A stretch of DNA of 64,000 bases, from the IMG/VR virus record IMGVR_UViG_3300035424_000304. One strand, 5' to 3'. Origin of the DNA: an uncultured virus (IMG/VR IMGVR_UViG_3300035424_000304) (Duplodnaviria > Heunggongvirae > Uroviricota > Caudoviricetes). Positions 1-64,000 of the stretch are shown one piece after another. Below the pieces are notes generated by a model, which was given only the letters and a program-made list of their open reading frames with translations, ran no database searches and was not told the DNA's origin. Numbering within the stretch: position 1 is the stretch's first letter; the number at the start of each line of letters is the position of its first letter. Position numbers and translations under genes: made by a program.

Positions 1-204
1 TTCCAGTAGAAGTCCATGAGGGAGGTTTTCCTGGAACCTTAATTCTCCAATGGAACCCAACGGTTCCATTTCTACCAACCCGAAGACTGGCGGACGGATC
101 CCCGTCTTGGAGACTATTTGTAGCGGCGGCAGTCTACCGCTAGTGGTTGAAGGTACAATAGCCCTTAAGTTTCAACAAAATCAGATTGGCTGCCTGGATT
201 ACTT
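1..204 (-). ncRNA. putative omegaRNA scaffold downstream of tnpB (partial)
   Basis: Non-coding region just 3' of tnpB with several hairpins (TGGAACC..GGTTCCA, GACGG..CCGTC, TAGCGG..CCGCTA); omegaRNAs occupy this position. Confidence 0.5.
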
Positions 205-1920
205 TCAGGCAGTCTTTTTAATGCCCATACTGGAGGGCATCCGCTTATCGAGAGACTGCAATCTCTCAATTTCTTCCTGATGCATCTTTAGAAATATAGG
301 AAAATCTTTTTCACAAGTCCTTAAATTAAAGGACTCAAGATTCTTGTTGGTATGCTGAATGAGAAATGCCGAATAGAGGTCTCGCTGGACCTTCGTACCA
401 TCTTCAAGATAATGCCACCTCTGGGAAAGCTTCTTCTTATTGCACTTTCCGGTTTCATGGCTGAACTGGGAAGCCTTCGCTTTCCAGGTAACGATTCGCT
501 GAAAGCTTCCGCCGGAGGCAACGACCTTCTGCTCCAGAATGGAGAGGAACATGGCAGGTGCCTTGTTCGCAATGCTTTTTCCGTATCGTTTCTTTGAGAG
601 GATTTTACCCTTCTTGTTCCGCCTGGTTTCCTTTGCCCGTTTAGCAAGGGCTTTCCACCTCATATCTTCAACGTAAAACTCATCCCCCATAGAGAGCAGT
701 TGGTTCGCCATGCGCCGGTGCATATGTTTCCGCATGGCTGCCTGCTTTCGATAGAGCGACCGAAGAAGTACTTCCATCTTCTTGTAGCGGTTTGTCTTTA
801 CCCAAATCCGCCGGTTTTGACTGTTCAGGCACTCTGCGGAAAGCTTATTTTTTCTGACAATTTGCCCGTCAGCCGTAAACATCTTCGGATTGGAGTTCTT
901 TCTTGAACGATCCATGGATCTTTTGATACGGCGGATTTCATCCTGGGCAAGCTGTACCCCCTCCGCCAATTCTTCCAAACCGACGTCTTTATTGGCGCTG
1001 AACGCCAAGGTCTGAGGACCGATGTCAAGACCAACGCAGCCTTTGCCCATAGCATGAAGCAGCTCTCCGGTTTCCGGCTTGACCTTTACAGGAGGAGGCC
1101 CCTCCAGAACCAGTTGAAGAAAATATCTCCAGCCTTCTGGATACGCTTTTCTGATGATGCGGCAATAGCACACCCGCCGGCTGAGAGCATCTTTTTCGTA
1201 GCCATATGGATCCTTGCGGCTCCGTTTAACACGAATACAAAGCTTGTTGGAACCGCCGCCAAGGGTTACCGCCATTTTCTCCTTATCAAAAACGATATTC
1301 GTCTTGTTGCTTTTTCCTTCAATGGCAGCAAATTGAGCGAAAGGGGAAAAAGAAATATCTTTTCCGTTTCCGTACAGCTTTGCATCAAACATGACCCATA
1401 CGGAGTCAGCGATTCTCTGGGCAACGGTGCTGCCAATCAAGGTTTGATAGCTCTTCCGATATTTCTTCATCTGCTTTTCGAAATCAGCCTTAGAAAATCC
1501 ATACCTGCGAATTATCTCGTTGCGAAGCACACATAGGGCCTTTTTCTTCTCTGTGAATTCATCCACCCTTGATTGAAGATATGCCAGCTGCTGTTCATCC
1601 TTACCGAAAAGATGAACCGCTTTTTTCTTCCCAGCATTTTTCTTTTTCCGGGAGATTTTCTCTTGAAGCTTTTCCAGTGTCTCAACCTCATCGACATATT
1701 CAGAATAAAGATCTGCTAACGCTTTCTGGTTACTCCTCCAGATGCGAGTGCGCATCATCTCAGTTAGCTGACGGGAATACCAGGCTATGAGATTGTTTTT
1801 CATGTTGTTTGCGATGCGAAACATCTTATCCAATGTATCATGCTGATGTCTGGAATAGCTCAGTGGCAATTCTATGACACACCGCTCTCCAGTCGCTGCT
1901 GTCTTATTCCATGAACTCAT
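205..1920 (-). CDS. tnpB: RNA-guided endonuclease TnpB, long form (571 aa)
   Basis: RuvC-I GLDIG, RuvC-II VEDM and RuvC-III QRDLYSA are intact; zinc-finger cysteines mostly lost; RBS AAGGAGG. Confidence 0.85.
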   Translation of the reverse strand: MSSWNKTAATGERCVIELPLSYSRHQHDTLDKMFRIANNMKNNLIAWYSRQLTEMMRTRIWRSNQKALADLYSEYVDEVETLEKLQEKISRKKKNAGKKKAVHLFGKDEQQLAYLQSRVDEFTEKKKALCVLRNEIIRRYGFSKADFEKQMKKYRKSYQTLIGSTVAQRIADSVWVMFDAKLYGNGKDISFSPFAQFAAIEGKSNKTNIVFDKEKMAVTLGGGSNKLCIRVKRSRKDPYGYEKDALSRRVCYCRIIRKAYPEGWRYFLQLVLEGPPPVKVKPETGELLHAMGKGCVGLDIGPQTLAFSANKDVGLEELAEGVQLAQDEIRRIKRSMDRSRKNSNPKMFTADGQIVRKNKLSAECLNSQNRRIWVKTNRYKKMEVLLRSLYRKQAAMRKHMHRRMANQLLSMGDEFYVEDMRWKALAKRAKETRRNKKGKILSKKRYGKSIANKAPAMFLSILEQKVVASGGSFQRIVTWKAKASQFSHETGKCNKKKLSQRWHYLEDGTKVQRDLYSAFLIQHTNKNLESFNLRTCEKDFPIFLKMHQEEIERLQSLDKRMPSSMGIKKTA

Positions 1921-2180
1921 AAGAAAACCTCCTTCCTCGGAAAAGATATTCTATATTATGCCATTATCTGGAAAAACATCAAGACTTTGTACTGAAATTT
2001 TTGAGTTATCTCTAATTCATTCCCTTTCTTTTCCTGATCCATTCCCCGTTGCCGCTTTCATCCCACCCCTTACGGAGCGGGCTTTCTCGCGGCTATTCTG
2101 TAAGCGAGTAGCTGAGTTGATCGATTTTTTTTGTGTACTTTCCAGATTTTGTTCTCATATGTGCAATCTCCTTTTTATTT

Positions 2181-2492
2181 TTACCCATTTTGTGGTTTGT
2201 CAGATGATATGCAAAAACGCAGAAAAATAAAAAGAAGGTATTTGCTATATTTAAAACTCACAACAAAGCACACTGCTCCACCCACCAAAAGGCCCAGAAT
2301 TTTGGTCCAGACGTCACCCGACTGAGACGCATCCAGGATAGCGACTTTCAGAACGTACCCTATGAGGAACATTAAAATTATGTAGAAGGTAGACGTTTTG
2401 CTTTTCAAAATTGCGCTGCTCTCTTTGCGAGGGCGGCGCAAAAATTTTTGTATCAAATTCGATATTTTTTCACGCAACTGCATATCATCCAA
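2181..2492 (-). CDS. small hypothetical membrane protein
   Basis: 103-aa ORF with two hydrophobic segments; no recognisable motif. Confidence 0.35.
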   Translation of the reverse strand: MDDMQLREKISNLIQKFLRRPRKESSAILKSKTSTFYIILMFLIGYVLKVAILDASQSGDVWTKILGLLVGGAVCFVVSFKYSKYLLFIFLRFCISSDKPQNG

Positions 2493-2738
2493 GAAGCAGG
2501 CGGCATGCGTCTAATCCCAACCGTCTGCCCAGGGGTCAGGAGCCGCTGTCCCCTGATATTTCTCAGGCCCTCTGCATAGCACGCATAAGGCTCAATATAT
2601 GCATGATTCCAGGCAGTCGACGCCTGGGGTGTGTTTCAGGGTCATGAATGGAGGAGGTGGTGATATATATGCGGGTGGCGAAATACACAGCAAATCTCCA
2701 AAACGATCATCCGAACCTTTGAAAGGAGGTTTCCAACT

Positions 2739-5700
2739 TTGAACAAAGCAAGTAAAAACGTTTTTACGCGATTCCTTTCCGCCATGTTGGCGGTTATCAT
2801 GGTTTTCGGGCTGTTTCCGGCTAATCAATTCGTCGCGAGAGCGGAAGCAGCAACGGGCGGGGAACCGTCTGATACAATTACCCCGAGCGGTTCCATTGAA
2901 ATGGAGGGCCAGTATGATTCCGGCTATGGACTTGGCAGACCTTACGTCCATAGGTTTGCCATGGAAACTGGTCCTGCTGGTGTTATAGATGCGTTCTGCT
3001 TGAATCACAGCGATCACCTGGGCCATGCCTGTGAGGGGAAGAAGTGGAGTAATAAGCGTCCCTATGACCCTGGCAAGGCGACTCCGTTTGTTGTCTGGTA
3101 CTATTGGCATGTCTACGAGCAGAAGGACTGGGATAACAGCACTATTAACGTTGTTAACGCCTGGGTTCAGGCCATGATTTGGCTGGCTAAGGCAGGCAAG
3201 CTCAATGGCTCCGATGAGGAAATTGCCGAAATTGGCGGGACAGAGCGCCATAATGTCTGTAAAGGCATTTGGGGGCAAGCGTCTGCGGACGCAAATCCGC
3301 CAGAGCATGGCAAAACCCTTTTGCTCGACATCATAAGCCACTATAACAGTGGCGTGTACGGCACCGGCTGGAAGTTCTACCAGTACGACTTTGCTGACAC
3401 CAATCCGTACAATGACGGCAAAGGCGTCCAGTCCCTGATGATTGGGGTGCCGGACGATGAGCCTGGCGGCAACGAGTTCTACCTCACTCTTGATAAGCAT
3501 GATCCTGATGGCAACCCCATGGCGGGTAAGACATTCAAAATCTATACTGATGCGGCTTGTACAACTCCACTGCCTGGCAAAAACGATCTTGTTACTGTCG
3601 CTGAAGACGGATACGCATATGGTCGATATGTAATTCCTAACGGTGCCGAAGAGATGGATGTCTGGGTAAGAGAAGAAGGCTCTGGAGCTACAGCGGAAGC
3701 TGCGACTCCTCACCAACTCCATGTGACAAAGGATAACACTGTGACCAACCCCAAACTCGTCCCTGGCAGTCCCTTCCAGAACGAGACAACGACGACCACT
3801 CCGCCCCCAGGAACGACGCCGCCGCCTTCAGGTGATGACGACATCATCAAAAAGCTGGATGCTCGCACCAAGCTTGCCGTTGGCGGCGCTACCTTCCTGA
3901 TCCGGGGTGAGGTGTTTGAGGAGGAAATCCCGGATGCGTCCGGCAATCCTTCCGCCGATCCCGTTGTGGGGCACCAGGAGTTTTACAAGACGACTAATGC
4001 CCTGGGCGTTATCCATCTCCAGTGGGCTGACCCGGGCGGAGAGGACTATATTCCGCCGGGATCCTATACCGTTACGGAAATTTCTCCTCCTCCAGGGTAT
4101 GAGAAGGGTTCCAACCCAAGCGAGGCCCATCTGACCCTCCACTATGACATCAAGAACAAGATTCAGACGAAGTCCGGACTGCTTGTTTTCGAGAACAATC
4201 CGTACCATACGGTGCAGATTGAGAAGTGGTCGGAGGGTACGCCCCTGCCCGGCGCCACCTTTGAAATCTGGTGCGACGGCGTACTGGTGGCAACAAAGAC
4301 AACCGGCAGTGACGGCAAGATCTACTGGACTGGCGAGGATGGACAGGGTGCCAAGAGCGGTCTTTATATGATCCGCGAGATCAAGGCCCCCGACGGCTAC
4401 CTGCTCCCCACCCGCACAACCCAGTGGATTGAGGTGGACGCTACCGATACCTCTATTTTTAAGCACGTTGTCTCTTTTGACAACTACAAGTATCCTGACA
4501 TCCGCATTAAGAAGGTGTCCAATGGCACCAACGATGCGCTGGCAGGCGCTTTGTTTGAAGTCATGATTGACGGCGAAGTGCTTGGCACCTATACTACGAA
4601 CCCCGGCGGCGAAATCGTGATTGATTACGGCACCTATGGTCGGTTCCTTGAGGAGAACAACCTCTTTGAGGGCAAAACCAGCTGGACCGTTACTGTCACT
4701 GAGCTGGTTGCGCCTGATGGATATTTCATCGACGACCCCAACGTGCAAACCGCCGAGCTGAAGCAGGGTGAAACCCTGAAGACATTCACCTTTACGGATA
4801 CCAAGTACCCTGAGTTCAAACTCTGGAAGTATGAAGAGGGTACGGAGAATCCGCTGCAGGGTGCTGTTTTTGAGATTGCCATTGATGGCACCACCTTCGG
4901 CACCTTCACTACGAACCGCGATGGTTATATTCATATCACCTATGATGACTATCGTCAGTTCATCAAGAACGACAACTCCGAGAGCTGGACGTTTAGCGCT
5001 CGTGAGATTACGCCCCCTGACGGCTACCTGATTGATAACAAGGATTGGCAAATCATTGAGATCAACAAGGGGCAGAGCATGGGCGAGATGGTGTTTACGG
5101 ACACCAAGTACCCGGAAATCCTTATCATCAAGATTGATCGGGAGACTGGTGAGCGTCTGCCGAACACGACTTTCCGTATCGTCATTGATGGCACCAGCTT
5201 TGCGGCTGAGAAGGCCACTGATGAAAACGGTGAGATTCGTATTACCTACGATGAGTACGGACACTTCCTGGATGAGTCGGATAAGGATAAGTTGGATTGG
5301 ACGGTCACCGTCACCGAGCTGTATCCTACTGCCGGCTATAACCGCGATAAGCAGCTGACCTCCGGGGATTACACCCAGACCCAGCAGCTGAAGTTTGGGC
5401 AGGATAAGACCGAATTTACCTTCGAAGACACTTCCTTCCGTAATATCAAGGTCATCAAGAAGGATGCCGAAACCAACTGGCTTCTGAGCGGCGCCACCTT
5501 TGTGCTTCACTGCATCAAGGCTGACGACCCCAAGGAAGGCGCTAATGTGGCTGACCGCGTCCTGACCACAAATGAGGAAGGCTACGTGCTGTTCGAGAAG
5601 ATTCCCAATGGTACCTATGAACTCTATGAGAGCAGTTCCCCCTTCGGCTACGCAGACCCGGATGACGGGTACTGGGGCGATAACGAGGAGGCGAACCACA

Positions 5701-8700
5701 GGACCATTATTATCACTTCGGACAACGATCCCGTCATTGAGTTCGAGCGGTACAACCAGCCCCAGAGCGGACTGCTGATCCGCAAAATCGACTCCGTGAC
5801 CAAGCAGCCCATCCCCAACGTTCGCTTCCTGATTACCCCGCACTCTCCGCTGACGAAGGAGCCTTGGGAGGCCACCACCAATGATAACGGCGTTATCGTG
5901 GAAGAGAACCTGCCCCTTGGCACCTACACCATCAAGGAGATTTCCACTGTGGACGGTTACGTTCTGAACGAGCAGTCTCAGACGATCTCCATTGATAATC
6001 AGCACGACGCTTACACCGTCACCTTTGAGAACAACCAGAAGAACATGCTGAACATCCTGAAGCTGGATGCCAATACCCGGAGACCGCTGCAGGGCGCTAT
6101 GTTTGAGATTCGCACCCCTGGCGGCGCAGTTATCAAGCAGGTGACTACCGGCATGTACGGCTATGCCAGCATTCCGAATCTGGAACCCGGCAGTTATGTG
6201 GTGCAGGAGATCATGTCTCCTCTGGGTTATGAAATTGACCCCATGCCGCAGACTTTTGAGGTGAGCGAGGATGAATCCGGCAAGGTCATTACTCTGGTGT
6301 TCTGCAACTCCCCCTATGCCAACCTCTACATCCGCAAGTATGACGAGGTCACCAACAAGGGCATTGAGGGCGCTGAGTTCAAGATCTGGCGCGGGGACGG
6401 CACTGTCATCCGCGAGCAGGCGATTACCGACGCAACCGGACTTATCTGGGTTGGCGAGCTGACGACCGACACGATTTACGTGCAGGAAATCAAGGCTCCC
6501 GAAGGATATATCCTGGATGATACCATTCGCACGATCCATGTTACGACCGGTCAGAACTACACCCTGGAGATTCCCAACAAGAAGCCCGGCGGTGTGACGG
6601 TCACCAAGGTCGATGCAAAGACCGGCGCAGCTCTGGCTGGCGCTGAGTTCGCTTTGACCACCATCACTGGCGATTTGATTTCCAAGCAGACTACTGGCAA
6701 GGACGGTATCGCCCGCTGGGCGAATATCGAACCCGGCTGGTATGTTCTGACTGAGACGAAGGCCCCCAACGGCTACATCATCAGCTCCCCCGCATCCCGG
6801 AACATCGAGGTGAAGGAATTCGTTTCCACTCAGGTCACCTGGGAGAATGGACAGAATGCCACCTTGACGATTACCAAGCGGGATAAGGAGACGGAAGAGC
6901 CTTTGTACGGCGCTACCTTCGAGGTGCGTACGATGGGCGGCGACGTTGCCGAGACCCTGACCACCGATGTCACCGGTAACGCTACCACCGACCGCCTGAG
7001 TCCCGGCTGGTACCGCGTCGTTGAGGTCAAGGCTCCTGACGGGTACATCCTGAACACTGAGGAACAGACCGTCGAGATCAAGGAAAATACCCCCGCAACC
7101 CTGAACTTCTACAACACTTCCGCCAAGGGCATCACTATCCACAAAGTGGATGCCGTAACAAAGCTGCCTCTTGCCGGCGCTGTCTTTGAAATTCGGGATG
7201 CAGGGAATAAGCTGATTGAGGACTACACCACTGACGCTTCCGGTACAATCAACACAAAAGCCCTGGAGCCTGGATACTACACTGTTGTGGAGACGAAGGC
7301 CCCAGACGGCTACGTGCTTGACAGTACGCCTCACCAGATTGAGGTTGAGGAAGGCAAGCAGTCCGTCATTACCATCGACAACTACCCTGAGACCGTCATT
7401 CAGGTCTACAAGGTCGATGCTGTCACCAAGGATCCTCTGGCATTCGCTGAATATGAGATTTCTACCTACGCCGGCAAGGTTGTTGGCTATCTGACGACCG
7501 ATGAGACCGGCTGGGGCAGCAGCATGGTGCTTGAACCCGGTGAGTACATCGTGAAGGAGACAAAGGCTCCTACCGGGTACTCCATCGATCCGACTGAGCA
7601 TCGCACTACTGTGGAGAAGGGCAAGAATACCATCCTCCGTCTGGAGGACTATCCCGACACCGTTCTCCATATTTCCAAGGTCGATAAGGTTTCCAGGAAT
7701 CCCCTGGAAGGCGCTGAGTTCGAACTCCGCTACGATACCGGACACGGCGACTGCACCTACATCGGCACCTACATCACTGATAAGTTCGGTATGATCCATA
7801 CCGAACCTCTGACTCCCGGTTTCTACATGATTAAGGAAACCGTGGCTCCCGAGGGCTACGATATCCGGACGGAGGAGTACCGCTACTGCGTCAAGGCAGG
7901 CGAGTACAACCATCTGGTGGTCGAGGACATTCAGCTGGGTTCCCTTATCGTTCGCAAGATCGATTCCAAGACCGGCAAGCCCATTCCCGGAGCCGTTTTT
8001 AAGCTGGAAAACGCTGACACCAGCGACCTTGTGGGTACTCTTGAGACCGACGCCCAGGGCGAAGCCGTATGGACTGGTCTGAAGGAGGGCTTTTACATTG
8101 TCACTGAGACCCAGGCTCCCGAAGGATACACAAAGAACGAATGCCCAAAGACCGTCAAGGTCGAGTATGGCAAGAACACTTACGTGGATTTCAGGGATGA
8201 CGAAAACGGCAGTCTGGTGATTATCCTTCAGGATAAACACTCTGGAGACTACCTTATGGGCGGTCAGTTCCAGGTTATCCGTATGTCTGACCAGATTCTT
8301 GTGTATGACGGAAGCACCGATGTTACCGGCACCATCGTGGTGGGCAACCTGCTCCCCGGCTGGTACGAGGTCAATCAGGTGTTCCCGCCCGACAAGTATT
8401 CCATGGTGGATGTTACCACCAAGGTTGAGATTCTGATTGGGCAGCAGCAGACCGTCTACTTCAAGGATGAGACAGCTCAGCTGGTCATCGAGAAGTCTGA
8501 CGCCCTGCATCCCGAGCTGATGCTGGAGGGTGCCCGCTTCCAGGTGAAGCGCAATTCTGACGGCATCGTGATTGGCGAGTACCGTACCGGCAAGGACGGT
8601 CTGGCTATGGTGGGCGGGCTGTCTGACGGCCTCTACACCGTTACCGAGCTGGTTGCTCCTGTTGGCTATTCCATCGACGAAGGCCCCAAGACGGTCCATG

Positions 8701-11700
8701 TGCGGGGCGGCACCGCTGCGCATGTGAACTTCCAGGATACGGCCCTGTCCAGTATCTCCATTAACGTGGTGGATACGAATGGCGAGCCTATCCCCGGCGT
8801 CAAGGTCGAGGTTTGGCAGCAGAACGGCAACCTGGTCAACTCCTATGTCTCCGATTCTACGGGCCTCATCATGACCGATAAGATTGCCGCCGGCATGTAT
8901 GTGCTGAAGGTTACCGTCGTTCCTGATGGGTACGTCATCTCCGGCAACAACACCCTGCTGGATGCATCCATGCAGGCTACTGTGGAGCTGAAGAATGGTT
9001 TCGAGACCACCTTCGAGTTTGCCGTGAAGGGAACTGGCTCCGCAAAAATCATGAGTGTTGACGCCGCCGGCAAGGCGATTGCCGGAATGAAGGTCACCGT
9101 CACTACGCTGGAAGGCGCTAAGATTGGCGAGTACATTACCGGCTCTGACGGCTCTGTCGTCGTGACGGGGCTGGATGCTGGCTGGTATGTCGTAACGGAA
9201 ACCAAGGCGCCAGATGGCTACGCCGGAGTCACCACTCCGAAGAACATTCAGGTCACTGATAAGGGAAGCGTGGAAGTGGTCTTTGAACACAACGCCTTCT
9301 CTACCATCACACTGAACACCATCGATCTCAGTTCCCGCCGCCCCATCCCGGGCGTCAAGGCCGAGGTCCGTACCCAGGCTGGCGTCCTTGTTGGCAATTA
9401 CACCTCCGACTCCAATGGCTTTATCCGTACGGAAAAGCTGGACGCAGGTATGTATACCATCAAGATTACCAGCATCCCTGACGGGTACAGCATCAATCCG
9501 TCTTCCACAACCATTGGCGAGTCTCTGCAGACAACCGTGGAAGTGAAGGCAAACCAGGAATTCTCTATGGACGTCGAGTTCGTCCAGCAGGGGTCCATGC
9601 ACATCTCCAGCGTTGACCTTACTGGTAAGGTGATTGCTGGGATGCAGGTGACGGTCACCACCCAGAACGGCGCTAAGATTGGCGACTACACCACCAATTC
9701 CAATGGTCTTGCTGTGGTCAATAACCTCGCTGCTGGCTGGTACGTGGTCACTGTTTCCAAGGTCCCCAGCGGCTATGCCATTGATGCGGATTCCCAGACC
9801 GTAGAGATGAAAGCTGGAGCGACCCTCAATGTCGAGTTCCGCTTCAAGGCTATCACCAATATCAACATCACTGCTGTTGACGTGACAACCAAGAAGCCCA
9901 TCCCTGGCGTGAAGGTCGAGGTCTGGGAGCAGAACGGCGGCATCGTCGGCTCCTACGTCTCTGACTCCACAGGTGTGATTCGCACTGAGGAACTGCCGAC
10001 TGGCTTCTACGTGGTGAAGGTTGTTGGCGTACCCGCCGGCTACAAGATTTCTTCTTCCTCCACCATCATTGACACTTCCATGCAGACGACCGTTGAGCTG
10101 AATACCAAGGTGGATATCAACATCGATTTCGAGGTTGCTACCAAGGGCAGCGCAAAGATCCTCAGTGTGGATGGCGATGGCAAGGCGGTGGCTGGCGTCA
10201 AGTTCTCCATCACCAACGCCCTGGGCGCTCTGGTAGGGGAGTACGAGGTCAACACCGATGGCTCTGTCATTGTGAATGACCTGGCTCCTGGACGCTATAC
10301 CATTACCGAGGTCAAAACTCCTGACGGCGTTGCCGTAGACGCTGAGACGCAGACCTTCCTGATTACAGCTGGGTCTACGACCGAGGTGACTATCCGGCAC
10401 AGCGCCAAGTCCAAGATTACCATCAATGCCGCCGACGTTGACACCGGGAAATTCATTTCCGGCGTGAAGGTTGAGGTCTGGCATCTGAACGGAGCGATTG
10501 TCGGTACCTATGAGACTGACAGCACCGGCTCCATCATCACTGGTAATCTGGCTGACGGGCAGTATGTGGTAAAGATCGTCTCTATCCCTGATGGCTACGC
10601 CCTGTCCGCCCAGACTTCTCTGGAAACGACAGTGACCGTTAAGGCCGGCGTATCTGTCAACTGCTCCCTGCGCTTCTCTGTTCTGGGTTCCATGAAGATT
10701 GTGGCTGTCGGCGAAGATGGTTCTGCCCTTGCCGGCGTCACCATGTCCGTGAAGACCAAGGACGGTCAGGCTGTTGGTGAGTACACCACCAGCAAGGATG
10801 GCTCCGTCATCGTGACAGGGCTGAGTGCTGGCGTATACATTGTCACCGAGACCGCTGTTCCTGACGGGTTTGCCAGCGAGGCAGTCTCTAAGGAGGTTGA
10901 GGTGAAGGTTGGCGTTCAGACTGAAGTCACCTTTAGTCACGCTTCCAAGTCCAGCATCATCATCAGCATGGTGGATGCGTCTTCCCGCAAGCCCATCCAG
11001 GGTGTCAAGGTGGAAATCCGTCAGCTGAATGAGGCGCTGGTTGGCACCTATACTTCCGATGTTGACGGTGTAATCAATACTGGCAAGCTTACCGCCGGTT
11101 CGTACACCATCAAGGTCATTTCCGTCCCCGAGGGTTATGAACTCTCTACTGCCGGTTCCGTCCTCGACAGCGAGGGCAAGACCACGATTGAGCTGAAGAA
11201 CAGCCTGACCCTTACCTTCGAGCTGGAGGTTAAGGTCAATGGCTCTCTGAAGATCATGAGTGTGGATAAGGACGGCAAGGCAGTCTCCGGCATGACGGTC
11301 ACCGTCACTACTCTGGAGGGTACCGTTGTCGGCACCTACACTACTGGCGCTGATGGATCTGTCCTTGCGACCGATCTGGCTTCTGGCTGGTATGTTGTGA
11401 AGGAAACCAAGGCTCCCGCCGGGTACACTGCCGCAACGACCGCCGAGCAGCGCATTCAGGTTTCCTCTGGAAAGCAGGCTTCTGTTGCTTTCACCCACGG
11501 TCAGGTCTTCGGCCTGCAGGTCACCACGACAAATAAGCAGACCAATGGCAAGCTCGCAGGTGCGAAGTACGAAGTCCGCACCATTGAAGGCACTCTCATC
11601 GGCACCTATACCAGCGGCGAGAACGGTCTGTTCTACGTAGACCTGGAACCCGGCTGGTACATCGTGACTCCTGTCAGCGCCCCCAACGGCTTCCAGTTCG

Positions 11701-13028
11701 TTGACAAGACTGCGAAGAACATTGAGATCAAAGCTGACAAGATTGCTTCGTTCGAGTTCTTTGTCAATCAGATGTCCAGTCTGAGAGTCAAGGTCATCGA
11801 CGGCGAGACTCAGAAGGGCCTGTATAATGTCCGTATCCAACTGAGAAGCTCCGAGACGGTCATTAAGGAGTTCTACACCGACAGCGAGGGCTACATCAAC
11901 CTGGATTCTTCCCTGCTCAGCGGAGGCTACACCATGGAGATGCTTTCCGCACCCGGCGGCTACGTCGTCGATTCCATCCCCCGGAACGTCAGCACCATGT
12001 TTGGCGCTACTACCGAGGTCACCTGGGCGCTCTATAAGAGCGGCGGTCAGATTCAGGTTGTGGTCAAGTCCGCTGACGAGAACGCAACGCTTGACAAGCC
12101 CGCTGGCTCTGTCCTGCAGGGCGCTGTGTTTGAGATTACCAATCCCGACACCTATCAGGTCGTTGGGCAGATGATTTCTGACGCAAACGGCGTTGCTGCC
12201 TCCAATGCCCTGCCTCTGGGCCGGTACATTGTGAAGATGAAGACCGCTCCTGCCTACTATGCTGTGAATGAGTCCTTTGCGGCGGAAGTCCGCCTGAAGG
12301 TCAAGGATGATGTGGTGCGAGTGGAGACTACTGTCTCCAGTGTGAGCCTCGACAGCAATATCAAGCTGAAGAGTAACGCCAACATCAAGGCCGGCAACAG
12401 TATGCGCGTTGACATTGTTGACGCAAAGAACGCCTCCGATGCGCGGCTGGATAACTTCTATCTGCATATCAAGGTGCCTACTGACGCCGCCCGGATCACC
12501 ACGTTGAGCACCGGTACTTGGAACAAGTCCGTGTTCTACAGCATTTCCTACAAGACCAACATGCACGATTACCGCTCTCTGGCGAAGAACCTGCAGAGTA
12601 CGAACGTGTATCAGTATGGACTCAGCACACAGTCTCTGGGCCTGCAGTCTGGTGAGTACGTCACCGATGTCCGTATGGAATTCGGCACCGTACCCGCAGG
12701 ATTCGCAATCGTTCAGAAACCCGCATATACCCAGTATGTCCTGGCAACCGTCTACAACGGCTACAAGCTGATCTCCCGTGCGGAGCTTGGCGGACAGTAC
12801 AACACGGTGAATGTGAGTACGAACCACATCGACCCGAACAACCCCTACTCCTCCACTGGCGCTATTGTCATCGTTGGCGGTGACAACGCAGGCTCCTACG
12901 GTGGATCCGGGAACAGCGCGGCTGTCTCTGGCAACAGCGGGCAGTGGTCTACAAGCACCGGCTTGTGGACGACTACCGTGTCCAGCAATGTGCCGATGCC
13001 GAAGACCCTGCCGAAGACCGGCTACTAA
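2739..13028 (+). CDS. giant surface adhesin: signal peptide, thioester domain (TED), many SpaA/Cna-B-like repeats, terminal LPKTG
   Basis: TTG start after GAAAGGAGG; signal peptide ending ARA-EA; TED motifs AFCLNH, WVQAMIW, VQSLM; repeated K.D..T..PL.GA.F / LEPG.Y.V.E.KAP.GY units; ends LPKTGY-stop. Confidence 0.9.
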   Translation: MNKASKNVFTRFLSAMLAVIMVFGLFPANQFVARAEAATGGEPSDTITPSGSIEMEGQYDSGYGLGRPYVHRFAMETGPAGVIDAFCLNHSDHLGHACEGKKWSNKRPYDPGKATPFVVWYYWHVYEQKDWDNSTINVVNAWVQAMIWLAKAGKLNGSDEEIAEIGGTERHNVCKGIWGQASADANPPEHGKTLLLDIISHYNSGVYGTGWKFYQYDFADTNPYNDGKGVQSLMIGVPDDEPGGNEFYLTLDKHDPDGNPMAGKTFKIYTDAACTTPLPGKNDLVTVAEDGYAYGRYVIPNGAEEMDVWVREEGSGATAEAATPHQLHVTKDNTVTNPKLVPGSPFQNETTTTTPPPGTTPPPSGDDDIIKKLDARTKLAVGGATFLIRGEVFEEEIPDASGNPSADPVVGHQEFYKTTNALGVIHLQWADPGGEDYIPPGSYTVTEISPPPGYEKGSNPSEAHLTLHYDIKNKIQTKSGLLVFENNPYHTVQIEKWSEGTPLPGATFEIWCDGVLVATKTTGSDGKIYWTGEDGQGAKSGLYMIREIKAPDGYLLPTRTTQWIEVDATDTSIFKHVVSFDNYKYPDIRIKKVSNGTNDALAGALFEVMIDGEVLGTYTTNPGGEIVIDYGTYGRFLEENNLFEGKTSWTVTVTELVAPDGYFIDDPNVQTAELKQGETLKTFTFTDTKYPEFKLWKYEEGTENPLQGAVFEIAIDGTTFGTFTTNRDGYIHITYDDYRQFIKNDNSESWTFSAREITPPDGYLIDNKDWQIIEINKGQSMGEMVFTDTKYPEILIIKIDRETGERLPNTTFRIVIDGTSFAAEKATDENGEIRITYDEYGHFLDESDKDKLDWTVTVTELYPTAGYNRDKQLTSGDYTQTQQLKFGQDKTEFTFEDTSFRNIKVIKKDAETNWLLSGATFVLHCIKADDPKEGANVADRVLTTNEEGYVLFEKIPNGTYELYESSSPFGYADPDDGYWGDNEEANHRTIIITSDNDPVIEFERYNQPQSGLLIRKIDSVTKQPIPNVRFLITPHSPLTKEPWEATTNDNGVIVEENLPLGTYTIKEISTVDGYVLNEQSQTISIDNQHDAYTVTFENNQKNMLNILKLDANTRRPLQGAMFEIRTPGGAVIKQVTTGMYGYASIPNLEPGSYVVQEIMSPLGYEIDPMPQTFEVSEDESGKVITLVFCNSPYANLYIRKYDEVTNKGIEGAEFKIWRGDGTVIREQAITDATGLIWVGELTTDTIYVQEIKAPEGYILDDTIRTIHVTTGQNYTLEIPNKKPGGVTVTKVDAKTGAALAGAEFALTTITGDLISKQTTGKDGIARWANIEPGWYVLTETKAPNGYIISSPASRNIEVKEFVSTQVTWENGQNATLTITKRDKETEEPLYGATFEVRTMGGDVAETLTTDVTGNATTDRLSPGWYRVVEVKAPDGYILNTEEQTVEIKENTPATLNFYNTSAKGITIHKVDAVTKLPLAGAVFEIRDAGNKLIEDYTTDASGTINTKALEPGYYTVVETKAPDGYVLDSTPHQIEVEEGKQSVITIDNYPETVIQVYKVDAVTKDPLAFAEYEISTYAGKVVGYLTTDETGWGSSMVLEPGEYIVKETKAPTGYSIDPTEHRTTVEKGKNTILRLEDYPDTVLHISKVDKVSRNPLEGAEFELRYDTGHGDCTYIGTYITDKFGMIHTEPLTPGFYMIKETVAPEGYDIRTEEYRYCVKAGEYNHLVVEDIQLGSLIVRKIDSKTGKPIPGAVFKLENADTSDLVGTLETDAQGEAVWTGLKEGFYIVTETQAPEGYTKNECPKTVKVEYGKNTYVDFRDDENGSLVIILQDKHSGDYLMGGQFQVIRMSDQILVYDGSTDVTGTIVVGNLLPGWYEVNQVFPPDKYSMVDVTTKVEILIGQQQTVYFKDETAQLVIEKSDALHPELMLEGARFQVKRNSDGIVIGEYRTGKDGLAMVGGLSDGLYTVTELVAPVGYSIDEGPKTVHVRGGTAAHVNFQDTALSSISINVVDTNGEPIPGVKVEVWQQNGNLVNSYVSDSTGLIMTDKIAAGMYVLKVTVVPDGYVISGNNTLLDASMQATVELKNGFETTFEFAVKGTGSAKIMSVDAAGKAIAGMKVTVTTLEGAKIGEYITGSDGSVVVTGLDAGWYVVTETKAPDGYAGVTTPKNIQVTDKGSVEVVFEHNAFSTITLNTIDLSSRRPIPGVKAEVRTQAGVLVGNYTSDSNGFIRTEKLDAGMYTIKITSIPDGYSINPSSTTIGESLQTTVEVKANQEFSMDVEFVQQGSMHISSVDLTGKVIAGMQVTVTTQNGAKIGDYTTNSNGLAVVNNLAAGWYVVTVSKVPSGYAIDADSQTVEMKAGATLNVEFRFKAITNINITAVDVTTKKPIPGVKVEVWEQNGGIVGSYVSDSTGVIRTEELPTGFYVVKVVGVPAGYKISSSSTIIDTSMQTTVELNTKVDINIDFEVATKGSAKILSVDGDGKAVAGVKFSITNALGALVGEYEVNTDGSVIVNDLAPGRYTITEVKTPDGVAVDAETQTFLITAGSTTEVTIRHSAKSKITINAADVDTGKFISGVKVEVWHLNGAIVGTYETDSTGSIITGNLADGQYVVKIVSIPDGYALSAQTSLETTVTVKAGVSVNCSLRFSVLGSMKIVAVGEDGSALAGVTMSVKTKDGQAVGEYTTSKDGSVIVTGLSAGVYIVTETAVPDGFASEAVSKEVEVKVGVQTEVTFSHASKSSIIISMVDASSRKPIQGVKVEIRQLNEALVGTYTSDVDGVINTGKLTAGSYTIKVISVPEGYELSTAGSVLDSEGKTTIELKNSLTLTFELEVKVNGSLKIMSVDKDGKAVSGMTVTVTTLEGTVVGTYTTGADGSVLATDLASGWYVVKETKAPAGYTAATTAEQRIQVSSGKQASVAFTHGQVFGLQVTTTNKQTNGKLAGAKYEVRTIEGTLIGTYTSGENGLFYVDLEPGWYIVTPVSAPNGFQFVDKTAKNIEIKADKIASFEFFVNQMSSLRVKVIDGETQKGLYNVRIQLRSSETVIKEFYTDSEGYINLDSSLLSGGYTMEMLSAPGGYVVDSIPRNVSTMFGATTEVTWALYKSGGQIQVVVKSADENATLDKPAGSVLQGAVFEITNPDTYQVVGQMISDANGVAASNALPLGRYIVKMKTAPAYYAVNESFAAEVRLKVKDDVVRVETTVSSVSLDSNIKLKSNANIKAGNSMRVDIVDAKNASDARLDNFYLHIKVPTDAARITTLSTGTWNKSVFYSISYKTNMHDYRSLAKNLQSTNVYQYGLSTQSLGLQSGEYVTDVRMEFGTVPAGFAIVQKPAYTQYVLATVYNGYKLISRAELGGQYNTVNVSTNHIDPNNPYSSTGAIVIVGGDNAGSYGGSGNSAAVSGNSGQWSTSTGLWTTTVSSNVPMPKTLPKTGY

Positions 13029-13179
13029 GAGACCTTATCCCAGCAGTCGGTCTCTGGTCTTGCCGGAAAGTTTCCCCAGCCTTCTCCCCATCCCCTTCGG
13101 GGGAGGGGAGGAGCGGGGACGCTTCCAGCAGGGTACGTCCCGGCTGTCCTATACCTGTTAGAAAGGAGCAACTGAAACA

Positions 13180-13779
13180 GTGGTTATCAACAACGTTCGC
13201 ATTTTTCTTCATCACGGAGAGAGCAACCTGAAGGCGACAGTAACCGTACTCGTCAACAACCAGATCCTGCTCCAGAGCATCCGGATTTTTCAGGATGCGG
13301 AGGCAGAGGGCGAGAAATCCAAGCCTTGGGTCTCTTATCCGGTTCAAAAGATGAATAACGGCAACTTCCAGCACTGCATGTATCCATCAAATGCGGAAGC
13401 CCGAAAGAAGTTCAACGCAGCAATTCTGGAGGCATATCATAAGGTTTCGGCTGGGGAAGTGGACGGGAATACAATCGTCTTTTCCGACAGCACGGACCGC
13501 CTCCCTTATGCGGTTACCCGCGCATCCGTCTTCCCCTCTGGGCGAAACGCTCATGTGAGGGCAAAGGTGGGTGTGGAGCTGGATGGGGAAATCTGGCTTC
13601 GTGGGATGCGCATGCTGGTCCGGGAAAACGGCTCCCTGTTTTTGAATATGCCCCAGCGTCAGATGGGAGAAGGGGAGCGGCATATGGCCTATTTCCACCC
13701 CGTCGACCAGGAAGCGAGAAATATCCTTACGGCAGCCGCAGTACCCTATTACGAGGCGGCTCTGTTGTCGAAACGTTAA
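13180..13779 (+). CDS. tandem SpoVG-domain nucleic-acid-binding protein
   Basis: Two SpoVG-like units (IRIFQ..WVSYP.QK..YP.NAEARKKF..AILEAY and LRGMRM..GSLFLNMPQR..FHPVDQEAR..L..A..YY). Confidence 0.75.
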   Translation: MVINNVRIFLHHGESNLKATVTVLVNNQILLQSIRIFQDAEAEGEKSKPWVSYPVQKMNNGNFQHCMYPSNAEARKKFNAAILEAYHKVSAGEVDGNTIVFSDSTDRLPYAVTRASVFPSGRNAHVRAKVGVELDGEIWLRGMRMLVRENGSLFLNMPQRQMGEGERHMAYFHPVDQEARNILTAAAVPYYEAALLSKR

Positions 13780-13784
13780 AAAGT

Positions 13785-13822
13785 AGGGCCTTTGCCATTC
13801 AATTTTGGCAGAGGCCCTTTTT
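13785..13822 (+). terminator. intrinsic terminator
   Basis: AGGGCCTTTGCCA-loop-TGGCAGAGGCCCT followed by T-run. Confidence 0.7.
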
Positions 13823-13939
13823 CAAATCCTTTTTCCCGGGAGAGAGATTGGTCAAAAGCTGCACGCATGTAATTTGTCCTTGCTGGCAAGAAAGTGACGC
13901 AAGGCACAGATAAAGTCCACTGCGAGAGGAGGAGTCCGA

Positions 13940-14137
13940 ATGGTATTGTTGGCAGTCCCGAGAAGTGAAGCGATTGTCCTTAACGACACAGACGCATCTA
14001 TTTTGCACATGGAGAATACTGCCACCCTGACTGCGCTTTGCAGAGTTCGCAAGGTGGAAGCCTCTACGGCAAGCGCAGAGCGGCTGCGGGAACTGGACAG
14101 ACGTATCCAAGTCCTTAAGAGCAAGACGGCAGATTGA
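13940..14137 (+). CDS. small hypothetical protein
   Basis: 65 aa with strong RBS GAGGAGGAG; hairpin downstream. Confidence 0.45.
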   Translation: MVLLAVPRSEAIVLNDTDASILHMENTATLTALCRVRKVEASTASAERLRELDRRIQVLKSKTAD

Positions 14138-14265
14138 AAAAAGAAACCGGGGCAGAATCTGCTTCGGTTTTCTTTGCATGAAGAATGATCTCAAATATTC
14201 GATATTTTTCAGGATAACAGCATAATATCCAACACCAAAATATGATCGAAAAAGGAGCTGATTCC

Positions 14266-15978
14266 ATGAAAAAATTTCCTCTTCTATTCCCCCTTCTTTT
14301 TCTCTCCATCATCCTCTCCTCCTGTTCACGGCAGGAGATTTCTTCCGACTTGGCTGCAAAGGCTGATTTGCTCTGGGCGCAAGTGGAAGCAAGCTGGGAG
14401 GAGCCGGAGGAAAAGCCTGCGGGAGAGGCTGGGCATGTTGTCTTTTTCTCCATGTCCGACGGGACATCTAAGGCCATTGTTCGCTATGCCCGGGGAAATA
14501 CTCTGACGTCCGCCTGGGACAAGGCCCTGGCAAAAGGGGATTCCGCCATGCGGAAGTTTGGAAAAGAGCCTGTGTGGCTGAAAGTTGATATTGTCAGAGA
14601 ATGCATCCCATGCTCCGCCAATCTTTTAGCGAACAGGATTGAGCAGGGACTGGATTGGGGCTTTCGGCAGGGGATAGCGTTCGACTCAAAATTTAATGTT
14701 GCCTTTTTAGAGGAGGAGCTTAATGGGTCAAGTATCATCAACTATGACCAGGGAGCCTTCGATGCAAAATTTCTCCAGGAGCAGCTTGCAGCCAATGAAC
14801 TAGGGACGGTGAAGGAGTCCCCGGCGGAGTTCTTTTTGTTCCGATGTAATGCCTGGTTCTGCGATGAGAACAACGAGGTCTTTAGTCTGACTTACGATGG
14901 ATACAATCAGGGGCAGAGAGTAATTGAGGGCGTTGACAGAGAGTACGCCAGGGAACTGATTGGGGGCTCCGCAAAATATCTGACAGCAAACGTGAAGGAA
15001 GACGGAAGTTTTGTCTATGACTATTACCCTCAGTACGATCTCTCCACAGACAGTTATAATATCATCCGTCATGCGGGTACAGTCTGGTCGATGTCCCAGG
15101 CATACCAGTTGTTCCCAAGCGAGGAGCTGCACAGCAGCATAGTTCGAGCCGCCGACTATCTGGTGGACGCCCTTGACTATAATTCTGACGGCGCTGCCTT
15201 CCTGAGAGACAGGGAGGGCGAAGAGTATACGCTTGGGGGAAGTGGATTGGCGATTCTGGCCTTCAATGAAGTGCAGGAAGCATTGAATACGAAGAATTAC
15301 CAAACCGCAGCTCTTGCCCTGGGTGAAGGGATTCTGTTCATGCAGCAGGAATCTGGCTGCTTTAACCAGGTTCTTGATATGGATTTTAAGGTCAAGGAGC
15401 AGTTTCGGACGATTTACTATGACGGAGAGGGAACCTTTGCCCTGTGCAAGTTATACAGCATGACAGGCGATGAGAAATGGCTGATTGCAGCGTCCAAAGC
15501 CATGGATTACTTTATTGCCAACGACTATGTACTGTTCGGAGATCACTGGCAGGCATATTCCGTGAACGAATTGACGAAATACATCCCAGATAACCAGAAC
15601 TACTGGGACTATGCCATGGCGATAGTGACGGAGAACAAGAACAGCTTGATTGAGCGGCGGTACTCATCGCCTACTGATTTAGAGCTGCTGATGAATGCGT
15701 TTGAGACGTATACCAGGAGACCTGATCGGACGTCAGTTTCTTCGGCGGATTTGGAAACACTGTTTACAGGTATCCGACAGACAGCGAAGAGGCAGACAAA
15801 TGAGTTCTTCTATCCGGAATTTGCCATGTATGTCCTGGAACCACGGAGGGTTTTGAATACCTTTTTCGCAAGGAACGATTTCCGCATCCGCATCGATGAC
15901 GTCCAGCATAATATTGGTGGATTGTATCTGTTCCAGAAGGATTATGATGATCTGGTAAGGTGTGGATATGAACGATAA
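14266..15978 (+). CDS. lipoprotein with probable (alpha/alpha)6 glycosidase-like domain
   Basis: Lipobox LSSC; motifs YNIIRHAGT, LGGSGLAILA, YYDGEGTFAL, DHWQAY, RIDDVQH; function uncertain. Confidence 0.55.
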   Translation: MKKFPLLFPLLFLSIILSSCSRQEISSDLAAKADLLWAQVEASWEEPEEKPAGEAGHVVFFSMSDGTSKAIVRYARGNTLTSAWDKALAKGDSAMRKFGKEPVWLKVDIVRECIPCSANLLANRIEQGLDWGFRQGIAFDSKFNVAFLEEELNGSSIINYDQGAFDAKFLQEQLAANELGTVKESPAEFFLFRCNAWFCDENNEVFSLTYDGYNQGQRVIEGVDREYARELIGGSAKYLTANVKEDGSFVYDYYPQYDLSTDSYNIIRHAGTVWSMSQAYQLFPSEELHSSIVRAADYLVDALDYNSDGAAFLRDREGEEYTLGGSGLAILAFNEVQEALNTKNYQTAALALGEGILFMQQESGCFNQVLDMDFKVKEQFRTIYYDGEGTFALCKLYSMTGDEKWLIAASKAMDYFIANDYVLFGDHWQAYSVNELTKYIPDNQNYWDYAMAIVTENKNSLIERRYSSPTDLELLMNAFETYTRRPDRTSVSSADLETLFTGIRQTAKRQTNEFFYPEFAMYVLEPRRVLNTFFARNDFRIRIDDVQHNIGGLYLFQKDYDDLVRCGYER

Positions 15979-16047
15979 TAGCAGGGGCCTTTGCCGAAAT
16001 TCGGCAGAGACTCCTCTTGTCCCGGGAAATACTGGTTGTCCAAGCAA

Positions 16048-16093
16048 CTGACTGCTCCCACCCCTTACGGAGTGGGATGAAAGCGGCTATTCT
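16048..16093 (-). mobile_element. 46-bp miniature IS200/IS605 derivative (left-end tip, one hairpin, putative right-end tip)
   Basis: TTAC|AGAATAGCCGCTTTCATCCCACTCCGTAAGGGGTGGGAGCAGTCAG; shares the TTAC junction and hairpin with both tnpB left ends. Confidence 0.7.
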
Positions 16094-16292
16094 GTAATGA
16101 GGGGTGAGGGGCGGGAGTGATCAAAAACTCCTGGAAAAGCAGAACTTTTGTTCTTTCTGACGAAAATTTTATAGCCGCAAAAATTTGAGGATATAAGTTT
16201 GGCTGTAATCGTGGTGAAAAAAAGAGCATTTTATCAGTATGCCTAAAAAACTTAAACGAAAACACCTTCCAAATCATCCCAGACCCGCTCCC

Positions 16293-16321
16293 TTGACATC
16301 TGCCGTTCTTTTTGCTACAAT
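16293..16321 (+). promoter_or_regulatory. sigmaA-type promoter
   Basis: TTGACA-N17-TACAAT upstream of the ImmA/IrrE gene. Confidence 0.7.
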
Positions 16322-16371
16322 CGGGACCATCCAAAAAGAACGAGTGTTTCGGGAAGAAAGCAGGTGATGAG

Positions 16372-17076
16372 ATGGCGTATTTATCGAGAGGATCAATAGA
16401 GAAGATTGCCCGAAAAACTGTATCCGCATATCAGGGGCTTCCGGGCTGGGAGGGAAAGAAGCAATTTCGGGTGGACCCGGAGGTCTTTGCCAGGGACTTG
16501 CTCGGGCTTTCCATGGAGTACCACGTATTATCGCCCGATGGGTCCATCCTGGGGGCGACTTCGTGCGACAGAACTACGCTCCCTATTTTCGATACCCCAG
16601 AGGTACTCGATTTTTTTCATTTGGACGGGAGGACAATTCTGATTGAGAAAGATTTAATCGGCGAAGGGGCTAACCAGGGAAGGTATCATTTCACCCTTAT
16701 GCACGAGGCATGTCACCAACTGTTGGGGCTGATTTTCCCAGAGGAAATGCAAGAGTCAAGGTATCGGGTTCGGTACTATACGGAGGGAGCAGCAGAGGAG
16801 GACTATTGGGAAGAGTGGAGGGCGAACACCCTGGCGTCGGCGATACTGATGCCGTTGGAGATGATTCGTCATAACATGGAGGAGTTTGGACTCGGAGAGA
16901 AGATTCAAACGCTTAACCGAATATATTTTCCGAAGGTATATGACAACTTTTGCAGGATGGCGGAATACATGGGAGTCTCCCTCCAGGCTCTTTCTATCCG
17001 CCTATCCCATCTCGGACTGCTGAAGAACAATTATTTGGAAAATCCGTATCGTATGGTGGATATTTTCCCGGATTGA
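16372..17076 (+). CDS. ImmA/IrrE family metallo-endopeptidase
   Basis: RYHFTLMHEACH (HExxH), EWRANTLASAILMP, GVSLQALSIRL. Confidence 0.85.
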   Translation: MAYLSRGSIEKIARKTVSAYQGLPGWEGKKQFRVDPEVFARDLLGLSMEYHVLSPDGSILGATSCDRTTLPIFDTPEVLDFFHLDGRTILIEKDLIGEGANQGRYHFTLMHEACHQLLGLIFPEEMQESRYRVRYYTEGAAEEDYWEEWRANTLASAILMPLEMIRHNMEEFGLGEKIQTLNRIYFPKVYDNFCRMAEYMGVSLQALSIRLSHLGLLKNNYLENPYRMVDIFPD

Positions 17077-17101
17077 AGAGGAGGATTGAAAGGGGTAAAA
17101 T

Positions 17102-17404
17102 ATGGGAAGGTATAGTCTGAAAGAGGCAGATCCCGCCCTGTATGAACAGATATTGCAGGAACAGAGGGAACTGCGTGGAACGTATGCAAGCCGGGTGACG
17201 ATGGCTCGCCTGTGCCCCTATTGTAATCACAAACTGGAGGTGCTTTGCCGGGGAAGCCATGGCAGTTCATCCATTAAATGTCCAAACTGTAATGAGGAAG
17301 TATTCTTCCCTCCGGTTTCGTTCAGGCGAGCAAGAACGCCTGATGAATATTATCGGTCGAACAACCGAAAACTGAATATTAGGCAAGAACGCTCAGCTAG
17401 ATAA
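17102..17404 (+). CDS. zinc-ribbon protein
   Basis: CPYC...CPNC. Confidence 0.6.
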   Translation: MGRYSLKEADPALYEQILQEQRELRGTYASRVTMARLCPYCNHKLEVLCRGSHGSSSIKCPNCNEEVFFPPVSFRRARTPDEYYRSNNRKLNIRQERSAR

Positions 17405-17653
17405 GGTTTGCGCACCGGGAACGATGCTTCCCACAGCCGCCATCTTGTGAGCAGACAAAAGTTTGTGCCGCGGAGCCGCTCAATTCAGTGGTCTCCTGTG
17501 CCGCTTGGTCATTTGCTTCGCACTCCAATTTGGAGCGCGTAGAAGCCATGCGCCACGGGAAGCTAATGAATTGAGCGGCATTTTTTCGCCCATTCGTCCC
17601 CCTGGCAGGGAACGGATGGACTTATTTTTTTGAAGAAAGAAAGGAAATTTGAC

Positions 17654-18250
17654 ATGAAAAACGTGAATATGGTTATTACAAGGGATATGGATTTTGAAAA
17701 CGTACTCCAGTCTATCATGCCCATGATTCGGAGTATCGCAAGACAGGCGGACGGTGTGTGTGGACTGGAGATGGAGGATGTGGAACAGGAACTTTCCATC
17801 CAGGCGTACAGGTCTTGGGAGACGTGGGAGCCGGAGCGCGGGTCGAAATTCAGCACCTATGTTTATGAGACTTTGGTAAAGCAGAAAAATTGCCTGATTC
17901 GGACGGCAAAGGCGCAAAAACGTAATGGCGGGGTGACACCTGAGTCCTTGGATAAGATAATTGATTCCAAAGGCAGGGATGGAAAAGAATGCTGCCTGTA
18001 CGACTTCCTACCTGACCCAAGCCAGGACCCGGAGGAGCAGATACAGTCGAGGGAGATTTGGGAAGCTGTTGAGAGGGCGCTTGATGGGATGCAAGAGAAG
18101 GGAAGAAGGGTGGTTATTGCGTTGCTGGAAGGACAGACACAGTTGGAAGTCAGCCGTGCTGCTGGCATTTCTCAGCCTCTTATCAGTTATTACTTAAAGT
18201 CCTTTCGGACGAAGGTGCGAACAGAGCTGGGAAAAGGTTGGACAGAGTGA
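17654..18250 (+). CDS. alternative sigma-70 family sigma factor (regions 2 and 4)
   Basis: EDVEQE..I...W.PERGSKFSTY (region 2); SLD; GQTQLEVSRAAGISQPLIS (region 4 HTH). Confidence 0.8.
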   Translation: MKNVNMVITRDMDFENVLQSIMPMIRSIARQADGVCGLEMEDVEQELSIQAYRSWETWEPERGSKFSTYVYETLVKQKNCLIRTAKAQKRNGGVTPESLDKIIDSKGRDGKECCLYDFLPDPSQDPEEQIQSREIWEAVERALDGMQEKGRRVVIALLEGQTQLEVSRAAGISQPLISYYLKSFRTKVRTELGKGWTE

Positions 18251-18352
18251 TTAGGGCCTTTATATTTCGCGGAGAAATAGCATATAACCCTCCAACCAGT
18301 AGCTTAGAAAGGTTTACCATTATCTACGCAAGAAACTGAAAGGGGGATTTTG

Positions 18353-18550
18353 ATGAAGAACCATTTTTCCAAGGCGGAAGAGCAGGCGCTTGCCACCATG
18401 AAAGCGAACGACCAGGGAATCGTCAGGGCGCTGTTGAATGGGCAGACACAGCAAGAGGTCAGTTTCACCACCGGCATTCCTCAGTCTGTGGTCAGCTATA
18501 CACATAAGCGATTCCAAGCAAAAGTGCGGGTTGCGCTGGGGGAGGATTGA
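18353..18550 (+). CDS. stand-alone sigma region-4-like HTH protein, paralog of the upstream sigma C-terminus
   Basis: ALLNGQTQQEVSFTTGIPQSVVSY..KRFQAKVRVALG aligns with ALLEGQTQLEVSRAAGISQPLISY..KSFRTKVRTELG. Confidence 0.7.
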   Translation: MKNHFSKAEEQALATMKANDQGIVRALLNGQTQQEVSFTTGIPQSVVSYTHKRFQAKVRVALGED

Positions 18551-18732
18551 GTCTCCGTAATCAAGCAAGGCTCAAAAAGAGAGGAATCGCGGCCTTGCCT
18601 GACGATTGACAAAATGCGGTTGTTTTTGGCATAGTATCCAGTAGCAGACATGCACAGGCATAAGAAATTACGGCAAGACCGCACCTGCGGCCTTGCCGTT
18701 TTTGTATGGCTGGAATAGCCGATAAGATATAT

Positions 18733-19410
18733 TCAATATCCACAAAGGATGCTGGCTGTAGACTCCAGCGGATACCCCAAAAGCAGCCCTGTTGTAATCA
18801 GCTCTACTGGCGTACCGGCCTGATAGTAAAGGAACGGGGGCTTATCGCCACCAAAGGTCTTAATTTCAATATCACATAATTCTTTAACTTGAGCAACGAC
18901 ATATTGAGGGAAGTTTAGCCCAAGTTTGCTGTAAAACTCAAAAACTTTATTGAGGTCAAAATAATCTGTGATTTTCCCTTCTCGGCATATAAATGTGTAT
19001 AGATAGCCCTTCATGTCTTCTCTACTGCCGCTGCTTTCAATGCCAGCGATAATACCAGAAGAAAGCCCATCTACGATTTTCTGAAATTCTTGTACTGCTT
19101 CATCCATTGATGGAAGATCGGGGGAAAACGATGACTTCACGAACTCAACCCTGCCGGCATACAATTTCTTCCCTTTCTGGACAGCCGTATCAAGGTATTT
19201 TTCATTAAAGCTCCAACCACCACAGCAATCTAAATTTGCCCAAGAACAAAACGGCGAATCAAATCGGTCAGGGATCAAATCGAACCGATATGAATGGAGG
19301 GTGTATCTCTTGCCCTGAAATTCTGAGAATACCTTCACCTGACTGCGCTTTTTGTAATCTTCCCGAACTATCTTAACGCCTTTGGAATTTTGGTGTAGTA
19401 ATTCGCTCAT
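18733..19410 (-). CDS. hypothetical protein
   Basis: 225-aa ORF with GGGAG RBS. Confidence 0.6.
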   Translation of the reverse strand: MSELLHQNSKGVKIVREDYKKRSQVKVFSEFQGKRYTLHSYRFDLIPDRFDSPFCSWANLDCCGGWSFNEKYLDTAVQKGKKLYAGRVEFVKSSFSPDLPSMDEAVQEFQKIVDGLSSGIIAGIESSGSREDMKGYLYTFICREGKITDYFDLNKVFEFYSKLGLNFPQYVVAQVKELCDIEIKTFGGDKPPFLYYQAGTPVELITTGLLLGYPLESTASILCGY

Positions 19411-19914
19411 AGTAATCTCCCATTATTCTTTAATAATCAGCTTATCCAGGCCAAAGAGCGCCGATGTATATTTTTTGACCTTGTACAGACTCTTGCTAGG
19501 ATTGGACTGTTTGATTATATAATCCTCTTATTCTAAAAACCCTTTTTACATTATATCTTTTTTTGCGCCTCTATGCAACAGAAACCATGCATAGTCGGGA
19601 AGGTTTTAAAGTCTTGGCTATTACTATCTGAACAAGGAGCAGATGAACCATGACAGGCGAGGACTGTGTGCCAAGCTGTGCCAACGCATGACCACCAAGC
19701 AAGAGTTTAGTCGAAACTGGTTGCAGGGTCAGACTCCTGCCGGCATTCTGGACACGCCGTCGAGCGCAGCATTCAGGGGGCATTAGACTGTGTGGATGTG
19801 AGCTTCCAATACACATGCCCAAAAGAGTAATTGTCTGTAAGGACATATATCTTCTTGTTTTTCTCCTTTAGTCATGTTATACTCAAAGACAGCTTGTCCG
19901 GTTAGGAGGCCCAT

Positions 19915-20964
19915 ATGGATATTTTTCGTGACGAAATCCTGTCTGATCTTCTATTTGCTCCTGAATATCTCCCTGATGTCCTCCAGTGGTTGAAAAAGCA
20001 GCCAACGGAGAATGGGCATATAAGTGTAGAGAGTGTCGGGAAGATATTAGATATTCTCAGTTACCCCTGTTGGAAGAAATTTTTTCAAGCATACACCAGG
20101 CCATGTGAGTTATCGGACGAAGACCTCGTTGCTGCGGAATATAAATTGCTTACAGAGACAGGGCTTGCTCGGATAGAGTCAGTGAAAATATTGGGTGAAA
20201 TGCGGAAGAGTTACAATCTTTTCATGACAGAAACCGCCAAACAAATAATTTCCGTGCAAGATCCGTATCAAGTGGATCGGGAGAAGCGCAGAAGGAGTTT
20301 GATTCACCTGATTGCTGTTGCTGCGGTCAATGTATATGGTGTCATTGAGAAGGATTTGTTTATCAACCTATTTAACCACTATAGTGAGAGTCCGGCAAGA
20401 ACAGAATGTTCCAGTGAATTGGCTTCGTTTGATCCTTTGTCGCCGGACGAGCTGGAATCTGCGTTGTCTCCCTATACAGAACTTCATGTGGATGTTCTTC
20501 TGGCGGGGAACCATCTGATGAACCGCCTTATAGGCGGCCCAGAAGATATTCCCCTATTCCTCTCGAACGTCTCTTCGGACAAATATTATCCCTTTGCCAT
20601 GGAACCCCTTCTGAAATATGCAAATCCGGAGTATTTTGAAATGACGCCGGAGATTGCCAACTTTTTATGGCAAATAGAGGAGAATTTTCCTGATATAACA
20701 GATGGAGAGAAGCATCTGCTTCAACTCCTTTTCTCTCCCAGCTACCTCTCTGACTGGTCCCAGATGATTGAAGTGGAGCTATGCCCCATGCTAAAACCGC
20801 TGTCCGAGGAAACCCAGAGGGAGATTGCCGAGGCATTTGTAAGGGCGAAGCGGTCAGCTCGCTGCTGGAAATTGAGAGGTTACTCCGAAGAGGAGACATC
20901 CCTGGGAGGAGAGATGATTGAGGAGGACGTGAGGAAGTTTTTGAGGGTACTAGAGGAGTGTTGA
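19915..20964 (+). CDS. hypothetical protein
   Basis: 349-aa ORF, RBS AGGAGG, terminator downstream. Confidence 0.7.
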   Translation: MDIFRDEILSDLLFAPEYLPDVLQWLKKQPTENGHISVESVGKILDILSYPCWKKFFQAYTRPCELSDEDLVAAEYKLLTETGLARIESVKILGEMRKSYNLFMTETAKQIISVQDPYQVDREKRRRSLIHLIAVAAVNVYGVIEKDLFINLFNHYSESPARTECSSELASFDPLSPDELESALSPYTELHVDVLLAGNHLMNRLIGGPEDIPLFLSNVSSDKYYPFAMEPLLKYANPEYFEMTPEIANFLWQIEENFPDITDGEKHLLQLLFSPSYLSDWSQMIEVELCPMLKPLSEETQREIAEAFVRAKRSARCWKLRGYSEEETSLGGEMIEEDVRKFLRVLEEC

Positions 20965-20978
20965 CTAAAAAAATAAGG

Positions 20979-21013
20979 GGAGAGTCAGGAAAATTCCTGA
21001 CTCTCTATTTTTT
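20979..21013 (+). terminator. intrinsic terminator
   Basis: GAGAGTCAGGAA-AA-TTCCTGACTCTC followed by TATTTTTT. Confidence 0.75.
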
Positions 21014-21106
21014 GTATTTTTGACTCCAATTTGATATTTTTCAGAACCATCGCATAACATGCTGCGATCTCCTCCCAAAAAAGTTAAATGAAGAAAGGTG
21101 TATATT

Positions 21107-22000
21107 ATGAAGATTCAATCGCTTTCCGTCGTTGTTCCCAACAAAAAATGCATCAATGACTGCCAGTTCTGTGTCAGCAAGATGCATACTGACCAGTATA
21201 AGAATCAAATGGACGACAATCTGCCGTTCTTTGACCTGTACTTGAAGGACTATCTGGAACGACTGGAGTTCGCCCGGCACAATGGCTGTAATACTGTCAT
21301 GCTGACCGGAAATTCCGAGCCGCAGCAGAACCGGAAATTCCTGACCTATTTCGGCATGTTCATGCAGATGATGCGCGACCCCTTCCAGTGGATTGAGATG
21401 CAAACTACCGGGGCTGGCATCGACCGAAACTATCTCCGGTTCCTCCGCAACCATGTCAGGATAAGTCTGATTTCCCTCTCGATTTCCTCACTGAGTTCAT
21501 CCCGTAATGCGGAGATTATTGGCTGTCCGAAAAACATGGTTCCTAATCTTGCAGACCTTTCCAGGGGTATCAAGGAGTACGACTTCTCCCTGCGGTTCAG
21601 CTTGAACCTGACCGATGAGTTCGACAAGTTTGCTGACGATCCGGAGGCGCTGTTTAACTGCTGCAAATCCCTTTGTGCTGATCAAGTCACTCTGCGCGTC
21701 CTCTACTCTTCCTCCCAGACCACTCCCCAGGGGCAGTGGATTCGCGATCATGCTGCCAGCCCCCAGACCATCCAGGCCATCACCCAGCATGTTCTCACGC
21801 ATGGAGAACTTCTGGGGACGCTGCCGTATGGTGCGAAGAAATACAGCCTGAACGGGATGTCTGTTGTAGTGGACGCTGACTGTATGGCGAAGGACGGAGA
21901 AAAAAGGGAGATGTCCGAAGAGACATACAAGTATCTTGTCTTGCAGCCTAACTGCAAGCTGTATTCGCAGTGGGATGATCCTGCGAGCCTGGTTTTTTAG
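21107..22000 (+). CDS. radical SAM protein
   Basis: CINDCQFC (CxxxCxxC) near the N-terminus and LTGNSEP motif. Confidence 0.85.
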   Translation: MKIQSLSVVVPNKKCINDCQFCVSKMHTDQYKNQMDDNLPFFDLYLKDYLERLEFARHNGCNTVMLTGNSEPQQNRKFLTYFGMFMQMMRDPFQWIEMQTTGAGIDRNYLRFLRNHVRISLISLSISSLSSSRNAEIIGCPKNMVPNLADLSRGIKEYDFSLRFSLNLTDEFDKFADDPEALFNCCKSLCADQVTLRVLYSSSQTTPQGQWIRDHAASPQTIQAITQHVLTHGELLGTLPYGAKKYSLNGMSVVVDADCMAKDGEKREMSEETYKYLVLQPNCKLYSQWDDPASLVF

Positions 22001-22073
22001 TGTAGGCTGGACATCCAACAACACGGAATGAGAGTTGTTCTGGTCTGTAGGGAGCAGCAAAATGGGGGATCTG

Positions 22074-22111
22074 CTGACTGCTCCCACCCCGTAAGGGGTG
22101 GGAGCAGTCAG
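22074..22111. repeat. perfect 17-bp palindrome derived from the IS200/IS605 end hairpin (REP/PATE-like)
   Basis: CTGACTGCTCCCACCCC-GTAA-GGGGTGGGAGCAGTCAG; the left arm is identical to 16048-16064. Confidence 0.75.
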
Positions 22112-22370
22112 ATACATTCTATGCGAATCTCAAAAAAAACGAAAGAAAGACCCCCCTCTCTGCAATTTGCAGAAAGGGGGACGCCTTATTGGGTTAGAAT
22201 GTTACAAAAGAACCTGCGTGATATGTGGACTCGTCGATCTCATTCTGGTTGTTTTCGAGGGCCTCTTCGAGTCCGTACCCGATGCGGTCCAGCATGCTGC
22301 CATCAAAGTCATCCCGCCATTTGATGATCATGTTGTCTTGGATTTTAAGCATGAAGACCTCCTTTTGTGG

Positions 22371-22850
22371 TTAGCAGAATGTCGTCCCAGAAATGCTGAC
22401 CAAGTGGCCCCACCAGTCAAAATCCTCAGAAAGTCCAAGTTGCGACAAGGTGGCATTTTCCTTGAATTCGTCCAGAAGCTCTTCCGGTGAGGCATACGCC
22501 ATCTTGAACATCTCTGTTGCACGGGCAGCCGGAATGAAGCGGATCATGTCATCGGAATAACACTCCTCGATTGGATTTACTGCCTTTTCCGGGTACAGGG
22601 TTGTGATTTCCCCGTCAAATGCGGATGCAAAGCACCCATCCTCAACATCCTCCAGCCAGTCCAGGTCGTAATAGTCCTCCGGCAAACTGCCATCCCGAGC
22701 TGCTTTCGCAAATTCGCTCGGGGAGAGGGCTGCGACAGAATCAGGGACACAGTTGTCTGCCCGATCTGACGCCAGGGCAACATATGCGGCGATTTCCGTG
22801 TCCAGCAGGAATGCCGCATCCTCGACCATAGGATAATCTCTCGTTGACAT
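22371..22850 (-). CDS. acidic hypothetical protein
   Basis: 159-aa ORF, RBS AAGGAGG. Confidence 0.65.
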   Translation of the reverse strand: MSTRDYPMVEDAAFLLDTEIAAYVALASDRADNCVPDSVAALSPSEFAKAARDGSLPEDYYDLDWLEDVEDGCFASAFDGEITTLYPEKAVNPIEECYSDDMIRFIPAARATEMFKMAYASPEELLDEFKENATLSQLGLSEDFDWWGHLVSISGTTFC

Positions 22851-22863
22851 TGTTCTGTCCTCC

Positions 22864-24021
22864 TTAAAATTTTCTGATCAGAGACACCAGTCGGCTTTTG
22901 GCTGCCGCATTGATCTCATTGACCTTTGCCGCTATCTCACAAACCTCCTCATAGGAGAAGTGAGAAAGTATATCCAGGTATTCGGGGTTCACCTGAATTG
23001 CTTCGATCCGCCGGCCCGGCACGCAATATTGGGTAAGGAATCCCTTTTTGCACGCCGTGTCAATGGTCTCGTTCCAGAACTTGCACGATGGCGTCCAGTC
23101 AATTCCCTGGATGCTCCAAATGGAGCTGCTGTCGTCGAACTTCTTCAGGATTGCATCCAGATCTACTTCCATTCCCCATGCATCCTCCAGGTAGAGCTGG
23201 GTTAAGGAACATTTGCGCTCAACATACCGCTTTACATCCTGTTCGACCGTCTTCTCGTAGGCTGCACCCTCCCAGATATGCTGATCGGGAGCCCAGTCAT
23301 ATGTGACTTCTGTAATGCGAAGGAAGCACTTCTTCTTCGTCTCAATAGAAGGATGGTCTTCGATTGCAAGGTAGCGGCCTCGCCCGGGGTGATTGATGAA
23401 GAAAACCTGGGTATCAGAGTCCTTCTTTTCCCAGGCCCAATCTAGGAACTTTTTCATGTCCGGCATCTTGTAGGGGACCATTTTCCCAGTCAGAAAACCA
23501 TAGGTGTCAAATTCCTTGGAGATGGACACGATAGCCTCGCCCATATCCGCTCCGACGAAGGAGCGGTCAGGAAAAAACATCTTTCCCTTGTGTCCGGTTC
23601 CTTCCCACTCTGGATGTGCATTGACCCGGGCGAAGGGGCGTCCTTTGTCATCCAGATTAAAATACACCTGGAATTCATTCTCCAGAGGTTCAATCTGCTC
23701 CGTATTGAGATATCCCCGCTGCAAGTCTACATGGCTGAATTTGAGGCGAGCAGCGGCTTCCAAAGCTTCTTCCGAAGTCAGGAACCAACTGGTGAACCCG
23801 TCTCCGTCTGCGTTGCAGGCGCGCCGTAGGACATCCTCAGACGTGGGTTGTGTACCGGTGTACAGAATGCGCTCTTCCTTTATGGAGCAACCTCTGTAAT
23901 AGGTCCTCAACACGTCGCAGGCCCAGCCGCGGCAAATATAGACGGTATTGCTTCCAGATTGGCAGCCATCATACTCGGCATCGACAATGCGGTACACCTT
24001 TAGTTCTTTGATTTTTTCCAT
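22864..24021 (-). CDS. hypothetical protein
   Basis: About 385 aa; AAGGAG RBS before MEKIKE; motif promoter at 24071-24094. Confidence 0.7.
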   Translation of the reverse strand: MEKIKELKVYRIVDAEYDGCQSGSNTVYICRGWACDVLRTYYRGCSIKEERILYTGTQPTSEDVLRRACNADGDGFTSWFLTSEEALEAAARLKFSHVDLQRGYLNTEQIEPLENEFQVYFNLDDKGRPFARVNAHPEWEGTGHKGKMFFPDRSFVGADMGEAIVSISKEFDTYGFLTGKMVPYKMPDMKKFLDWAWEKKDSDTQVFFINHPGRGRYLAIEDHPSIETKKKCFLRITEVTYDWAPDQHIWEGAAYEKTVEQDVKRYVERKCSLTQLYLEDAWGMEVDLDAILKKFDDSSSIWSIQGIDWTPSCKFWNETIDTACKKGFLTQYCVPGRRIEAIQVNPEYLDILSHFSYEEVCEIAAKVNEINAAAKSRLVSLIRKF

Positions 24022-24385
24022 CTTCACTTTCTCCTTTTTTTGTAGCCTTTGGGGGTTCGTTAATTCTTTATATGAAAACACTGAAAAAAATATAAAGTCT
24101 ACTTGATATTTTCCGGCGAGACGCTTTTACTGCCGGCACGAGAGATGTTTTTGTAGGAAGAACTTTTGAGAATATTTGATATTTTTTGGTGAGAATACAT
24201 AACATTTCTGTTATCAACACCCTCCACTAAATCAAAGATTTGGCGGCGGGTATCTTTACTGTATCTTTATCCTCCTATGGCGTGGATAAAATACTAACAA
24301 CTTTCTTCTTTATAGAAATTGGTATATTTGCATACCATAGCTCAACCCAAATACAAAAGGTTTGTTTCAAAGGAGAAAAAACACA

Positions 24386-25873
24386 ATGAAGACGAACAAA
24401 TTCAATCCCGTCCTGGAGACAATTCCCAACAAAAGCTCCTACTCCCCATCCGCCCTGTTTGGGCACTCCATCCGGATGATGCTCGACAATTCTGCCAATG
24501 CGGAAGTGCAGTTTCAAGAGCCGAAGGATGGTGGGGTGCTTGACGTTGTGATTTCTTGCTCTGAGGGGTCTCGATGTCAGGTAGTGTGTCATATCCAAAA
24601 GGACTCCCTGAACATTGATTTTTCCGCCGCTGATGAAAAGGCACCGGCCTCAAAGGCTCAGTTTCCTGCGCCCGTCCTTCGTCCTGAAGAACTTAAATCT
24701 GTCCGTATCCCGACCGACGAAGAATGGGATGCGTTCATGGATGTTACCGGTGAAAACAATGACTTAGCCAATTGGAAAAACATCTATTCCTGGACTCTTG
24801 GCGTCGGTAAATTGGCGTCGAATCGTGCGGTTCGGGGGTATCGCTTGGCCCGCAGCTGGGGCGGCTACAATGCAACGAATCGGCACGTGAGCGTCGGTTT
24901 TCGCCCCGCCTTTGAACCTCTGAATCCTGACAGTCTGGTAAGCGGACAGCGGGTTGTTGTCGGCACATTGTATATGGATGGAAAGCCTGTCGCTGTCCCT
25001 AAGAATCCAGTGTGTGACGGAGACATTTTGAACTACATTCCTGGTGCCACGTTGGAGATGCGGGAGGCGTTGGACGATCCAGATTTCCAGGTGCAGACCA
25101 TCAAGGTAGGGGATATTCTCGTTTGCGACAGAAACCTGCTGAAGATGATTTCCTGGACCGACATCGAGGACCAGGGCTTCTGCCCTGGACATCCCCAAAA
25201 ACTTTGCCCTGAAGACATCAAGACTGTCCGTATCCCGACCGACGAAGAATGGGATGCGTTCATGGATGTTACCGGCGAAAACAATGACTTAGCCAATTGG
25301 AAAGATATGTTTTCCTGGACTCTTGGCGTCGGTAAATTGGCGTCGAATCGTGCGGTTCGCGGCTGGATGTCGGCCCGCCGCTGGCTCAACAACAATGCCA
25401 CGTATCGGAACGTGGGCGTCGGTTTTCGCCCCGCCTTTGAACCTCTGAATCCTGACAGTCTGGTAAGCGGACAGCGGGTTGTTGTCGGCACATTGTATAT
25501 GGATGGAAAGCCTGTCGCTGTCCCTAAGAATCCAGTGTGTGACGGAGACATTTTGAACTACATTCCTGGTGCCACGTTGGAGATGCGGGAGGCGTTGGAC
25601 GATCCAGATTTCCAGGTGCAGGCCATCAAGGTAGGGGATATTCTCGTTTGCGACAGAAACCTGCTGAAGATGATTTCCTGGATCGACATCGAGAACCAGG
25701 GCTTCTACCCTGGTGGCGTTGCCGATGACTGCAAATATTGCTCTGGTAAGACCCGCATGTCCTTCCGGTGTGATGTCCGGACTCTCCGGGATGATGGTAT
25801 TGTCGAGGATATCCCTGTTCCGTCTATCCGCTGTCCTTACTGTGGCAGGATTCTGGAAAAGGGCGTGAGCTGA
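24386..25873 (+). CDS. DGR-type target protein with two tandem CLec/FGE-like units and a C-terminal zinc ribbon
   Basis: RIPT.EEWD...W....RAVRG...AR.W...NAT.R.V.VGFRP occurs twice; CKYC/CPYC at the C-terminus. Confidence 0.7.
   Translation: MKTNKFNPVLETIPNKSSYSPSALFGHSIRMMLDNSANAEVQFQEPKDGGVLDVVISCSEGSRCQVVCHIQKDSLNIDFSAADEKAPASKAQFPAPVLRPEELKSVRIPTDEEWDAFMDVTGENNDLANWKNIYSWTLGVGKLASNRAVRGYRLARSWGGYNATNRHVSVGFRPAFEPLNPDSLVSGQRVVVGTLYMDGKPVAVPKNPVCDGDILNYIPGATLEMREALDDPDFQVQTIKVGDILVCDRNLLKMISWTDIEDQGFCPGHPQKLCPEDIKTVRIPTDEEWDAFMDVTGENNDLANWKDMFSWTLGVGKLASNRAVRGWMSARRWLNNNATYRNVGVGFRPAFEPLNPDSLVSGQRVVVGTLYMDGKPVAVPKNPVCDGDILNYIPGATLEMREALDDPDFQVQAIKVGDILVCDRNLLKMISWIDIENQGFYPGGVADDCKYCSGKTRMSFRCDVRTLRDDGIVEDIPVPSIRCPYCGRILEKGVS
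24699..25713 (+). repeat. intragenic direct repeat, 2 x 490 bp with a 525-bp period (24699-25188 / 25224-25713)
   Basis: By manual alignment, about 9 mismatches outside and 18 mismatches inside a 60-nt block (24833-24892 / 25358-25417). Confidence 0.9.
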
Positions 25874-26271
25874 TGTCTACGGTCTACATTGAAATCGATG
25901 AACTTGCGGTGAACGCACTGGTTGCTGCGCAGAAGTACGGGCGGAATTTCGTATCCTACAAACTGATGGAAGACTACGGATTTCGTGTTGTTGAAATCCT
26001 GCACAATAAAGGTGTCACCGCCATCCTGCTGCTCTCCAGAGACCGTGCCAACGAGATGCTTCAGCGTAAGGCCGACTTGTTCGAGGAGCAGACGGTCGAT
26101 GGGGAGAGGGGAATTTCCCTCCGAAACGGGAAGACAATCCACAATCTGATTGATCGACACATGGAACACCAGTCGCTTAGATTCCTGATGGCGTTCCGCG
26201 ACGTCCGGGCGATGTCTGTGTTCGAGAATGCGCAGGAATGCGCAGGAGGCAAAATGTCCACCGGACATTAA
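25873..26271 (+). CDS. hypothetical protein
   Basis: 132 aa, translationally coupled (TGATG) to the upstream gene. Confidence 0.65.
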   Translation: MSTVYIEIDELAVNALVAAQKYGRNFVSYKLMEDYGFRVVEILHNKGVTAILLLSRDRANEMLQRKADLFEEQTVDGERGISLRNGKTIHNLIDRHMEHQSLRFLMAFRDVRAMSVFENAQECAGGKMSTGH

Positions 26272-26533
26272 AATCATCTGATTAGAAGAGCAGTTTTGGA
26301 AACCCAGACTGCTCTTTTTTAGACGTCGAATCTTTGTAGCGAATAGCGGCCCGGGGTGCCGTTGCTGCCGGCATGAGAAGTTTTCAACGGCAGAAGTTTT
26401 TGAAAATATTCGATATTTTCTAGGGAAAAAGCATACTATAGACAAATGCGCCGTAAATCCAACCTCCGTTAGGCGCATAGTAACTCAAAATAGACCCAGA
26501 CAAAGGGTGAACACAAAAAAGGAGCCAATTTTT

Positions 26534-26728
26534 ATGAAAAGATATATTGATACCTATTATGATTTGACCTGCAGCGTTTGTGCAAAATCTCGTAGCACTG
26601 ACTATGAGATGGGAATGGAGACTAGAAAGGATATACTGCTCAAGCACGCTCATTCTGAGGGCTGGCAATGCATCGATAAGCTTCTCTGTCCGGATTGCGT
26701 CCGCCGAAAGAGAGAGGGGGAGTGCTGA
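26534..26728 (+). CDS. small zinc-binding protein
   Basis: CSVC...CPDC; RBS AAGGAG. Confidence 0.55.
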   Translation: MKRYIDTYYDLTCSVCAKSRSTDYEMGMETRKDILLKHAHSEGWQCIDKLLCPDCVRRKREGEC

Positions 26729-27019
26729 TGCGCAAACTCAGCCTCATTCTCCCCTTCATTCTTCTCCTTGCGCTCTCCTCCTGTGCGGGGCCGGTGGTGA
26801 TGGATAAAGTCTTTGTGCAACATTGTATTGGATGAGCATTTCTTTTTCAGAAAAACTATGGTACAATGGTTGAGTCCGGAACGCCTGTCGTAACAGTCAA
26901 ATGAGCGATCTGTGCCATTTCCTGGATGTTTTCGGGAACTGGCAGAGGAGTGAATAAGACGAGTGCAAATCTGCCATAGTTGACGGAACTTTCAATCTAA
27001 AAAAAGGGGTAATTTTATC

Positions 27020-27247
27020 ATGAAGAAGAGTGAAGTTAAGATTGGCGGTATCTATTCCAATGGGAAGGGCCGTATTCGCAAGGTGGTCGACATAGGGCCG
27101 CAATATAAGCTCTATGATGAGCAGGAATGCCTTGAAAATTTGCGATATGAAATTGTTCATGACGGCTCAAAGAATAATTGTACCGCTGGTGAGCAAGGTA
27201 ATATGACCGTAGCCTCTTTTGCCGCATGGGCAAAGGAGAGAATTTAG
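27020..27247 (+). CDS. small hypothetical protein
   Basis: 75 aa; followed by terminator CCCTTGGAAGGA..TCCTTCCAAGGG plus T-run. Confidence 0.6.
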   Translation: MKKSEVKIGGIYSNGKGRIRKVVDIGPQYKLYDEQECLENLRYEIVHDGSKNNCTAGEQGNMTVASFAAWAKERI

Positions 27248-27363
27248 CCAGAATTTAACCCTTGGAAGGATTCATCCTTCCAAGGGCCTTTTTTTGCTAT
27301 TGGAGATTTGTGATGGGACAGATAGATAGCTCAGGACGATCTCTTGCGGACACAGAATACTTT

Positions 27364-27535
27364 GTGAGCCACCCTGCGGCTAAAGCCGGGGACTTCGGGA
27401 TCAAGTCCCTCTTCTTCTTTCCACTCGACGGTACGTTAGCCACGATTTTCGACCGTGCGACCTAGAATGACAGGCATTAAAAGGGGTTCTATGTTTCCAA
27501 CAAATTGTGTAAACATACGTGGCTATCTAGTCACA
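27364..27535 (-). mobile_element. orphan IS200/IS605 right end / omegaRNA-like remnant without tnpB
   Basis: Minus strand ends GAAGTCCCCGGCTTTAGCCGCAGGGTGGCTCAC, a typical IS605-group right-end hairpin plus TCAC; upstream boundary is approximate. Confidence 0.55.
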
Positions 27536-27792
27536 AAATGTTCGAGAATCATGATTTTGGAAAATTCCTGAATCCATTCGATATTTTCCCAACCAAACGC
27601 ATAATATCGAGAGACTAACAAACCGTATCTCCTGCCTCAAAAGACCTCCGCCCAGTCTTATATGTCTGTAGGGACATTGATGGGAGGAGGGCGGGGGCGG
27701 AAGGAGTAGAAAGGAAGGAAAAACATGAAACACAAGAATGTTGCGAGAAGCCTGAGAGAACAAGGATACCTATGGGAGAAGGGCGGTGACTT

Positions 27793-29994
27793 ATGAGAAA
27801 ATATATCAAAGAAAATTCTTTCTTTATCTTCATCATTCTCATCTGCCTTCTCTTCAGCCTCATCTTAATAGGACGCCGCTGGAGGACAGAGTCCGCTAAT
27901 AAGGCTTACAACATCATACTTGACTATGAAGAGCTGGAGCTGATGGCAGAGCAAAGCGAACGAGATACTGTCTGGTGGATGAATCAATTTCAAGACATGG
28001 GGATCAATTACGTGGGGTTGATGGAAGAAAACCTGACTTCTCTGACAAAAGACCCCGCTGCCGATGTGTCCACTCTATCCATGAGTAAAGTTATGCAGGA
28101 TCCCAATTGGAAGGATAACTATCCGGAGCCGTTCGTTAGAGAAATTGACAAGCATGGCTATGATCGCTATGATATCATCGTGGAAGCGTCTGGAGCTGCC
28201 GCCGAATTTGTTGCCAAGGGATTAGAAGGGAGATTGGGAAAGCCATTTATTCACTATGAGGAGACCGATCCTATCCGTATCCATTTGGATGGAGAAAAGA
28301 AACACTATTTCCTCCTGGATGGCAGCATTAACGATGCTCTATACGCCAATAGTCCACAATATGTTACAGATATGCGAAGGGGATTTGCGTCCAGTACAGA
28401 AATTGAATCCTCGAAACTGCTGTATATTCCCCTTGGGTTGATGCCTGAGAAGGTTGCGCTGATTCAGGATGCTGGGCTGGAGATTGTGCCCAGGACGGTG
28501 ACATACGACGGCTACAATGGAGCCAGGTTCGCCGAAGACGTACTGGACGGGTATCAATCCTTTGGTATCCGTCCGAGATATATCCTTGCTGGTGGAGAGG
28601 CAGTGATCGGTGCTGACGATAAGGAGAGCAATCCGCTCTGGAACTATATTACAGAGAATGACATTCCTTTGGGACTCATCGAAACGAGCGTTCAGCGCGA
28701 GCATGTCAAACAGACGGGTTTAATTGAGATGGCAGAGGGTCAGAGTTATAATGCAGTCCGGGTCTTTTCCATGTGGGACTATGTACAGAACCGGTATGCT
28801 TATTACGGCTATGAGGGACCCGAGGAAATTGTCAACGAATTATTCCGGGCCATCACCGAACGAAACATCAGGGTGGTATATTTCAAGCCAATCAAACAGC
28901 ATGACAGCTACTTTGCCTATGTCACCGACCCGGGCGTCTATCGGGACATGTTTGAGAGTCTGGACGCAAGGCTTGCTCCCCACCACATCGTCCGAGGGGA
29001 AGCTCGTTCTATGGAGAATATCCAGTATCATCCCGTGTTCAGTCTGCCCATGGGTATTGCTGCGGGAATTGGTGGGGTTATGCTGCTGGCGCTGTTGCTC
29101 TCTCTGAATAAGAGGATTCAATTCATCCTTGCTGCTGGAGTTACCTTCGGAGTTATGGCGTTCATCATCATTGTACCCAATACCTCCCGGTTAATTATCA
29201 GCTTTGCCAACGCTGGCATTTTTGCCAGTCTCGCTGTGGCATTTTTCCTCCGGTCGGCAAAGTCCATCGGGCAATCCCTGTCGGAGACGAGCAGAGTCCG
29301 GGAGATAGTGGTGAAAAGCGTGGGTACGCTGGATGGAGCATTGCTTATTGCCCTTGCTGGAGCCATGCTGACCGCCGCTCCGCTATCCTCCACTGAATAC
29401 ATGTTGGAGATTGGTATTTTTCGCGGCGTAAAACTGGCACAGATGCTGCCTCTGGGAATGTTCTGTCTGCTGTTCCTGGCGTCCTTTGGGCTTTTTGAGA
29501 AGGAGCGTAGAGAGGATAGGCTCCAAATGAAAGATTTCGCCGGCATCCTAAATTGGACGATCCCAGTATGGGGCTTCTTGCTACTGGGAGTCCTGTTCAT
29601 GGCAGGGAGATACTATCTTGCCCGTACTGGGCATGAGACGTCTGTAACTGTCTCTTCTGTAGAACTCGTCCTGCGCAACATTCTGGAGAATATATCCTAT
29701 GCCCGACCGAGAACGAAAGAATTTCTGATTGCATTCCCCTGTATCATGCTGACGGTTTATGCCTCAGTTCGACGTATGCCATTCTGGGTGGGCCTTTTTG
29801 GCCTCGCCGGCACGATAGGGATGGCTAGTGTGATTAACACGTTTGAGCATATCCGGACGCCGCTGTATCTTGGCTTTATGCGTACCGCCGGCTCCCTCGT
29901 TCTGGGTACATTGCTAGGAATGGCGTATATTTTTATATTTGAATTTTTGTACAAAATGGCGCAAAGAAACCAGAAAGGGAAGGAGAATACATAA
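27793..29994 (+). CDS. DUF5693-like polytopic membrane protein
   Basis: N-terminal TM, large extracellular domain with AITERNIR, then many TMs with FRGVKL, RPRTKEFL and NTFEHIRTP. Confidence 0.7.
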   Translation: MRKYIKENSFFIFIILICLLFSLILIGRRWRTESANKAYNIILDYEELELMAEQSERDTVWWMNQFQDMGINYVGLMEENLTSLTKDPAADVSTLSMSKVMQDPNWKDNYPEPFVREIDKHGYDRYDIIVEASGAAAEFVAKGLEGRLGKPFIHYEETDPIRIHLDGEKKHYFLLDGSINDALYANSPQYVTDMRRGFASSTEIESSKLLYIPLGLMPEKVALIQDAGLEIVPRTVTYDGYNGARFAEDVLDGYQSFGIRPRYILAGGEAVIGADDKESNPLWNYITENDIPLGLIETSVQREHVKQTGLIEMAEGQSYNAVRVFSMWDYVQNRYAYYGYEGPEEIVNELFRAITERNIRVVYFKPIKQHDSYFAYVTDPGVYRDMFESLDARLAPHHIVRGEARSMENIQYHPVFSLPMGIAAGIGGVMLLALLLSLNKRIQFILAAGVTFGVMAFIIIVPNTSRLIISFANAGIFASLAVAFFLRSAKSIGQSLSETSRVREIVVKSVGTLDGALLIALAGAMLTAAPLSSTEYMLEIGIFRGVKLAQMLPLGMFCLLFLASFGLFEKERREDRLQMKDFAGILNWTIPVWGFLLLGVLFMAGRYYLARTGHETSVTVSSVELVLRNILENISYARPRTKEFLIAFPCIMLTVYASVRRMPFWVGLFGLAGTIGMASVINTFEHIRTPLYLGFMRTAGSLVLGTLLGMAYIFIFEFLYKMAQRNQKGKENT

Positions 29995-30482
29995 TGTTAA
30001 AAGAACAAAAAGATAAGAGTATTTCACCGAGAGTGGCTAAAGTCTGCTTTCAAGCGGTATTTTTGCTTGGCATAATCTTGCTTGCGGTTGTTGTCAGATT
30101 TCTCTCCAATGACATCAGCCGGCAGACGAATGAAAAGCAGCTCTATCAGTTCAATCTGGCTGTCCCTCCGTCACTGCGGCAAACTGACTACGCAGATGTG
30201 GTGAGCATTGCTGATTATCCCAGTATGTATTTCAATGCGGATGATTATGCCATAATGTGGCGCTTTGCCGATACTTATAATATTGACAAGTTTCATATCC
30301 GGAACCTTGTCACAGGTGGCGATAGCAGACGCCTAAAAACTTTTCCGGACAGCTTAAAGCAGATTGATAGTTATATCAAGCAGAATGACATCTCAAGCGA
30401 GGACGCCCAAAATGCTATCAATTATATTTTGTCGCAGCAGGCAGGAGATATGCCCCAACAATTTGCATATCTCGTGGGTTAA
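29994..30482 (+). CDS. membrane-anchored hypothetical protein
   Basis: 162 aa, single N-terminal TM, overlaps the upstream stop. Confidence 0.6.
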   Translation: MLKEQKDKSISPRVAKVCFQAVFLLGIILLAVVVRFLSNDISRQTNEKQLYQFNLAVPPSLRQTDYADVVSIADYPSMYFNADDYAIMWRFADTYNIDKFHIRNLVTGGDSRRLKTFPDSLKQIDSYIKQNDISSEDAQNAINYILSQQAGDMPQQFAYLVG

Positions 30483-30567
30483 TACCATTAGCTGTGAGAA
30501 CCCCGCCCCGAATTGGGAAAAAAGTTAGATGTAGGTGTCATATTTTTTGTAAGGGAGGTGCTAACTC

Positions 30568-31749
30568 ATGATAGAACTCAGAGGGCAGTATAATGCCGCC
30601 AAGGTATTTACGGACAACATTGACCGGGACGGTATTTCGCAGATTATTGCCATGATGAATCAAGCATACATGGCCGACAGCCGGATTCGCATCATGCCGG
30701 ATGTACATGCCGGGAAAGGTTGTGTCATTGGGACGACCATGACAATTAAGGACAAAGTCTGTCCGAATCTAGTTGGGGTGGACATCGGGTGCGGAATGGA
30801 GACTGTGAGGCTCCGGGAAACGGAAATTGATTTGGAGAAGTTGGACGATTTCATTAACGCCGAAATCCCGTCTGGGTTCGATAATCGAACCAGTCCTCAT
30901 GACTTGTCCAAGAAAATCGACCTCTCCAAGTTGTGCTGTGCAGACAGGCGGGAAATGCTGGACAATTATTATTGTTCTATCGGCAGCCTGGGCGGAGGAA
31001 ATCATTTTATCGAGTTGGACAGGGATGATTCTGGCAGTCTCTACCTTGTCGTCCATTCTGGCAGCCGCCTGCTGGGCGGGAAGGTTGCCAGTTATTATCA
31101 GCGGGAGGGGGCCAGGACACTGACCAAGGAGGCGCAGGTTGAGGCCATCGAGAAGATGAAGGCTGCTGGGCGGCAGGCGGACATTCAGGGAATGCTCAAA
31201 TCCACAGATTTTAATGTCCCGAAAGACTTGGCATACGTTACAGGGTCTCTCCTGGAGCAATATCTGAACGACATGAAGATTGCTCAGGAATTTGCTGCCC
31301 TGAACCGGCAGGCAATTGTCTGTGATATTGTTAAGGCGTTTGGGCTTCATGTGGAGGAACAATTCACTACAACCCATAATTATATCGATTTGGAGAACAA
31401 TATTCTTCGGAAAGGAGCCGTCTCCGCACAGAAAGGGGAGAAGATCTTGATTCCGATGAATATGCGGGACGGGTGCCTGATTTGTTTGGGCCGTGGTAAC
31501 GAGGATTGGAACTGCTCCGCTCCTCATGGAGCTGGACGACTTTTGCGACGAAGTGATGCAAAAGAGCTGCTGGATTTGGAGGAGTTCCAGATGGAGATGG
31601 AGGGCATCTATTCTACCTCCATTGGCCTCAGTACCCTGGATGAAAGTCCCATGGCATATAAGCCCATGGGAGGAATTCTGGAAGATATTCGTCCCACAGC
31701 CTCCGTTCTGGAAATTATTCGCCCCGTTTATAATTTCAAGGCCCACTGA
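30568..31749 (+). CDS. rtcB: RtcB family RNA ligase
   Basis: MPDVHAG, VGVDIGCG, GSLGGGNHFIE, HSGSR, HNY, RKGA, SAPHGAGR, DESPMAYK. Confidence 0.95.
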   Translation: MIELRGQYNAAKVFTDNIDRDGISQIIAMMNQAYMADSRIRIMPDVHAGKGCVIGTTMTIKDKVCPNLVGVDIGCGMETVRLRETEIDLEKLDDFINAEIPSGFDNRTSPHDLSKKIDLSKLCCADRREMLDNYYCSIGSLGGGNHFIELDRDDSGSLYLVVHSGSRLLGGKVASYYQREGARTLTKEAQVEAIEKMKAAGRQADIQGMLKSTDFNVPKDLAYVTGSLLEQYLNDMKIAQEFAALNRQAIVCDIVKAFGLHVEEQFTTTHNYIDLENNILRKGAVSAQKGEKILIPMNMRDGCLICLGRGNEDWNCSAPHGAGRLLRRSDAKELLDLEEFQMEMEGIYSTSIGLSTLDESPMAYKPMGGILEDIRPTASVLEIIRPVYNFKAH

Positions 31750-31812
31750 TAAGAGAGCCGACAGGGAAGAGCTTGCGAGTAGGGTCTTTCAAAAGTGAGG
31801 TAGGTCTGAAAC

Positions 31813-32178
31813 ATGCACACATTTGATGAGGTGGCTGGGTACCTGGACGATATTGTGGACGCGCTTCCCGGCTATATCCCCCAGTCCCTCCCCGGTGGAA
31901 TCTTCCTGATTCCAGAAGCGAAACCACACCCCAGCCTTCCGTTCCCGCAGTATATGGTGCTGGGGGAGTATATCCGGGATCCGCTGGGGGCGCATATCCA
32001 CGTATACTACAATTCTGTCATGGCAAAATACGCCGATGCGAGCGTAAAGGACATCCAGGAGGCGCTCAGAGAGGTTATCCTCCATGAATTCCGGCACCAC
32101 TTCGAGTTCAGAGCGGGCTGCCAGGACTTGGATATCGAAGACCAGCAGTTTGTGGCAGACGCAAAGGAAAGATTGTAG
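31813..32178 (+). CDS. zincin-like metallopeptidase family protein
   Basis: LGEY..I.VYY....VILHEFRHHFE (HExxH). Confidence 0.7.
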   Translation: MHTFDEVAGYLDDIVDALPGYIPQSLPGGIFLIPEAKPHPSLPFPQYMVLGEYIRDPLGAHIHVYYNSVMAKYADASVKDIQEALREVILHEFRHHFEFRAGCQDLDIEDQQFVADAKERL

Positions 32179-32272
32179 CAAAACAAGAATTCCCCTCTCC
32201 TGGGCCTGATTTTAGGGCAGGAGGGGGGAAGTTTTTTAGGGACTGGTCCGGCAAGGGTCAGCGTTTTGTATT

Positions 32273-32304
32273 CCCAACCGACAAAGTCGGTCGGGGTTGT
32301 TCAA
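32273..32304 (+). mobile_element. solo IS200/IS605 right-end hairpin
   Basis: CCCAACCGACAAAGTCGGTCGGGGTTGTTCAA, identical to 37712-37743. Confidence 0.75.
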
Positions 32305-32407
32305 AAAGAAACTTTTTATACTTTCGAATTGTTTTGCATAATACTTTTCAACCATAGACAAAAGAAGAAGGCAAAAAACAGGGTAAAATAAAAAAGGAGG
32401 ATACTCT

Positions 32408-32887
32408 ATGAAGTACCAATTCAGAACAGACATTGAAACAAAAGTCCCCACCTGTGCCCTAATCGAAAACTACCAGGATCTGAGTATCGCCATCCAGAAC
32501 GGCGACTGGGACCTGGTTGAAGTAGTCGCCGACTGTCTGGCGGATACCATCAATGACTATACGATTGTTCCGGAGGGCCTGCATATCAAGCCCAGCGGAT
32601 CGTCCATGGTTTTAATGAGTGAAGAGTCTGGGGTTATTGTGGGAGAAGACGGGGAGGATATCCGGTGCATTGCCGGCGTTCCTGTTTCGGATGCCTTGTG
32701 CGGGGATTATTCCCAATGCCCTGACTGCTTCTACAAAGAGTCCGGCTGCCGCCCGGAAATCGGTCGGGTGCGGCTGAGAGAGGGAGAAAGGGGAGTATTC
32801 GATGCAAGAAACCCTATGCCGTCCCTTATGCTGTTGGATGAGCTAAAAAAGGTGTACACTGTGGGAGGTGACCAAATCAATGGATAA
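32408..32887 (+). CDS. hypothetical protein
   Basis: 159 aa, AGGAGG RBS; N-terminus shared with the 33323 ORF. Confidence 0.65.
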   Translation: MKYQFRTDIETKVPTCALIENYQDLSIAIQNGDWDLVEVVADCLADTINDYTIVPEGLHIKPSGSSMVLMSEESGVIVGEDGEDIRCIAGVPVSDALCGDYSQCPDCFYKESGCRPEIGRVRLREGERGVFDARNPMPSLMLLDELKKVYTVGGDQING

Positions 32888-33275
32888 CGGAATGGACTAT
32901 GACGTTCAGACTACAGTAAATTTCCAGCTGGACTTTGACGGATCCGGCGAATTCAATATGTTGCTGCTCCCGAATATACAGAAGCAGTTTGTGCAGCATG
33001 TTAAGGAAGTCTATGAGAAGGACAATACCCTAGGCACCGGCTATGTCTCCAGTGATCTGAATTTCCGTTTTGATGGACGTATGGTGCAGCTGGAATATAC
33101 CTTTCACTGCCATGACGAAAACGAGCGTGAAGCGGAGAGCTTCTCCACCTACAGTGTGCAGTGTATTCAGGAGACACTGGAGGAGTTTGGCTGCAAGATC
33201 AGGAAAATTGAATGTAAAGCTGAGGAAACAGACATGATGTGGCTGGATCGGCTGGAGGATGCGATTTTCGGATAA
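32880..33275 (+). CDS. acidic hypothetical protein
   Basis: About 131 aa, GGAGGTG RBS. Confidence 0.6.
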   Translation: MDNGMDYDVQTTVNFQLDFDGSGEFNMLLLPNIQKQFVQHVKEVYEKDNTLGTGYVSSDLNFRFDGRMVQLEYTFHCHDENEREAESFSTYSVQCIQETLEEFGCKIRKIECKAEETDMMWLDRLEDAIFG

Positions 33276-33322
33276 AGGACGATGGAGATACAAAACAGGG
33301 TAAAACAAAAGGAGGATGCTTT

Positions 33323-34009
33323 ATGAAATACCAATTCAGAACAGACAGTGAAACAAAAGACCCCACCTGTAACAGAATCGATAAGGACTTCGAACTGAAA
33401 GAACTCCGATTCCTCGTTTCCCATTTGGGGCCAGGCGATATTTCCGATGACGATCTTGGTCAAATGTTGACATTGGTGCGGAGAGGTTCCAGCAGAGACA
33501 TCGACCCGGTCTTCCAGACTGGAAACTTCCGCTGCTGGCTGGATCGGTATGTGTTAAAGAACTATTTCCGGGTGGAGATTTCTATTTTGGATCCAGCGCA
33601 TCCGTTCCCCTCCCAAAAGGAACTTGGGGAAATTATGAAACATTATGGGATATACGGCGAGGCACGATACTTCATCATGTACGGAACCAACAAGGTTCCC
33701 ACAACAATTTCGCTCTCCGTGGCAACGGATGAGGAGATGAACCCTATCACAAAGCCCCTCCCGCTCACTCTCAGGCAGGCCCGCGTCCTTGATTCCAGAG
33801 CTAAGGGTTGGTCATACATGGATATCGCTATGGCTGAAGAATGCAGTGTGGACAAAGTTATTGATACCTTGATATCGATTCTTATCAAGTCCCGTCAGTA
33901 CGGGTTCCGCCAGATTTGGCCAGAAGAGATGGAGATGACTTTCTCTGAGGATGAATATGCCAAGGCAGTGAAGCTACCGGAGGAAAAGGAAGGGAAGGAA
34001 GCTAAGTGA
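33323..34009 (+). CDS. hypothetical protein with C-terminal LuxR/sigma4-like HTH
   Basis: LTLRQARVL....GWSYMDIAMAEECSVDKV. Confidence 0.55.
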   Translation: MKYQFRTDSETKDPTCNRIDKDFELKELRFLVSHLGPGDISDDDLGQMLTLVRRGSSRDIDPVFQTGNFRCWLDRYVLKNYFRVEISILDPAHPFPSQKELGEIMKHYGIYGEARYFIMYGTNKVPTTISLSVATDEEMNPITKPLPLTLRQARVLDSRAKGWSYMDIAMAEECSVDKVIDTLISILIKSRQYGFRQIWPEEMEMTFSEDEYAKAVKLPEEKEGKEAK

Positions 34010-34188
34010 TGGATACTATTCAGTATATGATCGAGGAACTGTGTCTCTCCGGCGCAGTCGGCGTTGGTAACTGCTGCAAATCCACGTTATACCGGTATGT
34101 CCGGCAAATCAACGAACGGTTGGAGCGGGAGAACTACGATTGGCGAGTAAAAGTAGATGCAAAGGACATGACTATCATTGTAGTCTGA
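34006..34188 (+). CDS. small hypothetical protein
   Basis: 60 aa, coupled to the upstream gene. Confidence 0.45.
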   Translation: MMDTIQYMIEELCLSGAVGVGNCCKSTLYRYVRQINERLERENYDWRVKVDAKDMTIIVV

Positions 34189-34316
34189 CCCGACGATTTT
34201 CCCAAAAGACAACCCCCTCTCTTTTCACGTTTTGGGAGAAGAGAGGGGGATTTTTGTGGGGATTATGAGGTATTCAAAGCCAAGAATCCAGGGGGATGTT
34301 TCCTGGCGAACCTCGT

Positions 34317-34363
34317 AAAAATCCCCGGTCTCTTCCCATAGTAGGAAAAGACAGAGGATTTTG
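34317..34363 (-). terminator. terminator of the tRNA operon
   Basis: AAAATCCTCTGTCTTTTCC-loop-GGAAGAGACCGGGGATTTT directly after tRNA-Ser. Confidence 0.6.
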
Positions 34364-34367
34364 CGGA

Positions 34368-34455
34368 TGGCGAAGAGGGAGGGATTCGAACCCCCGGAGC
34401 CTTTCAGCCCGTCGGTTTTCAAGACCGACACCATCGACCGCTCGGACACCTCTCC
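34368..34455 (-). tRNA. tRNA-Ser (UGA)
   Basis: Cloverleaf with long variable arm, loop CT-TGA-AA, GGTTCGAATCC, encoded CCA. Confidence 0.95.
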
Positions 34456-34458
34456 GTA

Positions 34459-34534
34459 TGGCAGCCGCAGATGGAATCGAACCACCGCCTCCAGGGTCAG
34501 AACCTGGCGCACTAGCCACTATGCGATGCGGCTA
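34459..34534 (-). tRNA. tRNA-Gln (CUG)
   Basis: CCAGG-TT-CTG-AC-CCTGG, GGTTCGATTCC, encoded CCA. Confidence 0.9.
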
Positions 34535-34601
34535 TATATGAACTCCGACTCCCAGGCAATTCCCATGCCGGCCCAGAGAATACTGGGAGATAGGAGTTCT
34601 G

Positions 34602-34677
34602 TGGTACCTTTGATTGGACTCGAACCAACAACCTTCTCCGTATGAAGGAGCTGCTCTGCCAACTGAGCTACAAAGGC
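34602..34677 (-). tRNA. tRNA-Met (CAU), elongator type; Ile2 not excluded
   Basis: GCTCC-TT-CAT-AC-GGAGA, GGTTCGAGTCC, encoded CCA. Confidence 0.85.
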
Positions 34678-34681
34678 ATAT

Positions 34682-34759
34682 TGGGGTGGACGGCGGAACT
34701 CGAATCCGCGACCTCCTGGGCCACAACCAGGCGCTCTAACCCAACTGAGCTACGCCCAC
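34682..34759 (-). tRNA. tRNA-His (GUG)
   Basis: CCTGG-TT-GTG-GC-CCAGG, C73 discriminator, encoded CCA; the -1 base is T. Confidence 0.95.
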
Positions 34760-34760
34760 A

Positions 34761-34837
34761 TGGCGACTATGATGGGACTCGAACCCACGGCCTCCAGCGT
34801 GACAGGCTGGCGCTCTTCGCTACTGAGCTACATAGCC
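34761..34837 (-). tRNA. tRNA-Asp (GUC)
   Basis: CCAGC-CT-GTC-AC-GCTGG, encoded CCA. Confidence 0.9.
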
Positions 34838-34841
34838 ATAA

Positions 34842-34917
34842 TGGCGGCTCCTGCAGGGTTCGAACCTGCGACTTTCCGGTTAACGGCCGGACGCTCTACC
34901 AACTGAGCTAAGGAGCC
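34842..34917 (-). tRNA. tRNA-Asn (GUU)
   Basis: TCCGG-CC-GTT-AA-CCGGA, encoded CCA. Confidence 0.9.
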
Positions 34918-34921
34918 ATAA

Positions 34922-34998
34922 TGGCGACTACGAGGGGACTCGAACCCCCGACCTCCGGCGTGACAGGCCGGCGCTCTTCGCTACTGAGCTACGTAGCC
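34922..34998 (-). tRNA. tRNA-Asp (GUC), second copy
   Basis: CCGGC-CT-GTC-AC-GCCGG, encoded CCA. Confidence 0.9.
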
Positions 34999-35004
34999 AA
35001 ATAT

Positions 35005-35080
35005 TGGCGGTTCCTGCAGGGTTCGAACCTGCGACCTTCCGGTTAACGGCCGGACGCTCTGCCAACTGAGCTAAGGAACC
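35005..35080 (-). tRNA. tRNA-Asn (GUU), second copy
   Basis: TCCGG-CC-GTT-AA-CCGGA, encoded CCA. Confidence 0.9.
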
Positions 35081-35177
35081 GTATGGTAAAGGGGAGGGTA
35101 TTTACCATCAAAGCTTGCAACCTCCTCAGGGAACCCCTCTTTGATTATCCGGCATATGCGCACTTAACCGGCCCTTC

Positions 35178-35252
35178 TGGCAAGGGCGAGGCGATTCGAA
35201 CACCCGTCAACGGTTTTGGAGACCGCCGCTCTACCAATTGAGCTACACCCCT
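35178..35252 (-). tRNA. tRNA-Trp (CCA)
   Basis: GCGGT-CT-CCA-AA-ACCGT, TGTTCGAATCG, encoded CCA. Confidence 0.9.
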
Positions 35253-35260
35253 ATATTCTG

Positions 35261-35308
35261 AAAAGAAAAACTACGCCAGCCTTTGGGTCTTACCCATTGG
35301 CTGACGTA
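35261..35308 (-). terminator. attenuator terminator between the leader peptide and the first tRNA
   Basis: TACGTCAGCC-AATGGGTAAGACCCAAA-GGCTGGCGTA-GTTTTTCTTTT (10-bp stem, inner hairpin, U-tract). Confidence 0.8.
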
Positions 35309-35348
35309 TCATGCATGCATATCTAGTGAGACAGATATTCAATCCACC

Positions 35349-35477
35349 TCACCCTGTCACCAAACAGGGATTTCTATGCAAACCATACTTTGCCAAGGGC
35401 GCAACGAACCGGGACTGGTGCATATCTGACCAATCCTGATGATTCATATTCTGCCGAATGAAGCAAGTACGCAGCAT
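35349..35477 (-). CDS. tRNA-operon leader peptide (42 aa, MLRTCFIRQNMNHQDWSDMHQSRFVAPLAKYGLHRNPCLVTG)
   Basis: RBS AGAAAGGAG 9 nt before the ATG; lies between a sigmaA promoter and a terminator; 14-codon run matching the operon tRNAs. Confidence 0.8.
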   Translation of the reverse strand: MLRTCFIRQNMNHQDWSDMHQSRFVAPLAKYGLHRNPCLVTG

Positions 35478-35513
35478 ATTAGTGATCTCCTTTCTGGTGA
35501 AGTCTATGGACCT

Positions 35514-35542
35514 ATTGTAGATCGGTTTTCTCAAAATGTCAA
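35514..35542 (-). promoter_or_regulatory. sigmaA-type promoter of the leader/tRNA operon
   Basis: TTGACA-N17-TACAAT. Confidence 0.8.
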
Positions 35543-35734
35543 GACCTATTTTTAATATTTTTTTGTCTCCGTGCATAGTATATAATGAATAGGACGCCGG
35601 TAAGGGTAATAGGAATATATATGGGCTTAAATTTCCTCACGGATGCAATCCTCCTTCCTAAGACTGATTCGTATAGGGGGAAACCGTGGAAAGTATTATA
35701 AGGATGAAGGTCGCAAAAGTTCCTTGCGTTATTC

Positions 35735-35762
35735 GATATTTTTTTAGACAAACGCATAATAT
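35735..35762 (+). promoter_or_regulatory. representative copy of the element-wide ATA-N16-CATA promoter motif
   Basis: GATATTTTTTTAGACAAACGCATAATAT; about 26 copies with identical spacing upstream of ORFs (listed in findings). Confidence 0.75.
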
Positions 35763-35792
35763 AAAGAAATCATAACAAGGAGGAAGTTGTCC

Positions 35793-36815
35793 ATGGCTGA
35801 GCAATTTGCCGCTTTTTCTGCCTGGGTTCAGATCAAGACCGGGACAGTCCCATACATATCCCTGCTTTCTATTCTACCGAAGGATATCTTCCAGTACATC
35901 CTCATCGGTACTGCCGCTATTCTTCTTCTGCTCATTACCCTCCTTCTGGTTGGGATTGGAAGGGGGATGAAGAAGGGGATGAGGCAGAGGGCGATCCGAA
36001 AAGCGTTTGGAGTTACTGACTTCAAAAAATTTCAGACTCGCCGCATGGGCCGCCCAGGGTCAAAATATTATACTGACAATGGCTCCAACTGCTTTGAAAT
36101 CGTTCTTCCTCACTGGAAGTTCGCTAATGAAGACGGCAGCAGACAGAATCGCCGAGTCAATAAAGTCATCTGGGAGGAGTGCCGTCTGTGGCTCCATGAC
36201 AGGCAAAAGACCTACGTTCTGACCACCAGCGACCCATACGACATGATTTATCTGGTCCATACTCTTCGGGATAGGGGTGTTGACGTTGCTCCCTGCGCCC
36301 AGGAACTGGATAAACAGGATCAGCTTGAAAAAGCGAAGAGAGACCCGGAGGTTGTTCTGGGTGAATTGCTGGAGAAATGCGAGGGGGAAGAAGATCGGTT
36401 TGCTGAAATCTGCCGCCAGCGCATGACTATCCGAGGCATGTCTCTCACTGACGCTCCGGGTAACAACAATGGCATCCAGTTCTTTTTCCGTAAGGACTCC
36501 CAGCCGGTCACCGTGCGCTGCCAGCTTGTTCCCAGGGATTATCTGGTTGGGATCGAGGAAATGAAAAGGGTGAGAGAGGGGGCATCGGCATTGTTTGCTC
36601 CTTCCTGCATGTATATTACAACTGGACAGGTGTCCGTGGCGGCGGCAGGGTTCGCTTTGACAAATGAAATCAATATCGTTGCCAATGACCAGTTAGTGGA
36701 GATACTGGAAGAGAATAAACCCGTCCCGTCGGACAAGGCATACACTCGCTGGGAGTTGACCAACGAGGATCTGAAGAATCTACTCTCTGAGGATTTGCTG
36801 TCCAGAATTTTCTGA
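35793..36815 (+). CDS. membrane-anchored protein with C-terminal Mrr-like restriction-endonuclease fold, probably catalytically degenerate
   Basis: N-terminal TM; C-terminal F.EIC..RM..RG...T...NNNGIQFF...VTVRCQ...VG..EM...YITTG.VS.AA..FA. Confidence 0.55.
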   Translation: MAEQFAAFSAWVQIKTGTVPYISLLSILPKDIFQYILIGTAAILLLLITLLLVGIGRGMKKGMRQRAIRKAFGVTDFKKFQTRRMGRPGSKYYTDNGSNCFEIVLPHWKFANEDGSRQNRRVNKVIWEECRLWLHDRQKTYVLTTSDPYDMIYLVHTLRDRGVDVAPCAQELDKQDQLEKAKRDPEVVLGELLEKCEGEEDRFAEICRQRMTIRGMSLTDAPGNNNGIQFFFRKDSQPVTVRCQLVPRDYLVGIEEMKRVREGASALFAPSCMYITTGQVSVAAAGFALTNEINIVANDQLVEILEENKPVPSDKAYTRWELTNEDLKNLLSEDLLSRIF

Positions 36816-36889
36816 TACGAGAGAGCGCTTCTAGGCGAGGCGCTCTCATCTCTTTCAGGGACTGAATTTCTGATATTCTTGGCAGAAAA

Positions 36890-37432
36890 ATGTCGATCAT
36901 AGGCGCTTACTGCGAGAAGGTAAAGAAATGCCTTGTGATGGAGGACCTTGATACCACAGGGTCCAAGTCCAGGCTTCGATACGGAAGCAAGCTCAGGAAC
37001 CGGAAAATTTCTTCGTTTGCGTACAAGAAAATGACTGAATCCATCAGAGCGCAGGGATACAAACGAAATTTCGCCGTATACAAGGTGCCTCCTGAGCATA
37101 CAAGCCAAATAGGAAAATTGAGATATATGCGGCAAATGGGCTTGTCTATCCATGAAGCCGCCTCCTATGTCATTGGCCTGGTCGGCATGGGGAAAACCGA
37201 GCTTCTTGGTTTGCCTCCGGAGCTGGAAGAGCTGCTTCCCGAATCTGCGCCGCAGGACCTGAAAAAGCGGTGGGCGATGGTGTCCCGCGCTTTCAAAAAT
37301 ATCAGAACTCATGCGTTCTATCAACGAGTTATTCCAGCCGACTGGAGCGGACGGAAGAAAAAAGGACTCAAGAATTATGCTGCCATGTTGAAGGAAAAGG
37401 ATGACTTGAGCCTAATTCCAAGCAAGGCTTAA
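36890..37432 (+). pseudogene. 5'-truncated IS200/IS605 TnpB-related gene (second family)
   Basis: VMEDL, SSFAYKK, VPPEHTSQIGK, GLSIHEAASYVIG; RuvC-I and N-terminal lobe absent. Confidence 0.7.
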
Positions 37433-37743
37433 TTGCTTACATACATCATCGTTTTAAGATTCACCCGCTTGAGCATATTAGTATTTTTTCACTGGCTCGT
37501 TCTTTACCGGACCGTTTACCGATTCAGTTGTATGATAAAGTAGGCGTCCGGATGGACGGAGGGCGAGCTGATTTAAGATTCATGCAGATTGGATTCCTGT
37601 CCCCTGGAGGGTTTTTGATTGCATGATGAATTCCGTAAGCTGGACTAATCGGGACTGCCTTCGAGGCAGGCCCCATTTGGGGAGGCTTTTTGCTTTCGGG
37701 CAATAAGAATCCCCAACCGACAAAGTCGGTCGGGGTTGTTCAA
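37433..37743 (+). mobile_element. omegaRNA region and right end of the second IS200/IS605 family
   Basis: Ends GAAT-hairpin(CCCCAACCGACAAAGTCGGTCGGGG)-TTGT-TCAA, the IS608-type right-end guide and cleavage tetramers. Confidence 0.7.
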
Positions 37744-37872
37744 GCCGGTCCCAAACAAACGGAGAGTGGAAGATTCTATGATGAAATTTTCCTACAGATA
37801 TTCAGCCTCTTGTGCAAAAAAAAAGGAGGGAAGCGCTTCGTAAAGAAACGCCTCCCCCAAAAAACGAGTTTG

Positions 37873-38934
37873 TTAGCAAGGATGAGGGCAAGTATCACAA
37901 TCGTACCGATGCCACGCTCCGGTATCGTCCTGATACATACAGTTGTCAGCTCCCCAGCAGGCAACGTAGTGCGCTAACGCTTCCGGGGAACCATCTTCCA
38001 GGTTGTCTACGGTATAAGAACCATCCTTTGCGGTTGCGACTCCAGTTCCGTGGCCGCGATCTTCGTCTGCATAGGACCAGGTAAAGTCTACATCCGGAAA
38101 ATCCTCGTGAAGGGCGGACATGATAGGAACAGGCTCGCTCCAAGCGGTTGAAAACCTAATCTCACGCTTTTCCCAATCCACACTTGTCTCGCTGGCATTC
38201 CACTTGGTGCCCCAATGTTCGCAACACCAGTCGTACCAATTCATGGCTCCGTACTTCTGGAGGTTTTCGTAGCTCTTCTGTCCCAGCCGAAACAGCCTGC
38301 TTCCATCTTCTGTCTCAATGTACTGCATCAGAGCCATGGGACTGAGCAATTCGCCCCAGCCGGAGTTCAGACTTTTCCTGATTCGCTTAGGAAATTGGGC
38401 GACGTCATACCCCTCTTGTCCCTTGAAATAATTCATCTCCGGAAGGAAGGGGTACCCCCAGTAGGAGTCCTTCTGCATCTTCAGCGTACCCTTTACAAGT
38501 TCCTTCAGCTTCTCCAACGCCTGCTCCGCAGTGGGAGAAATTTCCTTTCTGGGGGAAATCAGTGCGGCAATGGCGTCGTACTCCTGGCGGCAAGCTCTCC
38601 AGTCGCCCTCTGTGAAGACATCCTGGAATGTTATGGCGTCCAGAATTCGACTCTCCATCATCTCAGGGAATTTCAGGACGGCCTTGTACAGAATCACACC
38701 TTTGTCGGAGTCCGAACTGCTTTCGATATCGAGGTCTTTCGGTATGGGGATAAGCGCGTTAAAATCAAAATTGACATGATTACTCTCGCACGCCCGTCTT
38801 GCATTTGCGGCGGAGACAAATGCGTTTGATTTTTTCCGGCTATCCCTCCGCAGCATCTTCAACATGACCGCTTCGAACCTCTCCTGCGGGACATTCTGCC
38901 CGATTTGAATGATATTACGCGTCCAGTTAGGCAT
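37873..38934 (-). CDS. DUF1281/YubB-like protein
   Basis: MPNW.RN, FDFNALIPIP, NWYDWCCEHWGTKWNA, FSTAWSEPVP. Confidence 0.7.
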   Translation of the reverse strand: MPNWTRNIIQIGQNVPQERFEAVMLKMLRRDSRKKSNAFVSAANARRACESNHVNFDFNALIPIPKDLDIESSSDSDKGVILYKAVLKFPEMMESRILDAITFQDVFTEGDWRACRQEYDAIAALISPRKEISPTAEQALEKLKELVKGTLKMQKDSYWGYPFLPEMNYFKGQEGYDVAQFPKRIRKSLNSGWGELLSPMALMQYIETEDGSRLFRLGQKSYENLQKYGAMNWYDWCCEHWGTKWNASETSVDWEKREIRFSTAWSEPVPIMSALHEDFPDVDFTWSYADEDRGHGTGVATAKDGSYTVDNLEDGSPEALAHYVACWGADNCMYQDDTGAWHRYDCDTCPHPC

Positions 38935-39066
38935 AGTATATTCTCCTTTTTACATAAAAATCCTTTGTCATAAAGGTTAGAATATACTATGCGGTTACAT
39001 TAAAAATTATAAAACATACAAAAGCAATTTTATATGCGATATCTTATATAGTTGGAGTAAAAAATA

Positions 39067-39095
39067 TTGACGAATCGTAAAAAGTCCCATATAAT
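39067..39095 (+). promoter_or_regulatory. sigmaA-type promoter
   Basis: TTGACG-N17-TATAAT. Confidence 0.7.
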
Positions 39096-39143
39096 GAAGT
39101 AGAAAAAACTTTACATTTTTTAAGAAAAACAGGGGGTGCTTCT

Positions 39144-40091
39144 ATGGAATATAACAAGCCGGTTTCGAGCCTGAAGCCTGGTGACGATATTGAAGGGTTT
39201 TACATCCTGAAGAATGCGGCGAGCAAAACATCCTCTTCAGGAAAGCCTTTTTTATCTGGGTCTCTTTCTGATAAAACGGGCAGCATTGATCTGAAAATCT
39301 GGGACTATCCAGGCCCGATTTCCTCCACGAATGAAGGCTCTGTTGTGAAAATCCGAGGAAATGTGGATTCTTACAGAGGTTCACCGCAACTGGTAGCATC
39401 AAGGATAAGGCTGATACAGGAAGGAGATCGCTTTGATCCTGCCGCCCTTGTTCCCGTTGCTCCTATTGACGCAGATGCGGCCTGGACGGAGCTTTTGGCT
39501 GCAACTGCCGCTATCCCTGACAAGGATTACCGAGACATCTGCCGGTGGATGATTGAAAAGTATGGAGAAAAATTCCGGGCTTTGCCTGGAGGGAAGAGCG
39601 TCCATCACAGCTTTTTAAACGGGCTTCTGATGCACACGCTATTCATGGCCCGTACGGCGCAGACAATGGCAGACTTGTATGTGGGAGTTGTAGACCGAAG
39701 TCTTCTGGTTGCAGGAACCATTCTTCACGACTTTGCTAAGTGCGAAGAGTTTGAAATCTCTAATATGGGGCTAGTTACTGATTACTCTGTAAAGGGACAG
39801 CTTCTGGGGCATTTGGTCATGGGCGCCCAAGCAGTTGCGCAGGCGGGGAGAGAAGTGGGTGTGCCGGAGGAGAAGTCCGTGCTGCTCCAGCACATGATAC
39901 TCTCTCACCATGGTGAACCCGAATTTGGCGCAGCTGTCCGCCCCATGTGTGCAGAGAGTGAATTGCTGCACATCATCGACCTCATGGACAGCCGCATGGA
40001 GATTTACCGGGAGACGCTGGGGGAGATGGAGAGCGGGACATTCTCGCAGAGGATTTTTGCCTTGGGCAAGAAGGTATATAAGCATCAATAG
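39144..40091 (+). CDS. yhaM: YhaM/Cbf1-like 3'-5' exoribonuclease (OB + HD)
   Basis: LSDKTGSI..KIW OB fold; HHSFLNGLLMHT, ILHDFAK, GQLLGH, HMILSHHG. Confidence 0.85.
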   Translation: MEYNKPVSSLKPGDDIEGFYILKNAASKTSSSGKPFLSGSLSDKTGSIDLKIWDYPGPISSTNEGSVVKIRGNVDSYRGSPQLVASRIRLIQEGDRFDPAALVPVAPIDADAAWTELLAATAAIPDKDYRDICRWMIEKYGEKFRALPGGKSVHHSFLNGLLMHTLFMARTAQTMADLYVGVVDRSLLVAGTILHDFAKCEEFEISNMGLVTDYSVKGQLLGHLVMGAQAVAQAGREVGVPEEKSVLLQHMILSHHGEPEFGAAVRPMCAESELLHIIDLMDSRMEIYRETLGEMESGTFSQRIFALGKKVYKHQ

Positions 40092-40135
40092 CCTCGTCAG
40101 AGTCAAACCCATATAAATGCCAAGAGGAGGTTTTT

Positions 40136-40561
40136 ATGAAACACAAATGTGCAGCCGCAATATTTACCCTTTTTGCAGTTCTGGCTTCGAACATCATGTG
40201 TGTTACGGTTACTGCTGGATACCGCGATTTGCTGTGGGGTGGAAAATACGCCGGTTCTAGCGCTCCGCCAAGCACAGCATTCATATTCGCAATCCCCTAT
40301 TTGCTTGGAATCCTTTTATTTCTTGCGATAGCCAGTCTTTGTCGAAGAAAAGACGCCGACATTAGAAGAAAGGTTGAGGGGAAGGATTGGAAAGAGGTCT
40401 TCCGAAAAGCAGCGCCGTTGGTAGAGGACTATTTATCGGAACATCCTCGTTCGGATGAACTCGTATTTATCCAGAGCATCTGCCGCACTTGCGATATCAG
40501 CCGGGACGATGCTCTGTGGGTAATTAGGGAAATCCGGAGAGGAAAATCTGCACCAGCATAA
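40136..40561 (+). CDS. hypothetical membrane protein
   Basis: Two TMs; GAGGAGG RBS. Confidence 0.6.
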   Translation: MKHKCAAAIFTLFAVLASNIMCVTVTAGYRDLLWGGKYAGSSAPPSTAFIFAIPYLLGILLFLAIASLCRRKDADIRRKVEGKDWKEVFRKAAPLVEDYLSEHPRSDELVFIQSICRTCDISRDDALWVIREIRRGKSAPA

Positions 40562-40781
40562 TTGCAGCTCTAACTGTCTCCCGGGATGAGTGATGGGGAT
40601 GGACGCAAGGAAGAGTGTCTAGGGCCGGCATGAAGAGCTTCGCCGCCTGCTTTCAAAGGAACATGTACAGCTTTTTCTGAGGGACTTGATATTTTTGTGC
40701 AGAACCGCATAATATAAGAAAAATGAGATGAGATGCTGACTGAGCAATAGGCTCAAAAAGGGAGAAAGAGGAGGAATCGAG

Positions 40782-41108
40782 ATGAACATTGAGAGAAAAG
40801 AGTATCTGATTGCAGATGGAATCGGCGAAGTCAAGTTTATCGGAACGAATTACATCGTTTCTATGATGATAGATGATGGCAAGATGCGAATCGGCACTAT
40901 GGAGTACCACAAGCCTCTCTGCGCCCCCAGCGCCAAAATTGTGTCTGATGGAACAACTGTCTGCATTGACCTTGACTTCAATCTTGTCCCTGTGACCACC
41001 GAGAACTGGGGAGAGGTCAAGAGACTGACGGACGGGATGATGGAATTCTATAAGGAGTTCCTAAAGCAGTTTGGCCGTGAGCTGCTGGACTCTCCGACAA
41101 ACGCATAA
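40782..41108 (+). CDS. hypothetical protein
   Basis: 108 aa; GAGGAGG RBS; motif promoter at 40688. Confidence 0.65.
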   Translation: MNIERKEYLIADGIGEVKFIGTNYIVSMMIDDGKMRIGTMEYHKPLCAPSAKIVSDGTTVCIDLDFNLVPVTTENWGEVKRLTDGMMEFYKEFLKQFGRELLDSPTNA

Positions 41109-41248
41109 ATTTAGCCGCTTTCCTAATGGGGAGAGCGGCTTTTTCCTTTGCCTGAAAGACGAGTTTCAATTCTGACATTTATAATTTTGCTGGATTGCGC
41201 ATATAACGGGCTGTTCCTAAGAAATAGAACTCCAAAGGAGGGACTCAA

Positions 41249-42088
41249 GTGAATTATATACAAACAAGAAATAGGAGCAGCATTCGCATCCTTGCGGCAT
41301 TCCTTGCCGCTTTTCTCCTCGTCCTGATGCTTTTCTCGACCACCGCCCATGCGGATTTTGACTCTGCTGCCTGTAATTACTTGCAGATTTCCTTTATGCA
41401 GGTCCAGCAGAACAACCTATCGACCCAGCTTGCGCTGAATGAGGGCCTGTACTACAAGTCCCCCAATCTTGGCGGCGTTTACGCCCATGTAATGGATGTC
41501 GCTGGCGATGACGGACAGGTTGGCATCGGCTTTTGCGGGAACCATGCTAAAGCCCTGAATTCACGACAAGTTCGCAATGATACCTGGACATACGCCGGAC
41601 TCTGGACTCCCGGCGGCTCAGCTCCGTTCCTTGATTATTACTACGCAACCAACTTCGAGAGCGATCTCATCCGGGCTGAAAATCCAGGACAGACAGAGGA
41701 GTGGTATGCTGGGGCGCTGAATACGGAAGAGTGGGGCTATGCCAAATACTGCACCGCCAGCCAAAGGTATACGCTGAACACAGCCGTCCAGCTTGCGGTC
41801 TGGCTCGACCGAACCGGCGTGCTGGGAAATCTGCCCTCTGCCGGCACCTATGCAAACGGCTGGGGAGCAGTAAAAGAGACAGCATGGTATAAGTTCATGA
41901 TGTCTGAGCTAAAAACTTTGTTCAAGGCTATGGGCGACAAGAACGCTTCCGTGACTGCGGACAATATGCTTCAGGCTGTTCTGGGAAGGTTCTACACCCA
42001 AGATCGTGAGAGCGATATCCTGGTCTACGAATACCTGCATTCTGCGAAGCCCGATTACAGAATAGCCGCGAGAAAGCCCACTCCGTAA
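41249..42088 (+). pseudogene. thioester-domain surface protein N-terminus interrupted by the tnpB insertion
   Basis: Signal peptide AHA-D, GFCGNH and TAVQLAVW motifs; the last residues RIAARKPTP are read from the IS left end after TTAC at 42055-42058. Confidence 0.7.
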
Positions 42089-43259
42089 GGGGTGGGAGGA
42101 AAGCGGCAACTGGGAATGGACTAGGAAAAGAAAGGGAATGAATTAGAGACAACTCAAAAAGTTCAGTACAAAGTCTTGATGTTTTCCCGAATAATAGCAT
42201 AATATAGAATATCTTTTCCAAGGAAGGAGGTTTTCTTATGAGTTCATGGAATAAGACAGCAGCGACTGGAGAGCGGTGTGTCATAGAATTGCCACTGAGC
42301 TATTCCAGACATCAGCATGATACATTGGATAAGATGTTTCGCATCGCAAACAACATGAAAAACAATCTCATAGCCTGGTATTCCCGTCAGCTAACTGAGA
42401 TGATGCGCACTCGCATCTGGAGGAGTAACCAGAAAGCGTTAGCAGATCTTTATTCTGAATATGTCGATGAGGTTGAGACACTGGAAAAGCTTCAAGAGAA
42501 AATCTCCCGGAAAAAGAAAAATGCTGGGAAGAAAAAAGCGGTTCATCTTTTCGGTAAGGATGAACAGCAGCTGGCATATCTTCAATCAAGGGTGGATGAA
42601 TTCACAGAGAAGAAAAAGGCCCTATGTGTGCTTCGCAACGAGATAATTCGCAGGTATGGATTTTCTAAGTCTGATTTCGAAAAGCAGATGAAGAAATATC
42701 GGAAGAGCTATCAAACCTTGATTGGCAGCACTGTTGCCCAGAAAATCGCTGACTCCGTATGGGCCATGTTTGATGCAAAGCTGTACAGAAACGGAAAAGA
42801 TATTTCTTTTTCCCCCTTCGCTCAATTTGCTGCCATTGAGGGAAAAAGCAACAAGACGAATATCGTTTTTGATAAGGAGAAAATGGCTGTAACCCTTGGC
42901 GGCGGCTCCAACAAGCTTTGTATTCGTGTTAAACGGAGCCGCAAGAATCCATATGGCTACGAAAAAGATGCTCTCAGCCGGCGGGTGTGCTATTGCCGCA
43001 TCATCAGAAAAACGTATCCAGAAGGCTGGAGATATTTTCTTCAGCTGGTTCTGGAGGGGCCTCCTCCTGTAAAGGTCAAACCGGAAACCGGAGAGCTGCT
43101 TCATATCATGGGCAAAGGCTGCGTTGGTCTTGACGTAGGTCCTCAGACCTTGGCGTTCAGCGCCAATAAAGACGTCGGTTTGGAAGAATTGGCGGAGGGG
43201 GTACAGCTTGCCCAGGATGAAATCCGCCGTATCAAAAGATCCATGGATCGTTCAAGAAA
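42059..43259 (+). mobile_element. IS200/IS605 tnpB-only element, copy 2, 3'-truncated
   Basis: Near-identical to the reverse complement of about 899-2099; identity stops after CGTTCAAGAAA. Confidence 0.9.
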
Positions 43260-43311
43260 TGGCTATCACGCGGAGGTAGAATTATTTTTTGAAAAAAGCA
43301 CCGGTGGTTGA
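42238..43311 (+). pseudogene. tnpB: truncated TnpB lacking RuvC-II and RuvC-III
   Basis: Matches copy 1 up to SMDRSR, then an unrelated 17-aa tail. Confidence 0.85.
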
Positions 43312-43461
43312 AAGCACTACGCTTCTAACCACCGGTGTTATTTGTATTTCCATCAGGACTCTTATATTTTTTTTAATTTACGCATAGAACCACTCAAGAT
43401 TTGTTGAGGCTGTAATCAAAAGGCGGCGTTCGCTGTAGACGCAAAAAAATTAAAAGGAGCG

Positions 43462-43992
43462 ATGAAAATGTACATCAACAGTCACATCGAGAATAATCAG
43501 AACCTGACCCCTTACCTGTCCCGGCTGGAGAGTATTCTGCGCATGGATGAGTTTTTTGCAAAACTCCGCGCAGATGAAAAACTCGACCCGGAAAACTTCC
43601 AAGTCCGTGAGACCTGGCTTCGTGTGGATGACTGGATGCAGGAGTACTTGGTCGTCTTCGGTCGCCACTTCTTCATCCGGGCATGGCAACGGATTTGGAT
43701 GGTGGACGATATCATGAAAGAGGTCATGCGTCAGCTCTCCAATAATGCCGTTTTGGAAGCTGTCACCAGACACCCTCTTTACTGGGAAGACGGGAAAATC
43801 GTAGGGAATGACGGAGATAGGATCAACTCAGTTGCAGTCATAGAGGAAGAGGTCCCGTTTGTTTGCATCTATGAGTGCGGACAGGGTTATATTTATCCCC
43901 GTACTATCCTGCAGAAGAGTCCCAATATGTTCTTCTGCAATAGCACTGCCGTTGTTGTGGTTGACAATTCCGGAAACATCACTTACAAGTGA
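43462..43992 (+). CDS. hypothetical protein
   Basis: 176 aa; AAGGAG RBS; motif promoter at 43363. Confidence 0.65.
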   Translation: MKMYINSHIENNQNLTPYLSRLESILRMDEFFAKLRADEKLDPENFQVRETWLRVDDWMQEYLVVFGRHFFIRAWQRIWMVDDIMKEVMRQLSNNAVLEAVTRHPLYWEDGKIVGNDGDRINSVAVIEEEVPFVCIYECGQGYIYPRTILQKSPNMFFCNSTAVVVVDNSGNITYK

Positions 43993-44612
43993 GAAACAAC
44001 AAGTGCCACCCATTAGGGTAGTATTCGTAAGACAATTATGGTTTTGCCAGCAACGGAACGAAACAGCCCTGACTGGGACAAACCAGAGTGCAAAAGCGGC
44101 GTGAACAAGCCACGCCACACTTTGACCAGCTCAGTCAAAGTCGGGTCGCTTGGGGAGAGGTTCGAAAAGCACTGGATGAGCCCACGATAGAAAGCTACGA
44201 AAACGCAGTTAATCGGGCATTTGCCGATTATGAAGCCCTTTTAAAAGACTACTTCTGGTCATTAGGGCTTATCAGCGCTGTCGAGAAACATCTGTATGTC
44301 GGAGACGGTTCGGGGCAGCAACAAAATACCCCAGCGCGCTCATTGCAGCCGAGGACAAACTCACGTAGGTATGTAATCAATATTCAGAGTTGCTGAACGC
44401 AGAAAGCAAAGAAAAATTTGATGATTATTTTCATCAGAGAAAAGTTGCTGTGGATATGGTTGGCGCCTACTGCTGCCGGCATGGTATGGATTTTATGAAT
44501 GCAGCGTTGACGCGAGCTGGGTTAAATAATGGGCAGAATGGTGAAGCAGTTTCTCATTCTGCATTATAAAACTGGATCAGTCCGCCTGGAATAACAGAAA
44601 GGGGAAATAAAG

Positions 44613-45803
44613 ATGGCAATATGTTTGTTTTTCGGACACGACGATGTCTACGATCCAGATATAGATAATATGCTGCAATCAGCGGTTGAAAAGGTGGTAG
44701 ATGAAAACGAAACGGTTGAGTTTCTTGTCTATCAGCATGGCCGCTTCTACAATCGCTGCTTTCTGGCTGCGCTGAAGGCGAGATCCCGTTACCCAGGAAA
44801 AGTCACCATTACCATCGCTCTGCACAAAGAATATTTCGAAGGTCGTGGAGTGTATGCGTGGTATAAGTATAGTTGGATTCCTTTTTGTGTGGTTGACAAG
44901 GTCATTATCCTCCCAGTAGATGAGTTCGATGCAACGCTGTCTTACAGGTGGATGATACGATGGCTTTTGGCACGTTCCACCCATTTAATAAGCTACCTGT
45001 ACAGGGGTTTATTGGGGATAGAGAATCGCCTCTTTGATCGGGCGGAGACTATGCCCGCTTTGACCATAATTGATATATCCTGCCCGGAAACTGCGCAGGC
45101 CATTACGGAGCGTGTCTGGCATATCCCTGACCGGGAACGCTTAGTCTATCAGGCCATATCTGCGGGTCATGAGTGTCAGCATCTCGCTGAGCAGATGGGA
45201 ATAAGCAGGAGTAGAGTATTCCAAATTTTATCAAATGGATGCCGCAGAATCGCCGAACACCTAAACTGGCGGTATCTGAAGACGTTGTATACGGACAAAG
45301 AAAAGCGGTCATGCAGTATTTTCTTTGTGAATCAGATCACAACGGATACTTTGGAAAATTTTAACGCCATCATTGATTTTTTGATCGAAATATTCGAAGT
45401 CAGAAATTTCTATATCGAAGCGTCCCACTCCCATTCCGTGTTGGTAACGCAAATTAAACGGCATTCAATACCCGACAGTCCACTCCGCATACTGGCGGTT
45501 ATTGATGGAGCAGGCTCTGATACTGAAGATGATGCAGAATTGGAAATGGAAAATATCATGACAAGGGCCTGTCCTCCATGTGATGCTGCAGTGTGTATCG
45601 ACCATGCAGACAGCAGCTTGGCAGGACCCTTGGGAGTCATTCCGGATATGATTGACCTATCTGACTTCTGTATCTGTGATTTCTCCGAAATCCCGCCCCA
45701 GGTGAATCTGCAAAAGTATATTACCAGATCAAAAGGTACGATATTGTTAGATGTGAATAAAGCCTGTACTGAGATTGAATGGCCAGATGACCTGGATGTG
45801 TGA
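44613..45803 (+). CDS. hypothetical protein: SLOG/DUF1273-like N-terminus and central sigma4-like HTH
   Basis: ICLFFGH..VEFLV..G.F; IPDRERLVY...G......AEQMGISRSRVFQI. Confidence 0.5.
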   Translation: MAICLFFGHDDVYDPDIDNMLQSAVEKVVDENETVEFLVYQHGRFYNRCFLAALKARSRYPGKVTITIALHKEYFEGRGVYAWYKYSWIPFCVVDKVIILPVDEFDATLSYRWMIRWLLARSTHLISYLYRGLLGIENRLFDRAETMPALTIIDISCPETAQAITERVWHIPDRERLVYQAISAGHECQHLAEQMGISRSRVFQILSNGCRRIAEHLNWRYLKTLYTDKEKRSCSIFFVNQITTDTLENFNAIIDFLIEIFEVRNFYIEASHSHSVLVTQIKRHSIPDSPLRILAVIDGAGSDTEDDAELEMENIMTRACPPCDAAVCIDHADSSLAGPLGVIPDMIDLSDFCICDFSEIPPQVNLQKYITRSKGTILLDVNKACTEIEWPDDLDV

Positions 45804-45898
45804 TCTGGCGGCCCACCTCACAGGTCAAATTGCCCCCGCAATATCCAAACAATGAACCGCACCCCGTCAAGAGGACAGAGAAAAAATATAAAGATTTT

Positions 45899-46132
45899 TC
45901 ACAGTGCGGCAGGTATGCCGCGCTGTGGCAACCGGAGATTCGGGTAGTCTGCTGGCGCAGGCAACCCGAATTTCCGGTTTTTGTTAGGCGGCGAGGCAAA
46001 GCTCGTGTTTCTCCATGGGGTCAGGATGCCGAGGTTTCGCTGAACCCGGCGGGTATTGTAGTAATGGATATAGCCATCAATAAAGTTGGTGTGGTCCAGT
46101 TTCACAGACAATTCAAAACCAACAAAATACAA
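45899..46132 (-). pseudogene. IS3-family transposase C-terminal remnant
   Basis: FIDGYIHYYNTRRVQRNLGILTP is the characteristic IS3/IS150 integrase-core tail. Confidence 0.65.
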
Positions 46133-46178
46133 AGAACCCCCGACAAGCCAACAATGGCATTGCCGGGGGCTTCTATTT

Positions 46179-46544
46179 TTAAACTATGTTGCTCGTAATC
46201 ACCTGAAGTAGCCCATCTTCTGTGCGGATGAAAGTTGTTTTTGTCATCTGCCCTTCAGCCTCTCCCCTACCCTCCTCTACCGCCTGCTCGATGGCAGCCC
46301 GGCAGTTTTGCAGGTAGAAGATTTGCTCAGAAATCATCTTCTGGCGGACAATCTCGTCCTGAAAACCTTCGTAGCTGGGATTAGCGTAACTCTTGCAGAC
46401 GGAGTGCTTGAGCTTATTCACGAAAACTTCAACCTTGTTAAGATAGATTTCTCTAAGTGCATCAGCAGAAGCCGGCTCCTTGGGGACTATTGTGTTTTTA
46501 ATCTTAATGGGTTCGTTGCGAATGACATCAACATCCATTTGCAA
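46179..46544 (-). CDS. hypothetical protein
   Basis: 121 aa; GAGGAGG RBS; motif promoter at 46575-46598. Confidence 0.6.
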   Translation of the reverse strand: MQMDVDVIRNEPIKIKNTIVPKEPASADALREIYLNKVEVFVNKLKHSVCKSYANPSYEGFQDEIVRQKMISEQIFYLQNCRAAIEQAVEEGRGEAEGQMTKTTFIRTEDGLLQVITSNIV

Positions 46545-46712
46545 TGACCTCCTCTGTTTTGATTTAGTATATGCTATGCGGTTAGCATGAAAAATATCGA
46601 AAACTTTGGGGGAATCTTTATTTTTATTATATTTTTTTTGAGTCCGTAAGTCAAGCCTCTGGAAGAGAAAAAGAAAGAACCCCTCGCCCGGTTGGGACGA
46701 GGGGATGAAATG

Positions 46713-49700
46713 TTAAACAACAGATCTTCTTTTTTTGTGGTACCAGATGAAGCCAATGCCAACAGAAATCGCGGCAACTCCAATCATGGTAATGCTCCGA
46801 AGTCCAGGTCCGCCGGTTTCGGGAAGCTCAGCAATGGAGCCAAACACATTGATATAATTGATCTCAACAATGGTTCCGCCATATACTGTGCCAGAAATTT
46901 CCCTGCTGGGAGTCAGCAATGATGAATCTTCATTGTTACTGCCGAAAACCGCTGAGGCTTTCTCTTCTTCGATCTTTCCAAGATATTCCCTTTTGTCTGA
47001 GCCGACAGGAATAACAGACAAATCCAGAGTGCCTTCCTGAACATAGGAATTGCAGTCATACTCACTTTCTGTGATATTGTATGTTACATAATCGGGAAGA
47101 TCGCGGATGATGGCATAGCAACCACCAGCAAGAAGTAGCTCTCCTCCATCATTCATGGTTCCAACACTAAGAATATTACCCTGGTTATCATAGGTTACAC
47201 ATGGATATTCCCCTTGGAGGTCAGTGCCGTCGCCATTCTTGAGGTTGACAGTAAAGGCGAACTCGCGATTGTCTTCTTCCCCGCCAACCAACGTTTTCCG
47301 GATTTTAAGAGAGTTGTTGTACGCAGTTCCTCCGCTTATGATTTTTGCAGACGGGATCGTATACTGAATCCAGCAAGTAGAGCCAGATGCACCTCTCTCA
47401 AGATAGTAGAACTGAAGCTGATGTGGGGATGTATCCCCCTGTTCAATGTAATCCCAGAGGTTTACATACTCGCCAACAGCAGAGTGGCAACCGCCAAGGT
47501 CCAAGATGAGTTTTCCATCCAGAAACATCCAGATATCGTCATCTCCAAAGAAGAGATATTCCAGATCGCCGCAATAGTCATGCGGGATCGTGAAATCGAT
47601 GGTGAAATGCATTCCGAAATAGCTGTTATGATCCAATGCGTCATCGGAAACAGGAAGCGTTTCCCAACCACCTAAGCCAAAAGCCCTCTTTGCTTTGTAA
47701 TTTTCATTACCAAACACCAGGTCATGCCCATCTGCTCCAAAGGTTGGCGCAGAGTCCATTGGCCAAAAATTGTTTGTCCAGATATTAGTGTACTTTGGCT
47801 GAGGATTTTTGAAGGATGACAAATTTGTTGCCGGCGTACCTTTCACGGCTTCAAGGGTGTAGGTATCACCGGAACGGTTGAATTGGAGAGAATGCCCGTT
47901 AACAACGGTTTTGCCCACCAAAGAAGTCGGCCCAAAAAGATCGGGAACAGAAATATCGCTGTTAAATACAATATTTCCATCACTGTCAAGCTGTTTGGCG
48001 ATACCAAAGAAGCAGCCCCTGAATGCCTGTGCAACCCCATTGATTCGATTAAACTGATTGAAATACATCCCGTTGACCATCTCCGATTGCAAACCGGTGC
48101 CGGTATTGGCGTTTCCAAATGCGAATTTCGCCCCATTACCGGTGTAGTTATTGGGATTGTTAATTCCCTGAGACTTGGTGTTTGCATAAGCGGTATTCGA
48201 GTTTGACTGTGTAGATGTATTGGCTTGACCAGAAAAACCCATGCTGCCAGACATAGCTGAATAAATATATCCATCTGTAATGTCATAGTCCCAAAAATCC
48301 ACCGGAGACTCAGACGTTCCGTCGGTAGGAATATACAGAATCCTAATAAATGCATTGTTTTTCAGAACCACAGTGGATGGAGACTCAATACCATCAGAAA
48401 TATTTGTCAGACTGAGATCGTAAAAACTTTCCAATCCTAAGTCATCCTTATTATAGACATCCCAGTCCTCCCGCTCGGTACTTTCTGGATTTCTGCCATC
48501 TTTCAAAACCCAAAGTTCTACTGGTGCATAGTGAGCATCAAAAGTCTTGAGCTTATCAATATACGACAAATCAGGAGCATCGCGGTAACGGAATGTTTCT
48601 TCCAAGTAGATCTTTTTGATGGATTGTTCCGTCTTGACTGTTCCATCGCCATTCAGCGTCAGCTTCATTATTTTGGGCGTAATGTTTGCACCATTCTGCG
48701 GCAGAATTCCACCTGATGTATCAATAATGTCCAAGGCGCCTGTTGATGATTTATCAATCCCATCAATCAATCCATAATACTGCACGGTATAGTTCACAAT
48801 TTCTTCCGCTCCTGATGTAATAACAATCGGAGAGAAAATATTATTAAGCTTAACCGTGATTACTCCATTCTGAGTTGTGATTTGGTAGGAAAATGCTGGG
48901 TTGTCAGTCTTGTTCAAAATCCAGGTTAACGGAGCCGTCCTTTGAGGCAGAGTCACTTCTGTGGACGCTCCCGCTGCATAGTAATGGACGGAAGAAACAT
49001 CCTCTAATTTTTCCGACACAGAGCCGGCAACATCGTTAACTTTTACACTGTAAAAGCCGCAATCTGAGGCAATCAGTTCTACGTCGTATGATCCATTTAC
49101 CATTGTTTTTGAGGCAAACATTACAGAAATATTGTTCAAATTTGCCCCACTTGGCAGGGAAAGCATCCATTCCCCATCAATTTTATTGATAGAATTTTGT
49201 GCGAAGGTCAGTTTTCCATCCGAAGACAGCTGCGTGCCAAAGACCATCGATCCAACATAGCGTTCAAGATCAAACCCGAAATCGCCCAGAAGGTCGGACA
49301 CTTCCTCAAGTGGAACACGGTAATTAGCACTACCGGAAGATGAACTTTCAAGACGGGCCTTTGTTATTTCGCCAATCTGCGTGGGAATCCCATCAATGAT
49401 AACCTTTACCGGAATGGAAACATCAATTTCGTCGGTAAACAGATCATTGACATCATCCATCAGTCCATGTTCAATCTTCCAACACAGAACCCGAAAGCAA
49501 GATTCTTCAATCCTTCTCAAGGGCAGTTCTCCATTTTTTGCCGCAGCAAGGACAGGAGGAATTTGTTTATCAGGATAAGGAACCAATGCCATATCCGCCC
49601 CAGCCTTGAGGGCTGCCAGGCTTTGATTCCCATCACCGACATAACTGGTTACTGCACCCATATTCAGATCGTCAGTAATAGCCAGTCCTTCAAAGCCGAT

Positions 49701-52072
49701 CTGGTTTCGAAGGAGGCTGTAGACGGCAGGGGAAAGTGACGCAGGATTCTGTTTATCCAGATAATTGATCGTATTATGCGTCACCATTACAGCCCGGTTC
49801 CCTGCATTCATGCCGGCATAGAAAGGGATCAAATCGTTGTACCTGAAATCATTTTCTGACAGATAATTTACAGCAAATCCGTTATGGGTGTTGCTGGAGG
49901 TTGAACCGTAACCGGGAAAGTGCTTCAGCGTAGTCCCCATGCCGGCTTCTTCCATTCCCTTCACGGCTGCTTCGACATAGCTGGCATTGTCCAAACCATC
50001 TCCACCCCATGTTCTGGCATAAATATATCCTGTACTCGCCACGTCAGCCACAGGTGCATGATTCATATTGACTCCAAGGTTTTTAAGAAAAGCAGCTTTA
50101 TCTGCTGCGTCCGCAAGAACTGCGGGCAGACCACCATTTGTCTTCAAATCCTGAGGACCAGGGAATGCAGACGAGCGATATTGGGGCAGATTGCTGGCGC
50201 GGTTGACCTTACCTCCCTCTTCGTCAATGCTGATGATAAGGGGGATTTTGGAATCCTTCTGAGTCTGGTCAATCTTTGCTTTAAAGCTCTCCGGTGATTC
50301 ATTCACAAGATCCGGCTGGAATACAATATATCCACCAGGATGATATTTATCCGTAATTGCCTTCACATCCTCTGCAGTTCTTACGGTAGTATCGGAATAG
50401 TGAAGCAGGAATAGCTGTCCGACTTTTTCCTCCAGCGTCATTTGATTCAGAAGTCTTCTTGCCTTAAGCTCCGTTGCGGAAGACCAGTGGTAAGTTCCAC
50501 TTTTAACATGAATAAAAGTAGCGCAATCAGAGGGTTTTTTGTTCAGCCCACTATCAACTGAATAAACACCACTAGCCTTAAGCTCAGTCCCATCTTCGGT
50601 CACTGTCACAGTCAGTGTATATTCTCTTACGTCTTTACAATTACTTCCCGAAAGATCTCTAATGAGAAACCCATAAGTTCCAGCCTTTGAAAAACTAATT
50701 GGATACAGCTGTTTTTACCCGTTCCATCAATTATCTGTTCTGGTGAAAAATAACCGACATCCGGAGACACTTCTATTGCTTCGATTCCAACCTTAACAGG
50801 ATGCGGAGACTCCCCTACAAAATTGACTTCAATTGCAGGACTAAAGTCAACAGAAACAGCTGGGATTTCAACAACAAACACAACCCCTTCTTTATTTTCT
50901 GTTCCATCTGGCATATGTGTATATGTGACATCTGAAATGTAAAGGGAACCCGATTGCTCATCTACAAGAATCTCTAACCGGTAATGTTCAGCAGGAAAAT
51001 GATTGCAGGATATTTCAAAAACATAGGTTCCAGGACTGAAGAACAGGATATCAGAATAATCTACGGTTCCATTCCCTACCCGATGGATATCAACCCAGTT
51101 CGGCATTGTAACATCGGGTCCTGATATCTTGGATAGATGGAACCATCTATCTGCGTCATCATCATCTGGCGCAACCAGATTAACATTTATTCCATAGCGC
51201 ACAGGATCATATTCAATGGACTCTTGTTCATCTCCCATAGAAGGCTCTTCCTGCTCTATAGAAGGCCCTTCTTGGTTCGGCTGATCCCCCTGGCTGGGCC
51301 GGCATACCTCAGAATGAATATGCTCCTGCATTCCACACTGTGGATTATCAGACATACCCCCGTCCTCTTCGATAAAACAGGAGTCATCGTGCTGGTGAAC
51401 GACCGCCTCAAGCATCCCGCAAATTGACCATCCATTCATATCCCAGCATTCCGCCCGATGAAGGTGAGAAGAAAGGTCAGCCTCGCCACAGATGGTGGTA
51501 CGGCGCATTTCATAGCATGCATCTGTATGGGCATGAGTCTGGACTGCTTCGCCTTCTGAACAGAGCAGAACACTTTCAGTTTGAAAACATTCCTCTGTAT
51601 GGACATGCGTTTCATCGCATTCTTGGCCACAGATGCATTTTTCCTGATTTTCATAGCAGGACTCTGTATGCTCATGTGGAATTACAGGCAGGACTGCTTC
51701 TTGACAAATAAGAACCCTGGACTCTTCATAGCAGTCCTCCATATGTGTATGCGCCTCATGTTCAGGTAAATCGCATACCAGTTCCCCATCGTCGTTATAG
51801 CAGTTTTTATCATGTGTGTGGATGATTTTGTCTGAGTAACCGCATACCAGTATACCTTCCCCATCATAGCATTCTGGGTTATGGCTATGTGCCATTGCTC
51901 TGCAACGCAAACTCCGTCTATCTGGTAATTTGTAGCACTCACTGGTATGCTGATGTTCTTGCAGAGAGCAGTCATCCTCTACGGCATAGCTGACACACGG
52001 GCTGACCAGCGACAGCGAAATTGCCATAGTGAGAATGAGAGCTCCGATTCTTTGAGAAAGAATCCTCTTCAT
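46713..52072 (-). CDS. LPXTG surface protein split by one frameshift: HxHxxxC repeats, pilin-like Ig domains, GH3 (NagZ-like) domain, fibro-slime/PA14 domain, LPETG anchor
   Basis: Signal peptide MKRILSQR; MTLEEKVGQL, IDEEGG, KHFPGYG, ITDDLNM; FFGDDDIWMFLDGKLILDLGGCH; LPETGG + TM + KKRR. The two ORFs join if one A is added at 50712-50716. Confidence 0.75.
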
Positions 52073-52643
52073 ATTTAGAAGAACCTCCTTTTTTTGTTTC
52101 TTTGGGGAATATTTGCTCTGCTGGTCGTATGAAATTTCTGGGCAAAGTATAAGAAGATCTTTCATGAGAAAATGCGTATAGGTCAGCAAGAGAACAGTTT
52201 CCTGAGCTGAGCAGCTGAAAGAACTAAAGATGTCTGTTCCAAGTATCAGATTCAACATCATCCATCTCCACAAAAAAAAGAAAAGAGACTCCTTTCGGAG
52301 TCTCTCTTCAGCCTTTTAATATGATTAGCAGCCGGGGCGTCGCTGGGGGTACGACGCTGACTGGTTCCCAGGAGTGCATTTTCCCCAAATAATTCAGACC
52401 ATCTATCTTGAACAGCCGGGCTATCGCAAAAACAAGAAGCTGGTGGCTTCTGCGCGATCTGACTGATGCCCATTCTGGTCTGCGTGTCAGCAGACCAAAA
52501 ACCTTTTATATAAACAGCCTTTTGAAACTGATTGTTTCTTAGTATGCAAAACCGAAAAAAAATATTACGAAACACGCAAATCTTTTTGACAAAAAAATAG
52601 ATGGGGCGGCGAGTACTTAACGCCGCCCCTTTTTCGGAGGATA

Positions 52644-52784
52644 TCAGGTGTTCTTTTTGTTCGTCATCTTCTGGTGGATATTAGTAACAATCAGGGAACA
52701 ATCTGCGCTTTGACCCTCGATGAGGGCATTGATATGCCCGTTCGCGGGCGCATTCGCTAGAGCCTGAATTGTTGTGCCGAACAT
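52644..52784 (-). CDS. small peptide (46 aa)
   Basis: AAGGAGG RBS, motif promoter at 52843-52866, hairpin downstream. Confidence 0.45.
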   Translation of the reverse strand: MFGTTIQALANAPANGHINALIEGQSADCSLIVTNIHQKMTNKKNT

Positions 52785-52935
52785 AATTCGAGCCTCCTTA
52801 AAAAATATCCTTGGAATTTTCCCCCTATGGGGTATCCTGATATATGCAGAACCACAAAAAAATATTAAAACCCACTTCTTTAGGGGAAAGTCCCCTTTTC
52901 TGATAGGAAGGGGACTTGATTGTCTCTTTGGATGT

Positions 52936-55179
52936 TTAGTCCTCTGGCGAAAATTCTTCAATCAAAATCTGTGCCTCGTCATCTTGGCGAAGGAGCTGCC
53001 CGCTGCTGGGGATCGAGCGGCAACGGTATCGGGAATCCCGTTTAAGAGGATTCTCTTCCAGCGTGGAAACGGACGCAAGCCGGAACTTTGCCTTCATGGA
53101 AACCACCTGATTGCCCTGTGCCGAACGGGTTGATTTGGCAGGAATGAAGACCGTATTCAAAATAACAGCCCGGACTTCGGTGGTCTTCAACACTAAATCC
53201 GTATCATCCATCAGGTGGAAGAACGCAACCAGGGGACTTTTGTCGCTATATGCCCCAGTGAGCTTCTTCCTGTTAGATGCTGTAGCATAGGCGCTCATCT
53301 CAATCTTCGATGCCTTCCCGTTTTCGTAGAAGAAGATAACATGACCCTTATATTCCCCGGGCAATATCATACCTAAGACGCTCTCCCCTGCGTCCATTCC
53401 CAGCTTTGCCGGGAGAAAGTCACCCATAGCACTCGCCTTCGTATCATCGAATCCATTCATCCGGCACTTGTACGCCTGTTGTTTATTGGTAAAGAAAATG
53501 ACTTCGGCGTTATTCGTTGTCTCGAAGGACTGACGAACAGCGTCCCCCTCCTTCAGCTTCTGGGTATCTGCCATTCGCAGGGACTGTGGCGTGATTTTCT
53601 TGAAGTAGCCGTCTGTTGTGAGGAATACCTTGACCGGATAGTCAGGAGCAAGCTCATCCTCAGAAAAAGACTCAATCTCATGTTCATAGACAATCGTAGT
53701 ATGCCTGGGTTCGGCATACTTTTTCTTGACGTCGGTAAGTTCCTTGATAATGACTCTCTGGATTTTCTTGGGATCGGCAGCGAGAGAAGCCAGTTCTTCG
53801 ATCTCCTTCTTCAGAGACTCAACTTCCTTTGTTCTCTTCAGGATGTATTCCCGGTTGATATTGCGCAGTTTGATTTCCGCTACATACTCCGCCTGAACCT
53901 CATCAATACCAAAACCGGCAATCAAATTCGGCACAACATCCGCATCTGCTTCCGTTTCCCGGATAATTCGGATGGCCTTGTCGATATCCAGCAGGATTGT
54001 CTGGAGACCCAGCAGCAGGTGAAGTTTCTCATTCTTTTTCCCCAGGGAGTAATTTGTGCGGCGGCGAACACATTCCATCCTCCACCCACACCACTCCCTC
54101 AATATCCCCCGAACACCCAGAACCTTCGGATATCCATTGATAAGGACATTGAAATTGCAGCCTAGAGCGTCCTGCAGAGTGGTCAGTTTGAAGAGCTTTG
54201 CCATGAATTTATCGGGTTCGACACCCCGTTTCAAGTCGATAGCCAATTTCAAGCCGTTGAGGTCGGTCTCATCCCGCATGTCGTTGATTTCCCGAATCTT
54301 CCCTGTCTTGATAAGGTCTTCTACCTTATCAATAATCACCTCGGAGGTTGTTGTGTAGGGAATTTCATAGATTTCAATAACATTTTCCGCTTTGAGGTAC
54401 CGGTATTTTCCTCGGATTTTAAGAGATCCTCGACCCGTCTCATATACTTCCCTCAATATGCTGGGTTCACAGATGAATTCTCCGCCTGTGGAAAAGTCAG
54501 GACCAGTCAAAACAGTGGTCAGATCGCAGTTGGGATTCTTCAGGTACGCAATCGCTGCATCACAGACCTCCCCCAAGTTAAACCCGCACAGTTGGCTCGC
54601 CATTCCAACAGCGATTCCCTGGTTGGCAGAGACAAGAATATTGGGATAGGAGGCGGGGAGCAGTGAGGGTTCCTTCATGGTGTTGTCATAGTTGTCAACA
54701 AAATCCACAGCATCCTGATCCAGATCCCGGAACAGCTCCTGGCAGATTGGAGACAGTTTTGCTTCGGTGTACCGGCTGGCTGCCCAGGCCATATCCCGCG
54801 AATAAACCTTGCCGAAGTTACCCTTCGAGTCGACGAAGGGGTGAAGCAGAGCGCCATATCCCTTACTGAGTCGCACCATCGTGTCGTAGATGGCGGCGTC
54901 GCCGTGGGGATTCAACCGCATAGTCTGCCCCACGATGTTGGCGGATTTCGTCCTTGCACCAGTGAGAAGCCCCATCTTATACATGGTATAGAGCAGCTTT
55001 CGGTGGGCAGGCTTGAATCCGTCGATTTCCGGAATTGCCCGGGAAACAATAACGCTCATGGCATAAGGCATATAGTTTTCTACCAGGGTATCCGATATAT
55101 CCTGCTCCTCAACAGTGGCTCGCAACCCCATAACATTCGGGTTGGTGGCCCGCATTGATTCTTCTTTTTTCTTTCTCAT
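52936..55179 (-). CDS. type IIA topoisomerase subunit A (GyrA/ParC family)
   Basis: DGFKPAHRK, PHGDAAIY, ASRYTE (catalytic Tyr), GIAVGMA; gyrA versus parC not resolved. Confidence 0.93.
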   Translation of the reverse strand: MRKKKEESMRATNPNVMGLRATVEEQDISDTLVENYMPYAMSVIVSRAIPEIDGFKPAHRKLLYTMYKMGLLTGARTKSANIVGQTMRLNPHGDAAIYDTMVRLSKGYGALLHPFVDSKGNFGKVYSRDMAWAASRYTEAKLSPICQELFRDLDQDAVDFVDNYDNTMKEPSLLPASYPNILVSANQGIAVGMASQLCGFNLGEVCDAAIAYLKNPNCDLTTVLTGPDFSTGGEFICEPSILREVYETGRGSLKIRGKYRYLKAENVIEIYEIPYTTTSEVIIDKVEDLIKTGKIREINDMRDETDLNGLKLAIDLKRGVEPDKFMAKLFKLTTLQDALGCNFNVLINGYPKVLGVRGILREWCGWRMECVRRRTNYSLGKKNEKLHLLLGLQTILLDIDKAIRIIRETEADADVVPNLIAGFGIDEVQAEYVAEIKLRNINREYILKRTKEVESLKKEIEELASLAADPKKIQRVIIKELTDVKKKYAEPRHTTIVYEHEIESFSEDELAPDYPVKVFLTTDGYFKKITPQSLRMADTQKLKEGDAVRQSFETTNNAEVIFFTNKQQAYKCRMNGFDDTKASAMGDFLPAKLGMDAGESVLGMILPGEYKGHVIFFYENGKASKIEMSAYATASNRKKLTGAYSDKSPLVAFFHLMDDTDLVLKTTEVRAVILNTVFIPAKSTRSAQGNQVVSMKAKFRLASVSTLEENPLKRDSRYRCRSIPSSGQLLRQDDEAQILIEEFSPED

Positions 55180-55216
55180 TAGATTCCACTCCTTTCAGCT
55201 AAAATTCTGTTGCTTA

Positions 55217-57223
55217 TTACATCAAATCGGATACGTCCAGATAATTGTGTCCCTCTGCAGCAATCATATCCTTCCGCCCCTGCAGGTTATTTCCCAAGAG
55301 CACATCAAACATCTGAGCTGCCCGTTCTCCATCGCCAGGCAGCACCTTAATCAGTCTTCTGGTCTCTGGATTCATAGTCGTTAACCACATCATATCCGGG
55401 TCATTTTCACCCAACCCCTTGGAGCGGTTGACCTTGAATTTCTTTCCGGATAATTTCTTCACAACGTCCGCCTTCTCCTTCTCCGTATAGGCAAACCAGG
55501 TTTTCTCCCCATAGTTGATTTCAAACAGCGGGGTTTCCGCAATATACACATACCCTTTCTCAATCAGGGTCGGGCAAAGCCGGTAGATCATTGTCAGCAC
55601 AAGCGTCCGAATCTGATAACCATCCACATCGGCATCCGTGCAGATAACAACTTTGTTCCAACGAAGGTTGTCCAAGTTGAACTCCCCCAGGTTCTTCGCT
55701 GCTCCCTTGCCGGCAATCTCCACTCCACAGCCCAGAACTTTCATCAGATCCGTGATGATTTCACTGGCAAAGATGCGCTTATAGTCCACCTTGAGACAAT
55801 TCAGAATTTTACCTCGAATTGGCATAATGCCCTGAAATTCAGCATCCCGGCTCAATTTAACGCTGCCCAGAGCGGAATCACCCTCAACAATGTAGATTTC
55901 CCGGCGGGTGACATCTTTTGTCCGGCAATCCACGAACTTTTGTACTCGGTTGGCAATATCAATTGTCCCGGTCAGCTTTTTCTTTATCCCTTGCCGGGTC
56001 TCCTCCGCCCGTTCCCGACTGCGCTTGTTAATCAAGACCTGAGCGGCAATCTTGGCGGCGTCGGCGGGACTCTCCGTGAAGTAGATCTGAAGCTGCTCCT
56101 TCAGGTAGTCAGCCATTGCTACTTGGACATACCGGTTGGTGATAGATTTCTTCGTCTGGTTCTCATAGCTGGTCTGTGTGGAAAAATTGTTGCTGATAAA
56201 AATAATGCAATCCTCTATATCTTGCCATGTGACCTTAGACTCTTTCTTCTGATATTTATTGTTCTGCCTCATCCAAGCATCAATAGTGTTGACAAAGGCT
56301 GTTCGCATGGCTTTGTCGGGGCTGCCGCCGTGTTCCAGCCAGCTTGAATTGTGATAATGCTCAACCGCAGTTACCTTGTTCGAGAAGCAGAAGCAGACAG
56401 ACAATTTGACTTTATACTCATCCTTATCCTCCCTGTCCTTGCCCCGGCGCTCTGTCTCCCAGAACACAGGATCAGTGAGTACCTCTTCCCCGGCAATCTC
56501 CCGGACATAATCAACTATCCCCTGCTCATAAAGGAAGTCCTGCTCCTCAAATTCACCAGAAGCGGTCTCGCTCCGGAACCGAAAGGTAATTCCGGCGTTC
56601 ACCACCGCCTGCCGACGGATAGTATCCAGATAATATTCAACAGGGATATCAATGTCCGTAAAGACGTCCAGGTCTGGAAGCCAGCGGGTACGAGTGCCTG
56701 TCTTGCGCTTATTCTTGGTCAGAGGCGTCTTTTTCAACTCCTCCCCTGTCTCTCCCACAATCTCCCCTCTCTCAAAGTGGAGCTGGTACTCAAAACCGTC
56801 CCGCCAGACAGTGACGTCCATGTAACGGGAAGCATACTGGGTGGAGCAGGAGCCAAGTCCATTCAAACCCAGGGCGTATTCGTAATTTTCTCCCTCATTA
56901 TTTTTATATTTGCCACCGGCATAGAGTTCGCAGAAGACAAGCTCCCAGTTCCAACGCTGCTCCTTCTCGTTCCAATCCACGGGACACCCCCGCCCTTGAT
57001 CCTCCACTTCAATACTGTGGTCGAGGAAACGGGTTACGGTAATCAGTTGTCCATGCCCCTCTCTGGCCTCGTCAATGGAGTTGGAAAGAATCTCAAACAC
57101 CGCCTGCTCGCAGCCATCTAAGCCATCAGAACCAAAGATGACTCCGGGACGTCTGCGTACCCGATCCGCACCCTTCAATGCGGTTATCGCTTCATTACCG
57201 TATGTTGGTTTCTCCTTTCCCAT
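55217..57223 (-). CDS. type IIA topoisomerase subunit B (GyrB/ParE family)
   Basis: EILSNSIDE, DQGRGCP, VEGDSA, PIRGKILN, TDADVDG, KGLGE. Confidence 0.93.
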   Translation of the reverse strand: MGKEKPTYGNEAITALKGADRVRRRPGVIFGSDGLDGCEQAVFEILSNSIDEAREGHGQLITVTRFLDHSIEVEDQGRGCPVDWNEKEQRWNWELVFCELYAGGKYKNNEGENYEYALGLNGLGSCSTQYASRYMDVTVWRDGFEYQLHFERGEIVGETGEELKKTPLTKNKRKTGTRTRWLPDLDVFTDIDIPVEYYLDTIRRQAVVNAGITFRFRSETASGEFEEQDFLYEQGIVDYVREIAGEEVLTDPVFWETERRGKDREDKDEYKVKLSVCFCFSNKVTAVEHYHNSSWLEHGGSPDKAMRTAFVNTIDAWMRQNNKYQKKESKVTWQDIEDCIIFISNNFSTQTSYENQTKKSITNRYVQVAMADYLKEQLQIYFTESPADAAKIAAQVLINKRSRERAEETRQGIKKKLTGTIDIANRVQKFVDCRTKDVTRREIYIVEGDSALGSVKLSRDAEFQGIMPIRGKILNCLKVDYKRIFASEIITDLMKVLGCGVEIAGKGAAKNLGEFNLDNLRWNKVVICTDADVDGYQIRTLVLTMIYRLCPTLIEKGYVYIAETPLFEINYGEKTWFAYTEKEKADVVKKLSGKKFKVNRSKGLGENDPDMMWLTTMNPETRRLIKVLPGDGERAAQMFDVLLGNNLQGRKDMIAAEGHNYLDVSDLM

Positions 57224-57564
57224 ACGATCCCTCCTTTGTTGTCAAATTTCTTCTCATTCTATGCGCATATCTCGGAAAATATCAAAAATGCAGAAAACTT
57301 CCCCTTATTTTCACGCATCTCCACATTACGTTTGTTTTCGGGCTGCTCCTTCTGAACCTATATATCTTAACAAGAACCCTCCCAATGCAAGATCTTCACA
57401 CAAAACCTTCTGTTATAATGCTGACTCATTGTATCACGGCTCCCTCAAAAAGACAAATGTTTTGTAAGTTCCGTTTTATTCCCCGTTGATAGTTTTCATT
57501 CCTTTTTCATACAAGAAGATAACCTATCACGAAAAGGCTGAATATGAACAGGAGGAAAGAAACT

Positions 57565-57969
57565 ATGAAAAAAAACTTGTGTTGGATGCAGTTCAAAAAT
57601 GCGATGGAGCTGCAGAATCAAGCATCCCGCGCCAATCTTCGGTTAAAAAACAGCATCATTCGGGACCTGAAAAGCGTTATCCCGGAAAAGGAAAAGACAG
57701 ACAGCTGCTGCGTGGTTGTCTCCCTCTCCGAAATTCGCGCTGTGCGATCGCTGTCCCCTTCCGACTATATGGTGAAGACACAGGTGGAGCTGATTACCGA
57801 AGCTCTTATGGGTTGCCGTTCGGCCGAGAAAATGCAGGCTGTTGTCCAGGAGCTGGTTAAGACCGGAACGATTTCCAATGGGAATCGAATTCTGCCTATC
57901 AGCAGTCCTGTCTGGTCTGTTCTTAGGCGATATTCCAGACCCGAGACCCGTCCCACCAAAATTGGGTAA
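57565..57969 (+). CDS. hypothetical protein
   Basis: About 134 aa; AGGAGG RBS. Confidence 0.55.
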   Translation: MKKNLCWMQFKNAMELQNQASRANLRLKNSIIRDLKSVIPEKEKTDSCCVVVSLSEIRAVRSLSPSDYMVKTQVELITEALMGCRSAEKMQAVVQELVKTGTISNGNRILPISSPVWSVLRRYSRPETRPTKIG

Positions 57970-58166
57970 GTCTCCATCCCGGATTTGACTGTCCAACGGA
58001 AATGGGTCAGAGCCGGCATGAGCTGACTTGACCTGGACGGTTCAATGAAAACGCAGGATTCACCCTCAGAGTCCTGCGTTTTTATAACTTTCTGGCATTC
58101 TGCATAAGAAGAAGCAAGGCAACAAAAGAAAGGTTATCAAAAAAGGTTAGAAATGGCTTGATATTT

Positions 58167-58214
58167 TCTCAAGATATTGCATAGTATAGAGTCCGATTCC
58201 ACTATATGTTGTAT
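58167..58214 (+). promoter_or_regulatory. tandem NrdR boxes
   Basis: TCTCAAGATATTGCAT (58167) and CCACTATATGTTGTAT (58199), 32 bp apart, resembling acaCwAtATaTwGtgt upstream of nrdD. Confidence 0.6.
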
Positions 58215-58263
58215 TCGTGTGAAAAATCAAGCTTCTCTTAAATTTGAAAGGAGTAAACTTATC

Positions 58264-60588
58264 ATGACTACCACTATTAAAACCCTGCGCAAGAGAGACG
58301 GACGCGACGTCGCCTTTGACCCCAAGAAAATCGCCAATGCCATTAACAAAGCGTTTACCGCCACTGGCTTTGCTGATATGGAGAAGACGTCGGAAGCTTT
58401 GACCCAAATGGTCATCAATGTTATTGAGGCGGAAGGCGTAGCGACTCCCGAAGTGGAGCACATCCAGGACATCGTAGAAAAAGTCCTGATGGAGGAGGAC
58501 TTCACCAAAACCGCCAAAGCGTACATCCTTTACCGCAACGAGCGCAGCAAGGCCCGCGAGATGAACACCCGGCTCATGAAGACTTATGAGGAGATCACCT
58601 TCTCCGATTCCATTGAGTCTGACGTCAAGCGGGAGAATGCCAACATAAACGGCGATACTGCTATGGGATCCATGCTCAAGTATGGCAGCGAGGGGTCCAA
58701 GCAGTTCTACCAGATGTTCGTTTTGAAGCCTGAACACGCTAAGGCACACCAGCAGGGCGACATCCACATCCACGATTTGGACTTCTACACCCTGACTACG
58801 ACCTGTACCCAGATCGACATCAAGAAGCTGTTCAAGGGCGGCTTCTCCACCGGGCACGGCTTCCTGCGGGAGCCCAACGATATCGCCTCCTATTCCGCCC
58901 TGGCATGTATTGCCATTCAGTCCAATCAGAATGACCAGCACGGCGGGCAGGCCATCGTCAACTTCGACTACGGCATGGCGGACGGCGTAAAGAAGACCTT
59001 CTGCAAGTTGTACACGCAGAATCTGGCGAAGATTCTGGCAATCTGGACTCAGGACGAGGATCTGGAAGAGGACCTGAAGGCCCTGCGGAAGCAAATTGAA
59101 GCCGAAACAGGGATCTATCCCCGGCTGGGCGACTCTCAGCCCTATATAAAAGAGGAATTGTCGCGCTTGGCAGGCCGCTACAACACAGAGCTGATTGTGG
59201 ATGCACAACAGATGTCTCTGCGTTATGCCGAGAAGGAAACCGACCGGGCCACCTTCCAGGCCATGGAGGCATTCATCCACAATCTGAACACAATGCACAG
59301 TCGAGCCGGCGCTCAGACCCCCTTCTCTTCCATCAACTACGGCATGGATACCTCTCCGGAAGGCCGTATGGTCATGCGGAATCTGCTGCTGACCACCGAG
59401 GATGGTCTGGGTAACGGCGAAACCCCCATCTTCCCTATTCAGATTTTCCGGGTGAAGGAGGGTGTCAATTTTAACCCCAGCGATCCCAACTATGATCTTT
59501 TCAAGCTGGCCTGCCGGTGCAGCGCAAAGCGGCTGTTCCCCAATTTCGCTTTTGTTGATGCGCCGTTCAACCTCCAGTATTATGACCCCAAGCGTCCGGA
59601 AACGGAGATCGCTTACATGGGCTGCCGCACCCGCGTTATTGGCAATGTTAACGATCCCTCCAGGGAGCAGTGCAACCAGCGGGGCAATCTCAGTTTCACT
59701 TCCATCAATCTTCCCCGGCTCGCTATTGAGGCGAAGGGCGACCTGAACGCCTTTTATGAGGGGTTGGATAAGATGATGAATCTCTGCATCGATCAGTTGA
59801 AGGAGAGATTTGAGATCCAGTGCCGGAAGCATGTCTACAATTACCCCTTCCTCATGGGGCAGGGCGTATGGCTGGACAGCGAGAAGCTGAACTGGAACGA
59901 CGAGGTGCGTGAAGTCCTCAAGCACGGCACTTTGTCTGTCGGCTTCATCGGCCTGGCAGAGACCTTGGTTGCCTTGACCGGCAAGCATCACGCAGAGGAT
60001 TCCGATTCACAGCGCCTTGGCCTGGAGATCATTGGACGGATGAGAGCAAGAATGGAGGAGGAATGTGCAAAAACCGGACTGAACTTCTCCTTGCTGGCAA
60101 CCCCCGCCGAGGGTCTGTCTGGGCGTTTTGTCAAGATTGACAGGAAGAACTATGGCGTTATTCCCGGGGTCACTGACAAGGAGTATTACACCAACAGCTT
60201 CCATGTTCCTGTTTACTACCCCATCAGCGCCTACGACAAGATTCAGCTGGAGGCCCCCTACCACGCTCTGACAAACGCTGGACACATCAGCTACATTGAG
60301 ATGGATGGCGACCCCATGAAGAATTTGGACGCCTTCGAGAAGGTAGTCAGATGCATGAAGGAGGCCGGTATCGGCTACGGAGCCATCAACCACCCTGTCG
60401 ACCGCGATCCTTGCTGCGGGTATTCCGGCGTCATTGATGACGTCTGCCCGAAGTGTGGACGGCACGAGAGTGACAGGGGTCCGAAGTTTGAGCGCATCCG
60501 CAGAATCACCGGTTACCTGGTCGGCACTATGGACCGTTGGAACAACGCCAAAACCGCCGAAGAGTCTGACCGTGTGAAGCACGTTTAA
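58264..60588 (+). CDS. nrdD: anaerobic (class III) ribonucleoside-triphosphate reductase with ATP cone
   Basis: KRDGR..FD..KI ATP cone; GDIHIHDLD, YMGCRT, GNLSFTSINLPR, ATPAEG, YYTNS, RRITGYL glycyl-radical loop. Confidence 0.95.
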   Translation: MTTTIKTLRKRDGRDVAFDPKKIANAINKAFTATGFADMEKTSEALTQMVINVIEAEGVATPEVEHIQDIVEKVLMEEDFTKTAKAYILYRNERSKAREMNTRLMKTYEEITFSDSIESDVKRENANINGDTAMGSMLKYGSEGSKQFYQMFVLKPEHAKAHQQGDIHIHDLDFYTLTTTCTQIDIKKLFKGGFSTGHGFLREPNDIASYSALACIAIQSNQNDQHGGQAIVNFDYGMADGVKKTFCKLYTQNLAKILAIWTQDEDLEEDLKALRKQIEAETGIYPRLGDSQPYIKEELSRLAGRYNTELIVDAQQMSLRYAEKETDRATFQAMEAFIHNLNTMHSRAGAQTPFSSINYGMDTSPEGRMVMRNLLLTTEDGLGNGETPIFPIQIFRVKEGVNFNPSDPNYDLFKLACRCSAKRLFPNFAFVDAPFNLQYYDPKRPETEIAYMGCRTRVIGNVNDPSREQCNQRGNLSFTSINLPRLAIEAKGDLNAFYEGLDKMMNLCIDQLKERFEIQCRKHVYNYPFLMGQGVWLDSEKLNWNDEVREVLKHGTLSVGFIGLAETLVALTGKHHAEDSDSQRLGLEIIGRMRARMEEECAKTGLNFSLLATPAEGLSGRFVKIDRKNYGVIPGVTDKEYYTNSFHVPVYYPISAYDKIQLEAPYHALTNAGHISYIEMDGDPMKNLDAFEKVVRCMKEAGIGYGAINHPVDRDPCCGYSGVIDDVCPKCGRHESDRGPKFERIRRITGYLVGTMDRWNNAKTAEESDRVKHV

Positions 60589-60599
60589 CCTTATAAGGC

Positions 60600-60641
60600 A
60601 GAGACGGGAGAGCGAATTTTTCGCCTCCCGCCTCTTTTTTT
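60600..60641 (+). terminator. intrinsic terminator
   Basis: AGAGACGGGAG..CTCCCGCCTCT followed by T-run. Confidence 0.65.
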
Positions 60642-60892
60642 GATAATTTCCACACAAAATTTGTTTCTTTTTTTAGAGGAAATCATACATCGGAACAAAA
60701 AGTCTCTAAGATTTTAATTATTCTTTTCGGAATTTTTTCGATATTTTTCAATAAAAGTGCATATTTTATAATTTCCGTAGTTGTCCCGCCGGACATCCAA
60801 ATTGTTGACACGAAGAAAGAAATGATTTACTATTTTTATTGAAAGTTTTTTTGATTTTTAACCGGACAAGCATATAGAAAGGAGGCGGCTAT

Positions 60893-61975
60893 GTGAAAGA
60901 AAGCAGAGAAGAAAGAGCCAGAAGATTTGAGGAGAGAATCAACGAACAATTTGATGATGTTGAGATAATCCCCTCCTATGCAGACCGTGGGATCTCCCTC
61001 ATTCCAGAGAAAGAATTGGTTGGTGCATATTGTCGCGTCTCCACTATGCAGGAAGCACAGGTAGACAGCTTCATTATGCAGAAGAAATATTATGAAGACT
61101 ATGTAAAACAGAGAGAAGGCTGGGATCTGATTGAAATCTATGCAGATGAAGGAATTTCCGCAACAAGCATCAAACGCAGAAAAGATTTTATTCGGATGCT
61201 AGACGATTGTAAGGCCGGCAGAATTACAAGAATCATCACAAAGTCCGTTTCCCGTTTTGGACGGAATGTGGTGGATACGATTGCAACCGTCCGAAGTCTC
61301 AGGAACCTCCCTACCCCTGTTGGTGTGTTTTTTGAAACGGAGAGAATTGACACTTTAAGAAGAGAAAGCGACATGCAGCTCTCCCTGCTGGCATCGTTTG
61401 CTGAGTCGGAATCAGTGACAAAGTCTGAGAGTATAAAATGGGGTATCCGCAATCGATTTGCAAGGAAAATCCCACGCATAGTTGATTTGTATGGCTTTGA
61501 CCGAGATGGACTTGCTCTAACGATTAACCCAAATGAAGGCCCCATTGTTGCTCAGATGTACAAGATGCTTTTCGACGGATATTCCCCCTCCCAGATTGCA
61601 AAGCATCTAACCAGTTTGGAAATTCCTACCCCTGCAAAAATCGGAGACCGCTGGTTCCCTTCATCCGTCAAGTATATCCTTACAAATGAGCGAAATTGCG
61701 GCGATATCCTCATTCACAAAACTGTTACCGTAGACATTTTTACGCATAAGACCATCAAAAATACAGGGCAGGAACGTTCCTATCGCCTGAAAAATTACCA
61801 TCAAGGAATTGTTTCCTATGATGAGTGGTTGTACGCCTGCGTCATCCTTGGTGAACTCCCTTTTGATACAATTCATCCTAAGGATGCTCCAGATTTTCTT
61901 ATTGATGGAGTAGTCTATAAACAAATCGATATATCCGGCGCAAGGCTGCTGGATGAAGCACATGAAAGGATGTGA
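60893..61975 (+). CDS. serine recombinase (resolvase + recombinase domains)
   Basis: AYCRVST, YADEGISAT, TKSVSRFGRN, YGFD, ILTNERNCGD; sigmaA-like TTGACA-N17-TACTAT upstream. Confidence 0.9.
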   Translation: MKESREERARRFEERINEQFDDVEIIPSYADRGISLIPEKELVGAYCRVSTMQEAQVDSFIMQKKYYEDYVKQREGWDLIEIYADEGISATSIKRRKDFIRMLDDCKAGRITRIITKSVSRFGRNVVDTIATVRSLRNLPTPVGVFFETERIDTLRRESDMQLSLLASFAESESVTKSESIKWGIRNRFARKIPRIVDLYGFDRDGLALTINPNEGPIVAQMYKMLFDGYSPSQIAKHLTSLEIPTPAKIGDRWFPSSVKYILTNERNCGDILIHKTVTVDIFTHKTIKNTGQERSYRLKNYHQGIVSYDEWLYACVILGELPFDTIHPKDAPDFLIDGVVYKQIDISGARLLDEAHERM

Positions 61976-62564
61976 TTCTATCAATTATAATACGCCATTT
62001 TCTTTTGAAAATTTTAAAGTTATACCTCCCCCAACTTATGAAGTGTCTTTTTCCGAGATAAAAATTTCATCAAAAGCATTGTTTTTTAGTGCAACGACTG
62101 TATCCGAGCTTAGCTACGCTCAAGACATTGCAATCTTCTTCAGTGCCAATGATCGAATTTTGGTAATAACCCCCAGCGAAAAATCGGAATATACCAGCTC
62201 CTTTTTTGATCCAACTCAAACCAAGCGGAACGTCACCCTCATACACGAGAAACTCACTTCTGCCATTCGCTCAATAATGGAGTGGCCTGCCCGAAAAGGC
62301 ACCTACCGTATTCCTGGCGTCCGTGTGCCTAACTCCACTCAAACCCTACTCTGCTTTGACCTTAATCATGCCTCATGCGCAAAAAAGACAACAAAAAAAA
62401 TCGACCCAATAGCATTTCTTTCTGCTTGTCCTACTTTGCAGGATTTGAACCGCCCACATAGCAACTATATTCCATATGCATTACCCGCAAGCGCTTCTAT
62501 TCCCACAGATGATGAAAAACAGGATTCTGCGGTCACTATTATTGACATGAACGCCGCTTCGTGA
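61953..62564 (+). CDS. hypothetical protein coupled to the recombinase
   Basis: 203-aa ORF; start uncertain. Confidence 0.55.
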   Translation: MKHMKGCDSINYNTPFSFENFKVIPPPTYEVSFSEIKISSKALFFSATTVSELSYAQDIAIFFSANDRILVITPSEKSEYTSSFFDPTQTKRNVTLIHEKLTSAIRSIMEWPARKGTYRIPGVRVPNSTQTLLCFDLNHASCAKKTTKKIDPIAFLSACPTLQDLNRPHSNYIPYALPASASIPTDDEKQDSAVTIIDMNAAS

Positions 62565-62578
62565 AAGAGAAGGTGCTG

Positions 62579-63355
62579 ATGGGACGGAAATCCATACATT
62601 ATCGTAATCCTTACCAATCAGAATTTGTTCAGAAATTAGATAGTCTTTGTACAATCAAGAGTCTCTGGCAGGTCTGGTCAGACTTTGTTGCAATGGCCTC
62701 CCTGTCCATTGCAAACGCATTAGACCGCACAAGTAAAACTCATGATGTCAGAGAAGAAGAATATCTTGCTATTACGAGGGGCTATTCAACAGGGGAATTG
62801 ACAACTTTTGCTGAACTGCTATCAATATTAGTTTTGGCTCTGGAAGAAAATCCGGAGCAGGATTTTCTGGGCGAACTATTTAGTAGCCTAAACCTGATGA
62901 GCCACTGGAAGGGTCAATTTTTTACTCCGTACCACATAGGACGATTGATGTCAACAATTGGCATTGAACAGTGCAAGGAGGGCATCCTGGAAAACGGGTG
63001 GACAAGCATCACTGACCCATGTTGTGGTGCTGGCTCGCTACTGATTGCCATGCGAAATGAAATGGTCAGACAAGGATTTAATTCTCAACAGGCACTGTAT
63101 GTGGCACAGGACATCGACCGGACAACAGCAATGATGTGCTTTCTCCAGTTGTCTTTGCTGGGCTGTGCCGGATACGTGGTGGTGGGTAACTCCCTCACCC
63201 ACCCCGTTGTCTCTTCCACAGGGTCCCCACTCTTAATCGCCCCGTTGGAGGATCAGGAAGTCTGGATCATGCCAGCTTTATATGATAAAATATGGCACTG
63301 CAGAATGCAGTTTGAAAAACTCCGGTTACTCATTGAAGGGGAAACCCGCCGCTGA
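62579..63355 (+). CDS. N-6 DNA methylase-like protein
   Basis: DFLGELF, KGQFFTPY, DPCCGAG, QDID, GNSL; no NPPY motif seen. Confidence 0.75.
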   Translation: MGRKSIHYRNPYQSEFVQKLDSLCTIKSLWQVWSDFVAMASLSIANALDRTSKTHDVREEEYLAITRGYSTGELTTFAELLSILVLALEENPEQDFLGELFSSLNLMSHWKGQFFTPYHIGRLMSTIGIEQCKEGILENGWTSITDPCCGAGSLLIAMRNEMVRQGFNSQQALYVAQDIDRTTAMMCFLQLSLLGCAGYVVVGNSLTHPVVSSTGSPLLIAPLEDQEVWIMPALYDKIWHCRMQFEKLRLLIEGETRR

Positions 63356-63523
63356 ACACGGTTTAGTAGAGCATGAAACGCTGTCCTGTTTATCGCTCCC
63401 TTTCAAACCTGGTTGATTTGTCTCAGTGCATCTGGCAGGTCTGCAAACTATCAAAAGCAGAACTACATTATCTTACCTGATGCAAGTTACCTTTGGAATT
63501 AAGGAGAGGTAGGACGGTTAGAA

Positions 63524-63988
63524 ATGAGTAAAAAACAGATGTTTAGTAAAAAATTTGAACAGGACATAACAGGAACTGTCGAGATGACGGAGATCGATGG
63601 AATCGAGGAAGATGCCGTCCTTTGTTTCACTGACATTGGTAAGTTTGGAATGCCTGCCAGCGAAAAGGAAGTTAAAACCTGCTATGGGGATCTGTACGTA
63701 ATCATCAATGTCCTTAGAGATTATGCCAATATTCTGGAGCGGTTAATTTCGGAATGGAATCTAACAGGATATCGGTCTGGCTACTATGAAATGCATGCCA
63801 TCAGATGTCGAAAAATCGCCGATAAGTATTCTGCTGCTATTGGCTATGATTATGATAAAGCTTTAGAGCGATGCCAAAAGCGGCGAGCGAAAGAAGGAAC
63901 ATCAAGGAAAACTGGCATGGATGGAATTGAAGCCCTGCTTCGAAGAGATAGCTCTTCCTCTGTCCAGGCAGAAAATAGAGACAAATAG
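63524..63988 (+). CDS. hypothetical protein
   Basis: 154-aa ORF. Confidence 0.55.
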   Translation: MSKKQMFSKKFEQDITGTVEMTEIDGIEEDAVLCFTDIGKFGMPASEKEVKTCYGDLYVIINVLRDYANILERLISEWNLTGYRSGYYEMHAIRCRKIADKYSAAIGYDYDKALERCQKRRAKEGTSRKTGMDGIEALLRRDSSSSVQAENRDK

Positions 63989-64000
63989 GGAGTCTGTTTG

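What the first reader, a model, noticed from the sequence alone, without database searches (positions are those of the whole stretch)
34368..35542. tRNA operon apparently controlled by a multi-tRNA-sensing leader-peptide attenuator
Seen on the minus strand, in order: sigmaA promoter (35514-35542), RBS and 42-aa ORF (35477-35349), strong intrinsic terminator (35308-35261), then 9 tRNAs (Trp, Asn, Asp, Asn, Asp, His, Met, Gln-CUG, Ser-UGA). Codons 9-22 of the ORF (35453-35412) are CAG AAT ATG AAT CAT CAG GAT TGG TCA GAT ATG CAC CAG TCC = QNMNHQDWSDMHQS. This run uses all seven amino acids served by the operon and no others; every Gln codon is CAG, matching the CUG anticodon, and TCA matches UGA. 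Twelve nt past the run, CCC-TTGGC-AAA-GTAT-GGTT-TGCAT (35399-35376) can pair with ATGCA..ATAC..GCCAA-T-GGG in the terminator 5' arm, which is anti-terminator geometry. Established: trp/his/ilv-type attenuators work this way, but they control amino-acid biosynthesis genes. Inference: ribosome stalling when any of these tRNAs is uncharged, depleted or cleaved switches on replacement tRNAs, for example against host anticodon nucleases. I do not know of a described leader-peptide attenuator for a tRNA array.
Basis: partly seen in the sequence, partly recalled or inferred. Interest (0 to 1): 0.93.

Follow-up and report, generated by a model that had tools for sequence, protein, structure and literature searches.

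The report
Leader-peptide attenuator gating a tRNA array
A tiny translated "test" gene, written in exactly the seven amino acids whose tRNAs lie just downstream, sits inside a switchable transcription stop signal, so this mouse-gut mobile element probably makes its nine spare tRNAs only when ribosomes run short of them.

Summary
On the minus strand there is a near-consensus promoter, a ribosome-binding site, a 42-codon ORF, a strong intrinsic terminator ending 8 nt before tRNA-Trp, and nine tRNAs.

**Codon match.** ORF codons 9-22 (QNMNHQDWSDMHQS) use all seven amino acids of the array and no others. This is the longest such run in all six frames of the 64 kb window (14; next longest 8). None of 6000 random seven-amino-acid sets scores as well.

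**Folding.** Free RNA pairs the ORF start with the segment after the run, which leaves the terminator able to form. Ribosomes held on codons 1-22 free that segment to pair with the terminator's 5' arm (-24.4 kcal/mol; 7 of 1000 shuffles as good). This stops at codon 24.

**Diverged lineage.** A second leader lineage, known as peptide only, keeps the run. Its flanking changes are into set amino acids.

**Expression.** Metatranscriptome contigs from three studies begin at 35488-35491. All four runs laid bridge the terminator.

**Wider pattern.** My own survey found the same layout in cultured Caulobacter and Cellulophaga phages. This scan had already noted like cases on other DNA (71 notes). Ten literature searches found no description.

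**Verdict.** It is a new variant of leader-peptide attenuation and has not been tested experimentally.

The parts
35514..35542 (-). Sigma-70-type promoter TTGACA (35542-35537), 17 nt spacer, TACAAT (35519-35514)
   Evidence: 11 of 12 matches. The in-frame upstream translation is conserved in lineage 2 (G[L/I]DILRKPIYN). No other promoter-like site lies on this strand between it and the tRNAs.
35488..35491 (-). Coincident upstream ends of metatranscriptome contigs (approximate 5' edge of the transcript; predicted start about 35507)
   Evidence: X17 contig 34364-35491, X18 34946-35488 and X19 34835-35490, all with 0 differences. No RNA contig covers 35492-35603 in X18 or X19. DNA runs hold the whole stretch.
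35487..35490 (-). Shine-Dalgarno GGAG, 9 nt before the ATG
   Evidence: Read directly from the sequence.
35349..35477 (-). Leader ORF, 42 codons plus TGA: MLRTCFIRQNMNHQDWSDMHQSRFVAPLAKYGLHRNPCLVTG
   Evidence: The identical peptide is called on 310 contigs (P0003).
35462..35478 (-). Region 1 (ORF start, including the AUG), which pairs with region 2 in ribosome-free RNA
   Evidence: P(1:2)=0.86 in the free transcript. The helix alone is not better than shuffles (172 of 1000).
35412..35453 (-). Control-codon run, codons 9-22: QNMNHQDWSDMHQS
   Evidence: longest set-run in six frames of the window; 0 of 6000 random sets score as well, and 1 of 14 positions changed in lineage 2 against 14 of 28 elsewhere.
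35375..35400 (-). Region 2, the antiterminator 5' strand (codons 26-35)
   Evidence: Duplex with region 3 is -24.4 kcal/mol (z -3.2; 7 of 1000 shuffles; 0.6% of 660 background windows).
35325..35369 (-). Two small hairpins between regions 2 and 3; the ORF stop codon lies at their junction
   Evidence: MFE. One search lists the first on the other strand.
35292..35321 (-). Region 3: antiterminator 3' strand, overlapping the terminator 5' arm
   Evidence: pair list 108-133 with 187-216 in transcript numbering.
35261..35308 (-). Intrinsic terminator: 15-pair interrupted stem (35308-35272) and U-run, ending 8 nt before tRNA-Trp
   Evidence: Stem duplex is -25.8 kcal/mol.
34368..35252 (-). Array of nine tRNA genes: Trp, Asn, Asp, Asn, Asp, His, Met, Gln(CTG), Ser(TGA)
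34318..34362 (-). Strong hairpin with U-run after tRNA-Ser: the end of the operon
   Evidence: -36.4 kcal/mol for the 88-nt stretch. The X17 RNA contig ends at 34364.

Best explanation
This is a ribosome-mediated (leader-peptide) transcription attenuator whose output is a nine-gene tRNA array rather than biosynthetic enzymes.

**How it would work.**
1. Transcription starts at the promoter at 35542-35514.
2. In RNA that carries no ribosome, the start of the leader ORF (region 1) pairs with the segment just after the control run (region 2). The terminator (regions 3:4) then forms, and RNA polymerase stops 8 nt before tRNA-Trp.
3. A ribosome that translates the leader quickly moves onto region 2 (codons 26-35) and covers it, so the terminator still forms.
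4. If ribosomes are held up anywhere on codons 1-22, region 1 stays occupied and region 2 stays free. Codons 9-22 ask in turn for Gln, Asn, Met, His, Asp, Trp and Ser tRNAs.
5. Free region 2 pairs with the 5' arm of the terminator, and polymerase runs on into the tRNA genes.

Because the products are the very tRNAs the run asks for, the circuit is a supply-sensing negative feedback.

**Shown (in silico or from sequence):** the parts, their order, the codon match, the alternative helices and their dependence on ribosome position, conservation of the run, and co-transcription of leader and array.

**Inferred:** that stalling really controls read-through, and what causes the shortage. Candidates are cleavage or depletion of host tRNAs during a conflict, amino-acid starvation, or a mismatch between host tRNA supply and the element's codon use.
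For: **Codon match**
- The 14-codon run uses all 7 array amino acids and no others.
- It is the longest such run in six frames of 64 kb (next longest 8).
- 0 of 6000 random 7-amino-acid sets score as well on the upstream 330 nt.
- All 3 Gln codons are CAG, matching anticodon CUG.

**Architecture**
- Promoter with 11 of 12 matches.
- SD 9 nt from the ATG.
- Terminator 8 nt from tRNA-Trp.
- No other promoter-like site in between.
- No Rfam riboswitch or T-box.

**Switch**
- In the transcript cut before the terminator's 3' arm, free RNA gives P(1:2)=0.86 and P(2:3)=0.01.
- With region 1 occupied and the lead ribosome on codons 1-22, P(2:3)=0.86-0.91.
- This falls to 0.71 at codon 23, 0.12 at codon 24, and 0.00 at codons 29-43. 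The permissive zone therefore ends where the run ends.
- The 2:3 duplex (-24.4 kcal/mol) rivals the terminator (-25.8). It beats 993 of 1000 dinucleotide shuffles and 99.4% of 660 background windows.

**Evolution**
- Six close variants all keep the run.
- Lineage 2 is a 65%-identical lineage found on over 100 contigs. It changes 1 of 14 run positions against 14 of 28 others (Fisher p=0.006).
- 8 of its 14 outside changes are to set amino acids (p=0.015).
- All four changes flanking the run are into the set (I7M, R8M, R23W, F24S), which lengthens the run to 18.
- The two changes in region 2 (K30G, G32S) fall in codons that lie in internal loops of the antiterminator (pair list).

**Expression**
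- RNA contigs of three studies start at 35488-35491.
- One 1128-nt contig runs from there to the end of tRNA-Ser.
- All 4 runs laid bridge the terminator.

**Class**
- My pipeline scored 40 other tRNA blocks in 13 cultured phages.
- 8 have p<=0.05 (2 expected) and 4 sit at the floor of 1/301 (0.13 expected).
- The hits are in Caulobacter phages BL64 and C2 and Cellulophaga phage phi4:1, with terminators after the leaders.
Against: - **No experiment.** Nothing here measures read-through.
- **Equilibrium folding.** In the full leader the terminator is favoured (P about 1) whatever the ribosome position. The switch must therefore be kinetic, as in classical attenuators.
- **Single-ribosome model.** With one 30-nt footprint, the antiterminator is disfavoured at 5 of the 14 run codons (10 and 16-19: P(2:3) 0.03-0.16). 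Region 1 can re-pair behind the ribosome there. The model then needs trailing ribosomes or steric exclusion.
- **Helix 1:2.** It is no better than shuffles (172 of 1000).
- **No covariation test.** I could not obtain DNA of a diverged relative. The RNA helices have no nucleotide covariation test, and the prediction from H13Y (a tRNA-Tyr in the lineage-2 array) is untested.
- **Read-through seen everywhere.** Contigs bridge the terminator in 4 of 4 metatranscriptomes. This fits induction, but equally a leaky terminator or DNA carried over in the libraries.
- **Codon nuance.** TCC is not a standard match for anticodon UGA.
- **Host type.** The hosts are probably Clostridia. In Bacillus, transcription often outruns translation (recalled, not from a call), which would weaken a trp-type mechanism.
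- **Not universal.** 32 of 40 surveyed phage tRNA blocks show no matched leader.
Confidence: 0.7

Rival explanations
1. The terminator is a constitutive, leaky terminator (or a processing or insulating hairpin) in front of the tRNA operon. The 42-codon ORF is incidental, and the codon match is chance.
For: The terminator is thermodynamically dominant in every modelled state. RNA contigs bridge it in 4 of 4 runs laid. Helix 1:2 is not significant.
Against: The run is the longest of its kind in 128 kb of six-frame sequence, and it sits exactly in the 255-nt leader. 0 of 6000 random sets match it. It has a good SD. The run is conserved and lengthened in a diverged lineage. The antiterminator is in the top 1%.
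Confidence: 0.08
2. The leader is a general translation-stress sensor. Any slowing of ribosomes (antibiotics, ribosome damage, poor initiation) opens the terminator, and the particular codons do not matter. This resembles antibiotic-responsive leaders of Firmicutes resistance genes, or the stress-induced tRNA operon of Anabaena.
For: In the model any hold-up on codons 1-22, including the non-cognate codons 1-8, gives the antiterminator. Ribosome-mediated attenuation responding to drugs is known in Bacillus (PMC4191407 and PMC6851288, search listing).
Against: This reading does not explain why 14 consecutive codons use exactly the array's seven amino acids. It also does not explain why changes next to the run in lineage 2 go into that set.
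Confidence: 0.12
3. The ORF encodes a functional small protein that is merely co-transcribed with the tRNAs. Its composition reflects the protein's function.
For: The peptide is called as a gene on hundreds of contigs and is conserved.
Against: There is 50% divergence outside the run against 7% inside it. No family or homolog exists beyond two lineages among 1.84 billion representatives. The ORF overlaps every strand of the alternative RNA helices.
Confidence: 0.05
4. A protein or small-RNA factor, not the ribosome, controls the terminator (TRAP-, PyrR- or T-box-like).
For: Firmicutes commonly use such systems instead of leader peptides (established knowledge, recalled).
Against: No Rfam match at E<=1 in 33000-37000. 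No repeated binding motif was noticed. This reading does not explain the codon run.
Confidence: 0.05

Closest known systems
Multivalent leader-peptide attenuators of enterobacterial amino-acid operons (ilvGMEDA: Ile/Leu/Val; thr: Thr/Ile), and trp, his, leu, pheA (recalled; pheL paper PMC3082878 seen in the listing)
   Same: Promoter-proximal short ORF with a run of regulatory codons, an intrinsic terminator, mutually exclusive antiterminator pairing, and a read-out of charged-tRNA supply through ribosome position.
   Different: The controlled genes are tRNAs, not enzymes, so the sensed molecules are the products themselves. Seven amino acids are sampled, mostly once to three times each, rather than long runs of one to three. 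The control codons lie between regions 1 and 2 rather than inside region 1. The ORF runs on through region 2. The host is probably a Firmicute.
T-box riboswitches
   Same: Terminator/antiterminator leaders of Firmicutes that respond to uncharged tRNA.
   Different: T-boxes bind tRNA directly, need no translation, and control aminoacyl-tRNA synthetase and amino-acid genes. There is no T-box match here at E<=1.
Stress-induced long tRNA operon (trn) of Anabaena PCC 7120 (PMC8421152; PMC10272220, abstract start in the listing)
   Same: A spare tRNA array that is silent by default and switched on under translational stress.
   Different: By the PMC10272220 title and abstract start, that operon is controlled by a protein repressor (TrcR). 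PMC8421152 contains none of the words attenuat-, leader or terminator.
Ribosome-mediated attenuation of Bacillus resistance genes (bmrCD PMC4191407, yxjB PMC6851288; listing)
   Same: Shows that leader-ORF stalling can control intrinsic terminators in Firmicutes.
   Different: There the stalling is caused by antibiotics on particular nascent peptides, not by cognate-codon supply, and the outputs are proteins.
Leader ORF plus terminator in front of tRNA blocks of cultured Caulobacter phages BL64 and C2 and Cellulophaga phage phi4:1 (found here; annotated only as hypothetical proteins)
   Same: The same layout and codon match. Examples: QFVQIQVV before Phe-Val-Ile-Ile-Val-Gln-Gln; RQIQFVRVNR before Val-Ile-Val-Gln-Asn-Arg-Phe; QRLHLQELEQP before Pro-Glu-Gln-His-Leu-Leu-Arg.
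   Different: Unrelated sequences and hosts (Alphaproteobacteria, Bacteroidota). They are analogues, not homologues, of the window's leader.

Membership tests
Leader-peptide (ribosome-mediated) transcription attenuator | Short ORF with ribosome-binding site and start codon in the 5' leader, downstream of the promoter | tested here: met
   GGAG 9 nt before the ATG; 42 codons; promoter 11 of 12. RNA contig ends at 35488-35491 place the ORF inside the transcript.
Leader-peptide (ribosome-mediated) transcription attenuator | Cluster of regulatory codons cognate to what the operon supplies | tested here: met
   14 of 14 codons in the array's 7-amino-acid set, with all 7 used.
Leader-peptide (ribosome-mediated) transcription attenuator | Intrinsic terminator between the leader ORF and the first structural gene | tested here: met
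   Stem 35308-35272 plus U-run, 8 nt before tRNA-Trp.
Leader-peptide (ribosome-mediated) transcription attenuator | Alternative antiterminator helix that uses the terminator's 5' arm | tested here: met
   -24.4 kcal/mol; 7 of 1000 shuffles as good; the best partner in the leader.
Leader-peptide (ribosome-mediated) transcription attenuator | Geometry: a ribosome stalled on the control codons frees the antiterminator strand, and a ribosome that passes them masks it | tested here: met
   With region 1 occupied, P(2:3) is about 0.9 for codons 1-22, 0.12 at codon 24 and 0 at codons 29-43. A single-ribosome model is ambiguous at 5 of 14 run codons.
Leader-peptide (ribosome-mediated) transcription attenuator | Nucleotide covariation supporting the alternative helices in relatives | tested here: inconclusive
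   Only identical DNA copies were retrieved (L161-L164). The diverged lineage is known as peptide only.
Leader-peptide (ribosome-mediated) transcription attenuator | Read-through increases when the cognate charged tRNA is limiting | not testable with these tools
   Needs reporter assays, Term-seq or Ribo-seq.
Classical amino-acid operon attenuators (trp/his/ilv type) | Controlled genes are amino-acid biosynthesis (or aminoacyl-tRNA synthetase) genes | tested here: not met
   The only genes between the leader terminator and the operon-end terminator are nine tRNAs.
T-box riboswitch | Match to the T-box covariance model (specifier loop, T-box sequence) | tested here: not met
   No hit at E<=1 in 33000-37000.

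The most novel reading that the evidence does not exclude
Codon-matched leader-peptide attenuators may be a widespread, undescribed way for phages and other mobile elements to gate their tRNA genes. Each tRNA block would sit behind a miniature test gene that polls exactly the tRNAs the block encodes, making a self-correcting supply sensor. In this element the circuit sits near an RtcB RNA ligase gene. It covers Asn, Asp and His (three of the four queuosine-family tRNAs), with Tyr appearing in the sister lineage's leader. It could therefore act as a detector of host tRNA-cleaving defence toxins that switches on replacement tRNAs.
Probability: 0.5. Interest if true: 0.92.

Novelty: new variant of a known kind. 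Interest (0 to 1): 0.85.

Why it matters
- **New use of a classic mechanism.** Leader-peptide attenuation is a textbook mechanism, but it is known only for genes that make or charge amino acids. Here the same logic appears to regulate tRNA genes directly, with the ribosome used as a meter of seven tRNA species at once.
- **How phage tRNAs are controlled.** If true, it explains how mobile elements and phages decide when to express their tRNA sets. It gives a concrete, testable link between tRNA-targeting bacterial immunity (or starvation) and phage counter-measures.
- **Annotation.** It offers a rule for the many unexplained mini-ORFs between phage tRNA genes.
- **Tractable systems.** I found the same layout in cultured Caulobacter and Cellulophaga phages, so the idea can be tested at the bench now.

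Tried and rejected
**Searches for diverged DNA relatives all failed.**
- An exact 42-nt search of viral contigs gave nothing.
- The neighbour proteins as queries in viral contigs gave nothing.
- The lineage-2 leader in viral contigs gave nothing.
- RtcB as anchor gave only ~50%-identical genes in unrelated ~77-kb phages and in gut Clostridia MAGs, none with this array.
- The metagenome scan with an alignment of the Mrr-like neighbour gave four copies identical in the leader and four distant homologs without tRNAs.
- 399 sampled Clostridia genomes gave no match, which shows nothing about absence.
- Isolate phage and plasmid collections hold only tRNA-level similarity.

**Other dead ends.**
- No whole genome is held for the window, and the metagenome records behind L161 and L164 are not held. 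I could not extend the context to decide between phage and plasmid.
- Equilibrium folding with a ribosome mask did not show switching. I replaced it with folding of the transcript as it exists before the terminator's 3' arm is made.
- Logan contigs cannot give RNA levels or 3' ends, so the ratio of terminated to read-through transcripts is unknown. Stretches without RNA contigs are not evidence of silence.
- T-box or other riboswitch: rejected.
- The longer 75-codon reading of the ORF (P0006): rejected because it starts upstream of the promoter and of the RNA contig ends.
Full report
**What is there**

On the minus strand ARAGORN finds nine tRNA genes between 35252 and 34368: Trp-CCA, Asn-GTT, Asp-GTC, Asn-GTT, Asp-GTC, His-GTG, Met-CAT, Gln-CTG and Ser-TGA. 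Rfam confirms all nine. In 33000-37000 it finds nothing else at threshold, and no T-box at E<=1.

Upstream of the array, in order:
- a TTGACA-17-TACAAT promoter at 35542-35514, 11 of 12 matches;
- GGAG nine bases before an ATG at 35477;
- a 42-codon ORF ending at TGA 35351-35349;
- a long interrupted hairpin, 35308-35272, followed by a U-run that ends 8 nt before tRNA-Trp.

A second strong terminator follows tRNA-Ser at 34362-34318. The unit is therefore promoter, leader ORF, terminator, nine tRNAs, terminator. The scan finds no other promoter-like site on this strand between the leader promoter and the tRNAs. The tRNAs must therefore be transcribed through the leader terminator.

**Is the codon match more than chance?**

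Codons 9-22 read QNMNHQDWSDMHQS. These are exactly the seven amino acids served by the array, all of them present and no others.
- Over all six frames of the 64 kb window, runs made only of these seven residues (frequency 0.266) decay geometrically. There are three of length 8, none of lengths 9-13, and this one of length 14.
- I scored the 330 nt upstream of the array with a best-window binomial statistic. I then replaced the true set with 6000 random seven-amino-acid sets, and none reached the observed score (7.83 against a maximum of 6.73).
- All three Gln codons are CAG, matching the CUG anticodon. CAG is also the element's preferred Gln codon (451 against 154 CAA).
- One nuance: the final Ser codon, TCC, is not a standard wobble partner of anticodon UGA.

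**The RNA switch**

Positions below are transcript positions, counted from 35507 as position 1.

At equilibrium the full leader always forms the terminator, whatever part is masked by a ribosome. This is expected for a kinetic switch. I therefore folded the transcript as it exists just before the terminator's 3' arm is made (positions 1-216).
- Free RNA pairs the start of the ORF (region 1, 35478-35462) with the segment that begins 12 nt after the run (region 2, 35400-35375). P(1:2) is 0.86, and the terminator's 5' arm is left available (P(2:3)=0.01).
- When region 1 is occupied and the lead ribosome's A site is on any of codons 1-22, region 2 pairs instead with 35321-35292, which includes the terminator's 5' arm. 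P(2:3) is then 0.86-0.91.
- The value falls to 0.71 at codon 23 and 0.12 at codon 24, and to zero for codons 29-43, where the ribosome sits on region 2.
- The zone in which a held-up ribosome favours read-through therefore ends exactly where the control run ends.

The antiterminator duplex (-24.4 kcal/mol) is nearly as strong as the terminator (-25.8). It is the best partner of the terminator arm anywhere in the leader. It beats 993 of 1000 dinucleotide shuffles and 99.4% of 660 background windows.

Weak points of the model:
- Helix 1:2 alone is not better than shuffles (172 of 1000).
- With a single 30-nt footprint, region 1 can re-pair behind the ribosome at codons 10 and 16-19 (P(2:3) 0.03-0.16). 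The model then needs queued ribosomes or steric exclusion.

**Relatives**

The leader peptide is called on 310 contigs in identical form (longest 245,787 bp). Five close variants differ only outside the run (I7M/R8G/N36S, F24S, L28V, C38L), and one has lost its stop codon.

A HMMER search of 1.84 billion representatives found one further lineage at 65% identity, present on more than 100 contigs: MLQACYMMQNMNYQDWSDMHQSWSAAPLAGYSLHRGLHLVTSGAD. Compared with the window:
- 1 of 14 run positions differs against 14 of 28 others (Fisher p=0.006).
- 8 of the 14 outside changes are into the seven-residue set (binomial p=0.015).
- All four changes flanking the run are into the set (I7M, R8M, R23W, F24S), so the run grows to 18 residues.
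- The single change inside the run is His to Tyr. This predicts a tRNA-Tyr in that lineage's array, which I could not test because no DNA of that lineage was reachable.
- The in-frame translation of the promoter (G[L/I]DILRKPIYN) is conserved while the sequence between promoter and ATG is not.
- The two changes in region 2 fall in codons that form internal loops of the antiterminator (pair list).

The only DNA copies retrieved (L161-L164) are identical in the leader. No nucleotide covariation test was therefore possible.

**Expression**

The stretch is held by runs from 15 studies, by their records mostly mouse-gut metagenomes. Six of these runs are RNA libraries. I laid Logan contigs of four metatranscriptomes.
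- X17 has one 1128-nt contig covering 34364-35491 with no differences. It runs from just inside the predicted transcript start to the end of tRNA-Ser.
- X18 (34946-35488) and X19 (34835-35490) end at the same upstream place and have no contig over 35492-35603.
- X20 has a contig at 34725-35367.
- All four bridge the leader terminator.

By the tool's own caution, coincident contig ends in several studies are a weak hint, and RNA libraries can carry DNA. The data nevertheless fit a transcription unit that starts at the predicted promoter and, at least sometimes, reads through into the array. They cannot give the terminated fraction.

**Context**

The window looks like part of a large mobile element, a jumbo phage or a megaplasmid.
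- Most large ORFs have no Pfam family.
- It encodes a gyrase or topoisomerase pair, NrdD, a sigma factor, a SpoVG-like protein, a serine recombinase, a transposase and giant surface proteins.
- No copy of its RtcB above about 53% identity exists in one genome for each of 185,579 species. The nearest are gut Clostridia.

Near the array lie three genes that bear on its possible role:
- an RtcB RNA ligase (30568-31749);
- an HD plus OB-fold protein (39144-40091);
- an Mrr-type nuclease-domain protein (35787-36815).

RtcB next to a tRNA array that is rich in Asn, Asp and His tRNAs is suggestive of tRNA damage and repair. That link rests on recalled knowledge of tRNA-cleaving toxins, not on any call.

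**Is it a one-off?**

This scan's notebook holds 71 notes of similar arrangements in at least 66 other genomes. These are unchecked AI notes, so I ran my own test. From the tRNA-similarity hit list I picked 13 cultured phages with several tRNAs. The choice was mine, not random, and Caulobacter phage C2 was added after seeing BL64.

I scored every block meeting these criteria, and dropped the others before counting:
- at least 2 tRNAs;
- gaps of 130 nt or less;
- at most 9 distinct amino acids (at most 10 for C2);
- at least 120 nt of upstream sequence.

Results for the 40 blocks scored:
- 8 have p<=0.05 against random amino-acid sets (2 expected).
- 4 are at the floor of 1/301 (0.13 expected).
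- 32 show nothing.

The strong cases:

| Phage | Leader run | tRNA block that follows |
|---|---|---|
| Caulobacter phage BL64 | QFVQIQVV | Phe-Val-Ile-Ile-Val-Gln-Gln |
| Caulobacter phage C2 (homologous leader) | RQIQFVRVNR | Val-Ile-Val-Gln-Asn-Arg-Phe |
| Caulobacter phage C2 | 24 of 25 residues in the set, including Trp | Pro-Thr-Lys-Leu-Leu-Leu-His-Ala-Ser-Ser-Ser-Trp |
| Cellulophaga phage phi4:1 | QRLHLQELEQP | Pro-Glu-Gln-His-Leu-Leu-Arg |

Further observations on these cases:
- BL64's counterpart of the second C2 leader lacks Trp, and its block lacks tRNA-Trp.
- In one search, four of the five leaders examined are followed by a canonical GC-rich hairpin with a U-run before the tRNAs. 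The two have hairpins with weaker U-runs.

The layout is therefore recurrent but not universal, and it occurs in culturable systems.

**Literature**

Ten full-text searches found no paper describing leader-peptide attenuation of tRNA genes.
- The Anabaena tRNA-operon paper PMC8421152 contains none of the words attenuat-, leader or terminator (term search only).
- The follow-up PMC10272220 attributes control to a repressor (title and abstract start only).
- The phiCbK genome paper PMC3556154 mentions tRNA genes and predicted terminators but no attenuation (passages read).
- Subscription-only papers are outside the library.

**Verdict**

The best explanation is a ribosome-mediated attenuator that meters the supply of seven tRNA species and feeds back on the genes for those same tRNAs (confidence 0.7). 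It works like the multivalent ilv and thr attenuators but fails their membership criterion of controlling biosynthetic genes. I class it as a new variant of a known kind. The trigger (nuclease attack, starvation or codon-supply mismatch) is open, and no experiment has yet tested the switch.

Noticed in passing
window 27793-31749 (+): A DUF5693 protein (733 aa), a 162-aa ORF and an RtcB RNA ligase lie in a row, 2.6 kb from the end of the tRNA array and convergent with it. This may be an RNA-repair module accompanying the spare tRNAs.
   Followed up: partly
window 39144-40091 (+): A 315-aa protein with an OB-fold (tRNA_anti-codon) and an HD domain, the make-up of YhaM-type 3'-5' exoribonucleases (name recalled).
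   Followed up: no
window 35787-36815 (+): An Mrr_cat-domain protein divergent from the leader promoter. It has a graded series of homologs from 99% to 36% identity, which shows that several diverged lineages of this element exist in public assemblies.
   Followed up: partly
window 34534-34601 (-): The 68-nt spacer between tRNA-Met and tRNA-Gln folds into a strong hairpin (-30 kcal/mol) without a U-run. It may be a processing site. The 97-nt Trp-Asn spacer is also structured.
   Followed up: no
P0001 (variant of the leader, 1 contig): In one variant the leader's TGA stop is lost and the ORF (68 aa) runs on through the terminator. This is either a natural 'translate through the terminator' mutant or an assembly error.
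   Followed up: no
window 34678-34761, run X17: One RNA contig, about 90% like the window, joins tRNA-Asp directly to tRNA-Met with 4 other letters in place of tRNA-His. It may be a diverged array lacking His at that position. The shorter side of the joint is only 28 letters, so it may be another organism.
   Followed up: no
L173 (Cellulophaga phage phi4:1) 4388-4561 and 5330-5535: Two leaders share an almost identical upstream sequence (..ATAATTTGTTTTATCCAATTAT, then the same first six codons). Each is followed by a terminator and a different tRNA block. They look like duplicated promoter-leader cassettes; one is annotated as hypothetical gp075.
   Followed up: partly
L172 (Caulobacter phage BL64) 6722-6817 and L181 (phage C2) 15266-15340: Homologous leaders share the tail AGRSRMDDGGT but differ in their codon-matched heads, and sit in front of differently composed tRNA blocks. 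The host system is genetically tractable.
   Followed up: partly
L002-L080 (about 77-kb viral contigs): A large population of gut phage contigs carries RtcB about 3-6 kb from loosely spaced tRNAs (Gln-Met-Tyr-Met-Thr and variants, 200-400 nt apart) whose membership varies between contigs.
   Followed up: no
window 2739-13028 (+): A 3429-aa protein with 27 SpaA (prealbumin-like) repeats, together with a 1298-aa GH3 protein at 46713-50609. Giant surface-type proteins are unusual cargo if the element is a phage.
   Followed up: no
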